NCBI GenBank assembly: GCA_027492735.1
Contig: JAPUEE010000005.1
Coordinates: 65,719 to 129,718, forward strand
Reading direction: 5' to 3'
DNA: 64,000 nucleotides
Origin: Candidatus Saccharimonadota bacterium
Lineage (GTDB): Bacteria; Patescibacteriota; Saccharimonadia; Saccharimonadales; Saccharimonadaceae
In this document: piece after piece, positions 1 through 64,000 of the stretch
How positions within the stretch are numbered: position 1 is the first letter of the stretch
Layout: each line of letters opens with the position of its first letter
Translations under genes and position numbers: made by a program
The notes under the pieces: generated by a model
What the model was told of the DNA's origin: nothing
The model's database searches: none
What the model saw: the letters and a program-made list of their open reading frames with translations, nothing else

Positions 1-993
1 ATGATGATGGGTGCAGATATTATCATTATTGACCCAGAGAACGAGTATCAAAAACTCTGCGAAGCTGTTGGCGGATCGTATATTCATCTCAGTTTAAATA
101 GCGATACCAGGGTCAATCCGTTTGACTTGCCGCAGGTCACGGACAGCGAAGATGGCGAAACGAGTGATGCTCTGCGTGCCAACCTGGTGACGCTACACGG
201 GTTGCTCCGTTTAATGCTTGGTTCAGGCCAGGTGGCGGCGAGTGGTGAGGTGGTCAACGTACTATCACCGTCCGAAGAAGCTGATTTAGACCAGGCATTA
301 ATTGATACGTATGCTAGGGTCGGCATCACGTCAGATCCTTTGACGCATAATTCACCACCACCGGTGATGGCGGATCTCTATGATACATTGGCACATATGG
401 GTGGCAATGGTCCACAGCTCGCTCAGCGACTTCGTCAATACACCACTGGTACATTCGCCGGTATTTTTAGTCAGCAATCTAACGTTGCTATCGATAATCG
501 CATGGTAGTATTTAATATTCGTGATCTCGAGGATGAACTGCGACCAATTGCGATGTATATTACGCTCAGCCATATTTGGAACAAAGTTCGCACCGATCAA
601 CGCAAACGCATGCTGATCGTTGATGAGGCATGGCAGCTCATGAAATATCCTGATTCAGCGAATTTCATGTTCTCTCTGGCGAAACGAGCCCGAAAATACT
701 ATTTGGGTCTCACGACGATTACACAGGACGTCGAAGACTTTATGGGGTCTGAGATGGGCCGGGCTATTGTGGCGAACGCCTCAATGCAGATTCTATTGAA
801 ACAGTCGCCATCGGCCGTTGATGTTCTAGGGCAGGTATTTAAACTGACGGATGAGGAATTGAAACGTTTATCGAGCTTTCCAGTGGGACAGGGATTGTTC
901 TTTGCTGGCCAGAGTCATGTACACATTCAGATTATTGCCTCGGCAACTGAAACAGATCTCATCACGACCAATCCGCGCGCTGCTCGAGAATAG
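1..993 (+). CDS. VirB4/TraC/TrbE-family type IV secretion ATPase, C-terminal part (5' end outside window)
   Basis: ORF is open from the window edge. Walker-B-like MLIVDEAWQLM is followed by KRARKYYLGLTTITQDVEDF, the arrangement typical of VirB4-type conjugation ATPases. Confidence 0.75.
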   Translation: MMMGADIIIIDPENEYQKLCEAVGGSYIHLSLNSDTRVNPFDLPQVTDSEDGETSDALRANLVTLHGLLRLMLGSGQVAASGEVVNVLSPSEEADLDQALIDTYARVGITSDPLTHNSPPPVMADLYDTLAHMGGNGPQLAQRLRQYTTGTFAGIFSQQSNVAIDNRMVVFNIRDLEDELRPIAMYITLSHIWNKVRTDQRKRMLIVDEAWQLMKYPDSANFMFSLAKRARKYYLGLTTITQDVEDFMGSEMGRAIVANASMQILLKQSPSAVDVLGQVFKLTDEELKRLSSFPVGQGLFFAGQSHVHIQIIASATETDLITTNPRAARE

Positions 994-1049
994 GTGATCG
1001 ACGGCTCGGAAGGCTTGCGCCGGATCCCTATATCGGTTATGATAATACT

Positions 1050-4000
1050 ATGAAATCTCGTAGGTGGGGAAGCCGTTTTGTTGTATTGCCAGCAATTTTA
1101 GGTCTAATGGTGGCGACGATGGCGACACTATTGAGCGGAAGCTCGGCTTTTGCATACACGGCAGTCGGAGCTCCGGGAAAGATAGGGGACATACCAAAAG
1201 TAAAGCAACAGGCGGCCTGGAATACCCTGGGCTGTTTAAACGCATTGAATCACCCCGCTAGTGATTCTGACACAATAAATGGGATCAATGATATTACGAG
1301 CTTTAATTGGCCGTCTAGCGGGTGGACCAGTAGTGGCAACAATGGTGACTTGAGACTGGGTATTGCAACTAGCGGCGGTGTGTACGCAGATAAGAGTCAA
1401 AATACCGGGTGTACCAAAGAGGCAACACCATATGCCTTTACTGCACTTGGCAAGAATATAAGCGCCAGTAGCAGTACTGCGGACAAGATGAATCTATTGT
1501 GTGAGATAGGCTATACTCAAACAAAAATGTCTAGTAGCTCGAGTACAGCCCCTAGATCTAACTGTGCTAGCACCACAACACGGGGCAATGATGATCAGTT
1601 TGCGCACTCCGCAGGTGCTACGCAGTGGACATTGCCTGCGCGACCGTTGACGCGCGAGGCTGAATTGTATGTTACTTTTGCCACTATGATATCCGATTCG
1701 TCCAACTCGGGTGATTGCTGGAAGCCGGCCACTAGTGATGGAACAACAGTTGCGGGCTATACGCAGACTAATATTATAACTATAGGGACGAATGCCGATC
1801 GGCTACTTGTCAAGCCTATTCTATGGAAAGATGGTTCTTCGTGCTGGGGTAGCGAATACGTTACAACCAATAGTGCCACAACTCTCAGTAGCTATGCTCA
1901 AGCTTTCTCCAATGAAACTGGTATAAAGATTGGTGTTGATGATGGCGATGGTAGTGCAACCGATCCGACCGATCCTGATAGTAGCAATACCGATGTTGGC
2001 ACTGCCCAAGATCCGTGTTACGCTGCTCAGACTCATGGCTTTGGTTGGATTGTTTGTCCGGGCCTCACATGGATGACTGCTGCTATTGATGGACTCGTTG
2101 GATGGATCACTGGCGGATTACAGTGGACAATGTTGACAGATACAACTGGCAATAGCGGGACGACCATTAGAGATGTGTGGGCCTCGATGTTGGGTATTGC
2201 TAACATAGCCTTCGCAATCGTTTTTATGATCATTATTTACTCAACAGCAACATCGTCAGGAATCAGTAATTACGGTATTAAAAAGATACTGCCTCGTCTC
2301 GTGGTCGCGGCGGTGGGTGTCAACTTGTCATTCTATATTTGTGCCGCTGCTGCCGATCTATCCAATATCGCAGGTGTGGGTCTGAATGATCTGATCATGT
2401 CTAGAATGTCGGGTGGCAATAGTCCGGCCGGTATGTTTGGCACTCTATTTGACGGGGTATTGCAGGCTGCAGTGACACTACTGATAGTGATTTTCGCCTG
2501 GGCAACGGTATTTATTGGACTCCTGACGATATTTGTTGCTATAGCATTGCGAGCCGTAGCATTGACCATGCTAGTGATCGTTTCACCGTTAGCTATCGTT
2601 GCGTCGTTACTGCCCAATACTGAAAAGTGGTTCAAAAAATGGCGCGATACATTTATCCAGTTATTGGTGGTCTATCCGGCCTTCATGGTGGTTTGGGCAG
2701 GGTGTCGTCTGGTAGCTAACGTAGCTACCGAGACAGGAGCTGACTGGAGTTGGTTGATGGCTTCATTGGCTACTTTGGCGCCATTGGCTGTTATTATTCC
2801 ATTATTCAAATCAACTAGCGGTCTCATGGGCAAGATGACGGGATTGACAGAAAAAGGTATCGGTATGGCGGGCGGCAACCAATTGAAAAACCTCAACAAA
2901 AAAAGCAATGCTTATCTCAGGGATAGATCTGCGAGAGTTGCAAAAAATGTTGTAGCGGGTGGAATTGCAACAGCGAATCAAGAGGCTAATGAGAGAGGTA
3001 AGGAACTTGCTGAGCTCGAGAAAAAGAAGGCGCAATCATGGACCCAAGCTGACGCAGCCAGGCTAAAGAATTTCAATGACAGAGTGATTGCCGGAGGCAC
3101 ATTAACGGGGGACGAGCTAAAGGAACATGCTGCGTTAGCCAAGAAACAGGTTGAGAATGCCGCAGGGACAGTTCCAACTTGGGGCAGCGGGGATGAGGAA
3201 ACACTTGGCAAAGCTCGTACTGCGAAAGCGATGGCTGATCGGAAATACTCGCGACGAGCAAACGGTCTTTTGCGTAAAGGTGTTTTCCTGGCGTCTGATA
3301 TGCGATTCACAAAGGCCAACCGAGATGCCGAGACCAAGCGGACCGAACAGGGCGAACTAGCCCGCCGTCTTTCCGAGGATCAAGCTTACCGCGCACGCTA
3401 CTCTGGTGTAACTAGAGGGATGCCAGAATCTGAGTCGGCTGATCGAATGAACCGAGCGTTAGCTCAGGCGTCGGCAATTGGCAACAAAGCTGGCGATGAA
3501 GAGCGTAGCAATTTTAATTCACTGCTCGGTGATTCAAATTCGATAGGGGAGCATGCCGAAGACAAAGCCACCGGCAATTACGAGGATCGTGTATTCGAGA
3601 ATCCAGAGAACTTTAGTAATGCGCAGGCGACAAAACTAGCGACCGATCATGATTATTCGGTGACTATTGATAACAAGGGTGTGAAACGTACGCTCAACTG
3701 GAAAACTATGAACGATAACGAGCGACTTGTTGTATTCCAAAAGGCAGCGAAATTTGGTTCAAGCCCCGAGGTCGCATCCATCCGTAATGCCCAGGCAACG
3801 GGTAAACTATTTGATGATCCGGCCCTAAGTGATGTCGCTGCTAGTATGGTTGTGCAGTCTGGTAACAAAGACTTCTTGGTTCAGGGTGCTAACGTAGCAA
3901 CCCTAGCTGCCGGTAAACCAATAAGCACTGTAGATCAGATTATCAATGTTTCCAAAGCTCCTATACCAGGTAGTGTCATGGGCCAGTTTGACAAGGCGGC

Positions 4001-4307
4001 AGCTTGGGCGGATACGGTGGGTAGTATAAATGAAGTTCGGGATCGCATGATGAGTGGCGATACGAATGCGACAAATAGTTTGGTTAACCTAGAGAATGCG
4101 ATTCGTGCTAACCTAGCTCAGCCGAATGCCTCGCGCTACATTGCTGCGGTTGGCGCTGAGTACCGCGATATCCTGAGAGCAGCCCAAATGGACGATGCTG
4201 ATATTCAAGCCCTATTTAACAGTACCGGTGCCGACTCAAAGGTGGTTGGTGATGCAATGACCAGAGATGCAATAAAGCCTAACGATATAAAGCTAAAAAG
4301 CTCTTAG
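1050..4307 (+). CDS. Large secreted/polytopic membrane protein, candidate VirB6/TrbL-like T4SS channel component with about 480-aa hydrophilic C-terminal extension
   Basis: 1085-aa ORF starting 57 nt after the VirB4-like gene. Signal-like N-terminus (RFVVLPAILGLMVATMATLLSGSSAFA), Ser/Thr/Cys-rich ectodomain, block of about 7 hydrophobic helices (aa ~335-600), then a charged Lys/Ala/Glu-rich tail. Family call rests on position and topology only. Confidence 0.6.
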   Translation: MKSRRWGSRFVVLPAILGLMVATMATLLSGSSAFAYTAVGAPGKIGDIPKVKQQAAWNTLGCLNALNHPASDSDTINGINDITSFNWPSSGWTSSGNNGDLRLGIATSGGVYADKSQNTGCTKEATPYAFTALGKNISASSSTADKMNLLCEIGYTQTKMSSSSSTAPRSNCASTTTRGNDDQFAHSAGATQWTLPARPLTREAELYVTFATMISDSSNSGDCWKPATSDGTTVAGYTQTNIITIGTNADRLLVKPILWKDGSSCWGSEYVTTNSATTLSSYAQAFSNETGIKIGVDDGDGSATDPTDPDSSNTDVGTAQDPCYAAQTHGFGWIVCPGLTWMTAAIDGLVGWITGGLQWTMLTDTTGNSGTTIRDVWASMLGIANIAFAIVFMIIIYSTATSSGISNYGIKKILPRLVVAAVGVNLSFYICAAAADLSNIAGVGLNDLIMSRMSGGNSPAGMFGTLFDGVLQAAVTLLIVIFAWATVFIGLLTIFVAIALRAVALTMLVIVSPLAIVASLLPNTEKWFKKWRDTFIQLLVVYPAFMVVWAGCRLVANVATETGADWSWLMASLATLAPLAVIIPLFKSTSGLMGKMTGLTEKGIGMAGGNQLKNLNKKSNAYLRDRSARVAKNVVAGGIATANQEANERGKELAELEKKKAQSWTQADAARLKNFNDRVIAGGTLTGDELKEHAALAKKQVENAAGTVPTWGSGDEETLGKARTAKAMADRKYSRRANGLLRKGVFLASDMRFTKANRDAETKRTEQGELARRLSEDQAYRARYSGVTRGMPESESADRMNRALAQASAIGNKAGDEERSNFNSLLGDSNSIGEHAEDKATGNYEDRVFENPENFSNAQATKLATDHDYSVTIDNKGVKRTLNWKTMNDNERLVVFQKAAKFGSSPEVASIRNAQATGKLFDDPALSDVAASMVVQSGNKDFLVQGANVATLAAGKPISTVDQIINVSKAPIPGSVMGQFDKAAAWADTVGSINEVRDRMMSGDTNATNSLVNLENAIRANLAQPNASRYIAAVGAEYRDILRAAQMDDADIQALFNSTGADSKVVGDAMTRDAIKPNDIKLKSS

Positions 4308-6052
4308 GCACTATAATCAAGCTGCGCTAGACGGCGGCGTTTCTCGGCAGCCTTGGCGGCGGCTTGGTCGAGATGAGCTATTGCGGCATAACGTCTATGA
4401 TCAGCATACCCATAGAGAGGTTGACCAGATCGAGGCAAAATAATAGCTAGGTTTAGGCCAGCATTGGCGCTACCTACCAAGGCGTCGCCTATGTTAACTA
4501 GACCGCTAACTAGACAGGAGACTCGCCCCATTCCAGCTACGCGCGAGGATCTTAGTACGTTTTTTGCGTCGGCGGCAAAGAGAACATCGTGAAGTTCCGT
4601 TGGCGTTAAATTGTTATAGTCGATACCGTTAGCCGTGAACATCTTGACTAACATCCCCTCTTCGGCGAACAAGATCTCATCGAGGTCTTTACGCTGTTCT
4701 TTGGCGTCCAGATCCAGACCTTCTTCGGCGTGAATAGGGTGGTCACGCCACTTGTGTTCAGTTCGCCATGCCATATGTGCCAGGGCGGATAATCTACCAC
4801 CGCCAACTTTGCGGTCGTGTTTTGCTAGCAGATCTACTACCTTTTTTAGATCATCGGACATGTTGCTATCCTCTAGACGATCAGACATCAATTTGCGATC
4901 ACTACGTAACTGAGCCAGGTCTTCGGCACGTTTTTGTTTGCGCTGCTGGCGGGCGCTCGGTGGCAATGTTAAAAATGAATCAATTTTGGCTTGGCGATTA
5001 ACGATTGCTTGAGCGGCCTGTTTGGTGGCTTTTTCCTGAGACTCATTAAATAGATCATTGGCCATTCGATCGGTCTCAGCCGATAAATCCGAAGTGAGAT
5101 TTGACCGCTCTAGATTTTTGGCTAGGCGTTCCAGATCAGATTCTAATTTTTTAGCTTGGGCTTGACGCTGGACGGTTATTGGATCCGGGAGTTTAACCTT
5201 GGGATCAGCTTCGGATAGGGCAATTTCTCGTTTTAGGGAGCGTAACTCCTCGTTGATGCGGAGAACGTCAGCCTTCCAGCCAGCTATTTCTTTGAGTTTA
5301 GGCTCATCCAGTTTTTCATTTTCGACTGGAGTGATGCGAATACCCACCTGGGGCTCTGTGGACGACGGCTGTTGATTGCCCGATGTAGATGATCTAGGCA
5401 TAGGGTTGCCTGGGCTAGTAGGCCCGCTAGGGTTGGTAGGTCCAGCCGGGGCTGATTGATTACCGGGAGCTGCGCCAGGTTGTGTTGGCGAATTGGTATT
5501 GCCAGCAGGAGTTATAGTGATTGCTGGTTTTGTATTGCCTGATGGCTGGTCTGTCTCTGATGGTGTCGTGCTCTCATTACTAGGAGGAGTTTCTTCAGGA
5601 ATAGCCGTAGTCTCTGTCTGATCGATAGCCTCTTCGGATACACCAGGTATTTCTGGGTTCTGACTCTGGTCTAACAGGACCTGTAAATACTCATCGCTTC
5701 GCGCACTATTTCTCGATTTACTACTAGAATTTCGTAGCCATATCTCATCTGCTAGGTGGAAAATAGCAGGCATATCTGGATTATTGCGCCTGGATTCAAT
5801 AAAGCCACGTACGGCACGAGGATTTTTCTCGCGCTGCATCAGTTCAGCTGGACTAGAGAACACCTGGTCCTCATAGGATAAATTAGCAACGAGCGCTTCG
5901 GCCTGCTGTTTGAGAGACAGCTCATCAGGATTCGGATCCGCTGTGACCGAGTCGATAGCCGCGTCAGCTACCTCGCGCTGGATAATTGGATCCGCTAATC
6001 GCTCAGCATTTTCAGGGGTGTTTATCGTATTTGATTTTTCATGATGAGACAT
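4304..6052 (-). CDS. Hypothetical protein with Pro/Ser/Thr-rich linker and coiled-coil region (T4SS-locus associated)
   Basis: Track ORF is 4304..6208. I prefer the Met at 6052 (MSHHEKS) because the 52 upstream codons are AT-rich hydrophobic read-through into the divergent promoter region. Its stop is convergent with and overlaps the stop of the 1085-aa gene. Confidence 0.6.
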   Translation of the reverse strand: MSHHEKSNTINTPENAERLADPIIQREVADAAIDSVTADPNPDELSLKQQAEALVANLSYEDQVFSSPAELMQREKNPRAVRGFIESRRNNPDMPAIFHLADEIWLRNSSSKSRNSARSDEYLQVLLDQSQNPEIPGVSEEAIDQTETTAIPEETPPSNESTTPSETDQPSGNTKPAITITPAGNTNSPTQPGAAPGNQSAPAGPTNPSGPTSPGNPMPRSSTSGNQQPSSTEPQVGIRITPVENEKLDEPKLKEIAGWKADVLRINEELRSLKREIALSEADPKVKLPDPITVQRQAQAKKLESDLERLAKNLERSNLTSDLSAETDRMANDLFNESQEKATKQAAQAIVNRQAKIDSFLTLPPSARQQRKQKRAEDLAQLRSDRKLMSDRLEDSNMSDDLKKVVDLLAKHDRKVGGGRLSALAHMAWRTEHKWRDHPIHAEEGLDLDAKEQRKDLDEILFAEEGMLVKMFTANGIDYNNLTPTELHDVLFAADAKNVLRSSRVAGMGRVSCLVSGLVNIGDALVGSANAGLNLAIILPRSGQPLYGYADHRRYAAIAHLDQAAAKAAEKRRRLAQLDYSA

Positions 6053-6134
6053 ACCTACATAGTAGCAAATTTTAATGATTTTGTCAATGCTTATATTGTT
6101 ATTTTTCATAGCTGTTATGGTAAAATATATACAT

Positions 6135-8993
6135 ATGAAAAGTGTGATGCGCCGATTTGGACTGGTATTCTCTGTCATAGCTCTATTATTGTCGGCAGTT
6201 TTTAACATTCTAACTGCATCGGATGTACTGGCGGCGCCTATCGAGAAAAAGCTTGAATATAAAAAAGTCGCCGAGATAACAAAAAATTGCCCTGTTACGC
6301 AAGGTTCAGCAAGCGATGGAACTTATGTTTATGTGGCATGTAATTATGACGATAATACAAAAACCCAATTAGTTAAATTGAAATTAGATGGTACAGAGGT
6401 CATGCGTAAAGACATGAGCGGCAAGCTCGGACACGCTAATGATATGACGTATAACAGCAAGCGAAAACTACTAGTGGTAACTCTGTGGAATTTCTCAAAA
6501 GATAATGGCAAGGTGGCGCTCGTTAGTCCTGATGATTTCTCCATCATAGGCGATGCCAAAGCAGATTCCGGTTCGTGGAGCAATCTCTGTTATAGTGCAG
6601 CAAAAGGTCAATATGTGTCGAACGGGGTGGTATTCGATGAAGATTTCAAAAAGGTCAAAACCTTGTTTAACAATAGCATCATGGACAAGTACGCGAACGG
6701 CGGTACCAATCAAGGTATGACTTGCGATGAATCTTATATCTATACTATGCGTGGTGGCCTAGGTGGTGGCGCAACGAGCTACACGGGTAAATTCAAAATC
6801 TTTATTTTCAACTGGTCGGGCGAATTATTAGAAGTTTACGATATGTGGATTAATAAATGGGCAGAGAACGAGAGCATGTTTGTAGCAAATGGCAAACTGT
6901 ATCTAATGATCAATGCAACTGGAAAAGGGGCGGGTTCGTTTAATGAACAATTCGGAACTATCGAAGGAGCTACAACAGGGCAGGGTGAGACTAGTGCGGG
7001 CGCATCACATCCACTAACGCTCGGTTCATATAATCTTCACGGCACTCTGATAAATAATGAATCTGCCTGCGAAGCCAAGGCTCGTTTTGATGTGGCCGCT
7101 AACAACATTATCTCTATGGGTATGGATATTGTTGGTATGCAGGAATATAGCGACTATGATGACAGTAAATCACCCGACTGCAATGGCCAGCAGGTAAAAC
7201 TGCTCGATAGTCTGAATAATCTCACGGGCGGTATTTGGAAGGCTACGGCACTACCGGAGGGCTATGATGGCGGCGGATATCAGGAATCCCAGGCGAGCAT
7301 TCTCTACAATTCCGTAGTTACAAAGCTAGTATCTGATGAGGCGAAAAATGTTGATGGTGGTGCGATCAAGGATGATGGTTGGAAAGGCGTCAATAATTGT
7401 CATGGCGGATCTCCAATTCATCATATAGCTGGATTTTCTGATGCCAGCGGTAATACTTTCTATGTTGCCAATGGTCACTGGTGCACTCAAAATGGTAGCC
7501 AGCGCAAAAAAGATACAGAGGCTATCGTAAAAATTATGAGTGAATATTCTGGACCGAAGTTTATTATCGGTGATACTAATTCGCAGGTTGGAGAAGAAGT
7601 TGAAAAAGTCATGGCGATCGACAAATACGACGATTCGCATATAACCGCTGCAACCAAGAATGCAGCAGAGTACGGCACCATGGCGGGCAATGGTAAAGGC
7701 GGCAATATTATTGATCGCATTTATTACGAAGAGGCTACTATATCGACACCGTCAACTTATACGACCTTGAATTGCAAAAAAGCTACGACCTGCGGTTCCG
7801 ACCATCGACCGATTTCAGCAGTTTTCCCATCGATTTTGGTAGGAGCTGGCAATCAGAACTGTAGCGGCGATCAAAAGGCAGTTTTTGATGCGGGGGTTCC
7901 GTATTATAATGTGAATGCATGTATGTGTTCAGCAGGGAGTTCTGGCGATTCTACTATGTCGGGTGATACGTTAGCCGAGCAAGCTTTCACCTTCCTCGTT
8001 TCGACAGGCGTTGAGTCAAACGATGGTAAACCGCTCAATGCTGCTCAGGCAGCAGGCATCATTGGCAATCTGATGATCGAGACAGGCGGCAACACTTACG
8101 ATCTCAAGCCAGATGCAGTTAATAGTATTGGGGCGAGCGGTATTGTGCAGTGGCTCGGTGGTAGAAAGACGGCTCTCGATAAATTTGCTGCGAAAAAAGG
8201 TGGCGATTGGAAAGATTTCAAGATCCAGCTAGAATTTATGGTTCATGAGCTTGAAACTGGATATAAAAAGGCAGTAATGGAGGGCAAGAGTGGCTCATCA
8301 AAGACTGTCGACAAAGGACTCAAAAATATTACGGATATTAGCGAACAGGGTGCAAAGGATGCAGCTGATATTGTAGCGAGATATTATGAGATTCCTAGTA
8401 TCTCCGATGCCTATCCTAATCGACAAACTGCAGCAGCCAAAGCTTTCAATGATTTCAAAGATAGTGCACCAGGGGCTTCTAGTTTAGTGGGGGCTTCGGG
8501 TGACTGCGCTAGTAGTGATGACTCTGTCGGGAGTGGTGACGCGCAGGCACTGATTGACAAGGTAAAAGAGTTTGCTTGGGCGGATGGCCGACGTGGCTCA
8601 AAACAAAAAGAAGCCTATACGGCGGCTCTAAAAGGTCGCTACAAAGGTGGAAATAACGGAAACGACTGCGGGGCTTTTGTGTCTGCTCTAATGGTTAAAA
8701 GTGGATTTGAGCCAGATTATCCAGGGACCAACACGACCGGGCAAAAAGCCTGGTTGGATAAACACTGGAAAAAGATAGCGAGCCCCGGACAGATAAATGT
8801 TGCTGATTTACAGCCAGGCGATGTTGCAGTCATTGGCGGCAGTCACGTCTTTGTTTGGATCGGTGAGGTCGATGATTTTGTCGGCAAGAGCGCCGAGGCG
8901 GCTCTCGGTAGCAACACTGCTCCAACAGCGATCACCAAAGGTAACACATTTAGCCTGCCTTCGAAATATAATTGGTATAGGAAAGAAGACTAA
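6135..8993 (+). CDS. Secreted multidomain hydrolase: N-terminal beta-rich domain, endonuclease/exonuclease/phosphatase (EEP) domain, phage-tail-lysozyme-like domain, NlpC/P60- or CHAP-like peptidase
   Basis: Start chosen at MKSVMRRFGLVFSVIALLLSAVFNILTASDVLA (signal peptide). EEP hallmarks are LTLGSYNLHG ... GMQEY ... CGSDHRPISAVF. Lysozyme-like motif is AAGIIGNLMIETGG ... GIVQWLGGRK. C-terminal Cys/His pair is NGNDCGAFVSAL ... GGSHVFVWIG. Confidence 0.8.
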   Translation: MKSVMRRFGLVFSVIALLLSAVFNILTASDVLAAPIEKKLEYKKVAEITKNCPVTQGSASDGTYVYVACNYDDNTKTQLVKLKLDGTEVMRKDMSGKLGHANDMTYNSKRKLLVVTLWNFSKDNGKVALVSPDDFSIIGDAKADSGSWSNLCYSAAKGQYVSNGVVFDEDFKKVKTLFNNSIMDKYANGGTNQGMTCDESYIYTMRGGLGGGATSYTGKFKIFIFNWSGELLEVYDMWINKWAENESMFVANGKLYLMINATGKGAGSFNEQFGTIEGATTGQGETSAGASHPLTLGSYNLHGTLINNESACEAKARFDVAANNIISMGMDIVGMQEYSDYDDSKSPDCNGQQVKLLDSLNNLTGGIWKATALPEGYDGGGYQESQASILYNSVVTKLVSDEAKNVDGGAIKDDGWKGVNNCHGGSPIHHIAGFSDASGNTFYVANGHWCTQNGSQRKKDTEAIVKIMSEYSGPKFIIGDTNSQVGEEVEKVMAIDKYDDSHITAATKNAAEYGTMAGNGKGGNIIDRIYYEEATISTPSTYTTLNCKKATTCGSDHRPISAVFPSILVGAGNQNCSGDQKAVFDAGVPYYNVNACMCSAGSSGDSTMSGDTLAEQAFTFLVSTGVESNDGKPLNAAQAAGIIGNLMIETGGNTYDLKPDAVNSIGASGIVQWLGGRKTALDKFAAKKGGDWKDFKIQLEFMVHELETGYKKAVMEGKSGSSKTVDKGLKNITDISEQGAKDAADIVARYYEIPSISDAYPNRQTAAAKAFNDFKDSAPGASSLVGASGDCASSDDSVGSGDAQALIDKVKEFAWADGRRGSKQKEAYTAALKGRYKGGNNGNDCGAFVSALMVKSGFEPDYPGTNTTGQKAWLDKHWKKIASPGQINVADLQPGDVAVIGGSHVFVWIGEVDDFVGKSAEAALGSNTAPTAITKGNTFSLPSKYNWYRKED

Positions 8994-8994
8994 T

Positions 8995-9621
8995 ATGTTA
9001 CGAGAAATTATCAAACCCATTCACATCATTATATTGTCGGTTTTTGTGTTAGCTATAGTGGCGATAGCGGTATGGTCAAATGTTTATCAGGCAAGCAATC
9101 CGATCACTATTAGTAAAGTCCCTACCGATGCAACGGTATATATTAACGGGAAAGAAGTTTCGGGTGATCGTACTAATCTCGCGAATGGGGCCTATACGGT
9201 CAAGGCCACCAAAGATGGTTTTTCTAACTACCAGGATACGGTTATTATAGATGACAACAGCAAATATATCGTCGTGGCACTAGAGCCTGAATCCGACTCG
9301 GCAAAGCAATGGGCCGAGGATAATCAAGATTTATATCTAACACAAGAGCAAATCACCGGCTCTGAAGTCATGGAATCTGGAGCGTCGGTATTAGAGAAAA
9401 ATCCGCTCATTGAAGAGTTGCCAATCCAGGACGGACTTTACTCGGTAGGGTATATCATGGATAGCAGCGATAGCTCTGGCAACTCAGTAATTATTACAGT
9501 TGATACGACTAATGGTTATCGTAATACTGCTATAAAGAGCATTTACGACGCAGGATACGATCCTGCAAATTATAAGATTCAGCTAGAAAACTATACTAAT
9601 CCGTTCAAGGAGTATAAATAA
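8995..9621 (+). CDS. Membrane-anchored PEGA-domain protein
   Basis: ATG at 8995, 1 nt after the upstream stop. N-terminal TM helix IHIIILSVFVLAIVAIAVW. PEGA-like motif PTDATVYINGKEVSGDRTNLANGAYTVKATKDGFSNYQDTVII. Confidence 0.7.
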   Translation: MLREIIKPIHIIILSVFVLAIVAIAVWSNVYQASNPITISKVPTDATVYINGKEVSGDRTNLANGAYTVKATKDGFSNYQDTVIIDDNSKYIVVALEPESDSAKQWAEDNQDLYLTQEQITGSEVMESGASVLEKNPLIEELPIQDGLYSVGYIMDSSDSSGNSVIITVDTTNGYRNTAIKSIYDAGYDPANYKIQLENYTNPFKEYK

Positions 9622-10310
9622 TGTTTAATCTATCCGCGTTAAAGCTCAATCAATCAACTATAAAAAGAGCTGCGATTTCACTCGTTGTTGCGGTGATTTT
9701 GATTGGTGGCGGTTGGTTTGTGATTGATTGGTTATCGTACAAGAGTGTGACTTTTAATCTGTCATCGAACACGAAATCCATCGCCGTTTATGATGAAGAT
9801 CAATATGAAACATACGCTAAATCCGAAGGCAGCAGTTCGGCGGCAAATGATGGCAAGCTTGAGTCAACTGGTACGCTGCGTCTCCGGACCGGAACTTATT
9901 ATGTGGTGCCAATGGGTGACGATATATCGCTCGATAAGATCAAGATTCAGATCAATGATAATACGAAATCAATCGATATCAAACCGTATTATTCGGATGA
10001 TTACCTAACTAGCAATTTCTCGGATCAGATGGCCGCAATTAATACTACTATATCTGATAAATACGCTGATATTATTTCCGATTATACGATAGATAATGGT
10101 ACGTTTTATCATTATGGCGACTGGTATGGAACCACGTTATATAGTGAGGTTACTAGGGAAGGTGGATCTGATACGTATGGCATTATATTGCATAACGTCG
10201 ATGGCGTGTGGCGGATTGCTGCCGCACCAGAACTGGTATTCCGCTATAGCGATCACAAAGATATACCGACAGACATCATAGACGCTGTTAATCGAAGCGC
10301 AAACGATTAG
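9621..10310 (+). CDS. Hypothetical membrane-anchored protein
   Basis: 229-aa ORF with ATG overlapping the upstream stop (TAATG). One N-terminal TM helix (AAISLVVAVILIGGGWFVI). No recognisable motif. Confidence 0.6.
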   Translation: MFNLSALKLNQSTIKRAAISLVVAVILIGGGWFVIDWLSYKSVTFNLSSNTKSIAVYDEDQYETYAKSEGSSSAANDGKLESTGTLRLRTGTYYVVPMGDDISLDKIKIQINDNTKSIDIKPYYSDDYLTSNFSDQMAAINTTISDKYADIISDYTIDNGTFYHYGDWYGTTLYSEVTREGGSDTYGIILHNVDGVWRIAAAPELVFRYSDHKDIPTDIIDAVNRSAND

Positions 10311-11307
10311 CCGCATTGTGTCTGGTGGTTATAGTAGTTGCGAATAAATAATTGTTATTAAATATAGTGTTCAGATATAAATTTTTTTGGTGAGTGCTGT
10401 CGAGTTCGCTATCAATATCGTCGAATAACAGATAAATATTGGAGCCTAACTCTTGGTTAGCGAGTTCAATCATGCTATATAACATGGCGAAAATTATTGT
10501 TCGATTCTCGCCGCGAGACGCAGTGGTCTTGGCATCGTGATTGTTGATCTTGATTTTGATATCATGTGTTTGAGGACCAGATCTCGTAAACGGGAGATTC
10601 GAGGCATATTCTTCGTCAAGCTGAGAGAGGATCGCCGCCCGGGTTTTATGACTAGCGCTGTAGCCTAGAGAGATCTCATCATGCGTATTCGCAATGGCCT
10701 GGTACTGTTCGGTTACTCGTGCTCCGATTTTCTTTATCCATGTGGTTCGTGCCGAGATAATCTTTTCAGCTAAATCGGCAAATTGTATATCCCAGACAAA
10801 TAGGTTACTACGGGCAGCACCATTTTTTAGTAAATTATTACGCTGTGACAAGACTCGCTCAAAACGACGCAAAGTACTGGCGTGAGTGGGGTCGACCTGG
10901 GCAATAAATCGATCAAAAAAAGTGCGACGTCTATTGGGAGAACCATAGAGCAACTGCAGATCACTCGGCTCAAACAGAATAACGGGCTTTTTGAGGCGTG
11001 CCGGTAGTCTCGTGTAGGACTGGTCATTAATGATGAACGATTTTTTGTTGTCGATGAACTTTACCGTACGTTTTTCGCCGTCAGTGAAATCGATATCGAG
11101 TCGCCACCAGTCAGTGTCCTGGTTATTTTTTATCATCTCAGTAAAATCTGAGCGCCAGCTTTTGCCTTGGATGGCGATATGGATAGCTTCGATGAGAGAG
11201 GTTTTGCCACTGCCGTTTGGGCCAGTAATAATAGTAGTGCCGGGTTGAAATGTTGCTTCAAAATCTTCGTGTTTGCGAAAATGTTGTAGTCGGACTCTAG
11301 CAATCAT
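10288..11307 (-). CDS. recF: DNA replication and repair protein RecF
   Basis: 339 aa. N-terminal Walker A ITGPNGSGKTSLIEAI and C-terminal LLFDDIDSELD (Walker B / SMC-like), as in RecF. Confidence 0.85.
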   Translation of the reverse strand: MIARVRLQHFRKHEDFEATFQPGTTIITGPNGSGKTSLIEAIHIAIQGKSWRSDFTEMIKNNQDTDWWRLDIDFTDGEKRTVKFIDNKKSFIINDQSYTRLPARLKKPVILFEPSDLQLLYGSPNRRRTFFDRFIAQVDPTHASTLRRFERVLSQRNNLLKNGAARSNLFVWDIQFADLAEKIISARTTWIKKIGARVTEQYQAIANTHDEISLGYSASHKTRAAILSQLDEEYASNLPFTRSGPQTHDIKIKINNHDAKTTASRGENRTIIFAMLYSMIELANQELGSNIYLLFDDIDSELDSTHQKNLYLNTIFNNNYLFATTITTRHNAANRLRFD

Positions 11308-11401
11308 GAAACTATTGTACTACGAAGCGAGAGTCCATACGAACTTGTTCGTATGACAGAGCGAGGACGTATACTATGGCGATAGCCATATTGTACTACG
11401 T

Positions 11402-11410
11402 GTGCTACAA
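11402..11410 (+). promoter_or_regulatory. Extended -10 promoter element (TGcTACAAT) upstream of pyrG
   Basis: Matches TGnTAyAAT, 27 nt before the pyrG ATG. GAGGAGG Shine-Dalgarno lies between them. Confidence 0.5.
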
Positions 11411-11436
11411 TTGTTTTACATGAGGAGGAAATCGCC

Positions 11437-13026
11437 ATGGGTAAAATAAATACCAAATATATTTTCGTGACCGGAGGAGTCCTGTCAGGCGTCGGGAAAG
11501 GCATCACAGCCGCCAGCATCGGCGCTATTTTAAAAGGTAAAGGCTTCAAAGTTTCGATGCAAAAATGTGATCCATATCTTAATGTTGATGCTGGACTACT
11601 AAATCCTGTTGAGCACGGTGAATGTTTTGTGACACGTGATGGTGCTGAGACGGATCTCGATCTAGGGCATTACGAGCGTTTTCTAGACGAGGAAACGACG
11701 CGTAATTCAATTACCTTGTCAGGCAAATTATTCCAAGATTTGATAGCCAAGGAACGGTCAGGTGGTTTTCATGGCCAAACGGTGCAACTGGTGCCACATT
11801 TAACAGATGCTATTCACGAGGCTATTAAAAAGGCTTCCGAAGGATCGGATATTCATATTTGTGAGATCGGCGGCACGGTTGGCGATTATGAGGGTCTCAG
11901 TTTTGTCGAAGCAATTAGGACGTTTGCCAATCTCGTTGGTCGTGAAAACTGTCTCTACGTGTCAGTTCTCTATGTACCGTTTCTCTCTACTAGCAAAGAA
12001 TTCAAAACCAAACCTGCTCAAAATGCATTAAAGGATCTGCGCGGCTTCGGTATTATTCCAGATATCGTGGCAGTCCGTTTGGAAAAACACGCTGGTCGCA
12101 ATGTTGCTGAGAAAATCGCTAAATTTGCAGGCATAGAGAGTGACGCAGTTATTCTGTTGCCTGACGCTACATCCGTGTATGACGTACCTCTCCAGGTTCG
12201 TGACAGCGGTGTATTGAATGTATTGAATCGATTTGTCGACAGTGACAAAGAACCTGATATGACCGCGTGGGAAGCATTGAGCCAGAGAGTTGGCATGAAA
12301 AAAGATCAGACAGTGACTGTTGGGCTAGTGGCAAAATATGTTGATAACGAGGATACGTATTTCTCTGTCACTGAGGCGCTAAAATCAGCGGCGTTTGCGT
12401 CGGGAGTTAATTTGGAAATCAAATGGCTGAATGCAGAGAAAGTGACGAGCGAAGATTTTGATGCAGTCGATGGATTGTTGGTGCCGGGCGGTTTCGGTAC
12501 CCGAGGTACCGAGGGCAAGATCGCGGCGGCAGACTATGCGCTCGAGCATAATAAACCCTATCTAGGCCTGTGCCTAGGTTTGCAAATGGCAGTGGTTGCG
12601 GCGGCGCGGCGCGGCGGCCTCGCCAGAGCTAATTCCGAGGAATTTGATGACAAAACACCAGAGAATGTAGTGTACATTATGGCTGACCAAAAGGGCAAAG
12701 AATCTACTGGCGGGACTATGAGATTAGGTGATTATCCTGCACACCTACAATCGGGTAGTTTGGCAGAACGGGTGTACGGCGCTCGTGATATCGTTGAACG
12801 TCATCGCCATCGTTACGAAGTAAATCAGAAATTCTTGCCTGAAATTGAGGCAGGCGGAGTAGTGGTGAGTGGTGCTAGCCCAGACGGCAAGTTAGTGGAG
12901 TTCATCGAGGCTCCAGACAGTACGTTCTTTGTCGCAACCCAGGCGCATCCAGAATTTCGCTCGCGCCCGACACGTCCACATCCGCTGTTTGCTGCATTTA
13001 TCGAATCGTTAAAGGAGGTATCATGA
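11437..13026 (+). CDS. pyrG: CTP synthase
   Basis: 529 aa. N-terminal KYIFVTGGVLSGVGKGITAASIG and a C-terminal glutaminase domain with GLCLGLQ and HRHRYEVN motifs. Confidence 0.95.
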   Translation: MGKINTKYIFVTGGVLSGVGKGITAASIGAILKGKGFKVSMQKCDPYLNVDAGLLNPVEHGECFVTRDGAETDLDLGHYERFLDEETTRNSITLSGKLFQDLIAKERSGGFHGQTVQLVPHLTDAIHEAIKKASEGSDIHICEIGGTVGDYEGLSFVEAIRTFANLVGRENCLYVSVLYVPFLSTSKEFKTKPAQNALKDLRGFGIIPDIVAVRLEKHAGRNVAEKIAKFAGIESDAVILLPDATSVYDVPLQVRDSGVLNVLNRFVDSDKEPDMTAWEALSQRVGMKKDQTVTVGLVAKYVDNEDTYFSVTEALKSAAFASGVNLEIKWLNAEKVTSEDFDAVDGLLVPGGFGTRGTEGKIAAADYALEHNKPYLGLCLGLQMAVVAAARRGGLARANSEEFDDKTPENVVYIMADQKGKESTGGTMRLGDYPAHLQSGSLAERVYGARDIVERHRHRYEVNQKFLPEIEAGGVVVSGASPDGKLVEFIEAPDSTFFVATQAHPEFRSRPTRPHPLFAAFIESLKEVS

Positions 13027-13268
13027 GTAAAAAATCAGCTATCGAAGGCGAAGTTGTAGAGCGAAAGTCTACGACAAACAATGGTTCAAAAACCACCAAA
13101 ATAAATGGCATCGTAGCTATACTCATCGTTGTCATAGCGATCGGTATTATAGCCTTTGTTTTGAAATTTGTTGTTGGACTGCTGGCAGTGATATTGCAAT
13201 TTGTGATTATCGCGGCAGCACTTGGTCTGGTTGGACTCATAATCTATAACTTTGTAAAAGGAAAATAG
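13023..13268 (+). CDS. Small membrane protein, hypothetical
   Basis: 81 aa. ATGA overlap with the pyrG stop. Two hydrophobic helices. Confidence 0.5.
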   Translation: MSKKSAIEGEVVERKSTTNNGSKTTKINGIVAILIVVIAIGIIAFVLKFVVGLLAVILQFVIIAAALGLVGLIIYNFVKGK

Positions 13269-13547
13269 GTGAATTCAGACAATAACCAACCAACTAATCA
13301 ACAGCCGATTCAGGTAGTTATCGAACCAACCACGAAAAAGACAGGACTTCGGATAGGATGGGTAATCGTAGGGCTGGTGTGTTTGATGGCAGTGTGCATA
13401 GTGATTGGTAGCACGATTAGTCTACTGGCTCCACAATATAACGAAGCTCTTGGATACAGCTTGGCAATTGGGATGAGCTTGGCGGCGGTTGCTGGCGTCA
13501 TTATTGCTATCATTCAGGATGTAAAACGAAAGAAAGGTACAAAATGA
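13269..13547 (+). CDS. Small membrane protein, hypothetical (GTG start)
   Basis: 92 aa, starting immediately after the previous stop. Two hydrophobic helices. Its stop overlaps the pyrH start. Confidence 0.5.
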   Translation: MNSDNNQPTNQQPIQVVIEPTTKKTGLRIGWVIVGLVCLMAVCIVIGSTISLLAPQYNEALGYSLAIGMSLAAVAGVIIAIIQDVKRKKGTK

Positions 13548-14248
13548 GATTACTATTAAAATTATCAGGTGAACAGTTGGCGGGTGATAGCCCTAGAGGC
13601 TTTTCGGTTGAACGAGCTACGTGGATTGCCGATGAAATAAAAAAGGCCAAAACGGCCTCACCCGATGCAGAAATTGTGGTTATTGTTGGCGCCGGTAATT
13701 TTGTGCGCGGCGCGTATTTTGCAGGTCAACATGTTCGACCGGTGACAGCAGATAACATGGGGATGATGGGGACAATGATCAACGCCGTAGCGCTGGCTGA
13801 TGTTTTTAATGCCGAAGGCTTGCCGACGGCGGCCCTATCGAATATATCGTGCCAGCAAATTGTTGATGACTATACCCATCGACGAGCCTTGTCACATTTG
13901 TCCAAGGGCAGGGTAGTGATCGTGGCTGGCGGCACGGGTCGACCGTATTTTACCACTGACACGAGTGCATTGAACCTAGCTATCGAACTAGATTGCGATG
14001 TTATCGCAAAAGCCACCAAAGTCGACGGCATTTTTGATGATGATCCAGAAAAGAATCCGGATGCGCACAAGCTCGACACTATCTCCTATGACGATGCCTT
14101 GCGTGATAAAAAAGTCCGCGTTATGGACAAGGCTGCCTTGGCGCTCGCCGCCGAGCACAGCAAGCCAGTTGTCGTGTTCGAGCTGTTAAAGCCGGGCAAT
14201 ATTGCGAAAGTCGCGGGCGGGCAAACAGTCGGTACAAGCATTAGATAA
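13544..14248 (+). CDS. pyrH: UMP kinase
   Basis: 234 aa. LLKLSGE ... VVGAGNFVRG ... VIVAGGTGRPYFTTDTSALNLAIEL are typical of PyrH. Confidence 0.9.
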   Translation: MRLLLKLSGEQLAGDSPRGFSVERATWIADEIKKAKTASPDAEIVVIVGAGNFVRGAYFAGQHVRPVTADNMGMMGTMINAVALADVFNAEGLPTAALSNISCQQIVDDYTHRRALSHLSKGRVVIVAGGTGRPYFTTDTSALNLAIELDCDVIAKATKVDGIFDDDPEKNPDAHKLDTISYDDALRDKKVRVMDKAALALAAEHSKPVVVFELLKPGNIAKVAGGQTVGTSIR

Positions 14249-14261
14249 TTTCCATGGGGTG

Positions 14262-14289
14262 CCCCTCGATCAGTAGTTCGATCGAGGGG
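14262..14289. terminator. 10-bp perfect hairpin between pyrH and the convergent island gene
   Basis: CCCCTCGATC-agtagttc-GATCGAGGGG. Weak T tract follows on the + strand (gttcgcgtctttc). Confidence 0.45.
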
Positions 14290-14356
14290 GTTCGCGTCTT
14301 TCGGTAGGGTCACCGTGATGTGGGTTTTTCCCATCTACTTGACGCTTCCCGCACTT

Positions 14357-14701
14357 CTAGGCTGCCACCCGCTTGGCTGCCTGCTTCCGGCCACGGGCCG
14401 GGTACTTCTGGTGGTGAACCTTGCGGCTCACTGTCGAGGTCCGGCCGAACCAGCCTTCAGTCTGGGCAATCTTGCCCGACTTGATGGCGGCGTCAACGGC
14501 CGCACGGACGGTGGTGGAGAATTCGCCGCTTCGGTAGTCGCCGAGCTGGCGATTCCGGTTGTGAACCTCTCCGGCTAGGAATCGAACCAGCTCACGGCGC
14601 GAGTTGGCACGAATGGCTCCGCCGAACTTCGTGAACACTGCCAGGACTCGTCTCTCGGCGATCCGGATCTGCTCATCGGTTGGCTCGAACTCTTTCACCA
14701 C
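14357..14701 (-). CDS. Hypothetical basic protein (island 1), GTG start as drawn
   Basis: 114 codons with high GC3 and a Lys/Arg-rich C-terminus (KYPARGRKQAAKRVAA). The start is uncertain because of the upstream C10 tract and mini-ORF. Confidence 0.5.
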   Translation of the reverse strand: MVKEFEPTDEQIRIAERRVLAVFTKFGGAIRANSRRELVRFLAGEVHNRNRQLGDYRSGEFSTTVRAAVDAAIKSGKIAQTEGWFGRTSTVSRKVHHQKYPARGRKQAAKRVAA

Positions 14702-14715
14702 CTTCCGATTGCTAC

Positions 14716-14725
14716 GGGGGGGGGG
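14716..14725. repeat. G10 homopolymer (C10 on the coding strand of the island-1 basic protein leader)
   Basis: Ten consecutive G counted directly. A +1 or -2 length change fuses the upstream mini-ORF to the 114-codon ORF. Confidence 0.9.
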
Positions 14726-14903
14726 TATGGCTGGACGATGCGTATGACGTCATCGCTCATCCTCCTCATTCTGTTGTTGTGCGGTGCACCACGTCGTCCT
14801 AGCTGGATTGCCAGGCTATCCGGTGGTGAGATAACTATAAATAGATAATATACTATTGTCAAGCAGTAGCGTAATCACCAGTGTAAACGCGCAACAGTAT
14901 TTA

Positions 14904-14932
14904 TTGACATAAACGTATTTGTATGCTACAAT
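14904..14932 (+). promoter_or_regulatory. Near-consensus promoter TTGACA-17 nt-TGcTACAAT driving the island-1 plus-strand operon
   Basis: TTGACA at 14904-14909, 17-nt spacer, extended -10 TGcTACAAT at 14924-14932. It lies in an AT-rich patch inside the GC-rich island. Confidence 0.6.
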
Positions 14933-15066
14933 AGTAAGCCATTGATCAGACAGCGAACTGGTCAAAGTAGTATTTACGTAGAACTTTTACATAGTAGGAG
15001 GTTTTGAATCTTTCCGATGTGTTATTTCCGCGTTTTTCGTGCGATAGTACACCGGGAGGGTTCGAA

Positions 15067-15411
15067 ATGGACTCACCTGGACAATCCATCGGAAGGAAGA
15101 CGTTGAAACGCTGGATACAAGGCCTAGCCCAATTGATGGGCATCTTCGTGGCCCTCGCGGCCATGAAGCTTGTATTGTTGGTTGACCGCCTAGTACGCTG
15201 GGCGGCCGATCAAAAGTCGCTGGTGGCCTTTGTGGCCATCAGCGTCGTACCGGTGCTGTTTTTCCTCGCAGTCGTGTTCGGCCTTTGGGCCGGGTACGAG
15301 TGGGGAATTATCGCGCTGCTCGTAGTTGCGGCTGGTGGCTCTATTGCTATCTTCGCGCTCATAATGACCGCGGGCCGACTGGTCCGCGCTGACTCGGAAG
15401 CGAGGAGATAA
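15067..15411 (+). CDS. Small polytopic membrane protein (island 1, gene A)
   Basis: ATG at 15067 preceded by GGGAGGG. 114 aa with about 3 TM helices and high GC3. The track ORF begins at TTG 15004. Confidence 0.55.
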   Translation: MDSPGQSIGRKTLKRWIQGLAQLMGIFVALAAMKLVLLVDRLVRWAADQKSLVAFVAISVVPVLFFLAVVFGLWAGYEWGIIALLVVAAGGSIAIFALIMTAGRLVRADSEARR

Positions 15412-15412
15412 C

Positions 15413-15655
15413 ATGACATTGCGAAAGGCGATGGGCCTCTGGTGCAGTCTGTTACTTGTCCAAATGGCTCTGGTAGCCTCAGTTCACGCGAGTACCGATC
15501 ATTACTCGAGTGAGGCTGTCGCCACATTTGATGTATTTGCTGCAATATCCGTTGCGATTGTTCTCGTGTCGGCCACGCTTAGCGTGGTTTGGACAAGGCG
15601 AGAAGCAAAACGGGCAGGTCAATCAACCCACATCAAACCGAGAGAAGGAAAGTAA
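15413..15655 (+). CDS. Small membrane/secreted protein (island 1, gene B)
   Basis: 80 aa. GAGGAG lies 7 nt upstream. Signal-like N-terminus plus one TM helix. Start is 1 nt after the gene A stop. Confidence 0.6.
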   Translation: MTLRKAMGLWCSLLLVQMALVASVHASTDHYSSEAVATFDVFAAISVAIVLVSATLSVVWTRREAKRAGQSTHIKPREGK

Positions 15656-15882
15656 TGATGCGAACGTCAAAATTCCTGGTATGGACTTCGCCAATAACGA
15701 TCTGGGCTGGAGCCGTCTGGGCTGTCGTAGCCGGGATCAACGGAGCCAGCCTCGGCGAGGCCACCGGCATTTTCGGCTGGTTTTTCCTCACCTTCATCAC
15801 CCAGATTCTCGCGGCGATCGCACTTTACGTGATCGCCGAGAAAGAGGAGGAGGCAAGGCGCCGCGGGGTCTGGACGTGGTGA
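15655..15882 (+). CDS. Small 2-TM membrane protein (island 1, gene C)
   Basis: 75 aa. TAATG overlap with gene B. Upstream GAGAGAAGGAAAG. High GC3. Confidence 0.6.
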   Translation: MMRTSKFLVWTSPITIWAGAVWAVVAGINGASLGEATGIFGWFFLTFITQILAAIALYVIAEKEEEARRRGVWTW

Positions 15883-16145
15883 GAGATCACGAGGAACGGC
15901 AAGCGCGCCGTCGACATGACTCCGCCGTGGGCCTGACCGTCGCGGTCGGGTTCACCGTTCTCTGGCTGGGTTTCCGGCCCGAGTGGTTCGGCATTGCGCC
16001 GGATACCATGACGTTCTGGTTCATCCGCCTGGTGGCGGTGATCTTGATCGTCTGCGCGATTAGCTGTGGAGTCCGCATCCACCACAATCGCAAGTCCAAG
16101 TCCAAGGCCGAGAGCGATCTTGGCCTCCCTCCTACAACGCGCTGA
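15879..16145 (+). CDS. Small 2-TM membrane protein (island 1, gene D), GTG start
   Basis: GTGGTGA overlap with the gene C stop. 88 aa with two hydrophobic helices and a basic tail. The upstream part of track ORF 15510..16145 is Arg-rich out-of-frame read-through of genes B and C. Confidence 0.5.
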   Translation: MRDHEERQARRRHDSAVGLTVAVGFTVLWLGFRPEWFGIAPDTMTFWFIRLVAVILIVCAISCGVRIHHNRKSKSKAESDLGLPPTTR

Positions 16146-16197
16146 CGCCCCTGTCAGCGTCTCCCTCGAAAGAGGTGAGGAATCAACGGGGCAACAA

Positions 16198-16222
16198 GCC
16201 CGGCCATACACCATGGCCGGGC
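16198..16222 (+). terminator. Perfect 10-bp hairpin at the right end of island 1
   Basis: GCCCGGCCAT-acacc-ATGGCCGGGC. A second hairpin GCTGAC-gcccct-GTCAGC spans the gene D stop (16141-16158). No strong T tract. Confidence 0.5.
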
Positions 16223-16304
16223 ACACCCCTTGAATAATTGAATTTATTACTGATATTTGGTGGCGAATCTAATGGTTTAAGAGTCGATCGACTACTGTCG
16301 ATCG

Positions 16305-16313
16305 TGATACAAT
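16305..16313 (+). promoter_or_regulatory. Extended -10 (TGaTACAAT) 6 nt upstream of the argS ATG (leaderless configuration)
   Basis: The -10 element ends at 16313 and the ATG is at 16320. No Shine-Dalgarno is possible. Confidence 0.55.
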
Positions 16314-16319
16314 AGAGAT

Positions 16320-18158
16320 ATGAATTATTATGCTGATATAGTGGCTCGTACCGTCAAAGCCCTTTTTGATGTTGACATAACTATCAAGCTATCTCAACCG
16401 GACCCCAAGTTTGGTGATGTTGCAACAAATATAGCATTACAGCTCGCTGGACGTCTCGGTGAGAGTCCGCGGGAGATTGCTGAGACTATTGCAAAGGAGT
16501 TACATAGCAGCGGTGAGTTTCTGGATGTTACTATCGCGGGTCCGGGCTTTATTAATATGCGAATAGCGGCGAAACGGCTCAACAATACACTCGAGCAGGC
16601 TTTTGCTAGCGAAACGCCGTTTGGTAACAATAACGATGGCGTAAACAGAGTTGCTGTTGTTGAATATCCAAGTCCTAATATGGCGAAACCGTATAGCGTC
16701 GGACATTTGCGCAGTGGCAACCAAGGCTGGGCAGCCCGCAATTTATTGATGGCAACGGGATGGCAGGTGATAACTGACGATCATTTAGGTGATTATGGTG
16801 CGCCGTTCGGTATCTGGGTGGTTGGTTTCAAGGAGTTTTCATCCGAGGAGCAGTTGGCTGAGGGTGGGGTATATGAACTTGGTCGAGTCTATATTGAGAC
16901 CCGTCAGGCTATGAAAGACGAAGCTGAACGCGGTGAACAGCAACTAGCGGACCGGGCACAAGATTGGCTATTAAAATTAGAAAACGGCGATCCCGAGGCG
17001 GTCGAACTATCGGAAAAATTCAATGCTATTTCGCTCGAACACATCCATACTGTTATGCAGCGTCTAGGCATATCGACAGATTATGAATATGGTGAAAAGT
17101 TTTTTGCGCCCTATGGTAAAAAATGTGTACAGGACCTACTAGCGCAGGGCATTGCAACGCAAAATGACGATGGCTCGGTGATTGTTGATCTGTCAGATCA
17201 GGGAATCGATACGCCTCTTCTCATCCAAAAGAGCAATGGTGCCGCCCTCTATGCGACGACGGATCTCGCAACCATTTTGTGGCGCGAGGAGCATTGGCGA
17301 CCGAGCAAAGTTGTCTATTCGGTTGGTGCTGAACAAAAATTTTATTTTGAACAGCTAGCAGCCCTCGCGAAAAAACTCGGTATTGAAACGGAGCTGTATC
17401 ATCTGTGGTTCGGTACTATCGATCAGATAACCGAAGACGGTAAACGCGAAAAGATGTCGAGCCGCAAAGGTGTCGTGCTGATGGAGGAATTACTCGACGA
17501 AGCCGAGAGAAAGGCACGAGCCAATACGAAGTCAGAGGATATGACCGACCAGGACATTCGAAAGATTGCTGTTGGTGCGATCAAGTTCAGTGATTTCGCT
17601 GCTGATCGACGAACCGGTATGTTGTTTAACTGGGATACAATGTTTAGCCTGACAGGATTCTCCGGCCCCTATATTCAGTATGCTGCCGTCCGTATCAACA
17701 AGATTTTGCGGGATAATGGGATAGAATTGGCGACATCGTCAAATTCGTTATTCTGGGAGGCTCGCGAGGACGGCGAGCGCGTCAGCGACGAGCCCTGTGA
17801 CGACTACTCGCGCGCTGATCGGAAAGATCAGCCTTCGTCGGAAAAGTCTGCTCCGTCTATTGAATCACTGCAGAACAACGACTATGATTTCGAATCTGAA
17901 AAATCTTTACTATTGAAACTCATGGAATATCCAGAAACAATTTCTGTAGCCGCTCGCGAGCTCGAGCCGCACCGCGTAGCGAACTATGTGTATGAGTTAG
18001 CGCGCGAGCTCAATCGTTATTATGAGCAGACTCCGGTAGCAACAAAAGAAGTGCCGGATGATATTAAACAGGCTCGCCTAGGCTTACTCGTGAAAGTGTC
18101 GACAGTATTCGAGCACGCGCTCGGCATCTTGGGCATTGAAATTCCGAGTCGTATGTAA
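16320..18158 (+). CDS. argS: Arginine--tRNA ligase
   Basis: 612 aa. Class I HIGH-type motif (PNMAKPYSVGHLRS), MSSRKG (KMSKS-like) and a C-terminal DALR-type anticodon-binding segment (EPHRVANYVYELARELNRYYE). Confidence 0.95.
   Translation: MNYYADIVARTVKALFDVDITIKLSQPDPKFGDVATNIALQLAGRLGESPREIAETIAKELHSSGEFLDVTIAGPGFINMRIAAKRLNNTLEQAFASETPFGNNNDGVNRVAVVEYPSPNMAKPYSVGHLRSGNQGWAARNLLMATGWQVITDDHLGDYGAPFGIWVVGFKEFSSEEQLAEGGVYELGRVYIETRQAMKDEAERGEQQLADRAQDWLLKLENGDPEAVELSEKFNAISLEHIHTVMQRLGISTDYEYGEKFFAPYGKKCVQDLLAQGIATQNDDGSVIVDLSDQGIDTPLLIQKSNGAALYATTDLATILWREEHWRPSKVVYSVGAEQKFYFEQLAALAKKLGIETELYHLWFGTIDQITEDGKREKMSSRKGVVLMEELLDEAERKARANTKSEDMTDQDIRKIAVGAIKFSDFAADRRTGMLFNWDTMFSLTGFSGPYIQYAAVRINKILRDNGIELATSSNSLFWEAREDGERVSDEPCDDYSRADRKDQPSSEKSAPSIESLQNNDYDFESEKSLLLKLMEYPETISVAARELEPHRVANYVYELARELNRYYEQTPVATKEVPDDIKQARLGLLVKVSTVFEHALGILGIEIPSRM
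17759..17816 (+). repeat. GC-rich in-frame mini-insertion, copy 1 (in argS)
   Basis: CTCGCGAG ... CTCGCGCG bounded patch encoding AREDGERVSDEPCDDYSRA. It matches the ychF patch at 39/51 nt by hand alignment. Confidence 0.6.
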
Positions 18159-18176
18159 CCGTAGTTATTCGCGATA

Positions 18177-18185
18177 TGCTATAAT
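18177..18185 (+). promoter_or_regulatory. Extended -10 (TGcTATAAT) 7 nt upstream of the ATG at 18193
   Basis: Exact TGnTATAAT. Leaderless spacing. Confidence 0.55.
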
Positions 18186-18192
18186 AACTCTC

Positions 18193-18657
18193 ATGAAGCA
18201 TAACCAAAAACATGCATCGATCAGTATCCTAAAAAACAGTCTCATGACAGTGTTCGTGATGCTATCAGCGGTGGTAGGGGCTAATGCTATGATGCCGACA
18301 AATGCGTCAGCGGCGGCATGCAAAACTGATACCGACAGCAACCTCTTCTCGTTCCCAACCTGGTATCGTGGGCTATGTGAGGACTCTAACGCTGACAAAG
18401 TCAAGATTGACGGAGGCTCTCCGGCTGACATTGTATTTGTTATCGCATTGAATCTCATCGATATCGCTCTTCGTATCGTAGGAATAATAGCAGTTGGCTA
18501 TCTGATTTACGGTGGTTTCCGTTTCGTAACTTCTCGTGGTTCGCCCGATGAAACAAAGAAAGCGCAAGATATTATCCTAAAGGCTGTTGTTGGTCTCGTT
18601 ATCGCTATTCTCTCGGCTGTGATTGTCAGCTTTGCTGTATCTCGACTGAACCCATAG
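18193..18657 (+). CDS. Small secreted 2-TM protein, candidate T4SS pilin (TrbC/VirB2-like)
   Basis: 154 aa. Signal peptide ending ANAMMPTNASAAA, then Cys-containing FPTWYRGLC. Two hydrophobic helices flank GGFRFVTSRGSPDETKKAQD. Topology matches VirB2-type pilins. Family call is tentative. Confidence 0.5.
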   Translation: MKHNQKHASISILKNSLMTVFVMLSAVVGANAMMPTNASAAACKTDTDSNLFSFPTWYRGLCEDSNADKVKIDGGSPADIVFVIALNLIDIALRIVGIIAVGYLIYGGFRFVTSRGSPDETKKAQDIILKAVVGLVIAILSAVIVSFAVSRLNP

Positions 18658-18706
18658 TGTAAAGTGGTGTGTTGTAAAAACTACATATAGCGTTATTTTG
18701 CTCTGG

Positions 18707-18715
18707 TGCTACAAT
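18707..18715 (+). promoter_or_regulatory. Extended -10 (TGcTACAAT) upstream of nrdJ
   Basis: 54 nt before the ATG. A GAGGGGG Shine-Dalgarno follows. Overlapped by an AT-rich palindrome-like box (see finding). Confidence 0.5.
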
Positions 18716-18768
18716 AGATATAGTGTTAGGGCGACACTTAAATAAATAATGTAATGTGAGGGGGTATC

Positions 18769-21708
18769 ATGGCTCGAGAGGGAAGAATTTTTGGTGCACG
18801 GAACACAAAATCCGATGCGGGGAATGGTGTCATAGATAATGAAAAGACGACGAAAAATGTGCGGACAAATGATGCAAAGAAATTAACGTTTGATTATGTC
18901 TTTTCAACACCAAATGTTCACCCTTATGATGAAGTGACCTGGGAAAAACGCGATGTGGTGATGACTAACTGGCGAGATGGTTCAGTCTCATTTGAACAGC
19001 GTGGCGTAGAGTTCCCTGATTTCTGGAGTCTCAATGCGAGCCAGATCGTAACGAGTAAATATTTCCGTGGTGTCTTGGGATCTGATGATCGTGAGAACTC
19101 TCTCAAACAGCTCATTGACCGTGTTGCTAACAAATATGTTGAGCAAGGTAAAAAAGATGATTATTTTGCTACTCCACGTGATGCTAAAGTGTTCGAAAAT
19201 GAATTGAAGTGGATGTTGCTCCATCAAGTGTTTAGCTTTAACTCACCAGTTTGGTTTAACGTTGGTACCGATGCTCCGCAGCAGGTGAGCGCCTGTTTTA
19301 TCCTGGGCGTTGAGGACAGTATGGAGTCGATTTTGAATTGGTATGTCGAGGAAGGTCGAATTTTCAAGCGTGGTTCTGGTGCGGGTGTTAACCTATCCCG
19401 TTTACGTGGTAGCAAGGAAGGCCTGGGCTCGGGCGGCAAGGCGAGCGGACCAGTATCATTTATGCGTGGTGCGGATGCTTCGGCTGGTACCATTGCGAGT
19501 GGTGGTGCAACGCGTCGAGCTGCCAAAATGGTGGTGCTCGATGTTGACCACCCAGACATCGAAGCTTTTATTGAAACCAAAGAGCGCGAAGAGGAAAAAA
19601 TTAGAGCCTTGCGCGATGCAGGATTCGACATGGATCTCGATGGCAAAGATAGCTACTCGGTCCAGTACCAGAATGCTAACAACAGTGTCCGTGTCAGTGA
19701 TGAATTTATGCGAGCTGTCGAGGCTGGGGCGCCGTTTGGCCTGCGTGCTCGTCGAACTGGAGATATTATCGAAACAGTTGATGCTCGCGAGCTGTTCCAC
19801 AAAATGAGCAAAGCTGCTTGGGCTTGCGCTGATCCCGGTATTCAATACGATGACACTATTAATGCGTGGCACACACTGCCAAACGACGGCAAGATCACGG
19901 CATCTAATCCATGTTCAGAATATATGTCAATTGATGATTCATCATGTAACCTAGCCAGCATTAACCTGCTGAAATTCCTTGATGAAGACGGTAAATTTGA
20001 TGTCGATAAGTTTATCCATACTGTCGAAGTTATCATCACGGCGATGGATCTATCGGTGAGTTTTGGCGATTTCCCAACGGAAAAAATTACCGAAAATACA
20101 AAGAAATTCCGTCAATTAGGTATTGGCTACGCTAACCTTGGCGCCTTGCTCATGGCGATTGGTTTGCCATACGATAGTTCAGAAGGACAGAGCGTGGCCG
20201 CCGCCATTACCAGTTTGATGACTGGTACAGCCTATCGTCGTTCAGCCGAAGTAGCAGCTGCAGTTGGTCCGTATGAAGGCTATGCTAATAACGTCGAACC
20301 TCACAAAGCTGTCATGCGCAAGCACGCAGCAGCGAGCTTGGAGGCTACTGATAAAATTGTCGATCGTGATCTCCATATCAATGCCGAAGATATCGTTTTT
20401 GCTGCTAATCGTGAATGGGAAGATGGTATTAAACTCGGTGCTGAATCTGGCTGGCGCAACAGCCAGGCAAGTGTACTCGCACCAACTGGTACTATTGGCT
20501 TCATGATGGACTGCGATACGACTGGTATTGAACCGGACTTTTCACTCGTCAAATTCAAAAAACTCGTCGGTGGCGGTTCTATGCAGATTGTTAACCAGAC
20601 GATTCCACGAGCCCTCGAAACACTCGGGTATGATGAGGAACAGGTTGAGAAAATTGTTGATCATATCTCGAAAAACGGTAATGTTGTTAGTGCACCTGAC
20701 CTAAAACTAGAACACTACAGCATCTTTGATTGTGCGGTTGGTGAGCGTGCGATTGAGCCGATGGGGCATATTCGTATGATGGCGGCAGTGCAGCCATTCC
20801 TATCGGGGGCAATCAGTAAAACGGTTAACATGCCAGAATCAGCTACTATCGAAGATATCGAGGAAGTCTACATGGAGGGGTGGAAGATGGGCCTCAAAGC
20901 TATCGCTATTTATCGCGATAACTGTAAAGTTGGCCAGCCACTATCTGATGGCAAGAAAAAAGAGACAAAAGTCGAGACTTCGACGAGTGCGGCTGACATT
21001 CCGCTCGAAGAGCGTCGTGCGGTTCGCCGTAAACTACCGAGCACCAGACCTGCTCGTACCTATTCGTACTCAGTTGGCGGAGCCGATGGATACATTACTG
21101 CTGGTTCCTATCCGGATGATGGGCTAGGCGAGGTATTCCTAAAAGTCGCCAAACAGGGTTCAACTCTGGCTGGATTGATGGATGCATTCTCAATCGCAAT
21201 TTCTGTGGCGCTACAGTACGGAGTACCACTCGAGAAATTCGTTGAAAAGTTCATCAATATGCGCTTTGAGCCAGCTGGTATGACCAATGATCCAGATATT
21301 CGCTTTGCGCAGAGCCCGATTGATTATATCTTCCGTCGTCTAGCACTCGATTACTTGCCATTTGAAACTCGTGCCAGTTACGGTGTGTATACTACCGAAG
21401 AACGTGCCCAGGCAATCGAGACGGGTGAGTATCAACCGGTGAATATTGAATCGGATAAAGATTTTAGTGATGAGGCACCCGAAGAAGCCGAAGAAGCGGT
21501 CGCTGAAATGGAAAAAGAGCTGGAAAAGCTTGCCAAGGTTGACCAGCCTGCAGTCGCAGCTGCGGTGCCGCATTCGACTGCTGAGCTGATGGAGAGTAAA
21601 GGTGTCAGCGAAGATGCACCGATCTGCATGAACTGTGGCGTTAAAATGCGTCCAGCTGGATCATGTCACATTTGTGAGTTGTGCGGTTCAACCTCGGGTT
21701 GTTCGTAG
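18769..21708 (+). CDS. nrdJ: Adenosylcobalamin-dependent (class II) ribonucleotide reductase
   Basis: 979 aa. Active-site region NPCSEY. Cys-rich C-terminal tail CMNCGVKMRPAGSCHICELCGSTSGCS, typical of NrdJ. Confidence 0.85.
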   Translation: MAREGRIFGARNTKSDAGNGVIDNEKTTKNVRTNDAKKLTFDYVFSTPNVHPYDEVTWEKRDVVMTNWRDGSVSFEQRGVEFPDFWSLNASQIVTSKYFRGVLGSDDRENSLKQLIDRVANKYVEQGKKDDYFATPRDAKVFENELKWMLLHQVFSFNSPVWFNVGTDAPQQVSACFILGVEDSMESILNWYVEEGRIFKRGSGAGVNLSRLRGSKEGLGSGGKASGPVSFMRGADASAGTIASGGATRRAAKMVVLDVDHPDIEAFIETKEREEEKIRALRDAGFDMDLDGKDSYSVQYQNANNSVRVSDEFMRAVEAGAPFGLRARRTGDIIETVDARELFHKMSKAAWACADPGIQYDDTINAWHTLPNDGKITASNPCSEYMSIDDSSCNLASINLLKFLDEDGKFDVDKFIHTVEVIITAMDLSVSFGDFPTEKITENTKKFRQLGIGYANLGALLMAIGLPYDSSEGQSVAAAITSLMTGTAYRRSAEVAAAVGPYEGYANNVEPHKAVMRKHAAASLEATDKIVDRDLHINAEDIVFAANREWEDGIKLGAESGWRNSQASVLAPTGTIGFMMDCDTTGIEPDFSLVKFKKLVGGGSMQIVNQTIPRALETLGYDEEQVEKIVDHISKNGNVVSAPDLKLEHYSIFDCAVGERAIEPMGHIRMMAAVQPFLSGAISKTVNMPESATIEDIEEVYMEGWKMGLKAIAIYRDNCKVGQPLSDGKKKETKVETSTSAADIPLEERRAVRRKLPSTRPARTYSYSVGGADGYITAGSYPDDGLGEVFLKVAKQGSTLAGLMDAFSIAISVALQYGVPLEKFVEKFINMRFEPAGMTNDPDIRFAQSPIDYIFRRLALDYLPFETRASYGVYTTEERAQAIETGEYQPVNIESDKDFSDEAPEEAEEAVAEMEKELEKLAKVDQPAVAAAVPHSTAELMESKGVSEDAPICMNCGVKMRPAGSCHICELCGSTSGCS

Positions 21709-21730
21709 TAGCCCCTTGAAGCCCACTAGA

Positions 21731-21760
21731 AAATACCCGCCACTAGAGGCGGGTATTTTT
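21731..21760 (+). terminator. Rho-independent terminator after nrdJ
   Basis: AAATACCCGCC-actaga-GGCGGGTATTT followed by TT. Confidence 0.8.
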
Positions 21761-21768
21761 ATGGCCTG

Positions 21769-21777
21769 TGATACAAT
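21769..21777 (+). promoter_or_regulatory. Extended -10 (TGaTACAAT) 6 nt upstream of the orn ATG
   Basis: The -10 element ends at 21777 and the ATG is at 21784. Confidence 0.55.
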
Positions 21778-21783
21778 GAAAGT

Positions 21784-22317
21784 ATGAAAAAAGCTAGTTT
21801 ACTATGGGTCGATCTAGAAATGACCGGCCTTGACCCCGTGGAGGATCGAATACTAGAAGTAGCAGCGATCGCCACGGACTGGGATTTTAACGAAATTGCC
21901 ACTTACCAAGCAGTCAAAAAAGTTGGCCCAGGACTGATGAAACGGCGCATGGTGGGTGAGTTTTGGGAGAAGTATGCCGAGGTGCGTAATGCTTTGCAGG
22001 CGCAGAATCTTGACGGAAAAAACGGACGGACGGTAGAAAACGAGCTGATTGACTTTATTGACGAGCATTTCGAGCCAGATACCAAGGTACTGTTGGCCGG
22101 TAATTCAATCCACCAAGATCGCAAGTTTATTGACAATGAATGGCCACGATTGAGCGCACGACTGCATTACCGGATGCTCGATGTCAGTGCTTGGAAATTG
22201 GTATTTGAACACAAACTGAACAAGAAGTTTACGAAACCCGAAACTCACCGAGCGATCAGTGATATCGAAGGCTCTATTGCTGAACTAAAATATTATCTAA
22301 AACGAGTGAAATCATGA
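21784..22317 (+). CDS. orn: Oligoribonuclease
   Basis: 177 aa. LLWVDLEMTGLDPVEDRILEVAAI (DEDD exonuclease motif I), NSIHQDRKF and HRAISDI (motif III). Confidence 0.85.
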   Translation: MKKASLLWVDLEMTGLDPVEDRILEVAAIATDWDFNEIATYQAVKKVGPGLMKRRMVGEFWEKYAEVRNALQAQNLDGKNGRTVENELIDFIDEHFEPDTKVLLAGNSIHQDRKFIDNEWPRLSARLHYRMLDVSAWKLVFEHKLNKKFTKPETHRAISDIEGSIAELKYYLKRVKS

Positions 22318-22634
22318 ACGAAACAGAGGCAAAAGAATACTTGGCATCGATGCCGGGTGCTCGACTCGATTATCCATTTGGACCCGATACGGCAGTCTAT
22401 CGAGCAGCTAATGATAAATTGTTTGCACTGATTGCGGAAGGTAGCCAGCCACTCCGAATTAGTCTCAAGTGCGACCCGAATCTAGCAGAACTATTGCGCG
22501 ACAAATACGAGAGTGTGTTGCCGGGCTATCATTTGAATAAACGTCACTGGATAACGGTACTAGTAACAGGCCAATTAACCGATGATGATATCCGCGATCT
22601 GGCTCGACATAGTTTCGAGCTCGTGAACGCGTAG
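22314..22634 (+). CDS. MmcQ/YjbR-family protein
   Basis: 106 aa. YPFGPDTAVY ... LKCDP ... PGYHLNKRHWITV pattern of the YjbR family. ATGA overlap with orn. Confidence 0.7.
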   Translation: MNETEAKEYLASMPGARLDYPFGPDTAVYRAANDKLFALIAEGSQPLRISLKCDPNLAELLRDKYESVLPGYHLNKRHWITVLVTGQLTDDDIRDLARHSFELVNA

Positions 22635-22637
22635 GAG

Positions 22638-23402
22638 CTATTGGCTAGTACTACTAGAAGGCAATCGATTACTCAACGAGACGAGATCGATATAGGTTTG
22701 CTCTAGGGCGCTTTTTAGGTCAGGACTCTGGCTGCCGTCATACAGTTTCTTTATCAGATCCTCTGTTTCCAGCAACGCCTCTCGCATAGCTTCGGTATAG
22801 GTGCTGTTTAGATTGGAATTAGCCTTGGCTTTATCCAGGTCGGCTGTGACAGTAGTGAGTGAATAGGCAGCTGCAACCTCTGGAGTCGGTGTCACAAAAG
22901 TGTTTGTTTTACCATCGCTACTGGCATACAGTGGGCTCAGCTCGCTACTGCGAGATAGCAAAATCAAATCTAGTTCATTCATAACTCGAGTGACTTCTGA
23001 TCCGCTCACGCCATTTTTTTCACCGTAGGCTATGAGTTCTCGCAAATTGATCATGCGCTGGCCGAGAACTTCGCCACTGGCATTTTTGACTTTGTTGCCA
23101 CCTGATGCAATAGCAGCAATGGCAACGCCCACGAACATGACCACAACAGCAGCGATCAGGATGAGAAACTTTCCAGAAAATAGCGCAGGTTTCGTAGGTT
23201 TTGCAGAAATTTTATTCAGGTAGTCTTCTTTGATGGGGGCAGGGGCTTCAGCAACAGGAGCATACATCTCAATTCTAGAGTTATCGACAGTAGGTTTGAT
23301 AGCTTCGGCCTCAAATTTGCGCCGCAAAGCCATCGGTGTCTTTGGCGTTTCCGGATGTGCTGGATTTGGATTTGGTTGCGGAAAAAGATTGTGCGGTTCC
23401 AT
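22638..23402 (-). CDS. Hypothetical single-pass membrane protein
   Basis: 254 aa with a central TM helix (FLILIAAVVVMFVGVAIAAIA). No motif recognised. Confidence 0.6.
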   Translation of the reverse strand: MEPHNLFPQPNPNPAHPETPKTPMALRRKFEAEAIKPTVDNSRIEMYAPVAEAPAPIKEDYLNKISAKPTKPALFSGKFLILIAAVVVMFVGVAIAAIASGGNKVKNASGEVLGQRMINLRELIAYGEKNGVSGSEVTRVMNELDLILLSRSSELSPLYASSDGKTNTFVTPTPEVAAAYSLTTVTADLDKAKANSNLNSTYTEAMREALLETEDLIKKLYDGSQSPDLKSALEQTYIDLVSLSNRLPSSSTSQ

Positions 23403-23486
23403 AGCGTAATTTTACCACAAGCGGCATGGTTTCAGCAAAAAGCACTTGCATTTTCTGCGATTTTGTGCTACTATTTATGATAAATT

Positions 23487-25751
23487 ATGGCACAACCAAA
23501 AAATCCAAATCAAAGAAGAAATCCAGGTAATCAACAGGGACAAGGTAATCGCTCGGGTCAAGGACGGCCAAATAGCGGCGGCAATTCTGGTAATCGTGGC
23601 CGAAATCCACAGCAAAATTCTCGCACTCGTCAGGTTGGCAACGCAGCGACTAGTGGAAATACGCAGGTTCAAACCCCCGAGGAGCAGCGGGCCAGATTGC
23701 AACAAGAGGTTGGTCGAAAGGTTATGACTCAGGTGATGGACCGGGTGCGGATGAGAATGGGCGCTAACTCTGGCTCGGCGGCTGATCCTGCATTGTTGCG
23801 TCAGCAGGCTAACTCATTGGCGGCTGACTTTGCGAGCGCTGGCGGCGATGTTGATAAGCTAAAGGGTACTATTGGGCTACTAGATCTCGATGACACGGGC
23901 GTGCAAATGATTGTTGATTTCCTGGCCAATGCCAAACGGGGACTAGAGGTTAGTGATGGGCGACCATTTTATACCGAGGCGCATGATTCGACACAGAAAA
24001 TCATCAATGATCTAGAGAAAACAGGCCGAGCTCGCATCGTTGGTCCAGACGGCAAATTATACGATATGGAACTGATCGCGATTGATAAAACCGAGACGGT
24101 CGATACTATGCCGGATTGTCTCAGTACCGAACTAAAGAACCAACTAGCAGCTAATCAGCAGCTCGATATAGCCGGCACCTATGCTATTGGCGGCGATGCC
24201 GCGCTACTACCAAATATGCTACACGGTGAGATTATCGCCGAAAATAAGTTGCTAGATATCAAGAGAGCCCTAGACTCAGAGGCTGGCAAGCATCTCGACA
24301 TGCCCGGCGGAGGCAAATACACGTATAATCCCATTGCAGCCGACGATAATCGCTTTACAGATCGGTATACTGAATTTGTTAAATCGCCAGCTGGCGCGTA
24401 TCTGATAGAGGAACTCGGCAGTGAACCAATGGTGCTACCAGCTACTGCCTGGTATGCTAATCATCGAACTATTCAGTGGAACCTGCACAAATCGACAGCT
24501 ACTCCTCCAGCCCCGGCACCGGCACCAGCGCCGACACCCGCTAGCGCTAAGCAGCCAGCCATAGAAGTGAAACCTGTTGCAAAGCAGCCAGTTGCTGGCA
24601 GGCCAGTTCCAAAACCTAGCCCAGATCTATTTCGAGCCCCAGGCTCTAAACCACCAGTATCAGCACCGCCATCTCCTGCCGAAGCTGCTGCACCTAGCAA
24701 AAAGGAGCGAAAACAATCGCGAAAACCTGAACCTAGACATTACAGTAGACTTGCCAATGCTCTCGCTAATCTTTTGCACAAAAAAGCCGAAGAAGAACAG
24801 CTGGTGCAATCGGCGCCGACCGAGACGAAAAACCGAATTAATCTCAGAGAAATTTATAATTCAGTTACCGAATACGTAGGGTATAGTGTGCCAGGATCGC
24901 TACTGGGCAATATCAGCGCAGAAGACTTGAGTAACTTGGTCGAATACGGATCGGGGGAGGATAGTTATGGCAAAGTCCGAGGTGAATATTCGACACTGTT
25001 CGCATTGTCTGATGGTATGGGTGGGACTGCTAATGGTGCCGCAGCCAGTCGGCTCACTGTTGAAGCCTTTTTGCAAGATGTTGGTCTGACTAATATCGGA
25101 GACGGCGATAAGATTGAAGATATTGTGATCGCTGCTTGTGAGAAGATGAAACAACGCATAGTTGCTGCTCAGGAAAAAGTCTTCCAATTTAACTTGGAGA
25201 ATAACAGCAATTCGGGAGCTACGGTGGTGGCTGCCGAGGTGATAGGCAATCAATTAGTGTATGGTAGCGTTGGCGATAGCAGTATATTTGTTGTTAGAGA
25301 TGGCAAGTTCATTCTAGTGGCCGGTGATCGCGGGGGTCATAGTAATGAAATCAGGAGCGCTATTGATGGGATGAACATGGAGTTCAATGCCATGCCAGGG
25401 CGTTTGCTGTGGGGAACAACTGTTGATGAGCTCAGCCGCCTAGAGCGATCTGGTGTGGTTTGGGCTAGAGACAGACTCCAGGCTATTAGCAGCTATGATG
25501 ATGTTGGTATTTTTGAACTACAGGACGATGACAGAGTGGTGCTCTGTAGTGATGGTATTATGGGTGACTGGTCCGAGATAGAAGGCTTGAGAAAGGATTC
25601 GCGGTTTGGCGAACAAACTTTGACTAATGAAGAAATCGTTGCCGCTGTCGGGTCGGGAGATCTTTACGAAGCTATGAGACGTTTATTTGGAATTGCTAAA
25701 AAAATCGACGATCGAACTGCGGAAATATTCGATATTAAATTGCAGAGCTAG
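23487..25751 (+). CDS. Protein with disordered Gly/Asn/Arg/Gln-rich N-terminus, PAPAPAP linker and C-terminal PP2C-type Ser/Thr phosphatase domain
   Basis: 754 aa. PP2C motifs are FALSDGMGGTANGAAAS ... ATVVAAEV ... VLCSDGIMG in the last ~260 aa. Confidence 0.7.
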   Translation: MAQPKNPNQRRNPGNQQGQGNRSGQGRPNSGGNSGNRGRNPQQNSRTRQVGNAATSGNTQVQTPEEQRARLQQEVGRKVMTQVMDRVRMRMGANSGSAADPALLRQQANSLAADFASAGGDVDKLKGTIGLLDLDDTGVQMIVDFLANAKRGLEVSDGRPFYTEAHDSTQKIINDLEKTGRARIVGPDGKLYDMELIAIDKTETVDTMPDCLSTELKNQLAANQQLDIAGTYAIGGDAALLPNMLHGEIIAENKLLDIKRALDSEAGKHLDMPGGGKYTYNPIAADDNRFTDRYTEFVKSPAGAYLIEELGSEPMVLPATAWYANHRTIQWNLHKSTATPPAPAPAPAPTPASAKQPAIEVKPVAKQPVAGRPVPKPSPDLFRAPGSKPPVSAPPSPAEAAAPSKKERKQSRKPEPRHYSRLANALANLLHKKAEEEQLVQSAPTETKNRINLREIYNSVTEYVGYSVPGSLLGNISAEDLSNLVEYGSGEDSYGKVRGEYSTLFALSDGMGGTANGAAASRLTVEAFLQDVGLTNIGDGDKIEDIVIAACEKMKQRIVAAQEKVFQFNLENNSNSGATVVAAEVIGNQLVYGSVGDSSIFVVRDGKFILVAGDRGGHSNEIRSAIDGMNMEFNAMPGRLLWGTTVDELSRLERSGVVWARDRLQAISSYDDVGIFELQDDDRVVLCSDGIMGDWSEIEGLRKDSRFGEQTLTNEEIVAAVGSGDLYEAMRRLFGIAKKIDDRTAEIFDIKLQS

Positions 25752-25780
25752 TTTCTATCAGTGACAAAATCCGCCTCTGA

Positions 25781-25789
25781 TGATACAAT
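25781..25789 (+). promoter_or_regulatory. Extended -10 (TGaTACAAT) 6 nt upstream of the dnaG ATG
   Basis: The -10 element ends at 25789 and the ATG is at 25796. Confidence 0.55.
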
Positions 25790-25795
25790 AATCAC

Positions 25796-27580
25796 ATGAA
25801 TGACGCCAAGGAAGAGGTGCGTGCGCGGCTGGCGATCGAAGATGTCATTGGTGAGTATGTACAACTAAAACGATCGGGGCGATATTGGCGTGGCTTGAGC
25901 CCTTTTACGAATGAAAAAACGCCGAGTTTTTATGTGACACCCGAGCGTGATATTTGGCATGATTTTTCATCGAACAAAGGTGGCGACGTGTTCGGTTTTA
26001 TTATGGAGGTAGAAGGCCTCGATTTCCGTGGCGCGCTAGAGCTACTAGCACGCAAAGCGGGTATCGATTTGGCGCAGTACGATAATCGTACGCCGAAAGA
26101 TTTATCGCAGCGCAAAAACCGGATATTTGAGATGAATCACCTAGCGATGAACTATTTCCAACGTGAAATGGTAAAATCCAAACTGGCTCTCGAATACATT
26201 TCGGATAAACGTCATTTGACTCGCGAGACGGTGCTAACCTGGGGCATAGGGTTTGCTCCTGAGAATTCTCAATTAAAATATCTATTACTCGACAAGAAAT
26301 TTACCGAGGCTGAGATCCGTGGGGCAGGACTGGTTGGTGGTCGAGGCGGCGAAATGTTCCGCAGCCGCATGATGATACCGCTGCGTGATGGACAGGGTCA
26401 AGTGGTTGGTTTTACGGGACGAATTATTGGAGATGGAGAGCCAAAATATCTCAACACGCCAGCGACGATTCTCTATGACAAAGGCAGGCAAGTATTTGGT
26501 CTAAATTTCGCGAAAACGGCGATTCGCCAACAAGATTTTACGGTGCTGGTCGAGGGAAATCTCGATGTTATCAGTAGCCACCAGGCTGGCATAGCGAATG
26601 TCGTAGCCTGTGCAGGAACGGCACTGACGCGTGATCATTTGAAATCGCTCAGCCGATTGAGTCACAATATCCGACTATGTTTTGATGGTGATCGGGCTGG
26701 TGTTGCCGCTACCGAGCGGGCGATTGGGCTAGCCGAAGATTTAGAGGTGAAACTGTCAGTTATTAGTCTAGAGGGTGCCAAAGATCCAGATGAATTGATC
26801 CAGGAGAACTCGGCGTTATGGCAGGCGGCTATCGAGCGTCATACACCAGCTGTTGATTGGGTAATTGATCAATACGCTGAACGAGAAGACCTGGCGACCG
26901 CTGACGGCAAAAAGACGCTCGCTACCAAGGCGTTGCGGCTCATACGCAACTTGCGTGATCCCGTCGATCAGGAATTTTATCTGAAAAAAGTCGCACATCT
27001 CACCGATGTATCACTCGCTACATTAATGCAAAAGATGTCATCGACCGGTAGCGCTACTACTCCTTCGCGCCGCATCCTGAAACCGACAAAGGTAACTCGC
27101 CGAGAGTACACCAGGCGTGATGAAAAGTATCTCATCGACAATATTTTAGCTATCGCTCTCAGTCAGCCACGGTTGCGTAGTGTGCTCCATAATCTACCGG
27201 ATACCTATCTGACTGGCACGTCAGGCAAGGCAAAATACTATCTACTTGGCGAGAAAATTGACGTTGATTCTGAGCTAGCTGATACGTTGGCTGAATTAGA
27301 AATTGTGGCTGATCGAGAACTAGACAATGTGGATGAGCGAGTGCTACTTCTCGGCTATCTGCGTGATTTGGAACTATCAAAATTAAAGGCGCGTTTCGAG
27401 CAGCTATCCAGAGAATTGGCATCGTCGCTCGACAGTGGTGGTCATGACAGAGTGGCGATTCTAAATGGGGTAGTTAATGCAATAAAACGAGATCTCAATC
27501 TGCTAGAAAAAACGGGAGCCCGAGACGATTTCGCGGGGCTATTCAAGGTCTGGGATCAGCGCAAAGAGCAAAATACTTAG
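25796..27580 (+). CDS. dnaG: DNA primase
   Basis: 594 aa. N-terminal zinc-ribbon region (GLSPFTNEKTPSFYV) and Toprim motifs (VLVEGNLDVIS ... CFDGDRAG). Confidence 0.9.
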   Translation: MNDAKEEVRARLAIEDVIGEYVQLKRSGRYWRGLSPFTNEKTPSFYVTPERDIWHDFSSNKGGDVFGFIMEVEGLDFRGALELLARKAGIDLAQYDNRTPKDLSQRKNRIFEMNHLAMNYFQREMVKSKLALEYISDKRHLTRETVLTWGIGFAPENSQLKYLLLDKKFTEAEIRGAGLVGGRGGEMFRSRMMIPLRDGQGQVVGFTGRIIGDGEPKYLNTPATILYDKGRQVFGLNFAKTAIRQQDFTVLVEGNLDVISSHQAGIANVVACAGTALTRDHLKSLSRLSHNIRLCFDGDRAGVAATERAIGLAEDLEVKLSVISLEGAKDPDELIQENSALWQAAIERHTPAVDWVIDQYAEREDLATADGKKTLATKALRLIRNLRDPVDQEFYLKKVAHLTDVSLATLMQKMSSTGSATTPSRRILKPTKVTRREYTRRDEKYLIDNILAIALSQPRLRSVLHNLPDTYLTGTSGKAKYYLLGEKIDVDSELADTLAELEIVADRELDNVDERVLLLGYLRDLELSKLKARFEQLSRELASSLDSGGHDRVAILNGVVNAIKRDLNLLEKTGARDDFAGLFKVWDQRKEQNT

Positions 27581-27673
27581 CTGTCTCGGGTCCTGCCGCT
27601 CGGTCCGCCCCTAAAATTTTTTACCTCTGGTAAAAACATTTTGGGCGCTGCCCCGCCTCGCGTCACCCGAGTG

Positions 27674-27682
27674 TGCTACAAT
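27674..27682 (+). promoter_or_regulatory. Extended -10 (TGcTACAAT) 7 nt upstream of the ABC ATPase ATG
   Basis: The -10 element ends at 27682 and the ATG is at 27690. Confidence 0.55.
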
Positions 27683-27689
27683 AAAACGT

Positions 27690-28421
27690 ATGAATAATAT
27701 TATTGAGATCAAAAATTTTACGATGAAATTCGGTGACAAGGCCGTCATTGATAATTTGAGTTTCGATGTGCGACAGGGTGAGACATTCGGGTTTCTCGGG
27801 AGCAACGGATCGGGCAAGACAACGACGCTTCGAGCGCTACTCGGTATCTATGAGCCAACGGCAGGTAGTCTTCTCATCAAAGGCAAGCCGTATGCGGTAG
27901 ATGGAGACGTAAAAATCGGCTACTTGCCAGAAGAGCGTGGTCTCTATAAAAAAGAGACGGTGATTGATACGATGGTCTATTTTGGAAAGCTGAAAGGCAT
28001 GACAAAGATGGCGGCGAACGATTTTTCTCTGAGCTATTTGGAGCGAGTAGGTTTGGCTGATCACGCTGGTATGCGACTCGATAAACTTTCGGGTGGGCAA
28101 CAGCAAAAAGTCCAGCTCGGCATCACTATTATGGATGACCCGGAGCTGCTGATTCTGGACGAGCCGACCAAGGGTTTCGATCCAGTCAATAGACGACTTC
28201 TCATGGAGATCATTGATGATTACCAGCATCGCGGCACGACAGTGGTGATGGTGACGCACCAAATGGAAGAAGTCGAACGTTTGTGCGATCGAATCTTGCT
28301 CCTAAAAGACGGCCACGCCAAAGAGTACGGCACGGTAAAGGCAGTTCGGAAAAAATATGATGGCGCCCATATGGATGATATTTTCGTGAAAATTTATGAA
28401 GAGTCGGGAGGAAATGAATAA
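27690..28421 (+). CDS. ABC transporter ATP-binding protein
   Basis: Walker A GSNGSGKTT, signature LSGGQQQK, Walker B LLILDEPT. Confidence 0.9.
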   Translation: MNNIIEIKNFTMKFGDKAVIDNLSFDVRQGETFGFLGSNGSGKTTTLRALLGIYEPTAGSLLIKGKPYAVDGDVKIGYLPEERGLYKKETVIDTMVYFGKLKGMTKMAANDFSLSYLERVGLADHAGMRLDKLSGGQQQKVQLGITIMDDPELLILDEPTKGFDPVNRRLLMEIIDDYQHRGTTVVMVTHQMEEVERLCDRILLLKDGHAKEYGTVKAVRKKYDGAHMDDIFVKIYEESGGNE

Positions 28422-29653
28422 TGGCACGCGCAAAACGCCCGATATTCGGTCACAACTTTAGCACGGTGTTTGCTTTTGAAGTAATTCGAACGCTCAAAAA
28501 GAAATCATTTTGGCTCGCGATCATTGCTTTTCCGTTACTCATCGTAGCAGTGTTCGCGGTAGTTTTTTGGTCGAACCAACAGGCTAGCGAAGCTGACAAA
28601 GATCTTGCTAGTCAACGTTTCTCGATAGGAATCACGGATAGTAGTGGTGTCATTCCGAGCGATGTTGTTCATACTATTGGTGCGACATCTATTGCGACGC
28701 GAGCTGAGGGCATTGAAAAGGTGAAATCGGGGAAATTAGACGCTTTCTTTTATTACCCAGAGAGCTTGTCAAAAAACAAGGTCGAGGTCTATGGCCAAAA
28801 CGTAGGAATTTTTCAAAATAGCCGCTATCAATCAGTGGCGCAGACACTGCTCGAGCAATCTGCTATGGTGCAAACGAAGCCAGATGTAGCAACCATCTTG
28901 AAAGGTAATGTTGCCTACAATAGCACGACGTATCGAGAGGGTGAGGTGTATGACCCGATGGCCGAAATGATCGTCCCGGGAATATTCTTGGTGCTACTCT
29001 ATGTCATCATTGCTATTTTCGGTAGTCAAATGCTGAATGCAACGGTCGAGGAAAAAGAGAATCGCGTCATGGAGATTATTCTCACGACTATCAAATCGAG
29101 GACACTGATTATCGGTAAAATCTTTGCTATGCTGGCTTTGATTTTGATACAAGTAGTCGTCATCATTGGTCTCATATTAATTGCCTATTTACTGCTACGG
29201 GGTCATCTATCTCTACCGGATATTGATCTATCGCATTTGGTATTTAACTGGCCGAGAATTATCGCAGCCGCGGCGTTATTTATGGGGAGTATATTGCTAC
29301 TCTCTGGTCTCATGGTGGCGATTGGCGCAGCGGTGCCGACAGCCAAAGAAGCAGGGCAGTTTTTTGGTGTCGTGATAACGATGATATTTGTACCACTCTA
29401 TGCTGCACCATTGTTTGTTACCAGTCCAGATTCATTGGCGGTTACATTACTGACTTTCTTTCCGCTCACCGCGCCGATCCCACTACTCATTAGGAATGCG
29501 ATCGGCAACCTAGGTTCGGCAGAAACAATTATAGGTGTGGTCATGCTATTTATATGTGCCGCCATCATATTCGTTATCGCCGCACGTCTCTTCCAAACTG
29601 GGGCAGTAGAGTACAGTAAAAAGATGTCTCTAAAGAGTCTCATTAGACGATAA
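28421..29653 (+). CDS. ABC-2-type transporter permease
   Basis: 410 aa. ATG overlaps the ATPase stop. One N-terminal TM helix, an extracytoplasmic loop and about 5 C-terminal TM helices. Confidence 0.75.
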   Translation: MARAKRPIFGHNFSTVFAFEVIRTLKKKSFWLAIIAFPLLIVAVFAVVFWSNQQASEADKDLASQRFSIGITDSSGVIPSDVVHTIGATSIATRAEGIEKVKSGKLDAFFYYPESLSKNKVEVYGQNVGIFQNSRYQSVAQTLLEQSAMVQTKPDVATILKGNVAYNSTTYREGEVYDPMAEMIVPGIFLVLLYVIIAIFGSQMLNATVEEKENRVMEIILTTIKSRTLIIGKIFAMLALILIQVVVIIGLILIAYLLLRGHLSLPDIDLSHLVFNWPRIIAAAALFMGSILLLSGLMVAIGAAVPTAKEAGQFFGVVITMIFVPLYAAPLFVTSPDSLAVTLLTFFPLTAPIPLLIRNAIGNLGSAETIIGVVMLFICAAIIFVIAARLFQTGAVEYSKKMSLKSLIRR

Positions 29654-29837
29654 ATCTGAACACATTTATTACATACATAAAATATTTTTTGCATCATCAG
29701 CTAATTCGTGATATAATTTTGTTCAAGCGAGAATAGCGCGTTTTGATTTGCGCTCGCCGACTAAATCACGATATGTGCGCGGCGATCTATAAAACCTCAA
29801 AATTTACATAAACTGGGATAGCTAACATGATAGGAGT

Positions 29838-30938
29838 TTGATGAGGGAAGAAGACGAAGTTTTAAACGACGAGCTAGAATTTACAGAGGACGAACCGGAT
29901 CTCAGTGATCTCGATGAAGGCGATGATTTAGCTGATGACGCAGTAATCGAGCCGAGTGACTTTGATGAAATGACCGACGATAGCGTGCGGGTTTATTTGC
30001 GTGAGATCGGCCGTATTCCACTACTGACTCAGGATGAGGAAAACGACTTGGCTGCGAAAATTGTCGCTAATGTTGAGCCACTAGCCGAAGCCGAAGCTAG
30101 TCTGCAGGAACTCAAAGAACAACTGAAAGATGCTGGCCTTAGCCCAGACAAACGTACCAAGCTAAAGAGTCGTCGCGACACATTGCAGGCAAAGGCTAAA
30201 AAACTCAAGAAACCTAAAGACCAGATGGCCGAAGCTAATATGCGACTAGTAGTGTCGATTGCAAAACGGTATAGCAATCGCGGCTTGGACTTTCTCGATC
30301 TGATTCAAGAGGGCAATACTGGACTGCTCCGTGCTGTTGAAAAATTCGATCCAGACAAAGGTTTTAAATTCAGTACCTACGCTACCTGGTGGATTCGTCA
30401 GGCAATTACTCGCGCGATTGCGGACCAGGCTCGTACTATTCGTATTCCAGTTCATATGGTCGAAACTATCAACAAATTACTTCGAACACAACGCAAGCTC
30501 ACGCAGGAGTTGAATCGCGAACCAACGATCGATGAGCTCGCCGAGGCTCTCGACGAAACACCCGATAAAATAAAATATGTGTTCAAGATCAAACAGGACA
30601 TCCAGAGTCTCGACGCTAACATCGGTGGTAGTGACGATGATGATAGCTCAGAGCTCGGTAATTTTGTCGAAGACGATTCCATGATTAAGCCCGAAGAGGC
30701 CGCAGCCGGACAATTGCTTCGTGAACAGGTGCTCGATGTCGTAAATGGGCTGAATGATCGCGAGAAGAAAATTATCAAGATGCGATTTGGACTGGATGGT
30801 GATCGACCACATACCCTCGAGGAAGTTGGCGCAGAATTTGCGGTGACGCGTGAGCGCATCCGTCAAATTGAGGCCAAAGCCCTCAACAAATTGCGCAAAC
30901 ACAAGGACACACGCAAGCTCTATGACTACATCCAGTAA
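29838..30938 (+). CDS. rpoD: RNA polymerase sigma factor RpoD (sigma-70 family, primary-like)
   Basis: Region 2 ([27 protein letters not shown]) and region 4 ([20 protein letters not shown]). TTG at 29838 or ATG at 29841 follows TAGGAG. Confidence 0.9.
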
Positions 30939-31485
30939 TCTCCCGCTGATCGGAATTTCTGGAACATTTGCGAGTGGCAAAGATACCATTGCCGAGTTTC
31001 TCGTGCGAGATTTTGGCTACACCCACATTTCGACGGGAGACATGGTGCGTAAAGTTGCTATGAACAATTATGGCTCGATTGAGCGTCCAATACTGGTAAA
31101 GACGGCAACGGAATTGCGCTACGACAACGGTGCAGGCGCGCTGGTCGACGAGGCGTTAAAGGAACCTCGACCACTAGTAATCACGGGCATTCGTAGTCTT
31201 GGTGAAGCTAAAGCCCTAAAAGCAGCTGGCGGTACATTGCTATTTGTCGATGCGCCAATCGAAGTCCGCTATGAGCGCATCAAGTCTCGTGCGCGTGACA
31301 ACGAAACCTTACTAACACTCGATCAGTTTCGGGACAATGAAGAAAAGGAAATGTACGCTGGACCGAATGATGAAGACTTTAATATTCGTGGTATCGGCGA
31401 GATGGCGGACATTCATATCGAAAACACGTTACCTCTCGAACAGTACATTTCACTGGCGTATGGCAAGCTCGGTTTATCTAAATAA
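30922..31485 (+). CDS. P-loop nucleotide kinase-like protein (CoaE / dNMP-kinase-like)
   Basis: ATG at 30922 overlaps the rpoD end. P-loop [13 protein letters not shown]. 187 aa. Substrate unknown. Confidence 0.5.
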
Positions 31486-31509
31486 TCTGTAACGTAGTAG
31501 AATAGGTGT

Positions 31510-34080
31510 ATGACTGGGATCACTTCGCCCAAAAAATTTGTTCTGATTGATGGAAAATCAGTATTTTATCGGGGCTACTATGCGATGCCGAATCTATCGA
31601 TGCGCGACGGTACGCCGACGGGCGGTGTCTATGGCTTTGCGTCGCTGGCTCTCGAATTATTACGCCAGATCCAGCCGGATTATGTGGCAGTGGCCTGGGA
31701 TAAACCCAAGACGAATATTCGCCGCCGCCTAGAAATTTACGATAAATACAAAGCTAATCGCAAACCAGCACCGCCAGATTTTTATGCGCAGATTCCGCTT
31801 CTCCACGAGCTGCTAGAGGCGTTTGGCTGGCCACTCTACGAGCTAGACGACTATGAGGCAGACGACATCATGGGAACGCTGAGCGTACAGGCTAATGCCC
31901 AAGGGATTCATACAGTAATGATTAGTTCTGATCTCGATATGCTACAGGTAGTCGATAGCGATACCGAGCTTTATGCTCTGAAAAAAGGTCTCGCAAATCT
32001 CGAAAAGTTTGATGTGCCGGCCTTTGAATCTAAATATGGACTAAAAGTGACGCAGTTTTTGGATCTCAAGAGTCTGAAAGGTGATACGAGCGATAATATC
32101 CCAGGTGTACCTGGAATTGGCGAGAAAACAGCCGTCGCATTACTCCAGCAATTTGGCACCCTAGACGCTGTGTATGAACATCTGGATCAAATAAAACCGG
32201 CATGGCGCAGTAAACTAGAATCTGGACGAGAAGCTGCCTTGATGTCACGAGAGCTAGCGAAAATCTGGTGTGATGCGCCGCTGACGTTAGATCTGGCAGC
32301 GGTAGATGCGCATAATCTCGATCCTGCTAAACTGCGGGCTAATCTGGAAAAGCTAGAATTTACGTCGCTCATCCGTCGGTTGCCTGATTATATGCGCGAC
32401 AATACAGGAGAAAGTAGTACGACAGAGATCGCTGAGGCGACCATTCAGGAGTCTAACGAGCCTGCACGAGTGCTGCTCCAAATGTCGGATGAACTAGTGG
32501 CGGTGGTTGCTGGCGAAAATCTCTATCTCAGCGCCACAGACGATTCGGCAATCAAGATACCAGTGAAAGATGGCGCTGAGCTGTTGCAGACAAAGAAGAT
32601 TATTGCTCACGATACGAAAACTCTTGCAGAAACGTTATTGCGCTACCAGCCCACACTCGATTTTGAGGTACAGTTCGATACAAAACTGACAGCCTTTTTG
32701 CTCGATTCTTTGCGAAAAGCACCGACTATCGAAGAGGCAGTAGGATGGCTCGATATGGACGAAGAGGGCAATCTGATCGGATTAACACCGGGTCAACAAG
32801 TGTCGGCGATCTGGTCGCTCTATCGATCGCAGCGCGAGGAGCTGGCCAAGTATGCTATATTGCATAAACTAGCCCGAGAGGTAGATTTTCCTCTACAGCT
32901 ACTGCTTGCGCGCATAGAACGACGTGGTGTGAAACTCGATACTTCGGATCTCGCAACTATGAGTCAAGAACTCAGTGAACGAATAGCGGCGGTGGAGCAG
33001 GAGATTTGGTCTCTGGTTGGCTACGAATTTAATATCGGCAGTGCCCCTCAATTGTCCGAAGCGTTGTTTACTAAATTACAGCTTCCGACGGCTGGTATCA
33101 AACGATCGGCCAGGGGGTATTACTCAACAGGCAAGAAAGAGCTCGATAAACTGCATGGCCAACATCCGATTATTGCTAAAATAACGGAGATTCGTGAACT
33201 CATGAAAATGAAAAACACCTATGTTGATGTATTGCCGACTTTGATCGATGACGAAGGGTATCTACATACGGATTTTCGTCAAGATGTTGCGGCGACAGGT
33301 AGGCTCAGTTCAAGCAATCCAAATCTTCAGAATATTCCTATTCGCACTGAGCTAGGTCAGCGTGTTAGAGGAGCATTCGTTGCAAGCCCGGGCAAGGTGT
33401 TAGTGAGCGCCGACTATTCGCAGTTTGAGCTACGACTAGCAGCAGCGATGGCGGGCGATACAAACCTCATCGAAGATTTTCAGGATGATAGCGTTGATAT
33501 CCACACGAAAACGGCAGCTGAGGCGTATGGCGTATCGTTTGATGATGTTACGCCAGAGATGCGACGTCACGCCAAGGTTATTAACTTTGGCGTGCTATAT
33601 GGCATGAGTCCACATGGTCTATCTGTTGCCACAGGTATGACTATTACGAGCGCCAAAGAATTTATTGATCGCTACTTTACTGTGCGAAAGCCCATTCGAG
33701 ATTTCCTCGATCGGACAATCCATCTAGCAGAGACCGAAGGCTATGTGGAAACGCTATTTGGACGTCGTCGACCAACACCGGACGTCAAATCGAGTAATTT
33801 TATGGTACGCGAAGCTGCTAAACGAGCGGCTGCTAATATGCCCATCCAGGGAACAGAAGCTGATTTGATGAAAATGGCCATGCTCAGAGTAGAGCGTGAA
33901 CTCGGTACGCTATGTCAGCAAATTCTCCAGATTCATGATAGCATTCTCGTAGAGTGCGCACCCGATGATCTGGATAAAGTCACTAAATCGCTGAAACATA
34001 TGATGGAAAATATTTATCCCGAGCTCGGTGTGCGATTAAAAGTGGACGTAAAGAGCGGCAAATCGTGGGCAGATTTGTAG
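31510..34080 (+). CDS. polA: DNA polymerase I
   Basis: 856 aa. The 5'-3' exonuclease N-terminus has GDTSDNIPGVPGIGEKTA. Polymerase motifs are DYSQFELRLAA, RRHAKVINFGVLYGMS and QIHDS. TAGAAT -10 lies 6 nt upstream of the ATG. Confidence 0.95.
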   Translation: MTGITSPKKFVLIDGKSVFYRGYYAMPNLSMRDGTPTGGVYGFASLALELLRQIQPDYVAVAWDKPKTNIRRRLEIYDKYKANRKPAPPDFYAQIPLLHELLEAFGWPLYELDDYEADDIMGTLSVQANAQGIHTVMISSDLDMLQVVDSDTELYALKKGLANLEKFDVPAFESKYGLKVTQFLDLKSLKGDTSDNIPGVPGIGEKTAVALLQQFGTLDAVYEHLDQIKPAWRSKLESGREAALMSRELAKIWCDAPLTLDLAAVDAHNLDPAKLRANLEKLEFTSLIRRLPDYMRDNTGESSTTEIAEATIQESNEPARVLLQMSDELVAVVAGENLYLSATDDSAIKIPVKDGAELLQTKKIIAHDTKTLAETLLRYQPTLDFEVQFDTKLTAFLLDSLRKAPTIEEAVGWLDMDEEGNLIGLTPGQQVSAIWSLYRSQREELAKYAILHKLAREVDFPLQLLLARIERRGVKLDTSDLATMSQELSERIAAVEQEIWSLVGYEFNIGSAPQLSEALFTKLQLPTAGIKRSARGYYSTGKKELDKLHGQHPIIAKITEIRELMKMKNTYVDVLPTLIDDEGYLHTDFRQDVAATGRLSSSNPNLQNIPIRTELGQRVRGAFVASPGKVLVSADYSQFELRLAAAMAGDTNLIEDFQDDSVDIHTKTAAEAYGVSFDDVTPEMRRHAKVINFGVLYGMSPHGLSVATGMTITSAKEFIDRYFTVRKPIRDFLDRTIHLAETEGYVETLFGRRRPTPDVKSSNFMVREAAKRAAANMPIQGTEADLMKMAMLRVERELGTLCQQILQIHDSILVECAPDDLDKVTKSLKHMMENIYPELGVRLKVDVKSGKSWADL

Positions 34081-34087
34081 ACATTCT

Positions 34088-34116
34088 TTGACTTTTTATT
34101 GGTTTAGTGGTAAAAT
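34088..34116 (+). promoter_or_regulatory. Promoter TTGACT-14 nt-TGgTAAAAT, -10 ends 6 nt before the ATG at 34123
   Basis: TTGACT at 34088-34093, extended -10 at 34108-34116. Confidence 0.55.
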
Positions 34117-34122
34117 AAAGAT

Positions 34123-34728
34123 ATGAGACGAGGTAGACCAACTCGCGCTGGTGCTGTACTGCTGATGATTATTGCAGCGATAGTGCTCGTAGGTGGCTTG
34201 CTGTGGGCAGGGCAGGCCTTGTTTAACGGCGGCTCGACGAGTAGCCAGGATACTCTGAGTGCGGGGCAGAAACTCTTGAATACATCAACGAGCGCAACCT
34301 CTGTTCGTATGAGCGTTCGCGGTCCTATTGTGGCCAAGGAAAATCATTATGCCATTGTTATCTCTATCTCTCAGACGGAGCGTACGATTACGACATTCGA
34401 GGGGTACGATGGTCAGGTGCTCAGCACGCAGACGCTTGGTAATACCAAAGCGGCTTTTTCGGATTTCCTCGCAGCGCTCAATCGGGCTGGGTATATGACC
34501 GAAAACAAGGCAGCAGGCACCGAAAACCAAGGTATCTGTGCAGTAGGGCAGCTCATCTTTTTTGAAATTTTAGAGAGTGATAAATCTGTGGAAAAACTCT
34601 GGACTACCTCATGTCCTAAACTGAACGGTAACTTCGGCGGATTAGTTATTAATGTGCAAAATTTATTCCTCAGTCAAATTCCGAATTCCCGAGGGATTAT
34701 TGATGACGCTAAAAACGCTGTAGAGTAG
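34123..34728 (+). CDS. Hypothetical membrane-anchored protein
   Basis: 201 aa. N-terminal TM helix (AVLLMIIAAIVLVGGLLWA). No motif recognised. Confidence 0.6.
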   Translation: MRRGRPTRAGAVLLMIIAAIVLVGGLLWAGQALFNGGSTSSQDTLSAGQKLLNTSTSATSVRMSVRGPIVAKENHYAIVISISQTERTITTFEGYDGQVLSTQTLGNTKAAFSDFLAALNRAGYMTENKAAGTENQGICAVGQLIFFEILESDKSVEKLWTTSCPKLNGNFGGLVINVQNLFLSQIPNSRGIIDDAKNAVE

Positions 34729-34820
34729 TCTTTAGCCCGTCTAGTTATTGACTATTATACTTATCTCAGTTACTATAGATAAAGATAAGCTCTTTTGAGA
34801 TTGTTAAGCTTAAAAAAAGG

Positions 34821-35573
34821 ATGCAATTAGTGGAGAATGATCCAGCAAGACAAGTAGAACTTAGACCTGAGATTCCTCTGCGACGCCGCCCGAGAAAAAA
34901 ATGGCTCGTGATCATTATTTCTGTGATAATACTGCTCGCTGGTGTCATCGGCGCCTATATAGTCATATTCAACAAATCCACTAAACAAGAGAAACCTTCG
35001 ACTGAAAAAATACTTACTCTTGATGATCTCGATAGATCTGATGCTCATTTAACTCCAGAAACTTCAGATGCCTCTGTTAATAACCTGACAAAACAATTAA
35101 AGGCAAAAATCGATAAACAAATTGCTCTCAAAGAAAACCCTATCGACACCGTCAGTGATTTGGCTGGTATTTTATCGAATACTGTCAATAGCACGAGACA
35201 GAACCAGCTGATTGATTTTATGGACGACTTTCTAGCTAATCACGAAGATTCGCTATGGTTTACCTATAATCACGATATACCGTCTCAGGCTCAGGTTAAT
35301 TATTGGAAAGCAGAACTGTATGCGTACATGGTCTACTATTATCGCAACTTGATGAATAACAAATTCACCGATTCTAGTGGCAAACCTATAGATACATCTG
35401 CTCAGCAGTTGAAATACATTGATCTATACATTGCACTAGCGAATGATCCCGCCAGTCATCCTCCTATACCAGAAGAGGATAGGTATTACATGGCAGGCTA
35501 TAGGTATGTTGAGACCGATGGGTTTACCGAGCTGAAAAATGAGCTTAATGGAAAAGGATCTGTAAATGAATAA
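34821..35573 (+). CDS. Hypothetical membrane-anchored protein
   Basis: 250 aa. One TM helix (WLVIIISVIILLAGVIGAYIVIF). Stop overlaps the next gene start. Confidence 0.6.
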   Translation: MQLVENDPARQVELRPEIPLRRRPRKKWLVIIISVIILLAGVIGAYIVIFNKSTKQEKPSTEKILTLDDLDRSDAHLTPETSDASVNNLTKQLKAKIDKQIALKENPIDTVSDLAGILSNTVNSTRQNQLIDFMDDFLANHEDSLWFTYNHDIPSQAQVNYWKAELYAYMVYYYRNLMNNKFTDSSGKPIDTSAQQLKYIDLYIALANDPASHPPIPEEDRYYMAGYRYVETDGFTELKNELNGKGSVNE

Positions 35574-38500
35574 GCTTTTCAAGTATCGTGCTAGTAAAGT
35601 CCTCGTGCTCCTAGCCATGTTTATGGTGAGTACGGTAGGAGCGAGCTTATTCTTCGCGAAATCGGCTTCGGCAGATTGGTTTGATGATCTTTCTGCAGAT
35701 TATATCGTATACAAAAAACCTGACAGCAGCCCTACTAGTTTTTTGTACTATAGCGGCAAAGATAGTAGCTGGAAGTTCCTACAAGCTCCTAATATCCCAA
35801 AGGTGCACCTTGACGGTAAATCGTGCGACACGGCCGACGCTAATATAAATTTCGATAGTTCAAAGACCTACAACAACTGTACTGGTCTCATTATTACCCC
35901 TAACACACAGCCTGATTGGTTCAAAGAGGCGAATCTCGTATTTAAAATTGGAGACTACGACAGTGATGAAAATATAGAAGTTACTGGCGGTAGAGTCACC
36001 AAGGTGGGGTCAAAGACAGACGCTAATATAACGAGCGGCGGCAAAAAATCGCAAGCCAAGGCTCACGATGGCTGTTCGGGAGGTAACCCAAACAAAACAG
36101 ACTCATGTTCAGCATTGCTCGTATTTAATTATAGCTATGGAGAGAGTTTCAAAATAACTATAGATAACCAATGGAATGGTTCCGGCAAGGCAGGGAGTAG
36201 TGGCCATGAATACTATTATGATGCTCCTGCGATGGAAAATTATCGCACGCTTACTTTTAATCCAAACGGCGGCACAATTCCTGCTGGTCAGTTGGACAGG
36301 CACTACACAGTTACACTATGGGAGCATCCGGGAAGTGGCAGCAATCTTTTACGAGAGTACAAAAAGAGTGCCAAGGTTGGTTATTATCCAGTGCCGCAAC
36401 GAGCAGGTTATACATTCAACGGGTGGTATGACGGGACTACGAATCGTTTTAATGGTGGAGATGCCGAGGCAAACGGTCGATTTAATTTGACTAACGACAC
36501 CACGTTGGTAGCAAATTGGACAGCTTCTTCCTATACGATCACCTATAATGCCAATGGAGGATCTGGAACCCTGAGCGGTAATCCATTTACTCAAAACTCT
36601 GGTACGTCCCATAGCGTCAGATCAAATTCCTTTACGAGAACAGGATATGAATTTGTTCGGTGGTGTACAGCGGCTAACGGCACCGGTACGTGTTATACTC
36701 CTGGCAATACTTTTACGGTAACCGGCAATGTAACACTATATGCTCAATGGGATACCTGGACTATTACTGCCTATACCTACTCGGCCGTCAATCACGCCAA
36801 CCCGATGAGCAATGTTATAGATACTTCGAGTAATGCGCTCTACAACAATAACCGTAAATCTGCCTATCCTAGTTATCCGGCTTTTGGTGGCCATGCAGCT
36901 GGTGCTGAGGACAAGGTGTATTACATGATCCGAGTCAATCGTAGTAGTGACGCTGTTCCTGGGGCAGCAGCCTTTAAATATGTCCCAACCCATGCTTTTG
37001 GCTACGGGCTTATTGCTACAAATAGTGTTAATACTGGCCAAGCTGACGTTAGCGCCCTCTGCCCAACTGGATTCAGCTATGATTCATCGTTCAAGCGCTG
37101 CAACAAGGGCGGTTCATGGACCGATGCTTCGCTGAACTCTGGCGCGAGCGGCTACTATACGCTAACTACCACTGATCGTCTATGGAATAACGCCATTCCT
37201 GCTAATTCGCTAAACAACCTCAAAGGAATGGATCTGTGCTATATCATGAGCTTTAACCGCCAGTCGCTTTCCAGCCCAGGTGGCAATGACACCACCTCTG
37301 AATACTGGGGATCTCTAGATGGATCTCTCGAAAATCGCTGTTCTGTCACTGTGCGAACCCCGTGGATTCTCGAACCACGAGTAACCAATAGTCGTGGTAT
37401 CGGCACTCAGAACGCGGCAGTAGGGGATACGTTTACCATTACGCCGAGCATCGGTAGCTCTCAAACAAATGTTGACGGCACGAGCCATAATGTCTCCATC
37501 GTTCAGGTCATCGGCTCTGGTACTTGGAATCCTGTTCAGGGTATTACTGCCAATCTCAATGTGGCTCCAACCGCGGCTAATATAGGGAGCTTTGGTAGTG
37601 GGGCTGCGAGCATCTCGACTCTGTCGACCGTCAATGGTCTGACCGATACCCACTTTGCTTCTGGTACCTGGAGCGGCAGTGCTTTTAGCCAAACCTTCCA
37701 AGACGCCTGGTACGGTAGAAAAGTTTGCTACTACACCGTAATCACAAGTGGCGGTTGGGCCTTTGATAGAACGACCGAATATCGTTACTCTAACCCTGTT
37801 TGTGTCAAATGGGCCAAGTCTCCTCAAATTCAGTTGCGTGGCTCTGACTCATCATCGGGTGGTGTATGGGAAGGAACGAGCACCTCGTATGATGGCGGCT
37901 TCTTGGGCGTGTCTCAATCTGATACAGGGCGTGGTTCATGGTCGCAGTATGGCTTGTTAGGATATAAAGGAGCTAATGCCGCGACTGGTAATATCAATCA
38001 CTTTGGTTCTGGCGGTTGGACAACGGACAATGGAACGAGAGCCAGGGCCTGTAACCTTACATTCGCTAATATCATAAATTCTGTTAACTGTAGTAGCAAT
38101 GCTATAGGCGGCGGCATGTACAACGGCAGCTCGCTAACCCAAACTATTAGTTTACCAACCAATGCCAAGATTGATGCGACTGCTATTAATGCGCTAGCTG
38201 CTACGCCAACAGCAGCGGGAGCTGGTACGGCTGCTTCGCCACTAATACTCAACACCGTGCCGAGTGGTACCTATAAACTAAATGCCGGATCTCATATTGG
38301 CGCCTCGCAAATTCCATCCGGTAGACAGATTACTATAGTGAGTGCTGGAGATATTTATCTCGATGGTGATATTGTGACAGCTGCTACTACATTTGGTAGT
38401 CTCAGTGATGTTCCGATTCTCACCGTTATCTCGCGAGGTCAGATCATTGTTGGGACGAGTGTGGTGAACCAACTGTTCGGTACCTATATTGTCGCGAGCG

Positions 38501-38835
38501 ATAGCGCTACAAAAGGCTTTAAAACCTGTCATGTCGATGCAAACGACAGTCGAATGAGAGACGGTGGTGATTGTAATAGGCAACTCCGTGTAAACGGAGC
38601 GGTGATTACACGTCCATCACCGATGCTCCGCCGCACCCTCGGATCAGGGTATAGTTCAAGTAGTACGAATACCCTAACAGCTAATGGTGAAACACACCTA
38701 GAAGCAATCACACCATCTGAGTTATTTAACTACCAACCAAACTTGTTCCTTACCCCCTATATGATTAGACAGAGTTCTACTACTGGTAATACCTGGATCG
38801 TAACGAAACAGACCGTGTTGCCGGCGAGGTTTTAG
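35566..38835 (+). CDS. Large secreted surface protein with Listeria-Bacteroides-type (InlB B-repeat-like) repeats
   Basis: 1089 aa with a signal peptide. The repeats are TLTFNPNGGTIP ... RAGYTFNGWYDG ... TLVANW and YTITYNANGGSGT ... RTGYEFVRWCT ... VTLYAQW. The remainder is Ser/Thr/Gly/Asn-rich. Confidence 0.7.
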   Translation: MNKLFKYRASKVLVLLAMFMVSTVGASLFFAKSASADWFDDLSADYIVYKKPDSSPTSFLYYSGKDSSWKFLQAPNIPKVHLDGKSCDTADANINFDSSKTYNNCTGLIITPNTQPDWFKEANLVFKIGDYDSDENIEVTGGRVTKVGSKTDANITSGGKKSQAKAHDGCSGGNPNKTDSCSALLVFNYSYGESFKITIDNQWNGSGKAGSSGHEYYYDAPAMENYRTLTFNPNGGTIPAGQLDRHYTVTLWEHPGSGSNLLREYKKSAKVGYYPVPQRAGYTFNGWYDGTTNRFNGGDAEANGRFNLTNDTTLVANWTASSYTITYNANGGSGTLSGNPFTQNSGTSHSVRSNSFTRTGYEFVRWCTAANGTGTCYTPGNTFTVTGNVTLYAQWDTWTITAYTYSAVNHANPMSNVIDTSSNALYNNNRKSAYPSYPAFGGHAAGAEDKVYYMIRVNRSSDAVPGAAAFKYVPTHAFGYGLIATNSVNTGQADVSALCPTGFSYDSSFKRCNKGGSWTDASLNSGASGYYTLTTTDRLWNNAIPANSLNNLKGMDLCYIMSFNRQSLSSPGGNDTTSEYWGSLDGSLENRCSVTVRTPWILEPRVTNSRGIGTQNAAVGDTFTITPSIGSSQTNVDGTSHNVSIVQVIGSGTWNPVQGITANLNVAPTAANIGSFGSGAASISTLSTVNGLTDTHFASGTWSGSAFSQTFQDAWYGRKVCYYTVITSGGWAFDRTTEYRYSNPVCVKWAKSPQIQLRGSDSSSGGVWEGTSTSYDGGFLGVSQSDTGRGSWSQYGLLGYKGANAATGNINHFGSGGWTTDNGTRARACNLTFANIINSVNCSSNAIGGGMYNGSSLTQTISLPTNAKIDATAINALAATPTAAGAGTAASPLILNTVPSGTYKLNAGSHIGASQIPSGRQITIVSAGDIYLDGDIVTAATTFGSLSDVPILTVISRGQIIVGTSVVNQLFGTYIVASDSATKGFKTCHVDANDSRMRDGGDCNRQLRVNGAVITRPSPMLRRTLGSGYSSSSTNTLTANGETHLEAITPSELFNYQPNLFLTPYMIRQSSTTGNTWIVTKQTVLPARF

Positions 38836-38911
38836 GGATAGAGTTAGGCTGGATCGGTAGTACTTGCTAAAACATCTAGTTTTTGGTACAATATATCTGT
38901 TAATCAAACCT

Positions 38912-38937
38912 GCCAACCGCTGGGCCAGCTGGTTGGC
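38912..38937 (+). promoter_or_regulatory. Hairpin in the rpsF 5' leader (possible S6:S18 autoregulatory leader)
   Basis: GCCAACCGCTGG-g-CCAGCTGGTTGGC (12 bp, one bulge). It lies between TGgTACAAT (38884-38892) and the rpsF GTG at 38961. Confidence 0.35.
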
Positions 38938-38960
38938 TATAATCCAAAGGAGGTCTATCG

Positions 38961-39329
38961 GTGCCCACAACTAATATTAGTGAGTACGAGTTGGTAGTTT
39001 TATACCGACCCGAACTCGAAGCTAACATCGAAGCGCCGCTCAAGAAAGTCGCAGATATTATCACGACTAACGGCGGAAAAATTGTCAATGAGGATAATTG
39101 GGGACGTCGCGAGTTGGCGTATTCAATCGCTGGCGAAACGCATGCAGTATACCGTGCTTATACACTAGAATTACCATCTGCTGCACCAGCTGCTATCAGC
39201 TCGGTATTGAACATCACTGACGAAGTTATTCGTTATTTGCTCAGCAAAGTTGATGCCAAAGCCCAAGCTGTTTTGGCCGAGGAGAAAACTCGCAAAGTAG
39301 CCTCAACTGACACTACAGACGAGAAATAA
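38961..39329 (+). CDS. rpsF: 30S ribosomal protein S6 (GTG start)
   Basis: YELVVLYRPELE ... WGRRELAYSI, typical of bS6. AAAGGAGG Shine-Dalgarno upstream. Confidence 0.9.
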   Translation: MPTTNISEYELVVLYRPELEANIEAPLKKVADIITTNGGKIVNEDNWGRRELAYSIAGETHAVYRAYTLELPSAAPAAISSVLNITDEVIRYLLSKVDAKAQAVLAEEKTRKVASTDTTDEK

Positions 39330-39352
39330 TCTAAACGAAAGAAGAGGGGTAT

Positions 39353-39802
39353 ATGGCATTTAACAAAGTAATTTTACTCGGAAACCTTACTGCTGATCCA
39401 GAACAGCGTACCACACCGAGCGGCCAGAGCGTTACGAGCTTTAGCCTAGCGGTTAATCGCACCTGGAACGATGCAAACGGGCAGCGCCAAGAAGAGACCA
39501 GCTTTATCAACTGTACTGCGTGGGGTCAACGCGGCGAAACGATTGCTAAATACGTGCAGAAGGGTCGTCAATTGTTAGTGAGTGGTCGTTTACAACAACG
39601 GAGCTGGGACGACAAAGATACTGGCAAAAAGCGTAGCACTATCGACGTCATTGTCGAAGAGTTTAGCTTTGTCAGTGACGGTCGAGGTGGCAGCAACGGT
39701 CCATCAACCAGTACATCGAGTGCAAGTTCGAGCAAGGCCGCTCCAGCACCTGTCGATGACATGGACAGTGCACCAATTGACCTGAGTGATATACCATTTT
39801 AA
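39353..39802 (+). CDS. ssb: Single-stranded DNA-binding protein
   Basis: MAFNKVILLGNLTADPE OB-fold start. Gly/Ser-rich linker and acidic tip DLSDIPF. Confidence 0.9.
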   Translation: MAFNKVILLGNLTADPEQRTTPSGQSVTSFSLAVNRTWNDANGQRQEETSFINCTAWGQRGETIAKYVQKGRQLLVSGRLQQRSWDDKDTGKKRSTIDVIVEEFSFVSDGRGGSNGPSTSTSSASSSKAAPAPVDDMDSAPIDLSDIPF

Positions 39803-39823
39803 TATTTGAGAACAAGGAGAACT

Positions 39824-40021
39824 ATGGCAAAACGATTAAAGAAAGTTTCACCAAAATATTTTGACTACAAAGATGTCGATACGCTAAAACGCTACATTGA
39901 TAGCTATGGCCAGATTGACGCTCGTGCTAAGACTGGTTTGAGCGCTAAATCACAGCGACAGCTAGCAGTAGCAGTCAAACGCGCCAGGCATTTGGCACTA
40001 CTGCCATTCGTAGCAGGGTAG
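39824..40021 (+). CDS. rpsR: 30S ribosomal protein S18
   Basis: ATG at 39824 after [21 protein letters not shown] ... [25 protein letters not shown]. Confidence 0.9.
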
Positions 40022-40031
40022 GACTTGACCG

Positions 40032-40592
40032 ATGTATAGTCCAACTGATCTGAAAAAAGGTGCTGTTTGCCAAATCGATGGCCAGCCTTACAAAGTTATT
40101 GAATACTCGCAAAAAGTTATGGGGCGGGGCGGTTCGATTGTGAACGTCAAGGTTAAAAACTTGATTACTGGTGCAGTGTTGCCAAAAACCTACAAAGGTC
40201 AAGACAAGATCGAGCGTGCCGAAGTGACCAATCAGACGGCGCAATATCTGTATTCTGATGGCACTGATCTGTTTTTCATGAACCCTAGTAGCTTCGAGCA
40301 GTTTCAGTTGCCAGTTAGTGAGGCCGAAGATGTACCAAAATACATTCTCGAGGGTGGCGAAGTGCAGCTCCAGTTCTTTGACGGACGAGTGATCAACGTC
40401 GAACTCCCGACCACTGTTAGTCTAACGGTCACCTATGCCGAAAATGTGGTAAAAGGCGATACGACGAGTAGTGTGCAAAAGGACGCTAAGATCGAAACTG
40501 GCATCACCGTGAAGGTCCCAGCATTTATCAAGACTGACGACGTACTCAAAGTTGATACTCGGGACGGTAGCTATGTCGAACGCGTCAAATAG
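40032..40592 (+). CDS. efp: Elongation factor P
   Basis: 186 aa. DLKKGAVCQIDGQPYKVIEYSQKVMGRGGSIVNVKVKNL, typical of EF-P. Confidence 0.9.
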   Translation: MYSPTDLKKGAVCQIDGQPYKVIEYSQKVMGRGGSIVNVKVKNLITGAVLPKTYKGQDKIERAEVTNQTAQYLYSDGTDLFFMNPSSFEQFQLPVSEAEDVPKYILEGGEVQLQFFDGRVINVELPTTVSLTVTYAENVVKGDTTSSVQKDAKIETGITVKVPAFIKTDDVLKVDTRDGSYVERVK

Positions 40593-40609
40593 ATGATAAA
40601 ATAGAAACA

Positions 40610-42343
40610 ATGGATACGAGGAGGGTGAGTCATCGTAAACCGCAGCGCCATCTGAATATATGGCAGCAGTTTGTTGATCGCGTCAATTGGCCTCTGGTGA
40701 TAAAAATTACTGCAGCGGTACTGGCGGTTATTGTGCTGGTGCAGCTCTTTTTCCCTGCTAATCGAGTATTGCCACGTGTTACTGTCGGTAGTACTGGCTA
40801 CGCGCTGCAGTCTATTGATCAGTTAACCGACGCTATTCAGGGGCAGTTTGAAAAGAGTTCTGTCGACGTTGTCGCTGGTGATCAATCGAGCACAATGAAG
40901 CTGTCGACTCTCGGTGCTTCGGTTGATGCGAATAAACTAGCAGAGCAGTTAAATCAGTACGACATGTGGCAGCGTTTAATCCCGCTGTCGATCTTTTTTG
41001 CGGGTAGTTCATTGACTGAACTGCGGCCAACATTTGACGACACCACTCTGACTGAGGCCTCGAATAAACTAGCGGAAAAAATGACGGTCGAGGCAAAGAA
41101 CGGCTCAATTACGATCAATGATCAACACGAAATCGTGATAGAGGCGGCTCAAGATGCTGTCACGGTTGAGGCGTCGGCTATCAAGACGGCCATTCATCAG
41201 GCCAACGTCAAGGTGGGAGCGGTGGCGACAGTTAATGTGTCGGCCAAATCCAGCAAGCCAGCTGTCTCTAATGAAACAATCGAAAGTGTGAAAGCCACGC
41301 TGCTCGCAATGAGCCAAGTGAACATCACGATCACTAATAGCCTAACAAAGAAAACCACGACGCCGAGCGACACCGACATTCTAGCTTGGCTCAATGTCGA
41401 AGACAGCTCAAAAGTAACGTTCGACGATGGCACTATACGAAATTATTTGATAAAAGCAGCAGGAGACTCGATAATTACATCCGGTACGACAAAGGTGACT
41501 ATGGTAGATGGCCAGGAGACGAGTCGCATTGAGGGCAAGAGCGGTCGAACGGTCGATAGCGAGCCAGTTATAAAGAATATAAAAGCAGCACTCGAAGGAA
41601 AAATTGCTACCTCTGTTGCATTGAATTTCAAGACAGCTGCTCCGACAGTTGTCTATGATCGACAATTTAGTCATTCGCAAGCAGGCCTACAGGCATACAT
41701 CGACTCTGTTACCGGCAGTGGAACGATCCAGATTAGTGTTCGACAATTGACTGGCAATGGATGGTCAGCTAGCTCACGAGCTAACGAGAGCGTGGTCTCT
41801 GCCAGTACGTACAAGCTGTTTATATCACTGCTTTTGATGAAAAAGATCGATGCAGGGGAGATTAACTGGTCGGATTCTATTCAAGGCACTGATGTAACAG
41901 AGTGTCTCAGAAAGACCATTGTTGTATCAGCTAATAACTGTTCCGAGGACTGGCTAAAACAGTGGGGGAGAAGCAATGTAAATAGCTCTCTCCGTAGTCT
42001 CGGCTTCTCGAGCGCCACGACATTTACTTCGGCTGATGCAGCGCATACTTCGGCGGCAGATCTGCAGAAATTACTGATCGGCCTCTATAATCGTAGCCTC
42101 TTTAGTTCTGATAATGCCAATCGTCTCATTGGACTGATGAAACAGCAAGTATATCGTCAAGGTATTCCAAAAGGGAGTGCTGGTACGGTGGCTGACAAGG
42201 TCGGCTTTCTCTGGGGTTATTTGAATGATGCGGCTATTGTTTACCACCCACGGGGTACGTACGTGCTAGTAATCATGACGAATCACCAATCGTGGGCTAA
42301 AATTGCCGAAATCACCAGAACGATCGAGAGCCTGATGTACTGA
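40610..42343 (+). CDS. Membrane-anchored serine hydrolase with C-terminal class-A beta-lactamase/PBP-like domain
   Basis: 577 aa. N-terminal TM helix. SxxK motif SASTYKLF and K-[TS/V]-G-like KVGFLWG in the C-terminal ~230 aa. N-terminal half unassigned. Confidence 0.55.
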   Translation: MDTRRVSHRKPQRHLNIWQQFVDRVNWPLVIKITAAVLAVIVLVQLFFPANRVLPRVTVGSTGYALQSIDQLTDAIQGQFEKSSVDVVAGDQSSTMKLSTLGASVDANKLAEQLNQYDMWQRLIPLSIFFAGSSLTELRPTFDDTTLTEASNKLAEKMTVEAKNGSITINDQHEIVIEAAQDAVTVEASAIKTAIHQANVKVGAVATVNVSAKSSKPAVSNETIESVKATLLAMSQVNITITNSLTKKTTTPSDTDILAWLNVEDSSKVTFDDGTIRNYLIKAAGDSIITSGTTKVTMVDGQETSRIEGKSGRTVDSEPVIKNIKAALEGKIATSVALNFKTAAPTVVYDRQFSHSQAGLQAYIDSVTGSGTIQISVRQLTGNGWSASSRANESVVSASTYKLFISLLLMKKIDAGEINWSDSIQGTDVTECLRKTIVVSANNCSEDWLKQWGRSNVNSSLRSLGFSSATTFTSADAAHTSAADLQKLLIGLYNRSLFSSDNANRLIGLMKQQVYRQGIPKGSAGTVADKVGFLWGYLNDAAIVYHPRGTYVLVIMTNHQSWAKIAEITRTIESLMY

Positions 42344-42345
42344 TC

Positions 42346-42354
42346 TGGTAAAAT
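42346..42354 (+). promoter_or_regulatory. Extended -10 (TGgTAAAAT) 6 nt upstream of the tlyA ATG
   Basis: The -10 element ends at 42354 and the ATG is at 42361. Confidence 0.5.
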
Positions 42355-42360
42355 ATATCT

Positions 42361-43086
42361 ATGAAAGTTCGTTTAGACCAGTTGTTAGTGAAACGCAAGT
42401 TAGTCGCCACCAGATCTCAGGCAGAGAGCTATATTCGCCTAGGCAAAGTGACGGTAGCAGATAAAACTATTACGAAACCAGGCTATTTTGTCGACGACGA
42501 GGCTCAGCCAAAGCTACTCCAGGATGAGCAGTATGTGTCGCGTGCTGGCCTAAAACTAGCAAGTGTGGCTGAGACGTTACAGCTTGATTTCAAGGGAAAG
42601 GTTGTGCTCGACGTTGGATCTTCGACGGGCGGATTTACTGACTATGCGCTCCGGCGCGGTGCTACTAAAGTCATAGCTGTTGATGTTGGTACTGATCAGA
42701 TGCATCCGAGTTTGCGTGATAATCCGAACGTAGAGCTGTATGAAAAGACTGATATTCGCGATTTTCATGTGGATCAGCCGCCTAATATTGTGGTGATCGA
42801 CGTCAGTTTCATTAGTTTGCGTGACATTTTGCCGCATATCGCGAAGCAGCTGTCTGATAGACATACGCAGATTGTCGCTATGGTTAAACCGCAGTTTGAG
42901 ACGGGATCACGGTTAAAAAATGCTGGTGTGATCAAAAATAACACCGATCGACGCCGTATTTTACAGGATTTTGAATTATGGACGCGCCAGTATTTCGTCA
43001 CTCGTGCCAAGGCTGATAGTGAAGTAGCAGGAACACATGGTAATAGAGAGCGATTCTATCTGTTAGAAACTACCAAAAGTGTATAA
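42361..43086 (+). CDS. tlyA: TlyA-family rRNA 2'-O-methyltransferase (S4 domain + FtsJ-like)
   Basis: RLDQLLVKRKLVATRSQAESYIRLGKV (S4 domain). SAM motif VLDVGSSTGGFTDYAL ... VIDVSFISL. Confidence 0.85.
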   Translation: MKVRLDQLLVKRKLVATRSQAESYIRLGKVTVADKTITKPGYFVDDEAQPKLLQDEQYVSRAGLKLASVAETLQLDFKGKVVLDVGSSTGGFTDYALRRGATKVIAVDVGTDQMHPSLRDNPNVELYEKTDIRDFHVDQPPNIVVIDVSFISLRDILPHIAKQLSDRHTQIVAMVKPQFETGSRLKNAGVIKNNTDRRRILQDFELWTRQYFVTRAKADSEVAGTHGNRERFYLLETTKSV

Positions 43087-43089
43087 AAT

Positions 43090-43118
43090 ATTGCTTTTTT
43101 TATTAAAATATGCTATTA
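43090..43118 (+). promoter_or_regulatory. Promoter TTGCTT-17 nt-TGcTATTAT at the left edge of island 2
   Basis: -35 at 43090-43095 and extended -10 at 43110-43118, in an AT-rich patch right after the tlyA stop. Confidence 0.5.
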
Positions 43119-43353
43119 TGTGATCAGTCTAGTCGAAAACGACTGGAGGTTTCGGTTGAGTTTTGTGAAACGAGGTGTCCTACGGTGTTGCCCCTAGGGG
43201 TGGCATAGATGGGAGCTGCCGTTTCGCGCGCTCCCGTTTTGACAATTTGTTCATCTTTATATTCATGACACACCCGAAGTCTTTTGTCGTTTTCGAATGG
43301 CGAAAAGTCCACGGGGAGGTCTCGTGGCAATCGTTCCAATGAAAGGGGACGGT

Positions 43354-45534
43354 ATGAGAAAGTTGGTAGGACTGGCCTGTGCGCTGGTCCTCACGGTGCT
43401 CGGGGTCATCGCCCCGGCATCAACCGCGTCCGCCCATCAGGGCAACATCAAGGTCTCGGACACGCAGTGCGTGGACGGGAACTCGATGAAGGCCACCTAC
43501 ACCGTAGGTTGGTCCAACGGCACCGGTAGCGGCAAGCTCTACACCAAGAGTGGGCTGTACAGCGGTGGCACGTCAACGTCCGGGTGGGACTTCGAGAAGA
43601 ACGTCTCCGGCGCGTCCGGCAGCGCGTCCTTCACGAAGACCCACACCTTCTCGGGCTCCAACGGCCCGTGGGTGGCGTTCAAGATCATCTTCGACGACAA
43701 CTACGTGGTCGGCGGAGATACCCGCGTCGAGGGCTGGGATTGGGACAAGTGCAAGCCTGCACAGCCTGATCCCAAGACCGTCACCGATCACGAGGAGAGC
43801 TGCAAGATGGCCATGCCGTCGGGCAAGCTCGGTGGCGAACGTGACCGCACCGGTACTCAGGCCTACGTCTGGAACGGATCCAGCTGGGTGCTCGGCGACA
43901 CCATCAAGTGGGGCGACTGGAAGTACACGCCCTACACCGACAGTCAGTACTTCAGCAAGTGTGCCGGGGACAATCCCGGCCCGAAGTACAGCGAGTGGTC
44001 ATCGTGGTCCAACGAGCAGCCGACCTGCGAGAGCACGATGGTGACGCAGACCCGGACGCGCACGAAGACCACTTACACCTGGGTCTGGAACGGCATGAAG
44101 GATCGTGGTGACTGGGTCGTCGATGAGGTGACCGAGGACAAGGAGACCCGCAAGGTCGAGATGTCCGACAAGGACTTCGCGGCCAACTGCAAGCCCGACC
44201 AGCCGGCGCCCAAGGCGCACACCGATTTCCAGAAGGGTTGCACCCTGAACGACGTCGGCGGCACCGCCACTAGGAACGGCACCGAGGCCTACAAGTGGGA
44301 CCTCGAGGATCGCAAGTGGGTCCTCAGTGGCAAGATCGACTGGCAGGACTGGGTCTTCACGGCCTACACCGACCAGGAGTTCCAGGCCAACTGCGCAGGT
44401 TCTCCCGAGCCCGACAAGGTCGTGGTGGACAAGGGCGAGTGGGTCGGGCAACCGACCTGTGATGCTCCCTCGATCTACCAGACTCGCGAGGTGGTCACGA
44501 CGACCACCAAGCAGGTCTGGAACCTCGATCTCCGCAAGTGGGAGTGGGGGACGCCGACCTCGGTAACCACCACGGAGACCGCCAAGAAGCCGACCGAGCT
44601 GACCAAGGATCAGATCAAGGCCTGCCATCCCAAGGATGCGCCGACCTTGGCCTACACCGGTCAGACCTGCACCGTTGGTGATCAGGGAGTCGGCCAACTT
44701 CACGGCGGCAGCCTGACGGTTACCAGCAGCGGCTGGACCGTCAAGGTCACCGACAAGGACGGGAAGGTCGTCAAGGACCTGACCGATCTCGATCCCGGCA
44801 ACTACACCGTCACGGCCAGCCTGGCCGATCCTGACGGTACCTCGGCTGGGAACATCGACGGCTGGACTCCGGGCGAGGACGGCACGATCAGCCAGATCGT
44901 CAACATCGCCACGGCGGACGACTGCACCATTCTCGAGCCGAAGCCCCGCGTGGAGCCCAAGGTCGAGGAGAAGCTCGAGTGCGACGGGGCCTACCGCCGC
45001 ACCTGGGATCTGGTCAGCTATCCCGTCTGGAAGGACGGGGAGTGGACCTTTGACGGGGTCGAGCCCAAGGTCGAGAACGAGACCGAGTGGAAGAAGTTCC
45101 GCGAGCTGTCGAACGACGAGTGGTTGGCCGCTGGCTGCCGCTCTGACCAGCCGCCGGCTCAGGTTCGTGTGATCCACGACCAGGGTTACAACTGTGATGG
45201 ACTCTGGGGTCGTACCCAGACCGGTACCACCGAGTACGTGTGGGTATGGTCCGGCATGGCCGACCGTGGCAGCTGGGTCCTCGGCGACGAGGTGCTCGGC
45301 GACTGGAGCGAGTGGACGTTCGTCCGCGAACTGACCAAGGCGGAGAAGGCGGAGTTGGGCTGCAACAGCACCCCGAATTCGCCGAATCAGCCGAAGGTGC
45401 CCCCAGTAGACGAGGACAACAGCGATGGCGTTCGCGCCGCCGCTGACCCTGCGCCGCTCATTGGCCTGGGTGTTCTCGCCGCGCTCGGCATCGCCGGTGC
45501 AGTCATTGCCATCCGGCGCCGCCGTCAGGCATGA
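43354..45534 (+). CDS. Secreted Cys/Trp-rich repeat surface protein with C-terminal TM helix + RRRR anchor (no LPXTG)
   Basis: ATG at 43354 after GAAAGGGGA. Signal peptide MRKLVGLACALVLTVLGVIAPASTASA. Six modules of about 55-70 aa are bracketed by Cys and rich in Trp/Tyr. C-terminus is DPAPLIGLGVLAALGIAGAVIAIRRRRQA. Confidence 0.8.
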   Translation: MRKLVGLACALVLTVLGVIAPASTASAHQGNIKVSDTQCVDGNSMKATYTVGWSNGTGSGKLYTKSGLYSGGTSTSGWDFEKNVSGASGSASFTKTHTFSGSNGPWVAFKIIFDDNYVVGGDTRVEGWDWDKCKPAQPDPKTVTDHEESCKMAMPSGKLGGERDRTGTQAYVWNGSSWVLGDTIKWGDWKYTPYTDSQYFSKCAGDNPGPKYSEWSSWSNEQPTCESTMVTQTRTRTKTTYTWVWNGMKDRGDWVVDEVTEDKETRKVEMSDKDFAANCKPDQPAPKAHTDFQKGCTLNDVGGTATRNGTEAYKWDLEDRKWVLSGKIDWQDWVFTAYTDQEFQANCAGSPEPDKVVVDKGEWVGQPTCDAPSIYQTREVVTTTTKQVWNLDLRKWEWGTPTSVTTTETAKKPTELTKDQIKACHPKDAPTLAYTGQTCTVGDQGVGQLHGGSLTVTSSGWTVKVTDKDGKVVKDLTDLDPGNYTVTASLADPDGTSAGNIDGWTPGEDGTISQIVNIATADDCTILEPKPRVEPKVEEKLECDGAYRRTWDLVSYPVWKDGEWTFDGVEPKVENETEWKKFRELSNDEWLAAGCRSDQPPAQVRVIHDQGYNCDGLWGRTQTGTTEYVWVWSGMADRGSWVLGDEVLGDWSEWTFVRELTKAEKAELGCNSTPNSPNQPKVPPVDEDNSDGVRAAADPAPLIGLGVLAALGIAGAVIAIRRRRQA

Positions 45535-45583
45535 TGTGAGAAGATGAACAAGTGCGAACTGCCAGCCAGGTAGCTCGCTCCCT

Positions 45584-45622
45584 GGGGTCTGATCTTGTCG
45601 CTCTCGCGACCGATCAGACCCC
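45584..45622 (+). terminator. Long hairpin plus T-rich tail after the surface protein gene
   Basis: GGGGTCTGATC ... GATCAGACCCC with inner GTCGC-tctc-GCGAC, followed by tcttctcatttc. Confidence 0.6.
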
Positions 45623-45679
45623 TCTTCTCATTTCTGGGGACAAAGATGTATAAAAATATTTTACAAAAAACACTAAATG

Positions 45680-45688
45680 TGATATAAT
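45680..45688 (+). promoter_or_regulatory. Extended -10 (TGaTATAAT) in the AT-rich spacer upstream of the sortase-like gene
   Basis: Exact TGnTATAAT, about 90 nt before the ATG at 45779. GAAGGTGG Shine-Dalgarno at 45763-45770. Confidence 0.55.
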
Positions 45689-45778
45689 AGAAAGTGCGCC
45701 TAGCAACAGATGCAAATCTGACTGGGCTTACCTCGAAGTAATCAATCTATCCATAATCCACAGAAGGTGGTGAACGTA

Positions 45779-46477
45779 ATGAAGCGCACAGTACTTGCCA
45801 TGCTTTGCCTGGCGGTGAGCGCCGCGTCGCTGTTCGGTGCCTTCTGGTACTGGAACAACGTCTACGCGGAGATCGAGGTCCCGATGGCCCCAATTCCGTC
45901 GCCAACGGTATCGTCGATCACGGTGCCGGTGAACGACGACGAGAAGCTCCCGCCGGTCGACATGCCGGAGAACCCTCGCGGCAAGCTAGATCACCTCGTT
46001 ATCTACCACGGTGGCAAGGCCATCGTCTCGATGGATTTCGGTCCAGCGACCTACGATTCCCTAGGGTGGGGATCCGAGTGCGGCAAGGTGGCCTATCGCG
46101 ACCGCGACGACTTCCCAAAGCCTGGTTTCGCCAGCAAAAACCGTTCGCTCGTGTCAGGTCACGTCTGGTGTGATAGGGAAACCTATACGCTAAACGATCT
46201 GGACAAGGTTCGGAAAGGTGACCGGGTTGAGGTCTACTACTCGTCCGGAGACGTGGCGGTAGGTCAGGCTGAGGCCGACGCCGCCGCCCTGCCGAAGGAC
46301 GAGCTGAATGCTGAACACAAGGGTCAGGTCAACCCCCGGCTCCGCAACAGCAAGAAGCTACGGACGATGCGAGTCAGTACCTGTGACACTGACTCGCCGG
46401 TGCGGGCGAACGGCCACTTGTCGGCCAACGTCTACGTACTGTACACGTTCAAGGAAATCAGATTTGCCGAACAGTAG
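45779..46477 (+). CDS. Membrane-anchored sortase-like transpeptidase (class E/F-like)
   Basis: 232 aa. N-terminal TM helix. His motif SLVSGHVW, then DKVRKGDRVEVYYSSGDV, Cys motif TMRVSTCDT and NVYVLYTF, in the order and spacing seen in actinobacterial sortases. High GC3. Confidence 0.6.
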   Translation: MKRTVLAMLCLAVSAASLFGAFWYWNNVYAEIEVPMAPIPSPTVSSITVPVNDDEKLPPVDMPENPRGKLDHLVIYHGGKAIVSMDFGPATYDSLGWGSECGKVAYRDRDDFPKPGFASKNRSLVSGHVWCDRETYTLNDLDKVRKGDRVEVYYSSGDVAVGQAEADAAALPKDELNAEHKGQVNPRLRNSKKLRTMRVSTCDTDSPVRANGHLSANVYVLYTFKEIRFAEQ

Positions 46478-46499
46478 GAGGAAATTGATGTTCGAGGTA

Positions 46500-46525
46500 C
46501 CCCGTCCCTGTCACAGGGGGCGGGG
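46500..46525. terminator. Imperfect GC hairpin between the convergent sortase-like gene and ychF
   Basis: CCCCGTCCCTG-tca-CAGGGGGCGGGG (one mismatch/bulge), then tattctcat. Confidence 0.45.
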
Positions 46526-46536
46526 TATTCTCATAG

Positions 46537-47715
46537 TTAGACATTAAATCGGAATTCGACGATGTCATCAGGCTGCATAATGTAGTTTTTGCCTTCGGTG
46601 CGAAGTTTGCCGGCAGCTTTGGCGGCCGCTTCTGAGCCTAGCTCGATCAGATCCGGATATGAAACAATCTGAGCAGCAATAAAGCCTTTTTCAAAGTCAG
46701 TGTGAATGACGCCGGCGGCCTGTGGGGCGGTCGAACCTTGTGTGATGGTCCAGGCGCGAACCTCTTTTGGTCCAGCCGTCAAATAACTCTGGAGACCTAA
46801 CGTATCATAGGCGGCGTGCGCCAGTTTTACGAGGCCGGATTCAGTAACGCCGTAGTCGGCGAGCAGTTCGGTGGCTTCGACGGCGCTCAGCTCGCGGAGT
46901 TGGCTTTCGAGTTCGGCGCAGACAAAGACAACCTGCGGACCGCCTGATGATGATAGCTCTCGCGAACGCTCCGCGCGCCCGTCGTTACGGGGCTTGTCGC
47001 TGGCGCCATTGCCGTCCTGCTGGAGCCTCGCGAGAGCCACATCATCACCGATTATTCTAGCTAATTCCTGTTGCTTTGTCTGGTCAGTCAATCCGTTCTC
47101 GTCGACATTGAACAAATAAATTATTGGTTTAGCAGTTAACAGATCGAGACCGTGTAATTTTTCGCTATCAAAACTAGCTGGTGTATTGCCAGCGAGCAGC
47201 TGACTCTGGAGAGTTGTGAGATAGTCGACAGTGGAGCGCATCTTTGGATCACTCTTGGCTTCTTTCATGACCTTTGGTAGATGATTTTCGATGGTGGCGA
47301 TGTCGGCGAGCATGAGTTCGGTGTTGATGACTTCGATATCGCTCTTCGGATCAGTAATCGTGGCGCCATCGGCTCTCTGGACGGTTGATGACTCAAACGC
47401 TCGAACCACGTGACAAATAGCGTCACATTCACGAATATTGGCGAGGAATTTATTGCCGAGACCTTCGCCACGACTAGCGCCTGCTACAAGACCGGCGACG
47501 TCAACAAATTCCACGGTAGCGGGGATGATCTTGTCGGTTTTATACAGGTCTGCGAGTACGTCGAGGCGCTCATCAGGAACTGGTACGATGCCAGTATTAG
47601 GTTCGATTGTCGCAAATGGGTAGTTAGCAGCTAAAATAGTGCCGCCTGTCAGGGCGTTAAATAGGGTGGACTTACCAACGTTGGGTAACCCGACGAGACC
47701 GATCTTGAGACTCAT
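46537..47715 (-). CDS. ychF: Ribosome-binding ATPase YchF, with about 30-aa internal insertion
   Basis: GLVGLPNVGKSTLFNALT G1 motif. C-terminal TGS-like GKNYIMQPDDIVEFRFNV. 392 aa, against about 363 typical. Confidence 0.9.
   Translation of the reverse strand: MSLKIGLVGLPNVGKSTLFNALTGGTILAANYPFATIEPNTGIVPVPDERLDVLADLYKTDKIIPATVEFVDVAGLVAGASRGEGLGNKFLANIRECDAICHVVRAFESSTVQRADGATITDPKSDIEVINTELMLADIATIENHLPKVMKEAKSDPKMRSTVDYLTTLQSQLLAGNTPASFDSEKLHGLDLLTAKPIIYLFNVDENGLTDQTKQQELARIIGDDVALARLQQDGNGASDKPRNDGRAERSRELSSSGGPQVVFVCAELESQLRELSAVEATELLADYGVTESGLVKLAHAAYDTLGLQSYLTAGPKEVRAWTITQGSTAPQAAGVIHTDFEKGFIAAQIVSYPDLIELGSEAAAKAAGKLRTEGKNYIMQPDDIVEFRFNV
46956..47037 (-). repeat. GC-rich in-frame mini-insertion, copy 2 (in ychF), with 10-bp terminal inverted repeats
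   Basis: GCTCTCGCGA (46956-46965) and TCGCGAGAGC (47028-47037). Encodes LARLQQDGNGASDKPRNDGRAERSRE. Homologous to the argS patch. Confidence 0.6.
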
Positions 47716-47736
47716 GCTTCTATTCTACAAAAAGGC

Positions 47737-47766
47737 TTGCCTTTTGAAAAGCGATTATGGTATAAT
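47737..47766 (+). promoter_or_regulatory. Promoter TTGCCT-15 nt-TGgTATAAT, -10 ends 7 nt before the pilM ATG
   Basis: -35 at 47737-47742 and extended -10 at 47758-47766. It lies back-to-back with the ychF TAGAAT box (47722-47727, minus strand). Confidence 0.55.
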
Positions 47767-47773
47767 TCTGCGC

Positions 47774-48817
47774 ATGGGCATAAAGAAATCAATAGGGGAC
47801 TTTTTTGCACTTGACATCGGTACCACAGCACTACGCGTCGTAGAGTTGTCGCACTCAGGTCAAGGCTGGAACTTGAAACATTACGCGGTAAAACCGATCG
47901 AAGCACGTCTCAGTGAGTCGACCGCCGAAGCCGATAAACACAACCTAGCACAGGCTATTTCTGAAGTTGTCGCAACATCTGGTGTACGTACCAAAAATGT
48001 AGCAATTGGTGTACCTTCGTCAAAGATGTTTGCATCAGTTGTTGAGGTGCCGAATGTTCCGAAAGCAGAATTAAGTGCCACAATTAAATACCAAGCTGAA
48101 AACTATGTTCCAATGAAGCCCGACGAGGCCAAAATTGACTGGGCAGTAATCGGTGAGTCAACGACTGATCGACAAAAAATCGAGGTGCTGGTTGCTAGCG
48201 TGTTAAACTCATTCACTGAGGCTCGTCTCGATATGCTCGAAGAGCTAGGATTCAACGTTGTAGCTATTGAACCGGATGCGCTAGCAGTGACGAGGGCATT
48301 ATTACCTGATGGGGTACAAGACGGTCGTTTAGTAATCGACATGGGCGATTCATCGACCGATCTCGTGTTGACGCTAGGTTCGGTGCCACGCTTGATTCGA
48401 TCGTTACCAATTGGTTTTAGTACTCTCGTAAAGTCAGCTAAACAGAACCTCAATATTGAGGAACAACAAGCTCGTCAATTATTGTTGAAATTTGGTGTAT
48501 CACCAGATAAACTCGAAGGCCAGTTGGCTCGTTCGGTTGACAACAGTCTCGATCAATTACTCGCAGAAGTTCAGAAATCCCTGAAATTCTTTGCTACGAA
48601 ATATCCAGGTGTCGGTGTTGGCGCTATTCTTTCGAGTGGCTACAGCGCATCACTCCCTGGTCTCGTTGATTTAATCAGTCAGAAGTCTGGCGTCGTTAGC
48701 CAAGCTGCAACACCATGGCAGCATGTTAACGTTCCTAGTAATGAACAGGCTAATTTGGCACCGTTATCGTCACAATTTGCAGTGGCGGTTGGACTGGCTG
48801 AGAGGATAGGAGTCTAG
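47774..48817 (+). CDS. pilM: Type IV pilus assembly protein PilM (actin-like ATPase fold)
   Basis: ATG at 47774 (MGIKKSIGDFFALDIGTTALRVVEL). The track ORF upstream extension overlaps ychF. Confidence 0.8.
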   Translation: MGIKKSIGDFFALDIGTTALRVVELSHSGQGWNLKHYAVKPIEARLSESTAEADKHNLAQAISEVVATSGVRTKNVAIGVPSSKMFASVVEVPNVPKAELSATIKYQAENYVPMKPDEAKIDWAVIGESTTDRQKIEVLVASVLNSFTEARLDMLEELGFNVVAIEPDALAVTRALLPDGVQDGRLVIDMGDSSTDLVLTLGSVPRLIRSLPIGFSTLVKSAKQNLNIEEQQARQLLLKFGVSPDKLEGQLARSVDNSLDQLLAEVQKSLKFFATKYPGVGVGAILSSGYSASLPGLVDLISQKSGVVSQAATPWQHVNVPSNEQANLAPLSSQFAVAVGLAERIGV

Positions 48818-48820
48818 TTC

Positions 48821-49585
48821 ATGATTCAGCTCAACTTGCTACCTGATATAAAGAAACAGCTGCTCCACGCACAGATGCAGCGGAATTTAGTTATATCAGT
48901 ATGTATCATTATTACTATTGTGGCAGGTTCTGTTATCTTGTTACTCGGTGGCATCATGGGCGGCCAAGCTCTTCAAAAGAACAACCTCACACAGAGTATC
49001 GAGGACAGCAAGACTGCTATTGCTAAAAAACAGAGTGATAGCCAGCTCGATCAATACCTGACGGTACAGAATCAATTGTCAAAAATTAGTAGCCTCAAAA
49101 GTCAACAACTGAATTATTCGAGAGTATTTGACTATCTGAGACAGTTAAATCCGGCTGCTCCTAACAGCGTATCGCTCGGTTCTGTCAAAATAACAGCTCC
49201 AGGTTCATCGTCGAGCACTGGCACCACAGAGTCCACGGGCGTGACTATAGAGCTACAAGGTGAGACAGCTAATTATTCTAGTCTCAATGTTTTCAAGAGC
49301 ACGTTATCTCTTGCCACGTTCTCATATGCTCCAAAAGAAGGTGCTAATGTCGAGACCAAGCCACTGTTTGTCTCAGTGACGGTTGCATCATCATCGCTCA
49401 CTAATGACAAATTGAGCTTTTCGATTATCGCAGTATTCGATACAGCAGTATTTTCATCAGATAGCGTTGATATCAAATTAGATATCCCTAACGAAACGAC
49501 TTCTGACTCCGATCGCAACTCTCCTAGTAATATCTTTAGTAGCGAACCGGTGAAGCCAAGCTCTACTAGTACGGAGGGGAACTAA
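48821..49585 (+). CDS. pilN: PilN-like pilus assembly protein
   Basis: MIQLNLLPDIKK N-terminus, then a TM helix and a coiled segment. Ser/Thr-rich C-terminus. Confidence 0.65.
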   Translation: MIQLNLLPDIKKQLLHAQMQRNLVISVCIIITIVAGSVILLLGGIMGGQALQKNNLTQSIEDSKTAIAKKQSDSQLDQYLTVQNQLSKISSLKSQQLNYSRVFDYLRQLNPAAPNSVSLGSVKITAPGSSSSTGTTESTGVTIELQGETANYSSLNVFKSTLSLATFSYAPKEGANVETKPLFVSVTVASSSLTNDKLSFSIIAVFDTAVFSSDSVDIKLDIPNETTSDSDRNSPSNIFSSEPVKPSSTSTEGN

Positions 49586-49588
49586 ATA

Positions 49589-50347
49589 ATGGAAAACAAG
49601 ACACTAACTGGTGTTAGAAAACGCCAAAAGATTGATCAGACGAACAAGCAGATGATGCTGTGGGTGGCAGGCGCTGCTGCTGCGGTGACAATTTGCGCTA
49701 TGCTTGCTATTAATTTGATTGGCCAGATCAAATACCAGGCAAAGATCATCTCAAAAAAGAGTGAAACGAGCGAGACGCTAAAAACTAGCCTCGATGCAGT
49801 TACTGCGTTAACAAAGAACATTAATACCTTGCAGACAGATCAGAATTTACTCGCACTGCGCGCCGATACTGACGATACAGCCTTTAATGTAGTCATAGAT
49901 GCTCTCCCAACCGAGGACGATGCGACGGCACTAGGTTCATCTATTCAGGAAAAGGTATTGGCGGGCTCTGGAGTTTCTCTAGAAAGTTTTGAATACGCTA
50001 CAATCAACGGTGCTACAGCTACAGGCAATACTGCTACCACTGATACTACGAAGTCAACCTCTAGTATTCGTCCTGAGGCGCAGGCTATTACGTTTAGATT
50101 CAAGATAACTGGCTCGTATGATTCAATCAAAGCTGCGTTGATTAATATCGAAAAGACTATCCGTCCAATTATTATCCAAAATCTCGATATTGACGGTACG
50201 GTCGATGAACTTACCGCCACTGTTTCGGCTACGACGTATTATGTTCCACGAGTACATTATGCTGTTGGTGAAGAGTCTGTCTTGCCTGATGGCGTCAAGG
50301 CTACTACCGAGAATGCCAGTTCCGCTAGTGAAGGGAGCAAGAAATGA
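49589..50347 (+). CDS. pilO: PilO-like pilus assembly protein
   Basis: N-terminal TM helix plus coiled coil. Position between pilN and pilB. The call rests on position and topology. Confidence 0.5.
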   Translation: MENKTLTGVRKRQKIDQTNKQMMLWVAGAAAAVTICAMLAINLIGQIKYQAKIISKKSETSETLKTSLDAVTALTKNINTLQTDQNLLALRADTDDTAFNVVIDALPTEDDATALGSSIQEKVLAGSGVSLESFEYATINGATATGNTATTDTTKSTSSIRPEAQAITFRFKITGSYDSIKAALINIEKTIRPIIIQNLDIDGTVDELTATVSATTYYVPRVHYAVGEESVLPDGVKATTENASSASEGSKK

Positions 50348-50595
50348 AAAAAACCGACTGGGCTATGGTTATCTTGATTGTTGCTATTGTAGGCGTAGCG
50401 AGCTATTTTATCGTTGGGGCCATCCTGCCGTCGCCAGGAGATAATCCAGAAACAGTAGAGACGGCAGAAGCTATTTCAAGCGAGTACGAGAAACCGGATC
50501 CAAAGACATTTAGTTCTGATGCTATTAACCCAACGGTCAAAGTTACCATCGGTAATCAGGGCGGCGAAGAACCATTTACGCTCGGGAGTAACTAA
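50344..50595 (+). CDS. Small membrane-anchored protein in the pilus operon
   Basis: 83 aa with one TM helix. ATGA overlaps on both sides. Confidence 0.5.
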   Translation: MKKTDWAMVILIVAIVGVASYFIVGAILPSPGDNPETVETAEAISSEYEKPDPKTFSSDAINPTVKVTIGNQGGEEPFTLGSN

Positions 50596-52373
50596 TGGCT
50601 GTTCTAACTGAGGATACCCAGCGTAAGGTTGAGGATCGCTTGGTTGAGGTCGGTGCGTTAACACTAGAACAACTAGACACGATCAAAGACGGAGCAAAAC
50701 AAGCCGGTCGGCCAGTTTTTGCGTATGCTATCGATCGTGGGGTTATTAACGAAGAGCAATTGACGGAGGCTATAGCCAAAGTTTCTGGCACACCGTATGT
50801 TAATCTATCGAAGGCCGTTATTGATTCCAAAGTGCTGGCTTTGTTACCTATGGAAGTAGCTCGACGCTTTATGGCGGTACCTCTCGGCGAAACCAACGAC
50901 GGTGGCGCGCAACGACTCGCTGTAGCGATGCTCGATGCCACCAATATTCAGGCGGTAGACTTTTTGTCACGAGCCATTGAGCGACCAATCAAAGTCTATA
51001 TCGCGAGTGAATCAGGTATTAATAACGTTATTTCTCAGTATCATATTGATATGGATAGCGTCGATTCAGTTCTGGCTGGATCGGGTAGTGAAGCTATTAA
51101 ATCAACAGAAACCAAAGATGTCAAAGTCCTGGTTCAAGATTCACCGATTAGTAAAATCCTGACTCAACTTCTAGAATATGCGCAGCGTGCACGAGCCTCC
51201 GACGTTCATATTGAGCCGCTCGAGGAGAGGCTAACGATTCGTTGTCGTATTGACGGTGTATTGCGTCGAGTGATGGATCTGCCGAAGTCGGTAGAGTCAG
51301 CGTTGATTTCACGTATTAAAATCTTGTCCAACCTCAAAATTGATGAACATCGTAAACCGCAGGACGGTCAGTTTACTATTATGGTGGGCAACAAAGAAGT
51401 CGACCTTCGTATCGCTATTTCGCCAGTAGTGTGGGGCGAGCAGGTAGTGATTCGCTTGCTCGATAAATCTGGATCATCGTTCAAACTAGAAGAAATGGGT
51501 TATACTGGCCGCGCTCTGCGGCTCATCAGAAAAGGTATCAAAAAGCCAAACGGTATGGTATTGACCTCTGGCCCGACTGGTTCTGGTAAGTCAACGTCGC
51601 TCTATGCGCTCGTTCAGGAGATCTTTAGCGAAGAGATCAACATTGTAACATTGGAGGATCCGGTTGAATACAAAATGTCTGGTGTTAATCAGATTCAAGT
51701 TAACCCGGCGGTGGGCCTGACCTTTGCCTCTGGATTGCGCTCGATTCTCCGCCAGGACCCAGATGTTGTGCTGGTTGGTGAGATTCGCGATAGCGAAACC
51801 GCTAATCTGGCAGTACAGGCAGCACTAACGGGGCACCTGGTGTTCTCGACGCTGCACACGAACTCAGCAGCTGGTATCTTGCCGCGTCTTCTCGACATGG
51901 GCATCGAGCCGTTCCTGATCGCTTCGACGGTGAATACTGTTATTGGTCAGCGGCTCGTGCGTCGCATCGCCAAGGACTCCGAGACCTATCAATCTGACGC
52001 AGTAGAGACCAACTCAATTCATAGTGTGGCTGGCTACTTGCTGCCAAAGACACCAGATGAAGTTGCGAGTGTTTCAGAGGACCTGGGTTATGGCGATCTC
52101 CCTCTGGCTGATGCTCCATCGTATACGCTGACTAGAGGTAAACCGTCGCCTTTGGCACCGAATGGCTATAAAGGTCGTATGGGTCTCTACGAAGTGATGG
52201 AGATTACCGATGAAATCCAGCAACTGATCTTGAAACACGCAACATCGGGTCAGATTCAAAAAGTGGCTATTGCCCAGGGAATGCTGCCGATGCATGTCGA
52301 TGGCTATCTAAAGGCCTTGGCAGGGCAGACAACGCTCGAAGAAGTAAACCGCATAGCCGCTAATATTGCGTAA
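50595..52373 (+). CDS. pilB: Type IV pilus assembly ATPase PilB (GspE family)
   Basis: 592 aa. N-terminal GspE_N-like domain, Walker A SGPTGSGKST, Walker B/Asp box VVLVGEIRD, His box TGHLVFSTLHTN. Confidence 0.9.
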   Translation: MAVLTEDTQRKVEDRLVEVGALTLEQLDTIKDGAKQAGRPVFAYAIDRGVINEEQLTEAIAKVSGTPYVNLSKAVIDSKVLALLPMEVARRFMAVPLGETNDGGAQRLAVAMLDATNIQAVDFLSRAIERPIKVYIASESGINNVISQYHIDMDSVDSVLAGSGSEAIKSTETKDVKVLVQDSPISKILTQLLEYAQRARASDVHIEPLEERLTIRCRIDGVLRRVMDLPKSVESALISRIKILSNLKIDEHRKPQDGQFTIMVGNKEVDLRIAISPVVWGEQVVIRLLDKSGSSFKLEEMGYTGRALRLIRKGIKKPNGMVLTSGPTGSGKSTSLYALVQEIFSEEINIVTLEDPVEYKMSGVNQIQVNPAVGLTFASGLRSILRQDPDVVLVGEIRDSETANLAVQAALTGHLVFSTLHTNSAAGILPRLLDMGIEPFLIASTVNTVIGQRLVRRIAKDSETYQSDAVETNSIHSVAGYLLPKTPDEVASVSEDLGYGDLPLADAPSYTLTRGKPSPLAPNGYKGRMGLYEVMEITDEIQQLILKHATSGQIQKVAIAQGMLPMHVDGYLKALAGQTTLEEVNRIAANIA

Positions 52374-52379
52374 TGGTTG

Positions 52380-52388
52380 TGCTATAAT
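52380..52388 (+). promoter_or_regulatory. Extended -10 (TGcTATAAT) upstream of pilT
   Basis: Lies in the 38-nt pilB-pilT gap. GGGAGGG Shine-Dalgarno follows. Confidence 0.45.
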
Positions 52389-52411
52389 AATGACAAGGAA
52401 CGGGAGGGCCA

Positions 52412-53476
52412 ATGGAAAACGTTAGAATCGAGATATTACTACAAGAAGTCATTAATCAACGGGCAAGCGACTTACACCTGCAAGTCGGGTTGCCGCCGAT
52501 TCTACGTGTGGATGGGGCTCTTGCGCCGATTAATAATACCCCAGTTCTCAGTATCGAGGCAGTCGAAAAGCTCATTTTCTCTATCTTGGACCAAGATCAA
52601 CAGCAAATCCTCATGAAAGACAAAGAGTTTGACTTTTCCTTTGCCTTTGGTGACCTGGGCCGATTTCGCGTTAACGCCTTCCACGAACGCGGTAACCTAG
52701 CCGCAGCTCTCCGTTTGATTCCGAACGAGATTCCGACTATTGCTGAGTTGGGATTGCCACGAATTATCGAGAAATTTTCTGACTTTCCACGCGGTTTAGT
52801 GCTCGTGACTGGGCCAACTGGTTCTGGTAAGTCAACAACGTTGGCGGCGCTCGTCGATAAAATTAACGAGGAAAAATCACATCACATCATCACCATCGAA
52901 GATCCGATTGAGTTTACCCATAAATCGAAACGCTCGGTGGTCGTTCAGCGCGAAGTTCACTATGATACGTATTCGTTTAACGCAGCGCTCCGTTCAGCGC
53001 TCCGCGAAGACCCGGATGTCGTGCTCATCGGTGAGATGCGCGATCTCGAGACAATTTCGGCAGCCATTACTATTGCAGAAACTGGACACTTGGTGTTTGC
53101 AACGTTGCACACTAACAGCGCTGCGCAGTCGATTGATCGTATGGTGAACGTTTTCCCGCCGCACCAGCAGCCTCAGATTAAAATTCAGCTCGCTAATATT
53201 TTGCAGGCAATCTGTGCGCAGCGTCTTGTCCCAGCCATTGGTGGTGGACGACTGGCTGCTGCCGAGGTGCTGCTCGCTAACAGTGCTGTCCGCAATATTA
53301 TCCGCGAAGGCAAAACCCATCAGTTAGACTCAGTGATTCAAACCAGTGCTGCCGAAGGTATGCAATCAATGGATCGCACGCTGGTACAAATGGTACAAGG
53401 CGGACAGATTACCTACGAAGAGGCCAAAAACTTCGCCGTAGACCTAGCAGAATTTGATAGGATGATGAAAGGATAG
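52412..53476 (+). CDS. pilT: Type IV pilus retraction ATPase PilT
   Basis: 354 aa. ASDLHLQVG, Walker A TGPTGSGKSTT, VVLIGEMRD, TGHLVFATLHTNSA, AIRNIIREGK. Confidence 0.9.
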   Translation: MENVRIEILLQEVINQRASDLHLQVGLPPILRVDGALAPINNTPVLSIEAVEKLIFSILDQDQQQILMKDKEFDFSFAFGDLGRFRVNAFHERGNLAAALRLIPNEIPTIAELGLPRIIEKFSDFPRGLVLVTGPTGSGKSTTLAALVDKINEEKSHHIITIEDPIEFTHKSKRSVVVQREVHYDTYSFNAALRSALREDPDVVLIGEMRDLETISAAITIAETGHLVFATLHTNSAAQSIDRMVNVFPPHQQPQIKIQLANILQAICAQRLVPAIGGGRLAAAEVLLANSAVRNIIREGKTHQLDSVIQTSAAEGMQSMDRTLVQMVQGGQITYEEAKNFAVDLAEFDRMMKG

Positions 53477-53486
53477 GGAACAATAG

Positions 53487-54695
53487 ATGCTAACATTCAG
53501 CTATACGGCACGCGATACAGCTGCCAATAAAATTATCAAGAGCACAGTTCAGGCTGAGACAGAAGCTGAGGCTGCAAAACTTTTGATGGCGCAGAATATT
53601 GTTCCTCTGAGCATGGAGGTTGAGGCTGAAAAGAAAGGATTCTTTGCCTCATTGAATTCACGCGTCGCTACCAAGGAAAAAGTTATCTTTTCGCGTCAGC
53701 TATCAACGCTCGTCAACGCTGGTTTACCGCTCGTTCAGTCGTTGAATACTATCGAGGAGCAAACGGCCAATAAAACGCTAAAGAATGTTGTCGGACAGGT
53801 CATTGGTGATGTTAATGGCGGCTCATCGCTCGCAGATTCTTTTGTGAAATATCCAAAGATTTTTGACCAGATCTTTATTGCGCTCGTTCGAGCCGGTGAA
53901 GCCTCGGGTACTCTCGATAAATCACTTGAGCGATTGGCTGATCAGCAGGAGCACGACGCTGACATGATGAGCAAGGTCAAAGGTGCCATGGTGTATCCAG
54001 CCATCGTTCTGTTTGCTATCGTCGGTGTCATCGCCTTTATGCTACTAACAGTGGTACCGCAAGTCGAAAAACTCTACAATGATATGGGTCAGGAACTACC
54101 GTTTATTACGATGATCCTGGTGCAGGCCGCTAACTTCATTACCAATTTTTGGTGGGTAGTTGTCGGTATCATAGCACTAGGTGTGTTCTTTTTCCTCAGG
54201 TGGATCAAAACCGAACCAGGCCGACGTGCGATCGATACCTTTAAACTGAACGTGCCGGTATTTTCTGGTCTATTTAGAAAACTCTATATGGCACGCTTTA
54301 CGCGAACACTCCAAACATTGTTGCAGTCCGGCGTACCAATGCTAGAGGCCCTAAAGATCGGTGCAGATTCTGTGAATAACGTGGTTGTCCAAGAAGAGAT
54401 CATGCGTGGCCAGGGCAAAGTAAAAAATGGTAAAGCCCTCAGCGTCTCTCTCTTGGGAGAGCCGTACATCATGGAGTTTGTGCCGCAGATGATAAAAATT
54501 GGTGAGCAATCGGGTAATATCGATACCATGGTGGGCAAAGTAGCAGATTTCTACGAAAAAGAGGTCGATACTGCGATTAAAGGTATCTCCACGGCGATTG
54601 AGCCTATCCTCATGGTCTGTATGGCTGGTATGGCCGGTCTTCTCGTGGGCGCTATTCTGATGCCGATTTACGGTCTCGCAAATACAGCATCATAA
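53487..54695 (+). CDS. pilC: Type IV pilus platform protein PilC (GspF family)
   Basis: 402 aa with duplicated GspF-type domains and 3 TM helices. Confidence 0.85.
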   Translation: MLTFSYTARDTAANKIIKSTVQAETEAEAAKLLMAQNIVPLSMEVEAEKKGFFASLNSRVATKEKVIFSRQLSTLVNAGLPLVQSLNTIEEQTANKTLKNVVGQVIGDVNGGSSLADSFVKYPKIFDQIFIALVRAGEASGTLDKSLERLADQQEHDADMMSKVKGAMVYPAIVLFAIVGVIAFMLLTVVPQVEKLYNDMGQELPFITMILVQAANFITNFWWVVVGIIALGVFFFLRWIKTEPGRRAIDTFKLNVPVFSGLFRKLYMARFTRTLQTLLQSGVPMLEALKIGADSVNNVVVQEEIMRGQGKVKNGKALSVSLLGEPYIMEFVPQMIKIGEQSGNIDTMVGKVADFYEKEVDTAIKGISTAIEPILMVCMAGMAGLLVGAILMPIYGLANTAS

Positions 54696-54784
54696 TATGC
54701 TCTGAAAATGCTTGCGTTTTTTTTTGAGTGGCGTATAATTATAGTGTTAGCAAACAGCAATTAATAGAAAGGGTTGGGTTATAT

Positions 54785-55204
54785 ATGTTAAAGTCTAACA
54801 AAGATAAAGGTTTTACCATCATTGAGGTCGTGTTGGTTCTAGCCATTGCTGGTTTGATCTTCTTGACTGTATTCTTGGCATTACCTGCCTTGCAGAAGAG
54901 CCAGCGTGATAATGCACGCCGACAAGACGTTGGTAACGTAGTAGCAGCGTTGCAGGCATATTTGTCAGATAATAATGCTATTCCAGCTGTAGGTAATACG
55001 GCATTTGCCAGCTATTACGGTGGTACTGCTAGCTTGGCTCAAGCTGACACGGTGACTATTACTGCAACTACTGCAGGTGCAGCCAACGCTACTATGATCA
55101 TTACACCTAGCTCTAAATGCCCAGGTGAAACTGGAGCCACTTCGCGTAATGCATCAGTCCGTATCTTGCTAGAATCTGGTACGACGTACTGCAAATCTAT
55201 GTAA
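54785..55204 (+). CDS. pilA: Type IV (major) pilin with class III signal peptide
   Basis: MLKSNKDKG|FTIIEVVLVLAIAGLIF prepilin cleavage/methylation motif. 139 aa. A strong terminator follows. Confidence 0.85.
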   Translation: MLKSNKDKGFTIIEVVLVLAIAGLIFLTVFLALPALQKSQRDNARRQDVGNVVAALQAYLSDNNAIPAVGNTAFASYYGGTASLAQADTVTITATTAGAANATMIITPSSKCPGETGATSRNASVRILLESGTTYCKSM

Positions 55205-55228
55205 GACTCTCTAGCTACTAGATGAACT

Positions 55229-55265
55229 AAAACCTCCGCCTAAACAGCGGAGGTTTTGCTTTTTA
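55229..55265 (+). terminator. Rho-independent terminator after pilA
   Basis: AAAACCTCCGC-ctaaaca-GCGGAGGTTTT followed by gcttttt. Confidence 0.85.
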
Positions 55266-55364
55266 TAGGGACTTTATATATCAAAAGACTTTGTTTACGA
55301 GCAGTTCTAGCAGCCCTAGGATCCGCTGTTACTATGTCGGTGTGGGGATTTCTGAATAGTACAT

Positions 55365-56969
55365 CTAATACTTGAGGACTTTTAATCGAGTGGCTAGGTA
55401 GCGCTTCTTTATGCCGTCTATGGCTGCAGGGGCCATCGAGTAGAGCTCTGGCACTGCTAGTAGCACCAAAACTGGCAGGAAGTTTACTATGTAGCGTGGA
55501 TTAGTCTCCCATATGAGGAGGAACAGAGCGAGACCCAAGATCGTGAGCTGCATGACTGCTCGCACCCTCTGTTTGTCTGGCCTGGCATACGTTTTGATAC
55601 TGCTTACTACTAGCGCTATCAGCAGTAGGGCATGGACAGCATTCATGAGATTTTGTGGAGCAAGTGGTTGCGTTTCGTCTCTCGACACGACGATCTTTTG
55701 GAGTTCCGAGGGACGATAGCCTGATGATTCGATATTCATATTGCCCAGGCGATACAGCGATTCATAGGTGCCTTCGGTCCACGTGCCGAGAGCCTTGAAA
55801 TAGAGGAAATAGGGGTAGAGAAACCCGAGATCTGCGAGGCGTTTTTTTGTCTCTGCTATGTTGTAGTCGATGGCCGCCTGTTCGGTCCGGTGTTTTGAAG
55901 TTGTCACGTCGTCATCGACGTTATATTGTCCGTTTTTTCCTAGTCCCATCATAACGTAATGTGTCCATGGGGTAGTGATTGAGCGCGGATCGGCTCTAGC
56001 ATGTATGTGGCTATCAGCTAGTTTCCCATATCCTAGCAGTAAAGCTGTCACTATGGTAACTATAGTAACGAGAGACAGAAGAAGCTGCTTCAGGCGGGCT
56101 CTTGTGGCGTGGATGAGCATATCAATAACGATAGCGACCAGGATAATCATAACGCTAAATTTGATCATCGATCCTAGTGCTGCCACAGTAGTAATTGCCG
56201 GTATTAGCCAGAAAGCTTTCTTTTTGTCCTTGGCAGTACGATACAGGGAATAGAGATATAGTATGGCGATTGGGAATGGTAACGAGAGCGTATCGGTATA
56301 AAATACTGGCGCATACATCAGTACAATAGGTAGGATAGAAGCACTGACCACCAGCGCGAACAGAGCTTTTTTAACGCCAAAGAGACGCCGAGCAGTGAGA
56401 TAGATGAGCAAGAGGCTGCTATTAATGGCGATAACATTCAGAATGGTTCCTATTAGTTGAAAGTTCGTGATACCGATCGCTGCGCTAGCGCCAAAGACAG
56501 TTTTTAGGAGGTAGAAAATAGGGATATTGTTCTGATGTCTATGCAGATAGTCGATGATATTAACGTCGATAGAGCCGCTCTTGACTGCATCTGCCGCACC
56601 TTGGGCAATCGAATTAAAGTCCCAGGCGCATAGCCTGTATACTCCATCAATACATTGAGGCTCCATTGGTAGGCTTATCTGCGACAAAAATAGTCCTTGT
56701 ACGATGACTAGCAAGCCAAAGAACAGTAATACGACACGTTTCTCTCTAGTTCGACTAAACGTACGACGGCGTATCCACTTGATAGCTAAACTCCATATGA
56801 GGAGTACGAGTAGGGTGTACAGTGCAATACTGAATAATTTGGTGATATGGAGCGGTATCCATCCTTCTCGTATGCCTGGCTTGAACACCATGCCAAATAA
56901 CATCATACCAAAGAAAAAAGCCAAACTGAGCGGTAGCGCTTTGAACAATAGTTTCTCTCTGAAATTCAC
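55365..56969 (-). CDS. Polytopic membrane protein, possible GT-C-type glycosyltransferase (GTG start)
   Basis: 534 aa with more than 10 TM helices and one larger loop. Architecture resembles ArnT/PMT-type GT-C enzymes. TGcTACACT box lies 6 nt upstream of the GTG. No catalytic motif verified. Confidence 0.45.
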   Translation of the reverse strand: MNFREKLLFKALPLSLAFFFGMMLFGMVFKPGIREGWIPLHITKLFSIALYTLLVLLIWSLAIKWIRRRTFSRTREKRVVLLFFGLLVIVQGLFLSQISLPMEPQCIDGVYRLCAWDFNSIAQGAADAVKSGSIDVNIIDYLHRHQNNIPIFYLLKTVFGASAAIGITNFQLIGTILNVIAINSSLLLIYLTARRLFGVKKALFALVVSASILPIVLMYAPVFYTDTLSLPFPIAILYLYSLYRTAKDKKKAFWLIPAITTVAALGSMIKFSVMIILVAIVIDMLIHATRARLKQLLLSLVTIVTIVTALLLGYGKLADSHIHARADPRSITTPWTHYVMMGLGKNGQYNVDDDVTTSKHRTEQAAIDYNIAETKKRLADLGFLYPYFLYFKALGTWTEGTYESLYRLGNMNIESSGYRPSELQKIVVSRDETQPLAPQNLMNAVHALLLIALVVSSIKTYARPDKQRVRAVMQLTILGLALFLLIWETNPRYIVNFLPVLVLLAVPELYSMAPAAIDGIKKRYLATRLKVLKY

Positions 56970-57007
56970 TCATACAGTGTAGCATAAACGAGAAACAAAT
57001 ACACTTA

Positions 57008-57016
57008 TGCTATAGT
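57008..57016 (+). promoter_or_regulatory. Extended -10 (TGcTATAGT) 8 nt upstream of the pilD ATG
   Basis: The -10 element ends at 57016 and the ATG is at 57025. Confidence 0.5.
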
Positions 57017-57024
57017 AGTAGACA

Positions 57025-57855
57025 ATGTACTATATGACCGTACTGTTTCTAGGATTAATCGGAGCCGCTATGGGCTCATTTGTAGGTGCGCTGACCTGGC
57101 GTATACGCCACAAAATGGACTTTGTTCGGGGTAGGAGTGAATGCGAGCATTGCCATCATATCTTGTCGGCAGTAGATTTGATACCAGTTTTCAGCTGGTT
57201 ATTTTTGCGTGGAAGGTGTCGCTATTGTCATAAGAAGATCGGCGCCCTAACACTATGGCTCGAGCTCGCTATGGCTGTCGTTTTTATTATGAGTTTTGTT
57301 TATTGGCCATTGGGACAACTCTATATTAAAACTGGCGCGGTTGATGGCTGGCAGATTGCACTGTTTGTCCTATGGTTAATTATGGCGGTGATGATGATGG
57401 CGCTTCTCGTCTACGATTATCGTTGGCGCTTGCTGCCTAACAAAATCATGTTTCCATTAATGGCGGTAGGGCTGCTATTTTCGCTAATGAACAATATAGT
57501 TGTTCATGATACATCTCTGTTACAGTATATTTTATCAATGGCACTGGGCTTGTTGCCAGTGGCTGGAGTGTACGGTCTCATCTATATATGTAGTAGCGGA
57601 CGGTTGATCGGATTCGGTGATGTTAAATTTGGTGTGGTAGTTGGGCTACTATTTGGCTGGCAAGGAGCATTATTAGTACTCGTTGTCGCCAATATCTTGG
57701 GGTCACTTGTTAGTTTGCCAATGCTACTATTCGGTAAGATGAAAATGAATAGCCAGATGGCGTTTGGGCCGTTTCTCATAGCGGCGACAGTAATAGTATT
57801 TTTGTTTCAGCATTATTTCATCACATTCTTTACTGAAAATCTTTTGCTATTATAG
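57025..57855 (+). CDS. pilD: Prepilin peptidase / N-methyltransferase (A24 family)
   Basis: Cys-box CEHCHHILSAVDLIPVFSWLFLRGRCRYCHKKI, then multiple TM helices and GFGDVKF. Confidence 0.9.
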   Translation: MYYMTVLFLGLIGAAMGSFVGALTWRIRHKMDFVRGRSECEHCHHILSAVDLIPVFSWLFLRGRCRYCHKKIGALTLWLELAMAVVFIMSFVYWPLGQLYIKTGAVDGWQIALFVLWLIMAVMMMALLVYDYRWRLLPNKIMFPLMAVGLLFSLMNNIVVHDTSLLQYILSMALGLLPVAGVYGLIYICSSGRLIGFGDVKFGVVVGLLFGWQGALLVLVVANILGSLVSLPMLLFGKMKMNSQMAFGPFLIAATVIVFLFQHYFITFFTENLLLL

Positions 57856-57861
57856 AGCTTG

Positions 57862-57870
57862 TGCTATAAT
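57862..57870 (+). promoter_or_regulatory. Extended -10 (TGcTATAAT) upstream of the minor-pilin operon
   Basis: Ends 11 nt before the ATG at 57882. Confidence 0.5.
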
Positions 57871-57881
57871 AAGAGATAATT

Positions 57882-58670
57882 ATGAAAAAGGGCGGACAAA
57901 AGGGATTCACTATCATAGAAGTATCTCTATTCATAGCGATATCGGCGCTGCTATTCGTCAGTTTACTTACCGGTATTAATGTCATGGTTGATCGATCGAG
58001 GTTTAGTAGTTCGATGAAAACGCTCGAAACATTGGTTAGATCTCAGTACGAAGAGGTTAGATCGGGCATAAACTCGAGAAATTCTGGTGTTGCAGCGAAT
58101 GTGTGTGGCACTGGCACTACTACGACCTCGTCGGGTTCGTCCAACTGTCTCTTGCTCGGAAAAATAATGACGTTTGACTACAATAGTTCCGCAGTAACTA
58201 TTAGTTATATTACAGGCACTCCAGTGAGCTATTCGTCAGATGTTGATAATGATACAGCTGTCACCATGGCAAGTCCAAAGGTCACTACCATTGCTCAGCA
58301 AACTGAACAGATTCAATGGGGTGGCACACTCAGCAAATCAGTTGTTATATATAGCACAACGAGCGGCTCTTCTGTTGCTAGTACGGGGAAGGCTTCTATA
58401 GTAATTCTTCGTAGTCCAATTAGCAGTGATATTTTAGTGTATGCTTCGAATACCGATTTGACCAGCAGCGGCATAGGAACTATTGATCGTACTAATATTT
58501 TGGCTCTCGTGGTACGAAATGCTGGCGGTGGTCCGGCAGGCGGGGCGGTGTGCGTTAATCCTGGCGCTAGCTCTAATGTAGTAAAAACGGTTATCCCTGT
58601 TAGTCCAAGTGCTGGGTTTGCAGCTGGATCGAGCGAATTAACAAGTCTAAAGGAGCAGTGTTCAAAATGA
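57882..58670 (+). CDS. Pilin-like protein (prepilin-type N-terminal cleavage/methylation domain)
   Basis: MKKGGQKG|FTIIEVSLFIAISALLF. 262 aa. Confidence 0.8.
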   Translation: MKKGGQKGFTIIEVSLFIAISALLFVSLLTGINVMVDRSRFSSSMKTLETLVRSQYEEVRSGINSRNSGVAANVCGTGTTTTSSGSSNCLLLGKIMTFDYNSSAVTISYITGTPVSYSSDVDNDTAVTMASPKVTTIAQQTEQIQWGGTLSKSVVIYSTTSGSSVASTGKASIVILRSPISSDILVYASNTDLTSSGIGTIDRTNILALVVRNAGGGPAGGAVCVNPGASSNVVKTVIPVSPSAGFAAGSSELTSLKEQCSK

Positions 58671-59245
58671 AGTACATGAAATCACTCTTGGCAAAACGTG
58701 GAGCTCGGCTCGGGTCGGAACAGGGAGATACATTGGTTGAGGTTATGCTAGCCATCGCGGTGCTAGGAGTGGCTGTGGTTGGCACTATGACAATCATGAA
58801 CAAATCTACGTTGCAGATGATGGACACTCTAGAGCGAACAGCTGTGCGCACTAGTATTAATTCTCAGTCTGAGCTTCTTAACTACGTGAGAGATAATTCG
58901 AAGGGTGAAAGTTCGGCCGTGTGGGCTGCGATAAAGAGTAGAACCGTAACGAGCACTAGCACGATCAGTGATGCGTGTAAATATAACAGTACAACGAGTT
59001 TCTACCTCAGTCGCAGTAATAACTCTCTCGATACTGTAACGCTAACAGCTATCAACTCTAACGCTAGCGCTAAAAATACGACCGGCAAAGCCGTAATCGG
59101 GACAGGTATCTGGATTGATGCAGTAAGATCTACTGGCGGCAGTATACCATATATAGATTTCTACGTTAGGGCCTGTTGGACGAGGCTAGCAAATAGTGCA
59201 GATTCTAGGAGTGCTACGATAGTGAGGTTATATGATCCAAACTAG
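58658..59245 (+). CDS. Minor pilin-like protein
   Basis: Leader ...GSEQG|DTLVEVMLAIAVLGVAVV with Glu at +5. 195 aa. The start could be a downstream Met. Confidence 0.65.
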   Translation: MFKMKYMKSLLAKRGARLGSEQGDTLVEVMLAIAVLGVAVVGTMTIMNKSTLQMMDTLERTAVRTSINSQSELLNYVRDNSKGESSAVWAAIKSRTVTSTSTISDACKYNSTTSFYLSRSNNSLDTVTLTAINSNASAKNTTGKAVIGTGIWIDAVRSTGGSIPYIDFYVRACWTRLANSADSRSATIVRLYDPN

Positions 59246-59297
59246 ACGTAATCTTGTGAGATTTAAATCTCAACACGCTAATGGTACAATGGTTACT

Positions 59298-59918
59298 ATG
59301 AAGAAACAGCGTGAGAAGGGTTTTACGTTGGTTGAATTGACGCTAGCAATGTCATTTTTGGCCTTTATCATGGTGTTTGTGGTTATAGTTTTGCTACAAA
59401 TTATGAATATTTATAACAAGGGCATAGCTATGACCCAGATTAATCAAACTGGGCGACAATTGAGTGATGATATCGCTAGCTCTGTCCGCTTTGCTCAACC
59501 TAGTACTGTTACTTATCTGTCTGCTAGCAACCGTCTCTGCACAGGGGATGTTTCATATATATGGAATGTAAATGGCGGTACGACGAATTCATTCGGCGAC
59601 ACCACCAACGCTCTCGGCGTTGTTCGAGTAAAGGATTCTGTGTCGGCTTATTGTAATGACCCGAGTCTCAAGCCAAATCTAGCTGATGCCAAGGTGTCAA
59701 TCTTGGCTGGACCTAGTGTTAGCGTCCTAGGGTTTACTGTTTCAAAATCACCGAGTTTCGTAAGAATTGTTTCGGTGCTGTCTACCTCTGGTAATAACAA
59801 GCCAGTTTTGAGTGGTGGTAATTGGACTTGCCTCGGTAGCGGCGGCGGTGCTAGTAGTAACCCATATTGTGCGTTTGCGACATTTGATAACACGATCTAT
59901 ATGAGGGGAGGTCAGTAG
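59298..59918 (+). CDS. Minor pilin-like protein
   Basis: MKKQREKG|FTLVELTLAMSFLAFIMVFVV. The track ORF starts at 59232. Confidence 0.75.
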   Translation: MKKQREKGFTLVELTLAMSFLAFIMVFVVIVLLQIMNIYNKGIAMTQINQTGRQLSDDIASSVRFAQPSTVTYLSASNRLCTGDVSYIWNVNGGTTNSFGDTTNALGVVRVKDSVSAYCNDPSLKPNLADAKVSILAGPSVSVLGFTVSKSPSFVRIVSVLSTSGNNKPVLSGGNWTCLGSGGGASSNPYCAFATFDNTIYMRGGQ

Positions 59919-61147
59919 TGAATATGATTGCTAGGTCGAATAGAGAGAGTGGTCAGGTCGCTATCATATCCGTTATGTTTTTCATGATACTGTTCTCAGT
60001 TGTGACGGTTAGCTTCGTACAAGCTGTGGTATCCGAGCAGCGTCAAACTACTAATAATGAATTATCCGCTAGCGCGCTTTCGGCTGCTGAAGCTGGGGTA
60101 GAAGATGCAAAACGTGTCATCGGGTACTGTATGGCTAATCCAGCAGCCTCGGGATGTGCTTCTATCTATAACCCAACAACAACTGACTGTAGCGCGATTA
60201 TCAATAGCGCATTGCCGGGTAATTTGGGCATTACTACAGCAACTGATGAAGCTGGAGCAAGGCAAGCTGTGGTCGACGCAACCAACAAGCAATACTACAC
60301 CTGTATGATCATTAATTATCTCACGGCTACGTATGAAAATACTGCTACTGCAGATGGAAAATCGATAATAGTACCTCTAAAACTTTCGACATATAATACG
60401 AGCACCGGTGTATCTACTCCGGCCACTTCGGCAGCGTATTTTACTGTTAAATGGCATAGCAATAGTACCTCAGGCAATGGCACAATGACGGGCACTAATA
60501 CTGCGACTAATTTACCAACAGTACCTGCTTGGAAAGCTATAGGTAATTTCCCGGCAGTACTCCGTGTAGAACTGGTAACTGTACCAGCTAGCGGCACATT
60601 TACTCTGGATACTATAACGAATAATGCTCGCGCTGTAACATTACGTCCTGTAACTAGTAGTACCTCGGGTGGTAGTAGTATTGCAACGATACGAAGCGGG
60701 TATAACGCCTATAATATGAATTATTGGACCCAGAACACCGAGCCTAACGGTACTACTAACAATCCTGTTATGTATGTGAACTGCTCTGCGACAAATGCCT
60801 ATGCTTGCGCTATGAACTTTACGCTTTCCAATACTTCGCCAGGCAGCTTGAGTTTAGCCAGTAACAACTATTACCTCCGAATCCAAGCCATCTATAATGA
60901 TGCTGATGTTCAGGTCTCGGCAGTTGGTGCTAGTGGAGAAACGCTGTATCTCAATGGAGTCCAGCCATCGATCGACGTAACCGGTCGTGCTATCGATGCC
61001 TACAGACGACTATCTAGTCGGGTTGAAGCTAGGTCTAGTGATGATAACTATAGCTGGTGGCCAGAGTATGCCTTACAGTCTGGTAACGCTATCTGTAAAA
61101 ACATGACTATTGATAGTGATACTGGTACGGATAACTGCACGTATTAG
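59918..61147 (+). CDS. PilX-N-like pilus-associated protein (GTG start)
   Basis: N-terminus SGQVAIISVMFFMILFSVVTVSFVQAVVSEQRQ resembles the PilX N-terminal helix. 409 aa, Thr/Ser/Asn-rich. Confidence 0.55.
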   Translation: MNMIARSNRESGQVAIISVMFFMILFSVVTVSFVQAVVSEQRQTTNNELSASALSAAEAGVEDAKRVIGYCMANPAASGCASIYNPTTTDCSAIINSALPGNLGITTATDEAGARQAVVDATNKQYYTCMIINYLTATYENTATADGKSIIVPLKLSTYNTSTGVSTPATSAAYFTVKWHSNSTSGNGTMTGTNTATNLPTVPAWKAIGNFPAVLRVELVTVPASGTFTLDTITNNARAVTLRPVTSSTSGGSSIATIRSGYNAYNMNYWTQNTEPNGTTNNPVMYVNCSATNAYACAMNFTLSNTSPGSLSLASNNYYLRIQAIYNDADVQVSAVGASGETLYLNGVQPSIDVTGRAIDAYRRLSSRVEARSSDDNYSWWPEYALQSGNAICKNMTIDSDTGTDNCTY

Positions 61148-61163
61148 ATAATAGTGTGCGTTG

Positions 61164-62114
61164 CTACTCGGCAGTATTTGGGTCGCGATGAAATTTGGCG
61201 TGAATTTCACGTAGATGAGGATCTGTTATATGGGTGTAGATCTGCGTTGTTGCTATATTGCTATGACCTAGTAATGACTGTACTGATCGGATATCTGCAC
61301 CATTCATCAGCAGATCTGTAGCAAAGCTGTGCCTGAGTGTGTGCGGCGAGACCTTTTTCGTTATACCGGCCAAGCGAGCGTAGGAGCTGACAATTCTCTG
61401 GATCGATCGTGGTTTTAGGCGGCGATTCTCACCATTTTTTGCATGAGCATCCTCAACGATATTCCTCGATTCGTTAATGAACAGGGGAGCAGCTGTGTCG
61501 GCGCGAGAATCGAGATAGTCACTCAAAGCTTCAGCGGCTGCTGGGCTAATGAATATAGGGCGATCTTTCTGACCTTTGCCTCGGACGGTGAACTCGCGAC
61601 GCTTTAGGTTGATATGGTCACGATTGAGATTGCATAATTCGCTAACACGGAGGCCGCTACTGAATAGTAGTTCTAGTATAGCCTTGTCTCGCAAACCAGC
61701 TTTAGCGTTGGTGTCAACTGCGGCGAATAGGCGAGAAACTTCCTCGAATGATAGGAATGACACTTGCTTTTTCACTACTTTCGGTAGATCGATCTTGGCT
61801 GCATCGAGTGTTTCAATGTCCCGGACGGCACAATATTTCAGGAAACTGCGTAGGGCAATCAGGTGATAATTCTGGGTTATGCGGCTGAGTTCACGACCTT
61901 GCTCATCAACGTAGCGGTTTAGCCATAGTCGATATTTACGAATTAACTCGGAATCTATTTTGCCTACCGTGATATCACCAGCAAACTCTTGCAGCCGTTG
62001 CATATATAAATAATAATTTTCGGCAGTACGTTTGGCACGGCCACGCTCGACCTCGACATATTCGATAAAATCCATTGTTAAATCCGATAGAAAAGGCGCT
62101 TCCGAGGTATCCAT
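61164..62114 (-). CDS. Tyrosine recombinase XerC/XerD family
   Basis: 316 aa. SAM-like N-domain. Catalytic motifs GLRVSEL, HTLRHSFATDLL and LGHSNIATTQIYTH. Confidence 0.85.
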   Translation of the reverse strand: MDTSEAPFLSDLTMDFIEYVEVERGRAKRTAENYYLYMQRLQEFAGDITVGKIDSELIRKYRLWLNRYVDEQGRELSRITQNYHLIALRSFLKYCAVRDIETLDAAKIDLPKVVKKQVSFLSFEEVSRLFAAVDTNAKAGLRDKAILELLFSSGLRVSELCNLNRDHINLKRREFTVRGKGQKDRPIFISPAAAEALSDYLDSRADTAAPLFINESRNIVEDAHAKNGENRRLKPRSIQRIVSSYARLAGITKKVSPHTLRHSFATDLLMNGADIRSVQSLLGHSNIATTQIYTHITDPHLREIHAKFHRDPNTAE

Positions 62115-62120
62115 GACCCT

Positions 62121-62129
62121 ATTGTATCA
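62121..62129 (-). promoter_or_regulatory. Extended -10 (TGaTACAAT on the minus strand) 6 nt upstream of the recombinase ATG
   Basis: The reverse complement of 62121-62129 reads TGATACAAT. The ATG is at 62114. Confidence 0.5.
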
Positions 62130-62246
62130 TTATAGGTTATGTCGCGCAATCTATACAAAATAACGTTTTGCGACCTAAATATTGTCGGGGTTTCATGAAA
62201 TGTTCGTCTCTGATACAATAGTGATATCTTAAATGAAAGGATGTGA

Positions 62247-62900
62247 ATGGCTCAACACACAGTCAAAGCTTACGATGCAAAATTAAATAAAACTATTTTT
62301 GATATTAAACACCAACGAACCTTCTGTATGATTAAACCAGATGGTGTCATGCGCGGCTTGATTGGGGAAATTGTTCATCGTATTGAAAAGGCTGGTCTAA
62401 AGGTTGTAGCGATGAAAATGCTGACTCCTAGTGAAGAGCTGGTTGTTAACCATTACCCAACGAGTGACGAAAAATGGATTACTCGCCTAGGCGGCAAGGC
62501 AAAAAGTGGGCTTGACGGTCTATCGCTCACTGCCAAGGAAGTGTATGGAACTGATGACGAAAAAGAATTAGGAGAAAATGCACTGAGGGGTCTGATTCAA
62601 TATATGCAATCTGGTCCAGTGGTCGCTATGGTAGTCGAAGGCATTCAGGCAATAGACATGGTGCGAAAATTAGCTGGTCCAACATTGCCATTCAAAGCTG
62701 AAATGGGCACAATTCGAGGTGATTTTAGCGTTGATAATCCGATCGTCGCCAATGTCGAGGGTCGTTCTATCCACAACTTGTTCCATGCTAGTGAAAATCC
62801 GACAGAGGCTGAACACGAGATCAAACTATGGTTTGGCGGTGAGACGATCTGTGATTACTCGCTCGGCAGTGATGAGATTATGTACTGTAAACATTACTAG
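62247..62900 (+). CDS. ndk: Nucleoside diphosphate kinase, long form with internal insertion
   Basis: TFCMIKPDGVMRGLIGEIVHRIEKAGLKVVAMK ... GTIRGDF ... NLFHAS. 217 aa, against about 140-150 typical. Confidence 0.85.
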   Translation: MAQHTVKAYDAKLNKTIFDIKHQRTFCMIKPDGVMRGLIGEIVHRIEKAGLKVVAMKMLTPSEELVVNHYPTSDEKWITRLGGKAKSGLDGLSLTAKEVYGTDDEKELGENALRGLIQYMQSGPVVAMVVEGIQAIDMVRKLAGPTLPFKAEMGTIRGDFSVDNPIVANVEGRSIHNLFHASENPTEAEHEIKLWFGGETICDYSLGSDEIMYCKHY

Positions 62901-62930
62901 ATCACCCGCTTCGTAGTACAATAGTAGGGC

Positions 62931-63007
62931 GTCCCGCTAGCTCAATTGGATAGAGCAGTTCCGTCCTAAGGAAAAGGTTGTAGGTTCGACTCCTACGCGG
63001 GATACCA
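62931..63007 (+). tRNA. tRNA-Arg (anticodon CCU), CCA encoded
   Basis: Hand fold. Acceptor stem is GTCCCGC/GCGGGAT (first pair G-U) and D stem is GCTC/GAGC. Anticodon loop is gtCCTaa. T arm is GTAGG-ttcgact-CCTAC, followed by discriminator A and CCA. TACAAT box ends 8 nt upstream. Confidence 0.85.
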
Positions 63008-63013
63008 TTTTTC

Positions 63014-63022
63014 TGATATAAT
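63014..63022 (+). promoter_or_regulatory. Extended -10 (TGaTATAAT) 7 nt upstream of the ATG at 63030
   Basis: The -10 element ends at 63022. Confidence 0.5.
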
Positions 63023-63029
63023 AGCACTT

Positions 63030-63551
63030 ATGGCAAAGATGGAATTCGAAGGTCAATTCCCGGATGAGAAACTACTTTTTGTGTTCCGTCGGCATATTAT
63101 TGCGATGCGGAAGGGTTTTTATGGGCTGTTGATCGCATTTTGTCTGGGTGCGGTACCATTTCTCATCTGGCAGAGCAATGTGGATCTACTCTGGGGTCCA
63201 GTTATTGGGTTTGGTATAGGCCTTGTGATATTTATGTATCACTGGATGGGTTGGTACTTTTCGGTGTATATAGTAACTGATCAGCGAATCAGACAGTTGA
63301 CGCAAAATAGTCTATTCGGACATTCGGTCATCGACCTGGGACTTGAGAAAGTTCAAAATATTAGCTATAATATTCCAGGTTTCACAGGAGAAATTTTTAA
63401 CTTTGGAACTATAGTGTTACAAACCATGGTGGGTGATATGGTTATCAATAAAGTACCAGGGTGTGAGACTATTTACGATCAGCTGTCGGATGCAATTCAC
63501 AAGGCAGGTGGCGGCAAACGAACTGATACCGACGAGGAGGAAAATGGCTGA
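63030..63551 (+). CDS. Membrane protein with bacterial PH-like (YdbS/YdbT-type) domain
   Basis: 173 aa. Two TM helices, then YIVTDQRIRQL ... ISYNIPGF ... GTIVLQT pattern. Confidence 0.5.
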   Translation: MAKMEFEGQFPDEKLLFVFRRHIIAMRKGFYGLLIAFCLGAVPFLIWQSNVDLLWGPVIGFGIGLVIFMYHWMGWYFSVYIVTDQRIRQLTQNSLFGHSVIDLGLEKVQNISYNIPGFTGEIFNFGTIVLQTMVGDMVINKVPGCETIYDQLSDAIHKAGGGKRTDTDEEENG

Positions 63552-64000
63552 CGCCAAGCACAAATTAACTGATAAGCTTGCGGGAAAAATCCCAAAAAGT
63601 TTCAAAAAAGGCAGCAAAACGCCGCCGACAAAGATTACTAATGAGACTATCGCCGAGCATCGCGAACAAATTTTGGCTGGGGGGCGTAAATTCAAATATC
63701 CTGTGCAGTACTCTAAACACAAGATATTGATCAATGCAATTATTGTCTCAGTTGTTGCACTCGTACTATTTTCAGTCTGGTCTTTTGTCATGCTCTATCG
63801 CAATCAAGCGACCAGCGACTTCTTTTATAGTATGACCAAGGTCCTTCCGGTACCAGTTGCAAATGTTAATGGTGAGAATGTTTCCTACCAGGATTACCTC
63901 AGGTATGTTAGGTCGGATATATTTTATATGCAAAATCAGAGCAAGGTTGATCTCGCTAGTGATGATGGCAAGAGTGAGCTCGAACATCACAAACGCAAAG
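63544..64000 (+). CDS. Membrane-anchored protein, N-terminal part (3' end outside window); possibly SurA-N/PpiC-type chaperone
   Basis: Not in the ORF track. My translation from the ATG at 63544 is open to the window end (MADAKHKLTDKLAGKIPKSF ... ILINAIIVSVVALVLFSVWSF ... VANVNGENVSYQDYLRYV). ATG overlaps the upstream stop. Confidence 0.5.
   Translation, partial: MADAKHKLTDKLAGKIPKSFKKGSKTPPTKITNETIAEHREQILAGGRKFKYPVQYSKHKILINAIIVSVVALVLFSVWSFVMLYRNQATSDFFYSMTKVLPVPVANVNGENVSYQDYLRYVRSDIFYMQNQSKVDLASDDGKSELEHHKRK

Follow-up and report, generated by a model that had tools for sequence, protein, structure and literature searches.

Genomic context of the hydrolase gene

The stretch of DNA analyzed here (the window, 64,000 nucleotides) harbors genes of a type IV secretion system (T4SS), a hydrolase gene, two genes for small exported proteins and recF:

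1 to 993, + strand: VirB4-like T4SS ATPase gene, 3' part, truncated at the window edge (PF19044, TraG P-loop, E 7.5e-24)
1050 to 4307, + strand: TrbL/VirB6-like polytopic T4SS protein of 1085 aa (weak TrbL_4 match)
4304 to 6052, - strand: divergent gene of 582 aa, separating the hydrolase from the TrbL-like gene (ORF list, Pfam search)
6135 to 8993, + strand: hydrolase gene, encoding an exported protein of 952 aa with four domains and ending in a stop codon at 8991 to 8993 (ORF list, start in keeping with homologues, translation checked)
8995 to 9621, + strand: PEGA-domain exported protein (PF08308, E 8e-7)
9621 to 10310, + strand: last of the three genes of the hydrolase unit, encoding 229 aa with a hydrophobic helix at the N-terminus (ORF list)
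10288 to 11307, - strand: recF, a conserved flank marking the oriC-proximal position of the locus (domain search)

Judging by these neighbors, the 952-aa protein is a wall hydrolase of a chromosomal T4SS of Saccharibacteria (Saccharimonadia), adjoining VirB4 and TrbL/VirB6-like genes. Association of the hydrolase with a T4SS, which had been claimed in an earlier note on this DNA, is supported by the recurrence of both neighbors in six other loci. The order VirB4, TrbL-like protein, hydrolase, two small exported proteins and RecF is common to the window and to loci L001, L002, L003, L007, L008 and L011, with RecF, DnaN and DnaA next in L001, L007, L008 and L011, and with pilin arrays and PrgI and TraC-like genes upstream in L001 to L003. 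The TrbL-like counterparts match PF19590 (TrbL_3) in L001 and L002, and that of L003 has no Pfam match. The divergent 582-aa gene is present in L001 to L003 and absent from L005 to L008 and L011.

The PEGA gene is translationally coupled to the hydrolase, its start lying 2 nt past the hydrolase stop codon, and is overlapped by 1 nt by the gene of the 229-aa protein, for which no Pfam match was found. The hydrolase is likewise followed by a PEGA gene in L001 and in Southlakia, where the latter (SEML1_0005) is essential (PMC10633639), while in L002, L003 and L011 the first gene downstream encodes a protein of 503-507 aa with no Pfam match. Counterparts of the 229-aa protein occupy the same position in L001 to L003, L007 and L011 and in Southlakia (SEML1_0004). 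No further phage genes were found around the hydrolase.

The hydrolase reading frame is open from 6075; the start was taken to be 6135 (MKSVMRRFG...), in agreement with the N-termini of all homologues in the alignment. Homologues are colinear across independent assemblies, as exemplified by P0002 (952 aa, 86% identical, 100% coverage, 26 member sequences), and therefore the ORF is neither split nor chimeric.

Domain architecture of the hydrolase

The features recognized within the protein are the following:

6135 to 6236, + strand: residues 1-34, an N-terminal signal peptide or anchor (MKSVMRR, a hydrophobic stretch at 8-28, then ...VLA/AP; hydropathy, alignment)
6240 to 6989, + strand: residues 36-285, predicted to form a beta-propeller of five blades like the receptor-binding "platform" of phages (AF2, Foldseek, family profile)
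7008 to 7838, + strand: endonuclease/exonuclease/phosphatase (EEP) domain, residues 292-568 (Pfam, profiles, AF2, Foldseek, catalytic residues)
7032 (N300), 7143 (E337), 7476 (H448), 7572 (D480), 7578 (N482), 7713 (D527) and 7800 to 7805 (D556-H557), + strand: EEP catalytic residues
7839 to 7961, + strand: Cys-containing linker, residues 569-609, with C576, C596 and C598 conserved (alignment)
7962 to 8459, + strand: residues 610-775, a lysozyme-like domain (PF18013) of the kind found in phi29 gp13 and phage tail lysins (Pfam, profile)
8079 to 8081, + strand: putative catalytic Glu of the lysozyme, E649 (alignment to gp13)
8532 to 8990, + strand: NlpC/P60-type Cys/His peptidase, residues 800-952 (profile vs PDB, Pfam on the family)
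8667 to 8669 (C845) and 8844 to 8846 (H904), + strand: peptidase Cys and His

The earlier note had read the gene as a single secreted protein of 952 aa in four parts (beta-rich, EEP, lysozyme-like and Cys/His peptidase-like). The open frame and the colinear homologues bear this out, the hydrolase being intact where a split ORF had been considered, and the nucleotide ranges proposed for the four parts coincide within a few codons with the boundaries found here. The enzymatic domains it named were all confirmed, with the EEP catalytic set, the lysozyme Glu and the peptidase Cys and His in place, whereas the "beta-rich domain" proved real under too anonymous a label.

The sole hydrophobic segment of the protein comprises residues 8-28 (Kyte-Doolittle 19-residue maximum of 2.48 at residue 8), and the signal cleavage site was read by eye. 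Across the family R6, R7, G9 and L10 are almost invariant, a twin arginine thus being included.

The AF2 model of the N-terminal domain (pLDDT 90.1, pTM 0.90) has about 20 strands over 250 residues, which fits five blades, and the predicted fold is a propeller of the phage receptor-binding type. When compared with the PDB using Foldseek, it matched the receptor-binding protein (RBP) of phage phi11 (5efv, E 1.4e-8, TMq 0.60-0.66) and five-bladed glutaminyl cyclase (TMq 0.63-0.64), NHL and glutaminyl-cyclase propellers scoring similarly to phage RBPs; in BFVD the best matches were phage tail spike or fiber proteins (E 1e-12 to 1e-9, TMq 0.67-0.68). In addition, the family profile matches the RBP of Brochothrix phage NF5 (9m7x, E 2.9e-4) over about 65 residues, and PF21311 is matched by 4 of the 21 family members (best E 6.6e-5), with no match to the window propeller sequence itself. 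The assignment rests on family profiles and predicted structures. Fold and blade number are shared with phi11 Gp45 (5efv), the NF5 RBP (9m7x) and the PF21311 platforms, to which the family also bears a weak yet specific resemblance in sequence; unlike these phage proteins, the hydrolase propeller lacks stem and tower domains and gives no sign of trimerization, and identity is only 12-16%. The phi11 platform binds sugars of wall teichoic acid. In RBPs of this kind the sites of receptor binding are located on the platform (PMC12917162).

In the EEP domain the motifs LTLGSYNLHG, GMQEY and SDHRP are all found, all eight catalytic residues (N, E, H, D-x-N, D, D-H) are kept, and an invariant Cys pair (C547/C553) lies ahead of the SDH motif. 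Of the 31 EEP domains counted across the family, 29 have the complete catalytic set; the EEP of P0006 carries three catalytic substitutions, so that EEP catalysis is dispensable at least in that protein. PF03372 remains under its Pfam cut-off on the window sequence (18 bits with the full protein; 22.6 bits with the domain alone vs 24.5), the match spanning profile positions 2-225 of 225, and is matched at E 0.1 or better by 16 of the 17 EEP family members (best E 4.5e-13). The assignment is based on family profiles, which match solved EEP structures in the PDB, and on a predicted structure with a pLDDT of 94.2. Foldseek gave 136 matches in the PDB for this model with E-values of 0.001 or lower, and the best 50 of the 136 are all EEP-family enzymes, the nearest of these being 3g6s (top match, E 9.4e-17), 3mpr/4c1r (BT3783) and 3l1w, with E 9e-17 to 6e-15 and TMq 0.67-0.73. 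Nucleases, TDP2, sphingomyelinases and DNase1L3 followed at E about 1e-11 to 1e-12 (TM 0.58-0.68); among the best 50 of 136, DNase1L3 (7kiu) ranks 39 (E 6e-11), and CdtB and DNase I do not appear. As identity to all structural neighbors is only 12-17%, the placing of glycan-phosphatase-like EEPs over nucleases in this model-based comparison is a ranking and not an exclusion.

BT3783 is a Mg2+-dependent sugar-phosphate (mannose-6-phosphate) phosphatase acting on phosphorylated yeast mannan glycans (PMC4978465), and the two other best structural and profile matches, BVU_0621 (3g6s) and 3l1w of Enterococcus faecalis, are uncharacterized secreted EEPs. All three are single-domain proteins from polysaccharide-utilization contexts with 16-17% identity to the window EEP, and differ from it in that only the latter has the invariant C547/C553 pair. 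Of the four top structural neighbors, three are uncharacterized in function.

The lysozyme-like domain is recognized by PF18013 (E 3.1e-24), and its profile matches the tail-associated lysin of phage NF5 (9m7n, E 2.8e-13) and phi29 gp13 (3csr/3csq, E 5.5e-12) in the PDB. E649 falls on gp13 residue 45, as counted along the profile alignment with its first residue at 17, and E45 is the catalytic Glu of gp13. No homology of the glycosidase to the SLT, FlgJ-glucosaminidase or CwlT types was found, Pfam returning PF18013 only and the PDB profile search no SLT or CwlT entries. In a tblastn search against 50,697 phage records only the lysozyme region matched, in 304 records, within tail lysins and tape-measure proteins, with identities of 29-44% among the matches listed and below 60% in all.

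Regarding the C-terminal domain, NlpC/P60 (PF00877) is weak on the window sequence (E 0.022; 15.2 bits vs a Pfam cut-off of 23), but 12 of the 23 family members match it (best E 9.8e-6) and the family profile matches Spr/MepS (2k1g, E 1.6e-4) in the PDB; the NlpC/P60 assignment thus draws on the family profile, the window sequence alone being under the cut-off. C845 (NDCGAFV) aligns with DCSGFV of Spr/MepS and H904 (GSHVFVWIG) with GrHVGIYIG, and both residues are invariant in the family alignment.

Domain exchange among relatives

The commonest architecture of the family consists of the lysozyme and the Cys peptidase only (87 of the representatives fetched), and L005 and L006 carry in the same slot two-domain wall hydrolases of 364-418 aa, in which HMMs matched only the Cys peptidase of L005 and only the lysozyme of L006, the other domain being read from sequence. 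The view that an EEP is unusual for a T4SS hydrolase, put forward in the earlier note, is supported by these simpler enzymes. A survey for the same fusion found an EEP on the hydrolase scaffold in about 20 protein clusters (50% identity), with one or two EEP domains each, and EEP-bearing hydrolases occupy the same T4SS slot in seven loci, the window included.

Judged from alignments, relatives exchange domains like cassettes. At the N-terminus propeller, EEP or Y_phosphatase3 modules are swapped, and at the C-terminus NlpC/P60, M23 or M15-like ones, sister variants of the window protein pairing the lysozyme with M23. In P0007 the lysozyme is 93% identical and both termini are different; P0004 is 83-85% identical all along, but 45% in the peptidase. 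Y_phosphatase3, a CX5R phosphatase, precedes the EEP in P0007, P0024 and P0032. The propeller is also found joined to PG_binding_1 in P0045, and its family to wall hydrolases, which lends indirect support to a role at the wall.

Discussion

PrgK (pCF10), TcpG (pCW3), TraG (pIP501) and CwlT (ICEBs1) resemble the window protein in being encoded in a T4SS cluster, in their N-terminal anchor or export signal and in joining a glycan-strand cleaver to a Cys/His peptidase (CHAP or NlpC/P60). Nevertheless, a muramidase of the PrgK/TcpG kind, as the earlier note had envisaged, is not what the profile comparison with the PDB revealed: the glycosidase of the window protein is of the phi29 gp13/PF18013 kind, unlike the SLT, FlgJ-glucosaminidase and CwlT types of these enzymes. 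To our knowledge none of the four carries an EEP or a receptor-binding propeller, and a literature search found none either.

In Southlakia epibionticum ML1 the same slot (VirB4, large TrbL-like protein, hydrolase, PEGA protein, small protein, RecF) is occupied by SEML1_0006, which resembles the window protein in its PF18013 lysozyme and in ending with a cysteine peptidase. This 643-aa protein has an N-terminal glucosaminidase (PF01832) where the window protein has propeller and EEP, both of which it lacks. SEML1_0006 (glucosaminidase, PF18013 and cysteine proteinase) was found by Tn-seq to be essential for epibiotic growth of Southlakia epibionticum (PMC10633639, Tables S1/S2), and lysozyme plus Cys peptidase enzymes of Patescibacteria have already been proposed as stand-ins for VirB1 (PMC12102498).

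Based on these observations, we are inclined to regard the window protein as a phage-tail-like, wall-breaching T4SS enzyme that binds, strips and opens a wall, most likely that of the host. In this lineage the hydrolase has gained a phage-type propeller and an intact EEP, and so it probably recognizes and opens the host wall much like a phage tail tip. We infer that it most likely acts on the wall of the Gram-positive host carrying the epibiont and not on the epibiont's own. The enzyme would fill the role of VirB1, PrgK, TcpG or CwlT: after export via the N-terminal signal peptide or anchor, the propeller may dock it on a cell-wall glycopolymer, the Mg2+-type EEP may hydrolyze a phosphate ester of some polymer associated with the wall (for instance a phosphoglycan resembling teichoic acid, or its linkage unit), the gp13-type lysozyme would cut glycan strands and the NlpC/P60 endopeptidase peptide stems, and the wall, opened locally by the four modules, would let the T4SS pilus or channel pass.

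More tentatively, the N-terminal modules could be host-specificity and envelope-stripping cassettes, exchanged as phages exchange RBPs, in which the propeller recognizes a host wall glycopolymer and the EEP cleaves phosphodiester-linked wall polymers, either teichoic-acid-like ones or their linkage units. If this is true, cleavage of such polymers would be without known precedent in the EEP family, and the hydrolase would determine which host an epibiont can parasitize via its T4SS. In the only Saccharibacterium amenable to genetics, the T4SS is required for epibiotic growth, and a hydrolase with an RBP-type module, an intact EEP and swapped domains offers a testable handle on how an ultrasmall epibiont crosses a thick Gram-positive wall and on what sets its host range, besides suggesting that EEP enzymes may have a class of substrates not known before.

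T4SS hydrolases such as VirB1, PrgK, TcpG and CwlT classically act in cis, on the wall of the producer. It is conceivable, although clearly less probable than action on the host, that the window protein does the same and remodels the epibiont's own wall for T4SS or pilus assembly, with propeller and EEP directed at its own polymers. This would agree with the established role of those enzymes (summarized in PMC12102498), with the N-terminal anchor or signal that the hydrolase has in common with them and with its co-transcription, predicted from gene layout, with conserved genes of the T4SS locus. However, a housekeeping function does not obviously explain a module of the phage receptor-binding type, it leaves the cassette-like swapping of N- and C-terminal domains in close relatives unexplained, and a two-domain enzyme is enough for most Saccharibacteria.

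The EEP substrate could be a wall phosphoglycan, DNA or lipid. Degradation of host nucleic acid or lipid, as supposed in the earlier note, is not favored by the nearest structures, which are BT3783, a glycan phosphatase, and uncharacterized EEPs secreted by bacteria. We consider it unlikely that the EEP is a secreted DNase or RNase which, after the wall is breached, feeds a nucleotide-auxotrophic epibiont with host or environmental nucleic acid. The superfamily does take in DNase I, CdtB and ExoIII, no catalytic residue is missing, DNase1L3, CNOT6L, nocturnin and TDP2 are among the Foldseek and profile matches, and streptococci have cell-wall-anchored EEP nucleases. Yet nucleases score 4-5 orders of magnitude worse in E-value than the Bacteroides and Enterococcus EEPs, the EEP always sits between wall-binding and wall-cutting modules, the hydrolase lacks a nucleic-acid-binding domain, and loss of comEC (DNA uptake) left the viability of Southlakia unaffected (review PMC12857230).

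More doubtful still is an enzyme resembling phospholipase C or sphingomyelinase, or an inositol-phosphate phosphatase, that would act on host lipids or lipoglycans, for instance the phosphatidylinositol-anchored glycolipids of Actinobacteria, and so supply lipids or permeabilize the host. Neutral sphingomyelinase (8j2f, E 3e-11, TMq 0.68) and Staphylococcus aureus beta-toxin are among the Foldseek matches, and the Y_phosphatase3 modules that stand ahead of some EEPs recall synaptojanin, with its Sac1 and 5-phosphatase arrangement. Saccharibacteria are also without fatty-acid synthesis (PMC10633639). Against this, these enzymes rank lower than the glycan-phosphatase group in Foldseek, and hydropathy revealed no membrane-insertion segment besides the signal peptide.

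A prophage tail-lysin or receptor-binding gene unconnected to the T4SS is highly improbable: lysozyme and propeller are both nearest, among characterized proteins, to phage tail proteins, but the neighborhood is free of phage genes, only the lysozyme region found a counterpart among phage records, and in seven loci of different assemblies the gene keeps a fixed place, with T4SS genes on one side and recF-dnaN-dnaA on the other.

What the wall-breaching reading entails is the reuse of phage tail-tip modules by a secretion system. The lysozymes of phi29 gp13 and of NF5 Tal (9m7n), homologous to the window domain, belong to proteins suited, as the window protein would be, to breaching a Gram-positive wall from the outer side, and gp13 pairs its lysozyme with M23, as do the sister variants of the window protein. 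The latter differs from both in being no virion part but a Sec-exported, T4SS-encoded protein, with NlpC/P60 in place of M23. The propeller and lysozyme matches, to an RBP (9m7x) and to a tail-associated lysin (9m7n), both lead to one Gram-positive siphophage, NF5.

Architecture and export of the hydrolase

The hydrolase is shown to be an exported multi-domain enzyme which occupies the T4SS hydrolase slot and carries a propeller of the type found in phage receptor-binding proteins (RBPs). Its gene and the two that lie before it in the window, the divergent one standing between the TrbL-like gene and the hydrolase, are:

1050..4307 (+), TrbL/VirB6-like gene, 1085 aa
4304..6052 (-), divergent gene, 582 aa
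6075/6135..8993 (+), hydrolase gene, one uninterrupted ORF, product 952 aa

The start at 6135 (MKSVMRRFG...) is common to all homologues in the alignment. The sole hydrophobic segment, residues 8-28, is followed by ...VLA/AP, and we take the N-terminus for a signal peptide or an anchor, the putative cleavage site being placed by eye. In the signal region of the family a twin arginine followed by x-G-L (RRFGL, residues 6-10, window 6150..6164) is almost invariant, and this conservation could mean a Tat-type rather than a Sec signal. The homologues, among them P0002 (952 aa, 86% identity, 26 member sequences), are colinear from end to end, and because they were drawn from independent NCBI, ENA, JGI and Logan assemblies, both an assembly chimera and the split ORF which the earlier note had allowed for are ruled out. 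The four-domain secreted protein proposed in that note was borne out, all four domains being found in the one ORF, with no second copy of any of them within the window. Since direct searches with the full-length protein gave no match, either by phmmer against PDB sequences or against NCBIfam, family profiles were required.

The catalytic domains

The lysozyme-like domain (residues 610-775) matches PF18013 (E 3.1e-24), and its family profile finds the tail-associated lysin of phage NF5, a chain of 915 residues (9m7n, E 2.8e-13), as well as phi29 gp13 (3csr/3csq, E 5.5e-12); a CwlT-type or SLT-type lysozyme was rejected on these matches. In the printed alignment E649 of the hydrolase is aligned with E45, the catalytic glutamate of gp13. 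The family profile of residues 800-952 matches Spr/MepS (E 1.6e-4) in an alignment that pairs up the catalytic Cys and His, and PF00877 is matched by 12 of the 23 members, so that by sequence this region is assigned as an NlpC/P60 peptidase.

In the endonuclease/exonuclease/phosphatase (EEP) domain, residues 292-568, PF03372 aligns over the full length with a score just under the Pfam cut-off, and it is matched by 16 of the 17 family members (best E 4.5e-13). Likewise, the EEP profile finds solved EEP structures (3l1w, E 1.4e-7; 3g6s, E 5.8e-7), and the predicted model reaches a pLDDT of 94.2. The lysozyme-like, Cys/His NlpC/P60-like and EEP domains named in the earlier note all stand on these results. 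The catalytic residues, on whose conservation that proposal depended, are also in place: C845 and H904 of the peptidase are invariant in the family alignment, and the eight EEP residues (N300, E337, H448, D480, N482, D527, D556 and H557) are present in the hydrolase and intact in 29 of 31 domain instances in the family, P0006 being the exception. Judged by their catalytic residues, the lysozyme, peptidase and EEP modules are shown to be intact. In P0006, a 948-aa homologue, the EEP domain bears the substitutions H448N, D480N and D556T while the remainder of the protein is conserved; this domain is probably catalytically dead, and EEP catalysis would therefore be dispensable in at least one lineage.

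The propeller

An AlphaFold2 model of residues 36-285, built from a 21-sequence alignment (pLDDT 90.1), contains about 20 strands, which fits a predicted arrangement of five four-stranded blades. Against the PDB the model matches propellers generally and not phage ones alone, the top matches including the staphylococcal phage phi11 RBP (5efv, E 1.4e-8, TMq 0.60-0.66) along with a glutaminyl cyclase whose propeller has five blades (TMq 0.63-0.64). Among predicted viral structures, the best three matches are phage proteins (E 1e-12 to 5e-9, TMq 0.67-0.68), annotated as uncharacterised, tail spike and pectate lyase; next come the tail fibre of a staphylococcal phage and the neck appendage of GA-1. 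PF21311, the phage 5-bladed beta propeller receptor binding platform, is matched by four of the 21 members (best E 6.6e-5), and the family profile matches 9m7x (E 2.9e-4), a structure deposited by PMC12917162. We identify 9m7x as RBP gp18 of Brochothrix phage NF5 in that paper, because the chain lengths agree and the gene numbers of the paper are one above the PDB molecule names. The propeller and lysozyme of the hydrolase thus resemble the RBP platform and the tail-associated lysin of a single siphophage, NF5.

The propeller is also found joined straight to lysozyme/peptidase without EEP, and fused to PG_binding_1 in the stand-alone 414-aa protein P0045 (6001..7245 of loci L009/L010), which sits outside any T4SS locus with FemAB and glycosyltransferase genes among its neighbours. 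P0045 lends independent support to a putative wall-associated role of the propeller.

The T4SS locus

Upstream of the hydrolase the window has the 3' portion of a gene for a VirB4-like ATPase, then the TrbL/VirB6-like gene; downstream follow a tightly coupled PEGA-domain gene, a 229-aa gene and, on the opposite strand, recF. This order is repeated in six related loci, three of which show T4SS pilin arrays with PrgI and TraC-like genes farther upstream, and four of which show dnaN and dnaA beyond recF. In two Saccharibacteria genomes found by a RecF-anchored scan, the slot flanked by the TrbL-like gene and recF contains only a 364-418-aa enzyme; each matched one domain HMM, and they are read as putative lysozyme plus Cys peptidase. 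That Saccharibacteria have a T4SS hydrolase, and that it is essential, was already known. The slot of Southlakia epibionticum ML1 is filled by SEML1_0006, a glucosaminidase, PF18013 and cysteine proteinase protein, which was essential in Tn-seq together with its neighbours (PMC10633639, Tables S1/S2), and such "peptidase and lysozyme homologues" may stand in for VirB1 (PMC12102498). In the literature searched, no account was found of these hydrolases being fused to EEP or propeller domains, or of the shuffling of those domains.

A full-protein alignment scan of GTDB species genomes (two peptide patterns only) found no relative, which suggests that the lineage of the hydrolase is thinly represented there. 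The RecF-anchored GTDB scan gave three Saccharibacteria loci (38-57% identity) and assigns this lineage to Saccharibacteria/Saccharimonadaceae.

The TrbL/VirB6-like protein is without the C-terminal VanY/M15 peptidase domain of its counterparts in L005 (read from sequence), L007 and L011 (PF02557), and the Southlakia counterpart SEML1_0007 has a C-terminal DD-peptidase fold. An M15/VldE-like domain is found instead at the C-terminus of the hydrolase itself in the homologues P0033, P0040 and P0052. In the divergent 582-aa protein a Pro/Ser/Thr-rich stretch is accompanied by segments that resemble coiled coils, and no recognisable domain was found. A good sigma-70-like promoter match (TTGACA-17-TACTAT with TG, 6087..6059) points toward its gene, and counterparts of 495-626 aa are present in the related loci L001-L003 and absent from L005-L008 and L011.

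Domain exchange in the family

A profile was searched exhaustively against 1.84 billion representative proteins, and domains were mapped on the 167 that were fetched; the common architecture among these was lysozyme plus Cys peptidase (87 representatives). The survey extended the fusion to other genomes, as the earlier note had suggested, one or two EEP domains being carried on this scaffold in about 20 clusters at 50% identity. The N-terminal options are a propeller, a second EEP, or Y_phosphatase3 plus EEP, and the C-terminal ones NlpC/P60, M23 or M15/VldE-like; the lysozyme plus M23 pairing of these sister variants is that of phi29 gp13. Identity to the hydrolase varies by domain: P0007 is 93% identical in the lysozyme and different at both termini, P0004 is 83-85% identical except in the peptidase (45%), and P0006 is 35-58% identical except in the peptidase (82%). 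These mosaic identities reflect domain-level recombination.

Proposed function

We hypothesize that the propeller would dock on a wall glycopolymer, that the EEP domain would remove or cut phosphate-linked wall polymers, and that lysozyme and peptidase would open the peptidoglycan for the T4SS to pass. The likeness to a phage tail tip speaks for the host wall as the site of action, and the exchange of cassettes points in the same direction, without amounting to proof; a purely cis role of the hydrolase is regarded as rather unlikely.

As to the EEP substrate, Foldseek ranks BVU_0621 first (3g6s, E 9.4e-17, TMq 0.73), in a top group with 3l1w of E. faecalis (E 2.8e-15) and with 3mpr and 4c1r (E 4e-16 to 6e-15), which are BT3783 as the apo enzyme and with Mg2+. 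BT3783 is an assayed phosphatase on phosphorylated sugars, acting on phosphorylated yeast mannan glycans (PMC4978465). DNase1L3 appears among the lower matches (E 1e-12 to 1e-10), and the DNase suggested in the earlier note seems quite improbable; neutral sphingomyelinase and beta-toxin appear in the same range, with nocturnin, CNOT6L and TDP2, and a lipid phosphodiesterase or phosphatase is more doubtful still. Sequence identity is 12-17% to every match, and the ranking of the model suggests a substrate class without settling the substrate. The EEP profile found just one stand-alone EEP, P0168 (31% identity), in a 5.8-billion-protein index. A prophage origin of the gene was rejected, since only the lysozyme region finds a match when 50,697 phage records are searched by tblastn, phage neighbours are absent and the chromosomal slot is fixed.

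Other features of the window

43297..45534 (+), 745-aa ORF
45767..46477 (+), sortase-like gene (PF04203, E 3.6e-4)
47639..48817 (+), PilM gene (PF11104, E 2.1e-36)

The 745-aa ORF falls in a segment of 61.7% GC (44001-46000), the rest of the window being about 47% GC. Its product has no match in Pfam and shows an N-terminal signal, Trp/Cys-rich repeated modules, and a C-terminal hydrophobic helix with a final RRRRQA tail. With the sortase-like gene following, the ORF may encode a surface protein that is anchored by sortase and was gained horizontally; an actinobacterial origin would agree with the high GC. The PilM gene marks an assembly locus for the type IV pilus, the other envelope machine reported essential in Saccharibacteria.

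Follow-up and report, generated by a model that had tools for sequence, protein, structure and literature searches.

In the Saccharibacteria (TM7) chromosome analysed here, the space between pyrH and argS is occupied by a compositionally atypical island with two units, a leftward gene for a predicted winged-helix protein and a rightward operon of four small genes, O1 to O4 (Table 1). The window, that is, the whole stretch of 64,000 nucleotides that was analysed, shares its gene order with the nearest species representative, a Candidatus Saccharibacteria MAG, in which pyrH is 88%, pyrG 74%, argS 75% and RNR 93% identical. A T4SS pilin gene and pilM lie near the island, and the sole tRNA gene of the window is at 62,931.

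Table 1. Features of the pyrH-argS island, in window coordinates.
Feature	Position	Strand	Description
pyrH-argS island	14,250-16,230		leftward winged-helix gene and rightward O1-O4
Hairpin between convergent pyrH and winged-helix genes	14,262-14,289		perfect 10 bp, CCCCTCGATC-N8-GATCGAGGGG
Winged-helix gene	14,357-14,753	-	~131 aa, predicted basic disordered N- and C-terminal tails; frame-shifted in the window
Homopolymer tract	14,716-14,725	-	G10 on the plus strand, C10 on the gene strand, inside Thr-Pro-Pro-Arg codons
Two-tier hairpin, 5' end of winged-helix mRNA	14,778-14,828	-	predicted; covariation
Winged-helix gene promoter	14,834-14,862	-	predicted; TTGACA-17-TATAGT, 11/12 consensus positions
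Membrane-operon promoter	14,904-14,932	+	predicted; TTGACA-17-TACAAT with TG extension, 11/12 consensus positions
Structured 5' operon leader	14,942-15,074	+	predicted; hairpin 14,942-14,965, then long hairpin 14,998-15,074
O1	15,103-15,411	+	~102 aa; homologues found
O2	15,413-15,655	+	80 aa; signal-peptide-like N-terminus and one more hydrophobic segment
O3	15,655-15,882	+	75 aa; in some relatives only
O4	15,876-16,145	+	89 aa; GTG start 15,876 by best alignment
Hairpin closing the operon	16,198-16,222	+	perfect 10 bp; kept in all examined relatives

Genes and composition of the island

The four plus-strand ORFs lie where the initial annotation had placed them, with the starts of O1 and O4 now revised. 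The conserved O1 start is TTG 15,103, giving a product of 102 aa that begins MKRW; an alternative ATG at 15,067 is in frame solely in the window and one sister contig. The junctions TAAcATG (15,409-15,415), TAATG (15,653-15,657) and GTGGTGA (15,876-15,882) were found as described and indicate tight coupling. Similarly, the claim of one to three transmembrane helices per protein agrees with the hydrophobic segments counted (about three in O1, two each in O2 and O3, and one or two in O4), which support the prediction that O1-O4 are small integral membrane proteins. The N-terminus of O4 is charged and includes an RRRH motif; a two-helix hairpin in the membrane follows, and the C-terminal tail is basic. 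The AF2 model of O4 is poor (two long helices, pLDDT 65). The same layout of charged cytoplasmic N-terminus and two-helix hairpin is seen in PspM (Rv2743c) of the mycobacterial ClgR-PspA-PspM envelope stress system, and faint matches span PspM positions 3-71. However, there is no PspA or ClgR near O4, and the assignment was rejected at 14.9 bits against a cut-off of 27.7 (PF25587) and 16.4 against 80 (NF047839), with E values of 0.0065-0.02. A match of O4 to NrsF is likewise weak and under its cut-off.

The 114-codon basic protein that had been called on the minus strand is present as an ORF (14,357-14,701, from GTG), but is in fact the downstream part of a longer gene that starts at ATG 14,753 with a strong GAGGAGG Shine-Dalgarno sequence ahead. 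Neither Pfam nor NCBIfam has a family that matches the protein. A search of 1.84 billion proteins places it as a member of a small unannotated family, with 31 representatives at E<1e-3, most of which end in -AA or -A. The AF2 model (pLDDT 86.6) has an H-E-H-H-E-E layout with a low-confidence tail, and its top Foldseek neighbours in PDB and BFVD are winged helices only, at generic levels of similarity (probability <=0.98, E>=0.04). With three helices, a beta-hairpin wing and these neighbours, the modelled fold is that of a winged helix of no assignable subfamily. Linker histone H1/H5, wHTH regulators and SelB-type RNA-binding winged helices share the combination of a winged helix with predicted basic disordered tails, but the island protein, unlike these, comes without a sequence family, and the likeness does not imply DNA or RNA as the ligand class.

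The G+C content of the island is 56.4%, compared with 46.4% in the remaining window. The figure of roughly 60% given by the initial annotation fits the coding parts of the island (63% for the winged-helix gene and 58% for O1-O4 jointly), and the count of 37 G+C in the 60 positions of 15,241-15,300 was reproduced. The divergent intergenic core (14,800-15,000) has a G+C content of just 37%, and the flanking non-coding DNA is raised too, to 0.56 in 14,249-14,356 and 0.65 in 16,146-16,230. The anomaly is one of third codon positions, with a GC3 of 0.76 in the winged-helix gene, 0.68 in O1, 0.74 in O3 and 0.77 in O4, and a native-like 0.48 in O2. Seventeen long genes of the window set the baseline at 0.457 ± 0.033, none of them exceeding 0.51. 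The distribution is bimodal, and among all window ORFs values above 0.6 occur in this island and in a second one at 43,297-46,477, with no others. A coding signal in GC3 had been named as a check on the called genes, and the increase in G+C does fall at codon position 3 of the called frames.

Promoters, structured RNAs and a poly-C tract

The two units are independent transcription units with predicted back-to-back, near-consensus promoters of the sigma-70 type. The promoter of the winged-helix gene is kept in sister contigs and distant homologues, and the -35 and -10 elements of the operon promoter are unchanged in six contigs, with the promoter found also in contig L047. Two stems, P1 (CCAC/GTGG) and P2, separated by an internal loop and capped by an AAUC-like apical loop, make up the predicted hairpin at the 5' end of the winged-helix mRNA. 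Of its 11 pairs, 6 are altered on both sides, and its pairing holds in 85.7% of cells, against 20-40% in slid (register-shifted) controls; none of 500 shuffles matched the observed value (n = 7 distinct sequences). The presence of G·U pairs favours an RNA element over a DNA palindrome. Folded singly, six of the seven sequences give this hairpin, with modest z-scores of -0.5 to -2.6. Of the 35 sources searched with the covariance model R1, 14 give a match, at one site per locus and upstream of a family member every time; L034 and L035 give none. Rfam has no family for the island RNAs, the best matches scoring 17.6-20.1 bits where the gathering scores are 46.9-55.1.

The O genes are preceded by a leader of about 165 nt with 27 predicted pairs, many of them surviving through G-C to G-U changes and one altered on both sides, and its core blocks are kept in L047. 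A conserved unpaired AGGAGG (14,996-15,001) sits at the foot of the long leader hairpin, and a second motif, GGGAGGG, is buried in the stem. The AGGAGG is Shine-Dalgarno-like, lies distant from every conserved start codon and resembles STAB-SD-type mRNA stabilisers. As in the ompA leader, the cryIIIA STAB-SD and ribosomal-protein leaders, the island hairpins start a few nucleotides from the predicted transcription start. However, the island elements differ from these in having sequence-conserved loops, in lacking an Rfam family and in being known here from sequence alone. The conservation of the loop sequences suggests that a binding partner may exist.

The perfect 10-bp hairpin at 16,198-16,222 was located as claimed, and comparison by eye of the L047 stem GCCCGGTC...GACCGGGC with GCCCGGCC...GGCCGGGC gives a two-sided change that preserves the pair. 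The hairpin at 14,262-14,289 is kept in L004, L040 and L043, which are sisters with the winged-helix gene, and is gone from L005 and L047, which are without it; through this co-presence it is taken as part of the winged-helix cassette. Canonical intrinsic (Rho-independent) terminators were considered for both positions and rejected, as there is no T-run and the terminator scan called neither.

The homopolymer tract in the winged-helix gene exists in two lengths. With C9 the gene is in frame, as in L004, L039, L040 and L043. With C10, found in the window, L041 and L046, it reads MTSYASSSHTPPP followed by a stop, and the frame closes after 13 codons. L040 and L041 are 99.8% identical over 9,752 bp with a single gap, and L043 and L046 are 99.97% identical over 7,713 bp, again with a single gap; both gaps are explained by the difference in tract length. 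The tract thus has the characteristics of a contingency gene, namely a 5' coding homopolymer of at least 8 nt that shifts the frame and a length polymorphism between near-identical strains, although a homopolymer error recurring among the assemblies could also account for C9 versus C10. The poly-G/C contingency loci of Neisseria, Haemophilus and Campylobacter likewise have early-coding homopolymers of 9-10 nt in which a change of one nucleotide switches the frame. In contrast to those loci, the difference here is known between strains and from assemblies alone, and the product is predicted to bind nucleic acid rather than to be a surface or restriction-modification protein. Among nine papers that mention both phase variation and Saccharibacteria, no tract of this kind in Saccharibacteria appears in a title or abstract opening.

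Conservation and mosaicism among relatives

Twelve contigs of related Saccharibacteria span the site (L001, L004, L005 and L039-L047), and the order pyrH-(winged-helix gene)-O genes-argS is found in every one, including lineages whose O1 and O4 are 27-36% identical to those of the window. The survey of sister genomes that had been proposed initially places O1 and O4 at pyrH-argS in all site-spanning relatives, with a variable winged-helix cassette and two to four O genes per operon, O3 being occasional and O2 confined to the window. Homologues of O1 were found in L001, L004, L005, L039, L043 and L047 (identity 36-82%, dN/dS 0.28-0.74) and of O3 in L001 and L043-L046 (identity 40-48%, dN/dS 0.34-0.58). 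There are 11 homologues of O4 (dN/dS 0.18-0.45), every one at the pyrH-argS locus where the context is known. No homologue of O2 was found in any locus fetched, and its coding support is limited to an open reading frame joined to its neighbours by coupled junctions. With a dN/dS of 0.17-0.33 for the winged-helix gene, the values for island genes range over 0.17-0.74, compared with 0.02 for pyrH. Conservation in sister genomes and a dN/dS below 1 support the view that the genes are real, and the values indicate purifying selection with evolution about 10 times faster than that of the housekeeping neighbours. The GC3 of island genes in the relatives is 0.56-0.83 against 0.43-0.60 in neighbouring genes, having fallen to 0.56-0.67 in L047.

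Distant relatives of the winged-helix gene in other Saccharibacteria take the corresponding position beside argS (L032, L033) or adjoin rpsO (L037) or mscL (L034), and in the contigs that were read family members are surrounded by Saccharibacteria-type housekeeping genes. The GC3 of these relatives is 0.68-0.79, compared with 0.37-0.58 in their neighbours. Family members that share just 26-45% identity and lie at different loci all have a GC3 of 0.68-0.81, and high GC3 accompanies island genes at every locus where they were found. The promoter and 5'-UTR hairpin are kept at the winged-helix loci of L032, L033, L036 and L037, and neither was seen in L034. The leftward unit is a self-contained cassette of promoter, 5'-terminal RNA hairpin, Shine-Dalgarno sequence, winged-helix gene and hairpin, gained or lost as one block among relatives and missing from L005 and L047. 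Those two contigs have O genes without the winged-helix gene, and the reverse holds in L032, L033 and L037; since each occurs alone, a regulator-target relation between them is not supported. Comparison of the window with L004 gives a dS of 0.29 for the winged-helix gene, 0.47 for O1, 1.28 for pyrH and 1.55 for O4, and the neighbouring argS is mosaic. The discordant divergence of these segments and the variation of gene content by strain point to a locus that recombines.

Origin and possible role of the locus

The initial annotation had interpreted the island as what remains of an actinobacterial mobile element, or as its cargo. This interpretation is not borne out, as the island occupies one fixed site in relatives, carries no mobility hallmarks and gave no plasmid, phage or named actinobacterial relatives in the searches. 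The accompanying observation that it has no integrase, relaxase or phage structural gene stands, as the island has no room for one and no protein matches one. In Pfam, PHROG and NCBIfam none of the five small ORFs is an integrase, relaxase, TraB or transposase, and the flanking genes are pyrH and argS. There are no direct repeats (att) of at least 12 nt at the island boundaries, no bordering tRNA or recombinase gene, and no empty sites among the site-spanning relatives. Searches with blastn and tblastn of 72,556 plasmids and 50,697 phages gave zero matches, and PHROG, PADLOC, Pfam and NCBIfam gave nothing above curated cut-offs, the best PHROG matches (E>=0.009) being to families of unknown function. 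In addition, searches of 5.8 billion and 1.84 billion proteins returned metagenomic relatives only. The sole match named as an actinomycete was discounted, its contig having 52% G+C and being 99.97% identical to a Saccharibacteria contig.

The proposed analogy to spd or holin genes was drawn solely from gene size and hydrophobicity, and no sequence match accompanies it. The spd strings of Streptomyces plasmids and AICEs do resemble the island, both being runs of short hydrophobic ORFs that overlap one another in G+C-rich DNA, but the island has no TraB/FtsK-like gene, rep, int or att and lies in a conserved chromosomal context; an actinomycete plasmid or AICE spd region was rejected for want of plasmid relatives and a TraB-like transfer gene. 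Similarly, phage holin/antiholin/spanin and superinfection-exclusion cassettes encode small proteins of one to three TM segments with coupled translation, and a phage lysis or exclusion cassette was rejected because there is no holin, spanin or exclusion-family match and no endolysin or phage gene.

An origin in a conjugative plasmid, AICE or actinophage of a high-GC host, with Spd, holin or exclusion-like proteins, is therefore improbable, despite several observations that agree with it. The GC3 of 0.68-0.77 within a sharply bimodal distribution would fit DNA acquired long ago from a donor of high GC content, as would the polarised synonymous changes, in which GC→AT exceeds AT→GC by 16 to 5 in the island and not in core genes (64:74), as amelioration predicts; neither demonstrates it. 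The numbers behind 16:5 are low, and common-to-rare changes are overstated by parsimony. Cultivated Saccharibacteria have Actinomycetota as their hosts, and O4 has its faint mycobacterial matches, but the PspM scores of 16 bits compare with cut-offs of 28-80 and no actinobacterial homologue appeared among the 5.8 billion proteins. Borders free of integrase, TraB-like gene, att repeats and tRNA, DNA and protein searches empty of plasmids and phages, and a single chromosomal site across lineages in which identity between O proteins is down to 27-36% also argue against such an origin. The wide divergence of the winged-helix relatives at various loci, with GC3 still high, would suit native, fast-evolving Saccharibacteria genes whose GC3 is upheld by an ongoing force, either selection acting on mRNA or DNA or GC-biased gene conversion (gBGC) where recombination is concentrated, since simple amelioration should have erased it. 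A recombinogenic locus is indicated by dS values that disagree between segments, by a cassette that comes and goes and by the adjacent mosaic argS, and the raised G+C extends into the non-coding flanks. However, the 16:5 excess speaks against equilibrium, GC3 in L047 is down to 0.56-0.67, and the reported effects of gBGC in bacteria are of a few per cent GC3, not 0.3. Translational selection is unlikely, as ribosomal protein genes near a winged-helix relative are not GC3-rich (S20 0.37, S15 0.55). Overall, an ongoing force of this kind merits consideration as a minority possibility.

A defence, exclusion or toxin-antitoxin-like module, in which membrane-damaging peptides would be restrained by a labile DNA-binding regulator, could explain the small hydrophobic proteins, strain variability, divergent regulator-like gene and strong promoters, and the -AA ending of many winged-helix family members resembles a ClpXP degron. 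It appears very improbable, as PADLOC gave no match, the winged-helix gene and O genes are found independently and O1 and O4 are kept in all relatives, unlike typical defence islands. An artefact, whether a chimeric assembly or a non-coding, GC-rich spacer with chance ORFs, has next to no probability. Spurious both-strand ORFs do occur here (for example 15,825-16,226 and 15,210-15,545, both on the minus strand), but these junctions and this gene order recur in over 10 assemblies made independently in different studies, which effectively refutes this reading, and dN/dS below 1 and the codon-position-3 rise in the called frames also count against it.

The interpretation we favour, with a probability of roughly 60%, is that the island belongs to the chromosome of one Saccharibacteria clade as an accessory locus and is not a recently landed foreign element, its two units encoding a putative envelope complex and a putative autoregulator. 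The O membrane proteins may assemble into a small envelope complex of strain-dependent composition, an idea drawn from coupling, co-occurrence and topology, and its role would most likely be at the host or phage interface of the epibiont. The winged-helix protein would bind nucleic acid and regulate itself via the 5'-UTR hairpin, and C9/C10 slippage could toggle between full-length protein and one of two alternatives, no protein or a form truncated at the N-terminus that restarts at GTG 14,701. Our best guess is thus a strain-variable envelope complex with an autoregulated, possibly phase-variable regulator. This accessory-locus interpretation does not account for GC3 values of 0.7-0.8 where the background is 46%, and no family match supplies a function. 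A more ambitious proposal, which we put forward as speculative and rather doubtful in its entirety, would combine a Saccharibacteria-specific winged-helix cassette carrying an undescribed 5'-UTR RNA and a slipping poly-C tract with an adjoining hypervariable operon that tunes the envelope to hosts or phages. Rather than recording a single old transfer, the high GC3 of these genes would stem from a continuing process, either biased gene conversion or exchange within a common high-GC gene pool. If true, this would to our knowledge be the first simple-sequence contingency locus in a CPR/Patescibacteria genome.

The island is one of just two sharply GC3-atypical spots in 64 kb and gives no evidence for an actinobacterial mobile element within a CPR genome. 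It offers a compact test case for the persistence of compositional islands in streamlined genomes, and its poly-C tract and covarying 5'-UTR hairpin are directly testable with existing metagenomic reads and cultivable Saccharibacteria systems. Saccharibacteria are reduced epibionts living on other bacteria, and knowledge of which among their many unannotated small proteins contribute to this lifestyle is very scant. Given its clade-wide retention, strain reshuffling, strong promoters and structured leaders, the locus is a reasonable candidate for strain-specific functions at the envelope or host interface.

A strain-variable locus between pyrH and argS

The GC-rich island at 14,250-16,230 is genuine and mildly unusual: a strain-variable accessory locus that brings together a member of an unannotated winged-helix protein family, a candidate cis-regulatory RNA and a candidate contingency tract. 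It comprises a minus-strand gene for a basic winged-helix protein and a plus-strand operon of small membrane-protein genes, O1 to O4. The initial annotation described the island correctly, and its four plus-strand open reading frames (ORFs), their junctions (TAAcATG, TAATG and GTGGTGA) and the perfect 10-bp hairpin closing the operon were all confirmed, while the origin it proposed did not find support.

Features in and around the island (window coordinates)
Feature	Position	Strand	Remarks
Two small membrane-protein genes	13,023-13,547		81 and 92 aa, translationally coupled, between pyrG and pyrH
Second perfect 10-bp hairpin	14,262-14,289		No U-tract
GTG, possible restart	14,701	-	19 nt past premature stop
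G10 (ten-C run of winged-helix gene)	14,716-14,725	-	Shifts the frame
ATG equivalent to sister start	14,753	-	Preceded by invariant GAGGAGG
Two-tier hairpin	14,828-14,778	-	Start of winged-helix mRNA, directly downstream of -10
Minus-strand promoter	14,862-14,834	-	TTGACA-17-TATAGT, consensus 11/12
Plus-strand promoter	14,904-14,932	+	TTGACA-17-TACAAT with TG extension, consensus 11/12
5'-proximal leader hairpin	14,942-14,965	+	Stem varies by lineage, still pairable (read by eye)
Long leader hairpin	14,998-15,074	+	27 predicted pairs, many kept via G-C to G-U
Conserved O1 start	15,103	+	TTG (MKRW…)
O2	15,413-15,655	+
Closing hairpin	16,198-16,222		Perfect 10 bp, no U-tract
Extended -10	16,303-16,311		TGATACAAT, ends 8 nt ahead of argS ATG (16,320)
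argS	16,320-18,158		Mosaic among close relatives
T4SS-pilin family gene	18,136-18,657		PF18895, E 3.7e-9; starts within last argS codons
Second GC3-atypical island	43,297-46,477

Mean G+C is 47.6% in the window, and 56.4% in the island compared to 46.4% in the remainder once the second island is set aside. Third codon positions carry the excess, and the distribution of GC3 across all window ORFs is cleanly bimodal, with values above 0.6 confined to these two islands. The second island shares the compositional signature of the first and encodes a 745-aa protein (GC3 0.85) without a Pfam match, whose residues 711-744 give faint sub-cut-off matches to C-terminal sorting-signal models, followed by a 236-aa sortase-like protein (GC3 0.76) with weak sub-cut-off matches to the Pfam Sortase domain and a class-F sortase model; the two together resemble a surface protein plus its sortase.

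Composition, constraint and hydrophobic segments of the island genes
Gene	GC3	Pairwise dN/dS	Protein features
Winged-helix (basic) gene	0.76	0.17-0.33
O1	0.68	0.28-0.74	About three hydrophobic segments
O2	0.48		Signal-like N-terminus, one hydrophobic segment
O3	0.74	0.34-0.58	Two hydrophobic segments
O4	0.77	0.18-0.45	Charged N-terminus with invariant RR (RRRH in most), helical hairpin, basic tail
pyrH		0.02
17 long window genes	0.457 ± 0.033 (maximum 0.51)

The coding signal on which the initial reading of these ORFs depended is present, with raised GC3 and dN/dS below 1 in the basic gene, O1, O3 and O4. The island ORFs other than O2 are genes, and their proteins are constrained yet fast-evolving. 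O2 has no counterpart in the related loci recovered, and its GC3 is native-like although the rest of the operon is GC3-rich, so that its status as a gene is backed only by its open frame and coupled junctions; either it was inserted or born recently, or it is not a real gene.

The island is flanked by pyrG, two small membrane-protein genes and pyrH on one side and by argS, a T4SS-pilin gene and a class II ribonucleotide reductase gene on the other. The closest species representative, a Candidatus Saccharibacteria MAG (L005), shares this gene order, with identities of 88% for pyrH, 74% for pyrG, 75% for argS and 93% for the ribonucleotide reductase. A survey of sister contigs, as the initial annotation had proposed, found the island between pyrH and argS, with or without the minus-strand gene ahead of the small membrane genes, in all related contigs that span the site (L001, L004, L005 and L039-L047, recovered by way of basic-protein and O4 homologues), including lineages whose O1 and O4 are just 27-36% identical to those of the window. 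GC3 of the island genes in these contigs is 0.56-0.83 vs 0.43-0.60 for adjoining genes. In distant Saccharibacteria (pyrH 55-63% identical), neither pyrG nor argS lies within 10 kb of pyrH.

Gene content varies from O1 and O4 (L004, L039) through O1, O3 and O4 (L001, L043) or O1, an unrelated middle gene and O4 (L005, L047) to the four O genes of the window, and the entire winged-helix cassette, including the second 10-bp hairpin, is absent from L005 and L047. One contig, L046 (GCA_050258475.1, JBLMYV010000034.1), is labelled by NCBI as Sphaerimonospora mesophila (Actinomycetota). As it has 52% G+C and is 99.97% identical to L043, a contig with a Saccharibacteria-type neighbourhood, it is not an actinobacterial homologue but a mislabelled or mis-binned contig of Saccharibacteria, one that probably ended up in an actinomycete MAG, a placement that could reflect co-abundance of epibiont and host.

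The neighbouring genes have peculiarities of their own. The argS gene is mosaic between the window and its close relatives L039 (1,328-2,974), L040 and L001: in contigs with pyrH 94-95% identical to that of the window, argS is 32% identical overall and 77% over the first 50 residues, which implies that the catalytic body was replaced, the breakpoint falling within the N-terminal domain. No Shine-Dalgarno sequence is evident between the extended -10 and the argS ATG, and the mRNA from which argS is translated may be leaderless or nearly so. In L043-L045, an insertion of LysM- and RCC1-repeat genes separates argS from the T4SS-pilin gene. The 81- and 92-aa genes are of native composition (GC3 0.37-0.42), and to the eye the 81-aa protein resembles the N-terminus encoded by the small gene that follows pyrG in a distant Saccharibacterium (L032 s82).

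The winged-helix gene, its leader and its poly-C tract

The two units diverge from a 350-bp spacer with two promoters, both of which are kept in sister contigs; shuffled controls yield 1.5 ± 1.3 promoter-like sites per whole region. The predicted transcription starts are at about 14,828 (-) and about 14,940 (+). The string TGnTACAATAG is common to the O operon -10 and the site upstream of argS.

The two-tier hairpin at the start of the winged-helix mRNA differs in its stems between lineages while pairing is kept (CCAC/GTGG becomes GTCGC/GCGAC, and CTGG… becomes CTGAC or CGTCGC). It is paired in 85.7% of cells vs 20-40% in register-shifted controls, changes on both sides affect 6 of 11 pairs, none of 500 shuffles reaches the observed pairing, and six of seven sequences form it when folded singly. 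Several G·U pairs speak for RNA rather than a palindrome in DNA. The covariance model built from the hairpin matched 14 of 35 sources searched, at one site per locus and each time before a family member; L034 and L035 gave no match, and Rfam gave none even at a permissive threshold. A regulon defined by the hairpin is rejected, as the model finds no further copy in the window.

Sister proteins start MTSYASSSHTPPR…, and this start lies 17 residues before the GTG listed for the window. Reading from the equivalent window ATG gives MTSYASSSHTPPP-stop owing to the ten-C run. The tract is C9 and in frame in L004, L039, L040 and L043, and C10 and out of frame in the window, L041 and L046. Its length accounts for the single gap separating L040 from L041 (99.8% identity, 9,752 bp) and L043 from L046 (99.97% identity, 7,713 bp), and the difference reflects either genuine hypermutability or a recurrent assembly error. 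If hypermutable, it could serve as an on/off or long/short switch for the protein, because the downstream GTG could restart translation. In the simplest view, the product would be a nucleic-acid-binding protein that regulates itself by acting on its leader.

The winged-helix protein has no match in Pfam, PHROG, NCBIfam or PADLOC, and exact look-up of the 114-aa window product returned no record. When 1.84 billion representatives were searched exhaustively with a profile, just 31 relatives, all of approximately 100-175 aa, came up at E<1e-3, and a genome-collection scan with the family alignment gave 104 pattern matches, 0 of them confirmed. AlphaFold models the protein with confidence as a winged helix (H-E-H-H-E-E, pLDDT 86.6) that has a basic tail of low confidence; every Foldseek neighbour in PDB and BFVD is a generic winged helix, the best no better than E 0.04, and nothing below E 0.3 came from profile searching of PDB sequences. 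Family members placed on contigs have housekeeping neighbours of the Saccharibacteria type: in L032 and L033 the gene diverges from argS next to the pyrG/small-membrane-gene cluster (an equivalent slot without pyrH and O genes), in L037 it lies upstream of rpsO and in L034 it adjoins mscL. In the family alignment, the C-terminus of most members is -AA or -A, following a basic stretch (…RVAA, …RRAA, …RYAA), a form that resembles ssrA-like C-terminal degrons recognised by ClpXP and would suggest regulated proteolysis. Since the winged-helix gene and the O operon each occur without the other, no claim is made that either regulates the other.

The O operon and its membrane proteins

With the conserved TTG as the O1 start, the leader is approximately 165 nt long. 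An invariant unpaired AGGAGG lies at the foot of the long hairpin and a second GGGAGGG is buried in its stem; a leader peptide is unlikely, as no start codon common to relatives follows the first AGGAGG. The closing hairpin is conserved, and its stem in L047 is changed on both sides with the pair kept (read by eye). Neither it nor the second 10-bp hairpin scored as an intrinsic terminator.

The family profile searches proposed for the five proteins produced nothing above threshold: Pfam, PHROG, NCBIfam and PADLOC (Pfam and PHROG also for a 55-aa upstream ORF) returned sub-threshold hydrophobic matches only; the hits of O4 to PspM/Rv2743c and NrsF are likewise below threshold. The AF2 model of O4 is poor (pLDDT 65) and not good enough for a fold search, and a metagenome scan with the O1 alignment gave 342 pattern matches with 0 confirmed. 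The O proteins are co-translated small membrane proteins, most plausibly forming one small envelope complex. For an organism living attached to other bacteria, fast change and cassette turnover hint at an interface role with host or phage, a tentative and on balance unlikely reading.

Recombination and the origin of high GC3

The initial annotation regarded the island as a remnant or cargo of an actinobacterial mobile element. As it had also noted, integrase, relaxase and phage structural genes are missing; no recombinase or transfer gene was found in the island, no boundary repeats flank it and no tRNA gene lies nearby. The tBLASTn comparison it had suggested, run with the winged-helix protein, O1 and O4, and blastn of the island gave no match among 72,556 plasmids and 50,697 phages. 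A recent actinobacterial mobile-element origin is the least supported reading. The locus is nevertheless recombinogenic: compared with L004, the window has a dS of 0.29 in the basic gene and 0.47 in O1, as against 1.28 in pyrH and 1.55 in O4, and the identity ranking among contigs differs by gene.

High GC3 could derive from foreign DNA that is ameliorating slowly, as singleton synonymous changes in island genes run 16 GC→AT to 5 AT→GC (64:74 in pyrH and pyrG) and GC3 in L047 is down to 0.56-0.67; the 16:5 count is small, however, and parsimony is biased toward common-to-rare changes. The other candidates are a force that still operates or a shared pool of high-GC genes, consistent with the GC3 of 0.68-0.81 in all placed winged-helix family members, which are 26-45% identical and occupy different loci. 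Translational selection is rejected as the cause, the ribosomal protein genes beside one family member having ordinary GC3. Nothing relevant on GC islands or phase variation in Saccharibacteria came up in the literature searched.

The value of the locus lies in three testable oddities, namely the family-wide persistence of high GC3, the covarying leader and the C9/C10 polymorphism.

Follow-up and report, generated by a model that had tools for sequence, protein, structure and literature searches.

Two GC-rich patches, one within argS and the other within ychF, are copies of one repeat family in the stretch of Candidatus Saccharimonadota DNA that we analyzed (64,000 nt; the whole stretch is referred to as the window). 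It is highly probable that this family consists of short, GC-rich, non-coding hairpin repeats of a selfish nature that have spread through Saccharibacteria genomes and resemble the Rickettsia palindromic elements. Genic copies would survive only if they are in frame, free of stop codons and located in tolerant surface loops, and the reading frames suggest that the surviving copies are translated as a disordered, charged peptide.

The copies in argS and ychF

The two patches are each 68-69% GC in a window of 47.5% GC, which is the type of evidence that would favor chance, common GC-rich composition or an assembly artefact as the source of their similarity. We compared the observed local alignment score of 28 to two types of shuffled controls. 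Dinucleotide shuffles of the patches scored 9.5 +/- 1.6 and codon shuffles scored 9.4 +/- 1.7, and the observed value was reached by 0/5000 in either set (z ~11), in agreement with the preliminary description of this DNA, which had expected a similarity above that of composition-matched shuffles. GC-rich 82-nt stretches elsewhere in the window scored 14 at best, and a blastn search inside the window gave E = 5e-7 for the pair, with the next match at E ~0.1-0.5. The BLAST alignment of the two patches has 66 columns with 74% identity; a codon-by-codon hand count found 38 of 51 nt equal, one fewer than the 39 counted previously, and the strong similarity stands. A family profile built from 14 members and run over the 64-kb window matched exactly two places, ychF (46951-47046, full length) and argS (17743-17804, profile columns 8-70 only). 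The same element is present in independent assemblies, including the complete genome CP064991.1, which argues against an artefact. Chance, composition and artefact are refuted by the shuffles, the genome scan and the profile search, and the probability left to them is negligible. Other GC-rich patches of the window (1601, 11466, 12480-12647, 14338-16165, 24481 and 58508) were considered as candidate copies and found to be unrelated to the element. The argS patch contains CTCGCGAG at 17761-17768, and further occurrences of this string at 17953, 19784, 26220, 38430 and 44483 were rejected because their surroundings are not element-like.

The peptides encoded by the patches are ...WEAREDGERVSDEPCDDYSRADRKDQP in argS and ...ARLQQDGNGASDKPRNDGRAERSRE in ychF; both are read in one common element frame, as had been claimed. 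The patch recognized initially is smaller than the real unit, which is composed of a 79-nt core and copy-specific closing stems and amounts to about 104 nt in ychF (Table 1). The order within the ychF element is native arm GGTGATGAT, inner inverted repeat, core, and inverted copy ATCATCATC; the element encodes residues ~224-257 (DDVALARLQQDGNGASDKPRNDGRAERSRELSSS) and folds at -59.8 kcal/mol (z = -5.2). The core ends GCTCTCGCGA and TCGCGAGAGC, at 46956-46965 and 47028-47037, are 100% complementary and enclose 62 nt, and a perfect 8-nt outer inverted repeat is found at 46945-46952 and 47040-47047. In the columns of the best-conserved internal hairpin, all positions are either invariant or show compensatory change, CG to UA. 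A long closing helix around two internal hairpins is found in every fetched YchF copy and in the ArgS copy of locus L001.

Table 1. Positions of the host genes, repeat copies and associated features in the window
Feature	Position	Strand	Evidence
argS (arginine--tRNA ligase), host gene	16320..18158	+	Pfam
Internally deleted copy in argS	17760..17815	+	nhmmer E = 2e-11 (columns 8-70), inverted repeat, alignment with the ychF copy
Extra in-frame coding DNA (KDQPSSEKSAPSIESLQNN) 3' of the argS copy	17816..17885	+	orthologue alignment; outside the family profile
ychF (ribosome-binding ATPase), host gene	46537..47715	-	Pfam
Complete element in ychF, 104 nt	46946..47049	-	nhmmer E = 1.7e-21, fold, inverted repeats, empty-site orthologue L031
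Core unit in ychF	46956..47037	-	10-nt terminal inverted repeat without mismatch; alignment to 13 other copies
Best-conserved internal hairpin CCCCGTAACGACGGGC, stem CCCGT/ACGGG	46977..46992	-	alignment A1 columns 58-76

The copy in argS is a deleted remnant of the element. Its terminal repeats of 9 nt, GCTCGCGAG and CTCGCGCGC (17760-17768 and 17807-17815), enclose 38 nt versus 62 nt in ychF; thus, the copy is internally deleted and has lost the 3' half of the core. Its predicted fold is weak (z = -1.2), with no long closing helix around two hairpins. The adjacent extra coding segment is found in none of the aligned ArgS orthologues and does not match the family profile, the coverage of which stops at 17804. 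The 7-bp hairpin GCTGATC-ggaaa-GATCAGC, previously described as following the argS patch at 17813-17831, is real and lies one base to the right, at 17814-17832; it is outside the repeat family. This hairpin belongs with the extra coding segment.

Both insertions are located in loops, as had been proposed. The YchF insert lies between helix 212-223 and strand 261-265, the alignment to 1JAL breaks after NVNEDG, and AlphaFold models residues 225-258 as a disordered loop (pLDDT <50, coil, without secondary structure). In ArgS, the insert separates helices 1 and 2 of the DALR anticodon-binding domain, and the corresponding break in the alignment with E. coli ArgRS (4OBY), from residue 477 to 493, is near the start of this domain. 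The insert is missing from most ArgS and YchF orthologues, which were compared for presence and absence as the preliminary description had suggested. The ychF element is missing in the orthologue L031, which provides an empty site. The YchF loop after NVDENG is a hot spot of insertion, with large inserts in 35 of the 113 orthologues; many of these inserts are other sequences at slightly different codons, and the insert of the window is common to the group around CP064991.1 (L005). The ArgS linker has 17-19 residues in 76 of the 87 orthologues measured, compared to 63 residues in the window protein, 54 in P0008 and 31 in P0002. The latter protein, an ArgS with 79% identity, retains only REDGERVSD, encoded by the 5' third of the element. 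The sequence SSLTRSPSSR in P0008 is a reverse-complement reading of the element DNA; one ArgS orthologue thus has the element at the same site in the orientation opposite to that in the window, as seen in the DNA of L001.

A dispersed family with a conserved fold

A 22-nt degenerate core pattern, scanned over one genome per species, yielded 21 matches. Ten of these share ~100 nt of extended homology, and all ten come from Saccharibacteria or candidate-phyla-radiation genomes; the remaining 11 show no likeness past the pattern, which is about the number estimated for chance. A scan of metagenomes added copies that are mostly of termite-gut origin, including those in ClpC, MetK, IleS and RsmA, and most copies of the family come from termite-gut Saccharibacteria genomes. 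At least six copies are present in the Nc150P4bin6 genome and two in Lab288P4bin92. The host genes, named by Pfam and PDB alignments, are ArgS, YchF, RecG, TopA, TsaC-TrmB, PheT, ValS, a LysS-type synthetase, QueA, ClpC, MetK, IleS and RsmA. PheT, ValS and RsmA have two copies each, and the RsmA pair is in opposite orientations. Most copies seen are intragenic, and three are intergenic: one between an S41 protease and a response regulator, one between dnaA and rpmH, and one beside pnp. Thus, the search for further copies, which had been recommended at the outset, led to about a dozen other housekeeping genes and to intergenic DNA of related genomes. The presence of the element varies among orthologues; a search of the fetched loci for orthologues of the other host genes, which could have supplied more empty sites, yielded none.

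The core is 79 nt long with 62-71% GC, and its identity is 81-97% within a genome versus 70-79% between genomes. Two forward and one to three reverse frames are usually open across it. Copies L011 and L027 have the terminal inverted repeats TTCTGCGC and GCGCAGAA. We found no match to the element in Rfam 15 (only one tRNA of the window reaches the gathering score, and the ychF region gives two weak matches at chance level, E of 3-5), and no match in viral contigs with two patterns. Searches with the encoded peptide were likewise negative: a padded protein profile search gave 2 matches only, and the matches of an exhaustive protein search were repetitive proteins with similarity to the flank rather than to the motif.

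All genic copies examined, in both orientations, are in frame, with a length that is a multiple of three and without stop codons. This preservation of the reading frame would be needless if the hairpin were an untranslated intervening sequence, either cut out of the mRNA where the long stem begins, with the ends rejoined, or bypassed during translation. Such an explanation has some appeal, given that the long perfect closing helices and the conserved core would suit a processing enzyme and that the sequence of the peptide seems irrelevant. However, none of the contexts examined contains a gene split by a copy, and the copies in short ORFs with checked context are truly intergenic; we therefore consider excision or bypass very improbable.

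The conserved fold of the family was assessed in 14 full copies. RNAalifold predicts 24 base pairs in a three-way junction, 13 of which have compensatory changes. Of the alignment cells at these pairs, 92.9% are paired, compared to 37-52% when partners are slid by 1-3 columns, and 0/500 shuffles equal the alignment in percentage paired, in compensatory counts or in covariation score. Single copies, seven of which were folded, have z values from -3.7 to -8.3. Outside the core, each copy has its own inverted repeat of 10-30 bp, and arm complementarity has a mean of 12.7 for matched arms versus 5.2 +/- 1.2 for mismatched arms. For example, L011 and L027 reside in one genome and have cores that are 97% identical, whereas their arms are unrelated.

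In all six cases with recognizable native sequence, the native stretch forms one arm, and the other arm repeats it in inverted form. These cases are the ychF of the window (compared to the L031 empty site), the ychF of L004 (in which the arm includes conserved A-E-L codons), QueA (compared to 1VKY), two RsmA copies (compared to 6IFV) and the ArgS of L001 (compared to the DNA of L050, in which the site is empty). Five of the six have the native arm upstream with respect to the gene, and the inverted copy varies in its side. We rejected the rule that the native arm is invariably on the 5' side of the element because the reverse-oriented RsmA copy has it on the 3' side. No direct target duplication was found at the three pairs of empty and filled sites (L006/L030, L001/L050 and window/L031), where the flanks are inverted copies instead. 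An exception is L038 (MetK), which has a self-complementary direct repeat of 11 nt on its flanks. Exactly at the site of the 99-nt element of L006, the close relative L030, which lacks the element, has a perfect palindrome, GCCGAAGC followed directly by GCTTCGGC. We read this palindrome as a footprint, or possibly a target, of the element. A link to TIGR-Tas stem-loop arrays, considered because of GUGAUGA in the ychF arm, was dismissed: the motif is derived from native G-D-D codons and is absent in other copies.

Conservation of orthologous copies and the level of selection

The ychF cores of the window and CP064991.1 (L005) differ at 3 of the 75 positions, while, in the rest of the gene, codons for identical residues agree at only 59.5% of their third positions (n = 328). 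A neutrally decaying selfish insert would diverge far more. The stems of the two copies differ by five compensatory pairs, which points to active maintenance. Both copies have the same subfamily core, the same codon position and the same imperfection (CTATC opposite GATGT), and thus seem to derive from one ancestral insertion. For argS, the copy is common to the window and a relative retaining only its 5' third, and the remnant is identical at 23 of 24 positions between the window and L003, compared to 48% at third positions elsewhere (n = 464). The argS and ychF copies in the lineage of the window therefore appear to be old and vertically inherited rather than recently mobile.

These results bear on the possibility that the element is a functional structured nucleic acid, e.g., an mRNA stability or translation-speed element or a protein-bound DNA site, kept by selection at each locus and maybe exapted from a selfish repeat. 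The strong covariation in the core and stems favors this view, as does the 96% identity of the orthologous ychF cores at a synonymous divergence of ~40%. The differences between these cores (two nonsynonymous and one synonymous) are the opposite of peptide-level constraint, and the compensatory stem changes, the common imperfection and the near-identity of the argS remnants point in the same direction. Conversely, copies have either orientation with respect to the host mRNA, and they are found in unrelated genes as well as between genes; conservation extends to truncated copies unable to form the structure (in argS of the window and of L003); most orthologues manage without the element; and no Rfam family matches it. 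On balance, selection for such a function at each locus is unlikely.

Selection on the peptide is very improbable. Under this explanation, the segment would be a charged linker module, D-G-x3-S-D-x-P-x2-D-x-R-A-[DE]-R, acquired or converged upon for protein function. Among the forward genic copies, 13 of 14 use one frame even though the second forward frame is usually open, and the hydrophilic peptide would be tolerated on a protein surface; both observations are compatible with a peptide module. However, the one remaining forward copy is read in the other forward frame (SPVTTG), reverse-oriented copies encode the unrelated peptide ...RRSARPSLRGLSLTLSPSF..., and intergenic copies exist. Furthermore, most of the differences that separate the argS copy from the ychF copy are nonsynonymous by hand count, conservation is at the nucleotide level with third positions included, and the insert is modelled as disordered. 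Because the element occurs in both orientations, the common peptide is a by-product of the common DNA.

Neither neutral decay nor peptide-level selection fits the conservation of the orthologous copies. Nucleotide-level constraint or conversion from unseen copies may account for it.

Mode of spread, relatives and implications

The element presumably spreads as single-stranded, self-folding DNA or by template switching during replication. The self-complementary ends of the core would let a nascent or transferred strand fold back; at insertion or later, the folded strand could copy the adjacent flank in reverse, producing the order flank, core, inverted flank. Reverse copying of this type would lengthen the hairpin and keep its arms complementary, and loss of the middle would leave a palindromic footprint. 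Template switching at quasipalindromes is an established replication mechanism (PMC7202029), and it would extend the arms and keep them perfect. We tentatively suggest, as a possibility with the odds against it, that the hairpin elements and several sister families in the same genes spread without a conventional transposase, by fold-back or template switching that copies the flank in reverse, and that the host then preserves the nucleotide sequence of individual copies. If this is true, target duplications would be inverted instead of direct, hairpins would grow ever longer, and palindromes would be left as footprints. It would then represent a previously unrecognized mode of DNA mobility and a major source of lineage-specific loop insertions in candidate-phyla-radiation proteins. 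In 8-20-kb loci around copies, we identified no transposase, reverse transcriptase or longer autonomous partner, and the profile search found no pair of half-elements around an ORF. The window itself contributes two copies only, which look vertically inherited and do not demonstrate mobility in its genome.

The process of quasipalindrome template switching (Ripley model; PMC7202029) resembles what we observe in that imperfect inverted repeats are made perfect and can be extended, and it would explain both the complementarity of the copy-specific arms and the compensatory changes with no recourse to selection. It is, however, a mutational process and leaves unexplained the spread of the core to a dozen or more genes and the conservation of unpaired core positions.

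Among known repeats, the family matches the Rickettsia palindromic elements in behavior. The latter are short palindromic repeats that occupy in-frame positions within unrelated essential genes (Ogata et al. 2000, as summarized in PMC10969869). Both are short, dispersed palindromic repeats without coding capacity of their own, located in frame within unrelated essential genes and also between genes, where genic copies add a surface peptide (suggested here by the reading frames), in host-dependent bacteria with small genomes and with no known mobilizing enzyme. The Saccharibacteria family has several copies per genome (two of them in the window), a stable predicted hairpin with covariation, in-frame insertions with the ORF preserved in 13 kinds of host genes, and, for YchF and ArgS, inserts at the surface that are compatible with the fold. 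It differs in its phylum, in the size of its core (79 nt versus roughly 100-150 bp), in being GC-rich relative to the genome, in the three-way junction of the core, in the copy-specific outer stems with a target-derived inverted copy of one flank, and in the palindromic footprint at an emptied site. Given the phylum, length and composition, homology to RPE-1 to RPE-10 is unlikely. The preliminary description had proposed a small GC-rich mobile or recombinogenic module of this kind; the kind is supported, whereas recent mobility in the lineage of the window is not, as both copies look old. Its author was not aware of such an element in candidate-phyla-radiation genomes, and, consistent with this, we found no prior description in Saccharibacteria or other candidate-phyla-radiation bacteria among open-access papers and preprints.

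Similarly to classical MITEs, the element is small and non-autonomous, with 8-10-nt terminal inverted repeats bordering the core (in ychF, argS, L011 and L027), multiple copies per genome and in-frame intragenic copies, which are occasional in MITEs. It differs from them in lacking direct target-site duplications at the three pairs of empty and filled sites (with L038 as the exception), in that no parent insertion sequence with matching ends was found in the 8-20-kb loci, and in that most copies seen are intragenic. REP/BIME elements with RAYT and IS200/IS605-derived elements are similar in being hairpin units that would act as single-stranded DNA without target duplication, and the two internal hairpins, whose loops are alike (U-N-ACGA), recall the paired subterminal hairpins of these elements. 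REP/RAYT and IS200/IS605-derived elements are extragenic and near or linked to a Y1 (HUH) transposase gene. In contrast, our copies are mostly intragenic, with three examined copies being intergenic, no Y1 transposase was identified in the 8-20-kb loci, and no conserved target tetranucleotide was seen. Palindromic repeat DNA within coding sequence is also known from the palindromic amphipathic repeat coding elements of Mollicutes, which, according to PMC2996958, are intragenic tandem repeats encoding amphipathic units in surface proteins, not single dispersed insertions in housekeeping enzymes.

Candidate-phyla-radiation genomes are tiny and gene-dense, with almost no space for selfish DNA. 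With a repeat family inside essential genes, what was known from Rickettsia also applies to another host-dependent lineage, which is unrelated. Several features are unusual, namely the flanks copied in reverse, the palindrome left as a footprint, and orthologous copies that remain nearly identical even though synonymous sites are close to saturation; they make both insertion and persistence testable with existing metagenomes. Inserted segments of this type can lead to errors in gene trees, domain annotation and structure prediction in Saccharibacteria, and the element offers an explanation for many odd loop insertions in the housekeeping proteins of the candidate phyla radiation.

The ychF site with and without the element

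In L030, a locus of a related genome whose ychF site is empty, the gene carries a perfect 16-nt palindrome, GCCGAAGCGCTTCGGC, and in its close relative L006 a 99-nt element lies between the two halves of this palindrome, at exactly the same site. The palindrome in L030 is either the footprint of a loss or a palindromic target. Comparing the ychF copy of the window with the orthologous copy in L005 (CP064991.1), we found that the element cores are ~96% identical, that the synonymous sites of ychF around the element are ~40% diverged, and that the differences in the stems are compensatory pairs. The element is conserved at the nucleotide level.

In the window, ychF is adjoined by a 3-kb block of 56-64% GC that codes for two secreted or membrane-anchored proteins (745 and 236 aa). 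This block is probably native, not recently transferred, because ORFs of comparable size hold the same position in L005 and in L031, another ychF orthologue with an empty site.

The argS linker and the palindrome CTCGCGAG

Directly after the argS copy there are ~23 extra codons, including a perfect 7-bp hairpin, for which no counterpart was found among the orthologues and no match to the element profile was obtained. The linker immediately 5' of the element forms an imperfect hairpin too, as an RNAfold prediction only and with a weak signal; in it, TCGTTATTCTG opposes the native CGGGATAATGG, with an inner stem GGCGAC..GTC. This predicted hairpin may be an older footprint.

The palindrome CTCGCGAG occurs seven times in the window versus 1.3 expected from shuffles; only two of the seven sites have an element-like context, both being inside elements, and the remaining sites look like A/S/T-R-E codon strings.

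Between an amino-acid-kinase-family gene and argS lies a GC-rich stretch (54-57%), longer than the matching interval of the relative L003. Within it are a 211-aa ORF whose C-terminus is hydrophobic and, on both strands, ORFs that overlap.

Element copies in other genomes

One copy (locus L039) is intergenic, between dnaA and rpmH, a setting in which the replication origin is usually close by. Locus L041 has two copies in opposite orientations, ~45 nt apart, in the N-terminal region of a single small gene, RsmA; the two lengthen the protein by ~70 residues, placed between the motifs KKSLGQNW and LEIGPG.

Coordinates of the element copies, neighbouring regions and other hairpin insertions
Feature	Locus	Position
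ychF, empty site	L030	1501-2586
ychF element core	window	46956-47037
ychF element core, orthologous	L005	10686-10781
GC-rich block beside ychF	window	43297-46477
Extra argS codons	window	17816-17885
Perfect 7-bp hairpin	window	17814-17832
Predicted hairpin, argS linker	window	17709-17755
CTCGCGAG	window	17761, 17953, 19784, 26220, 38430, 44483, 47027
Amino-acid-kinase-family gene	window	13544..14248
GC-rich stretch before argS	window	14338-16165
Intergenic copy	L039	4236-4332
RsmA, two copies	L041	3-446
TopA, unrelated family	L011	1595-4039
RecG, unrelated family	L010	5849-7999
ValS, unrelated family	L024	3442-6438

Unrelated hairpin insertions in the same genes

Long in-frame hairpin insertions of further families, unrelated to the element, were found within element-bearing housekeeping genes; the YchF proteins listed with such families are P0161, P0175, P0220 and P0163. 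For example, ...CHPELVSG..KILKQVQDD.. in TopA is a near-perfect 30-bp palindrome, ...IPDDxDR..DGSAGxPAYDV..DGSE.. is common to RecG and one YchF, and ValS carries another hairpin insertion. Since these unrelated families occur in the same genes, the genomes seem generally prone to the insertion of hairpins in frame.
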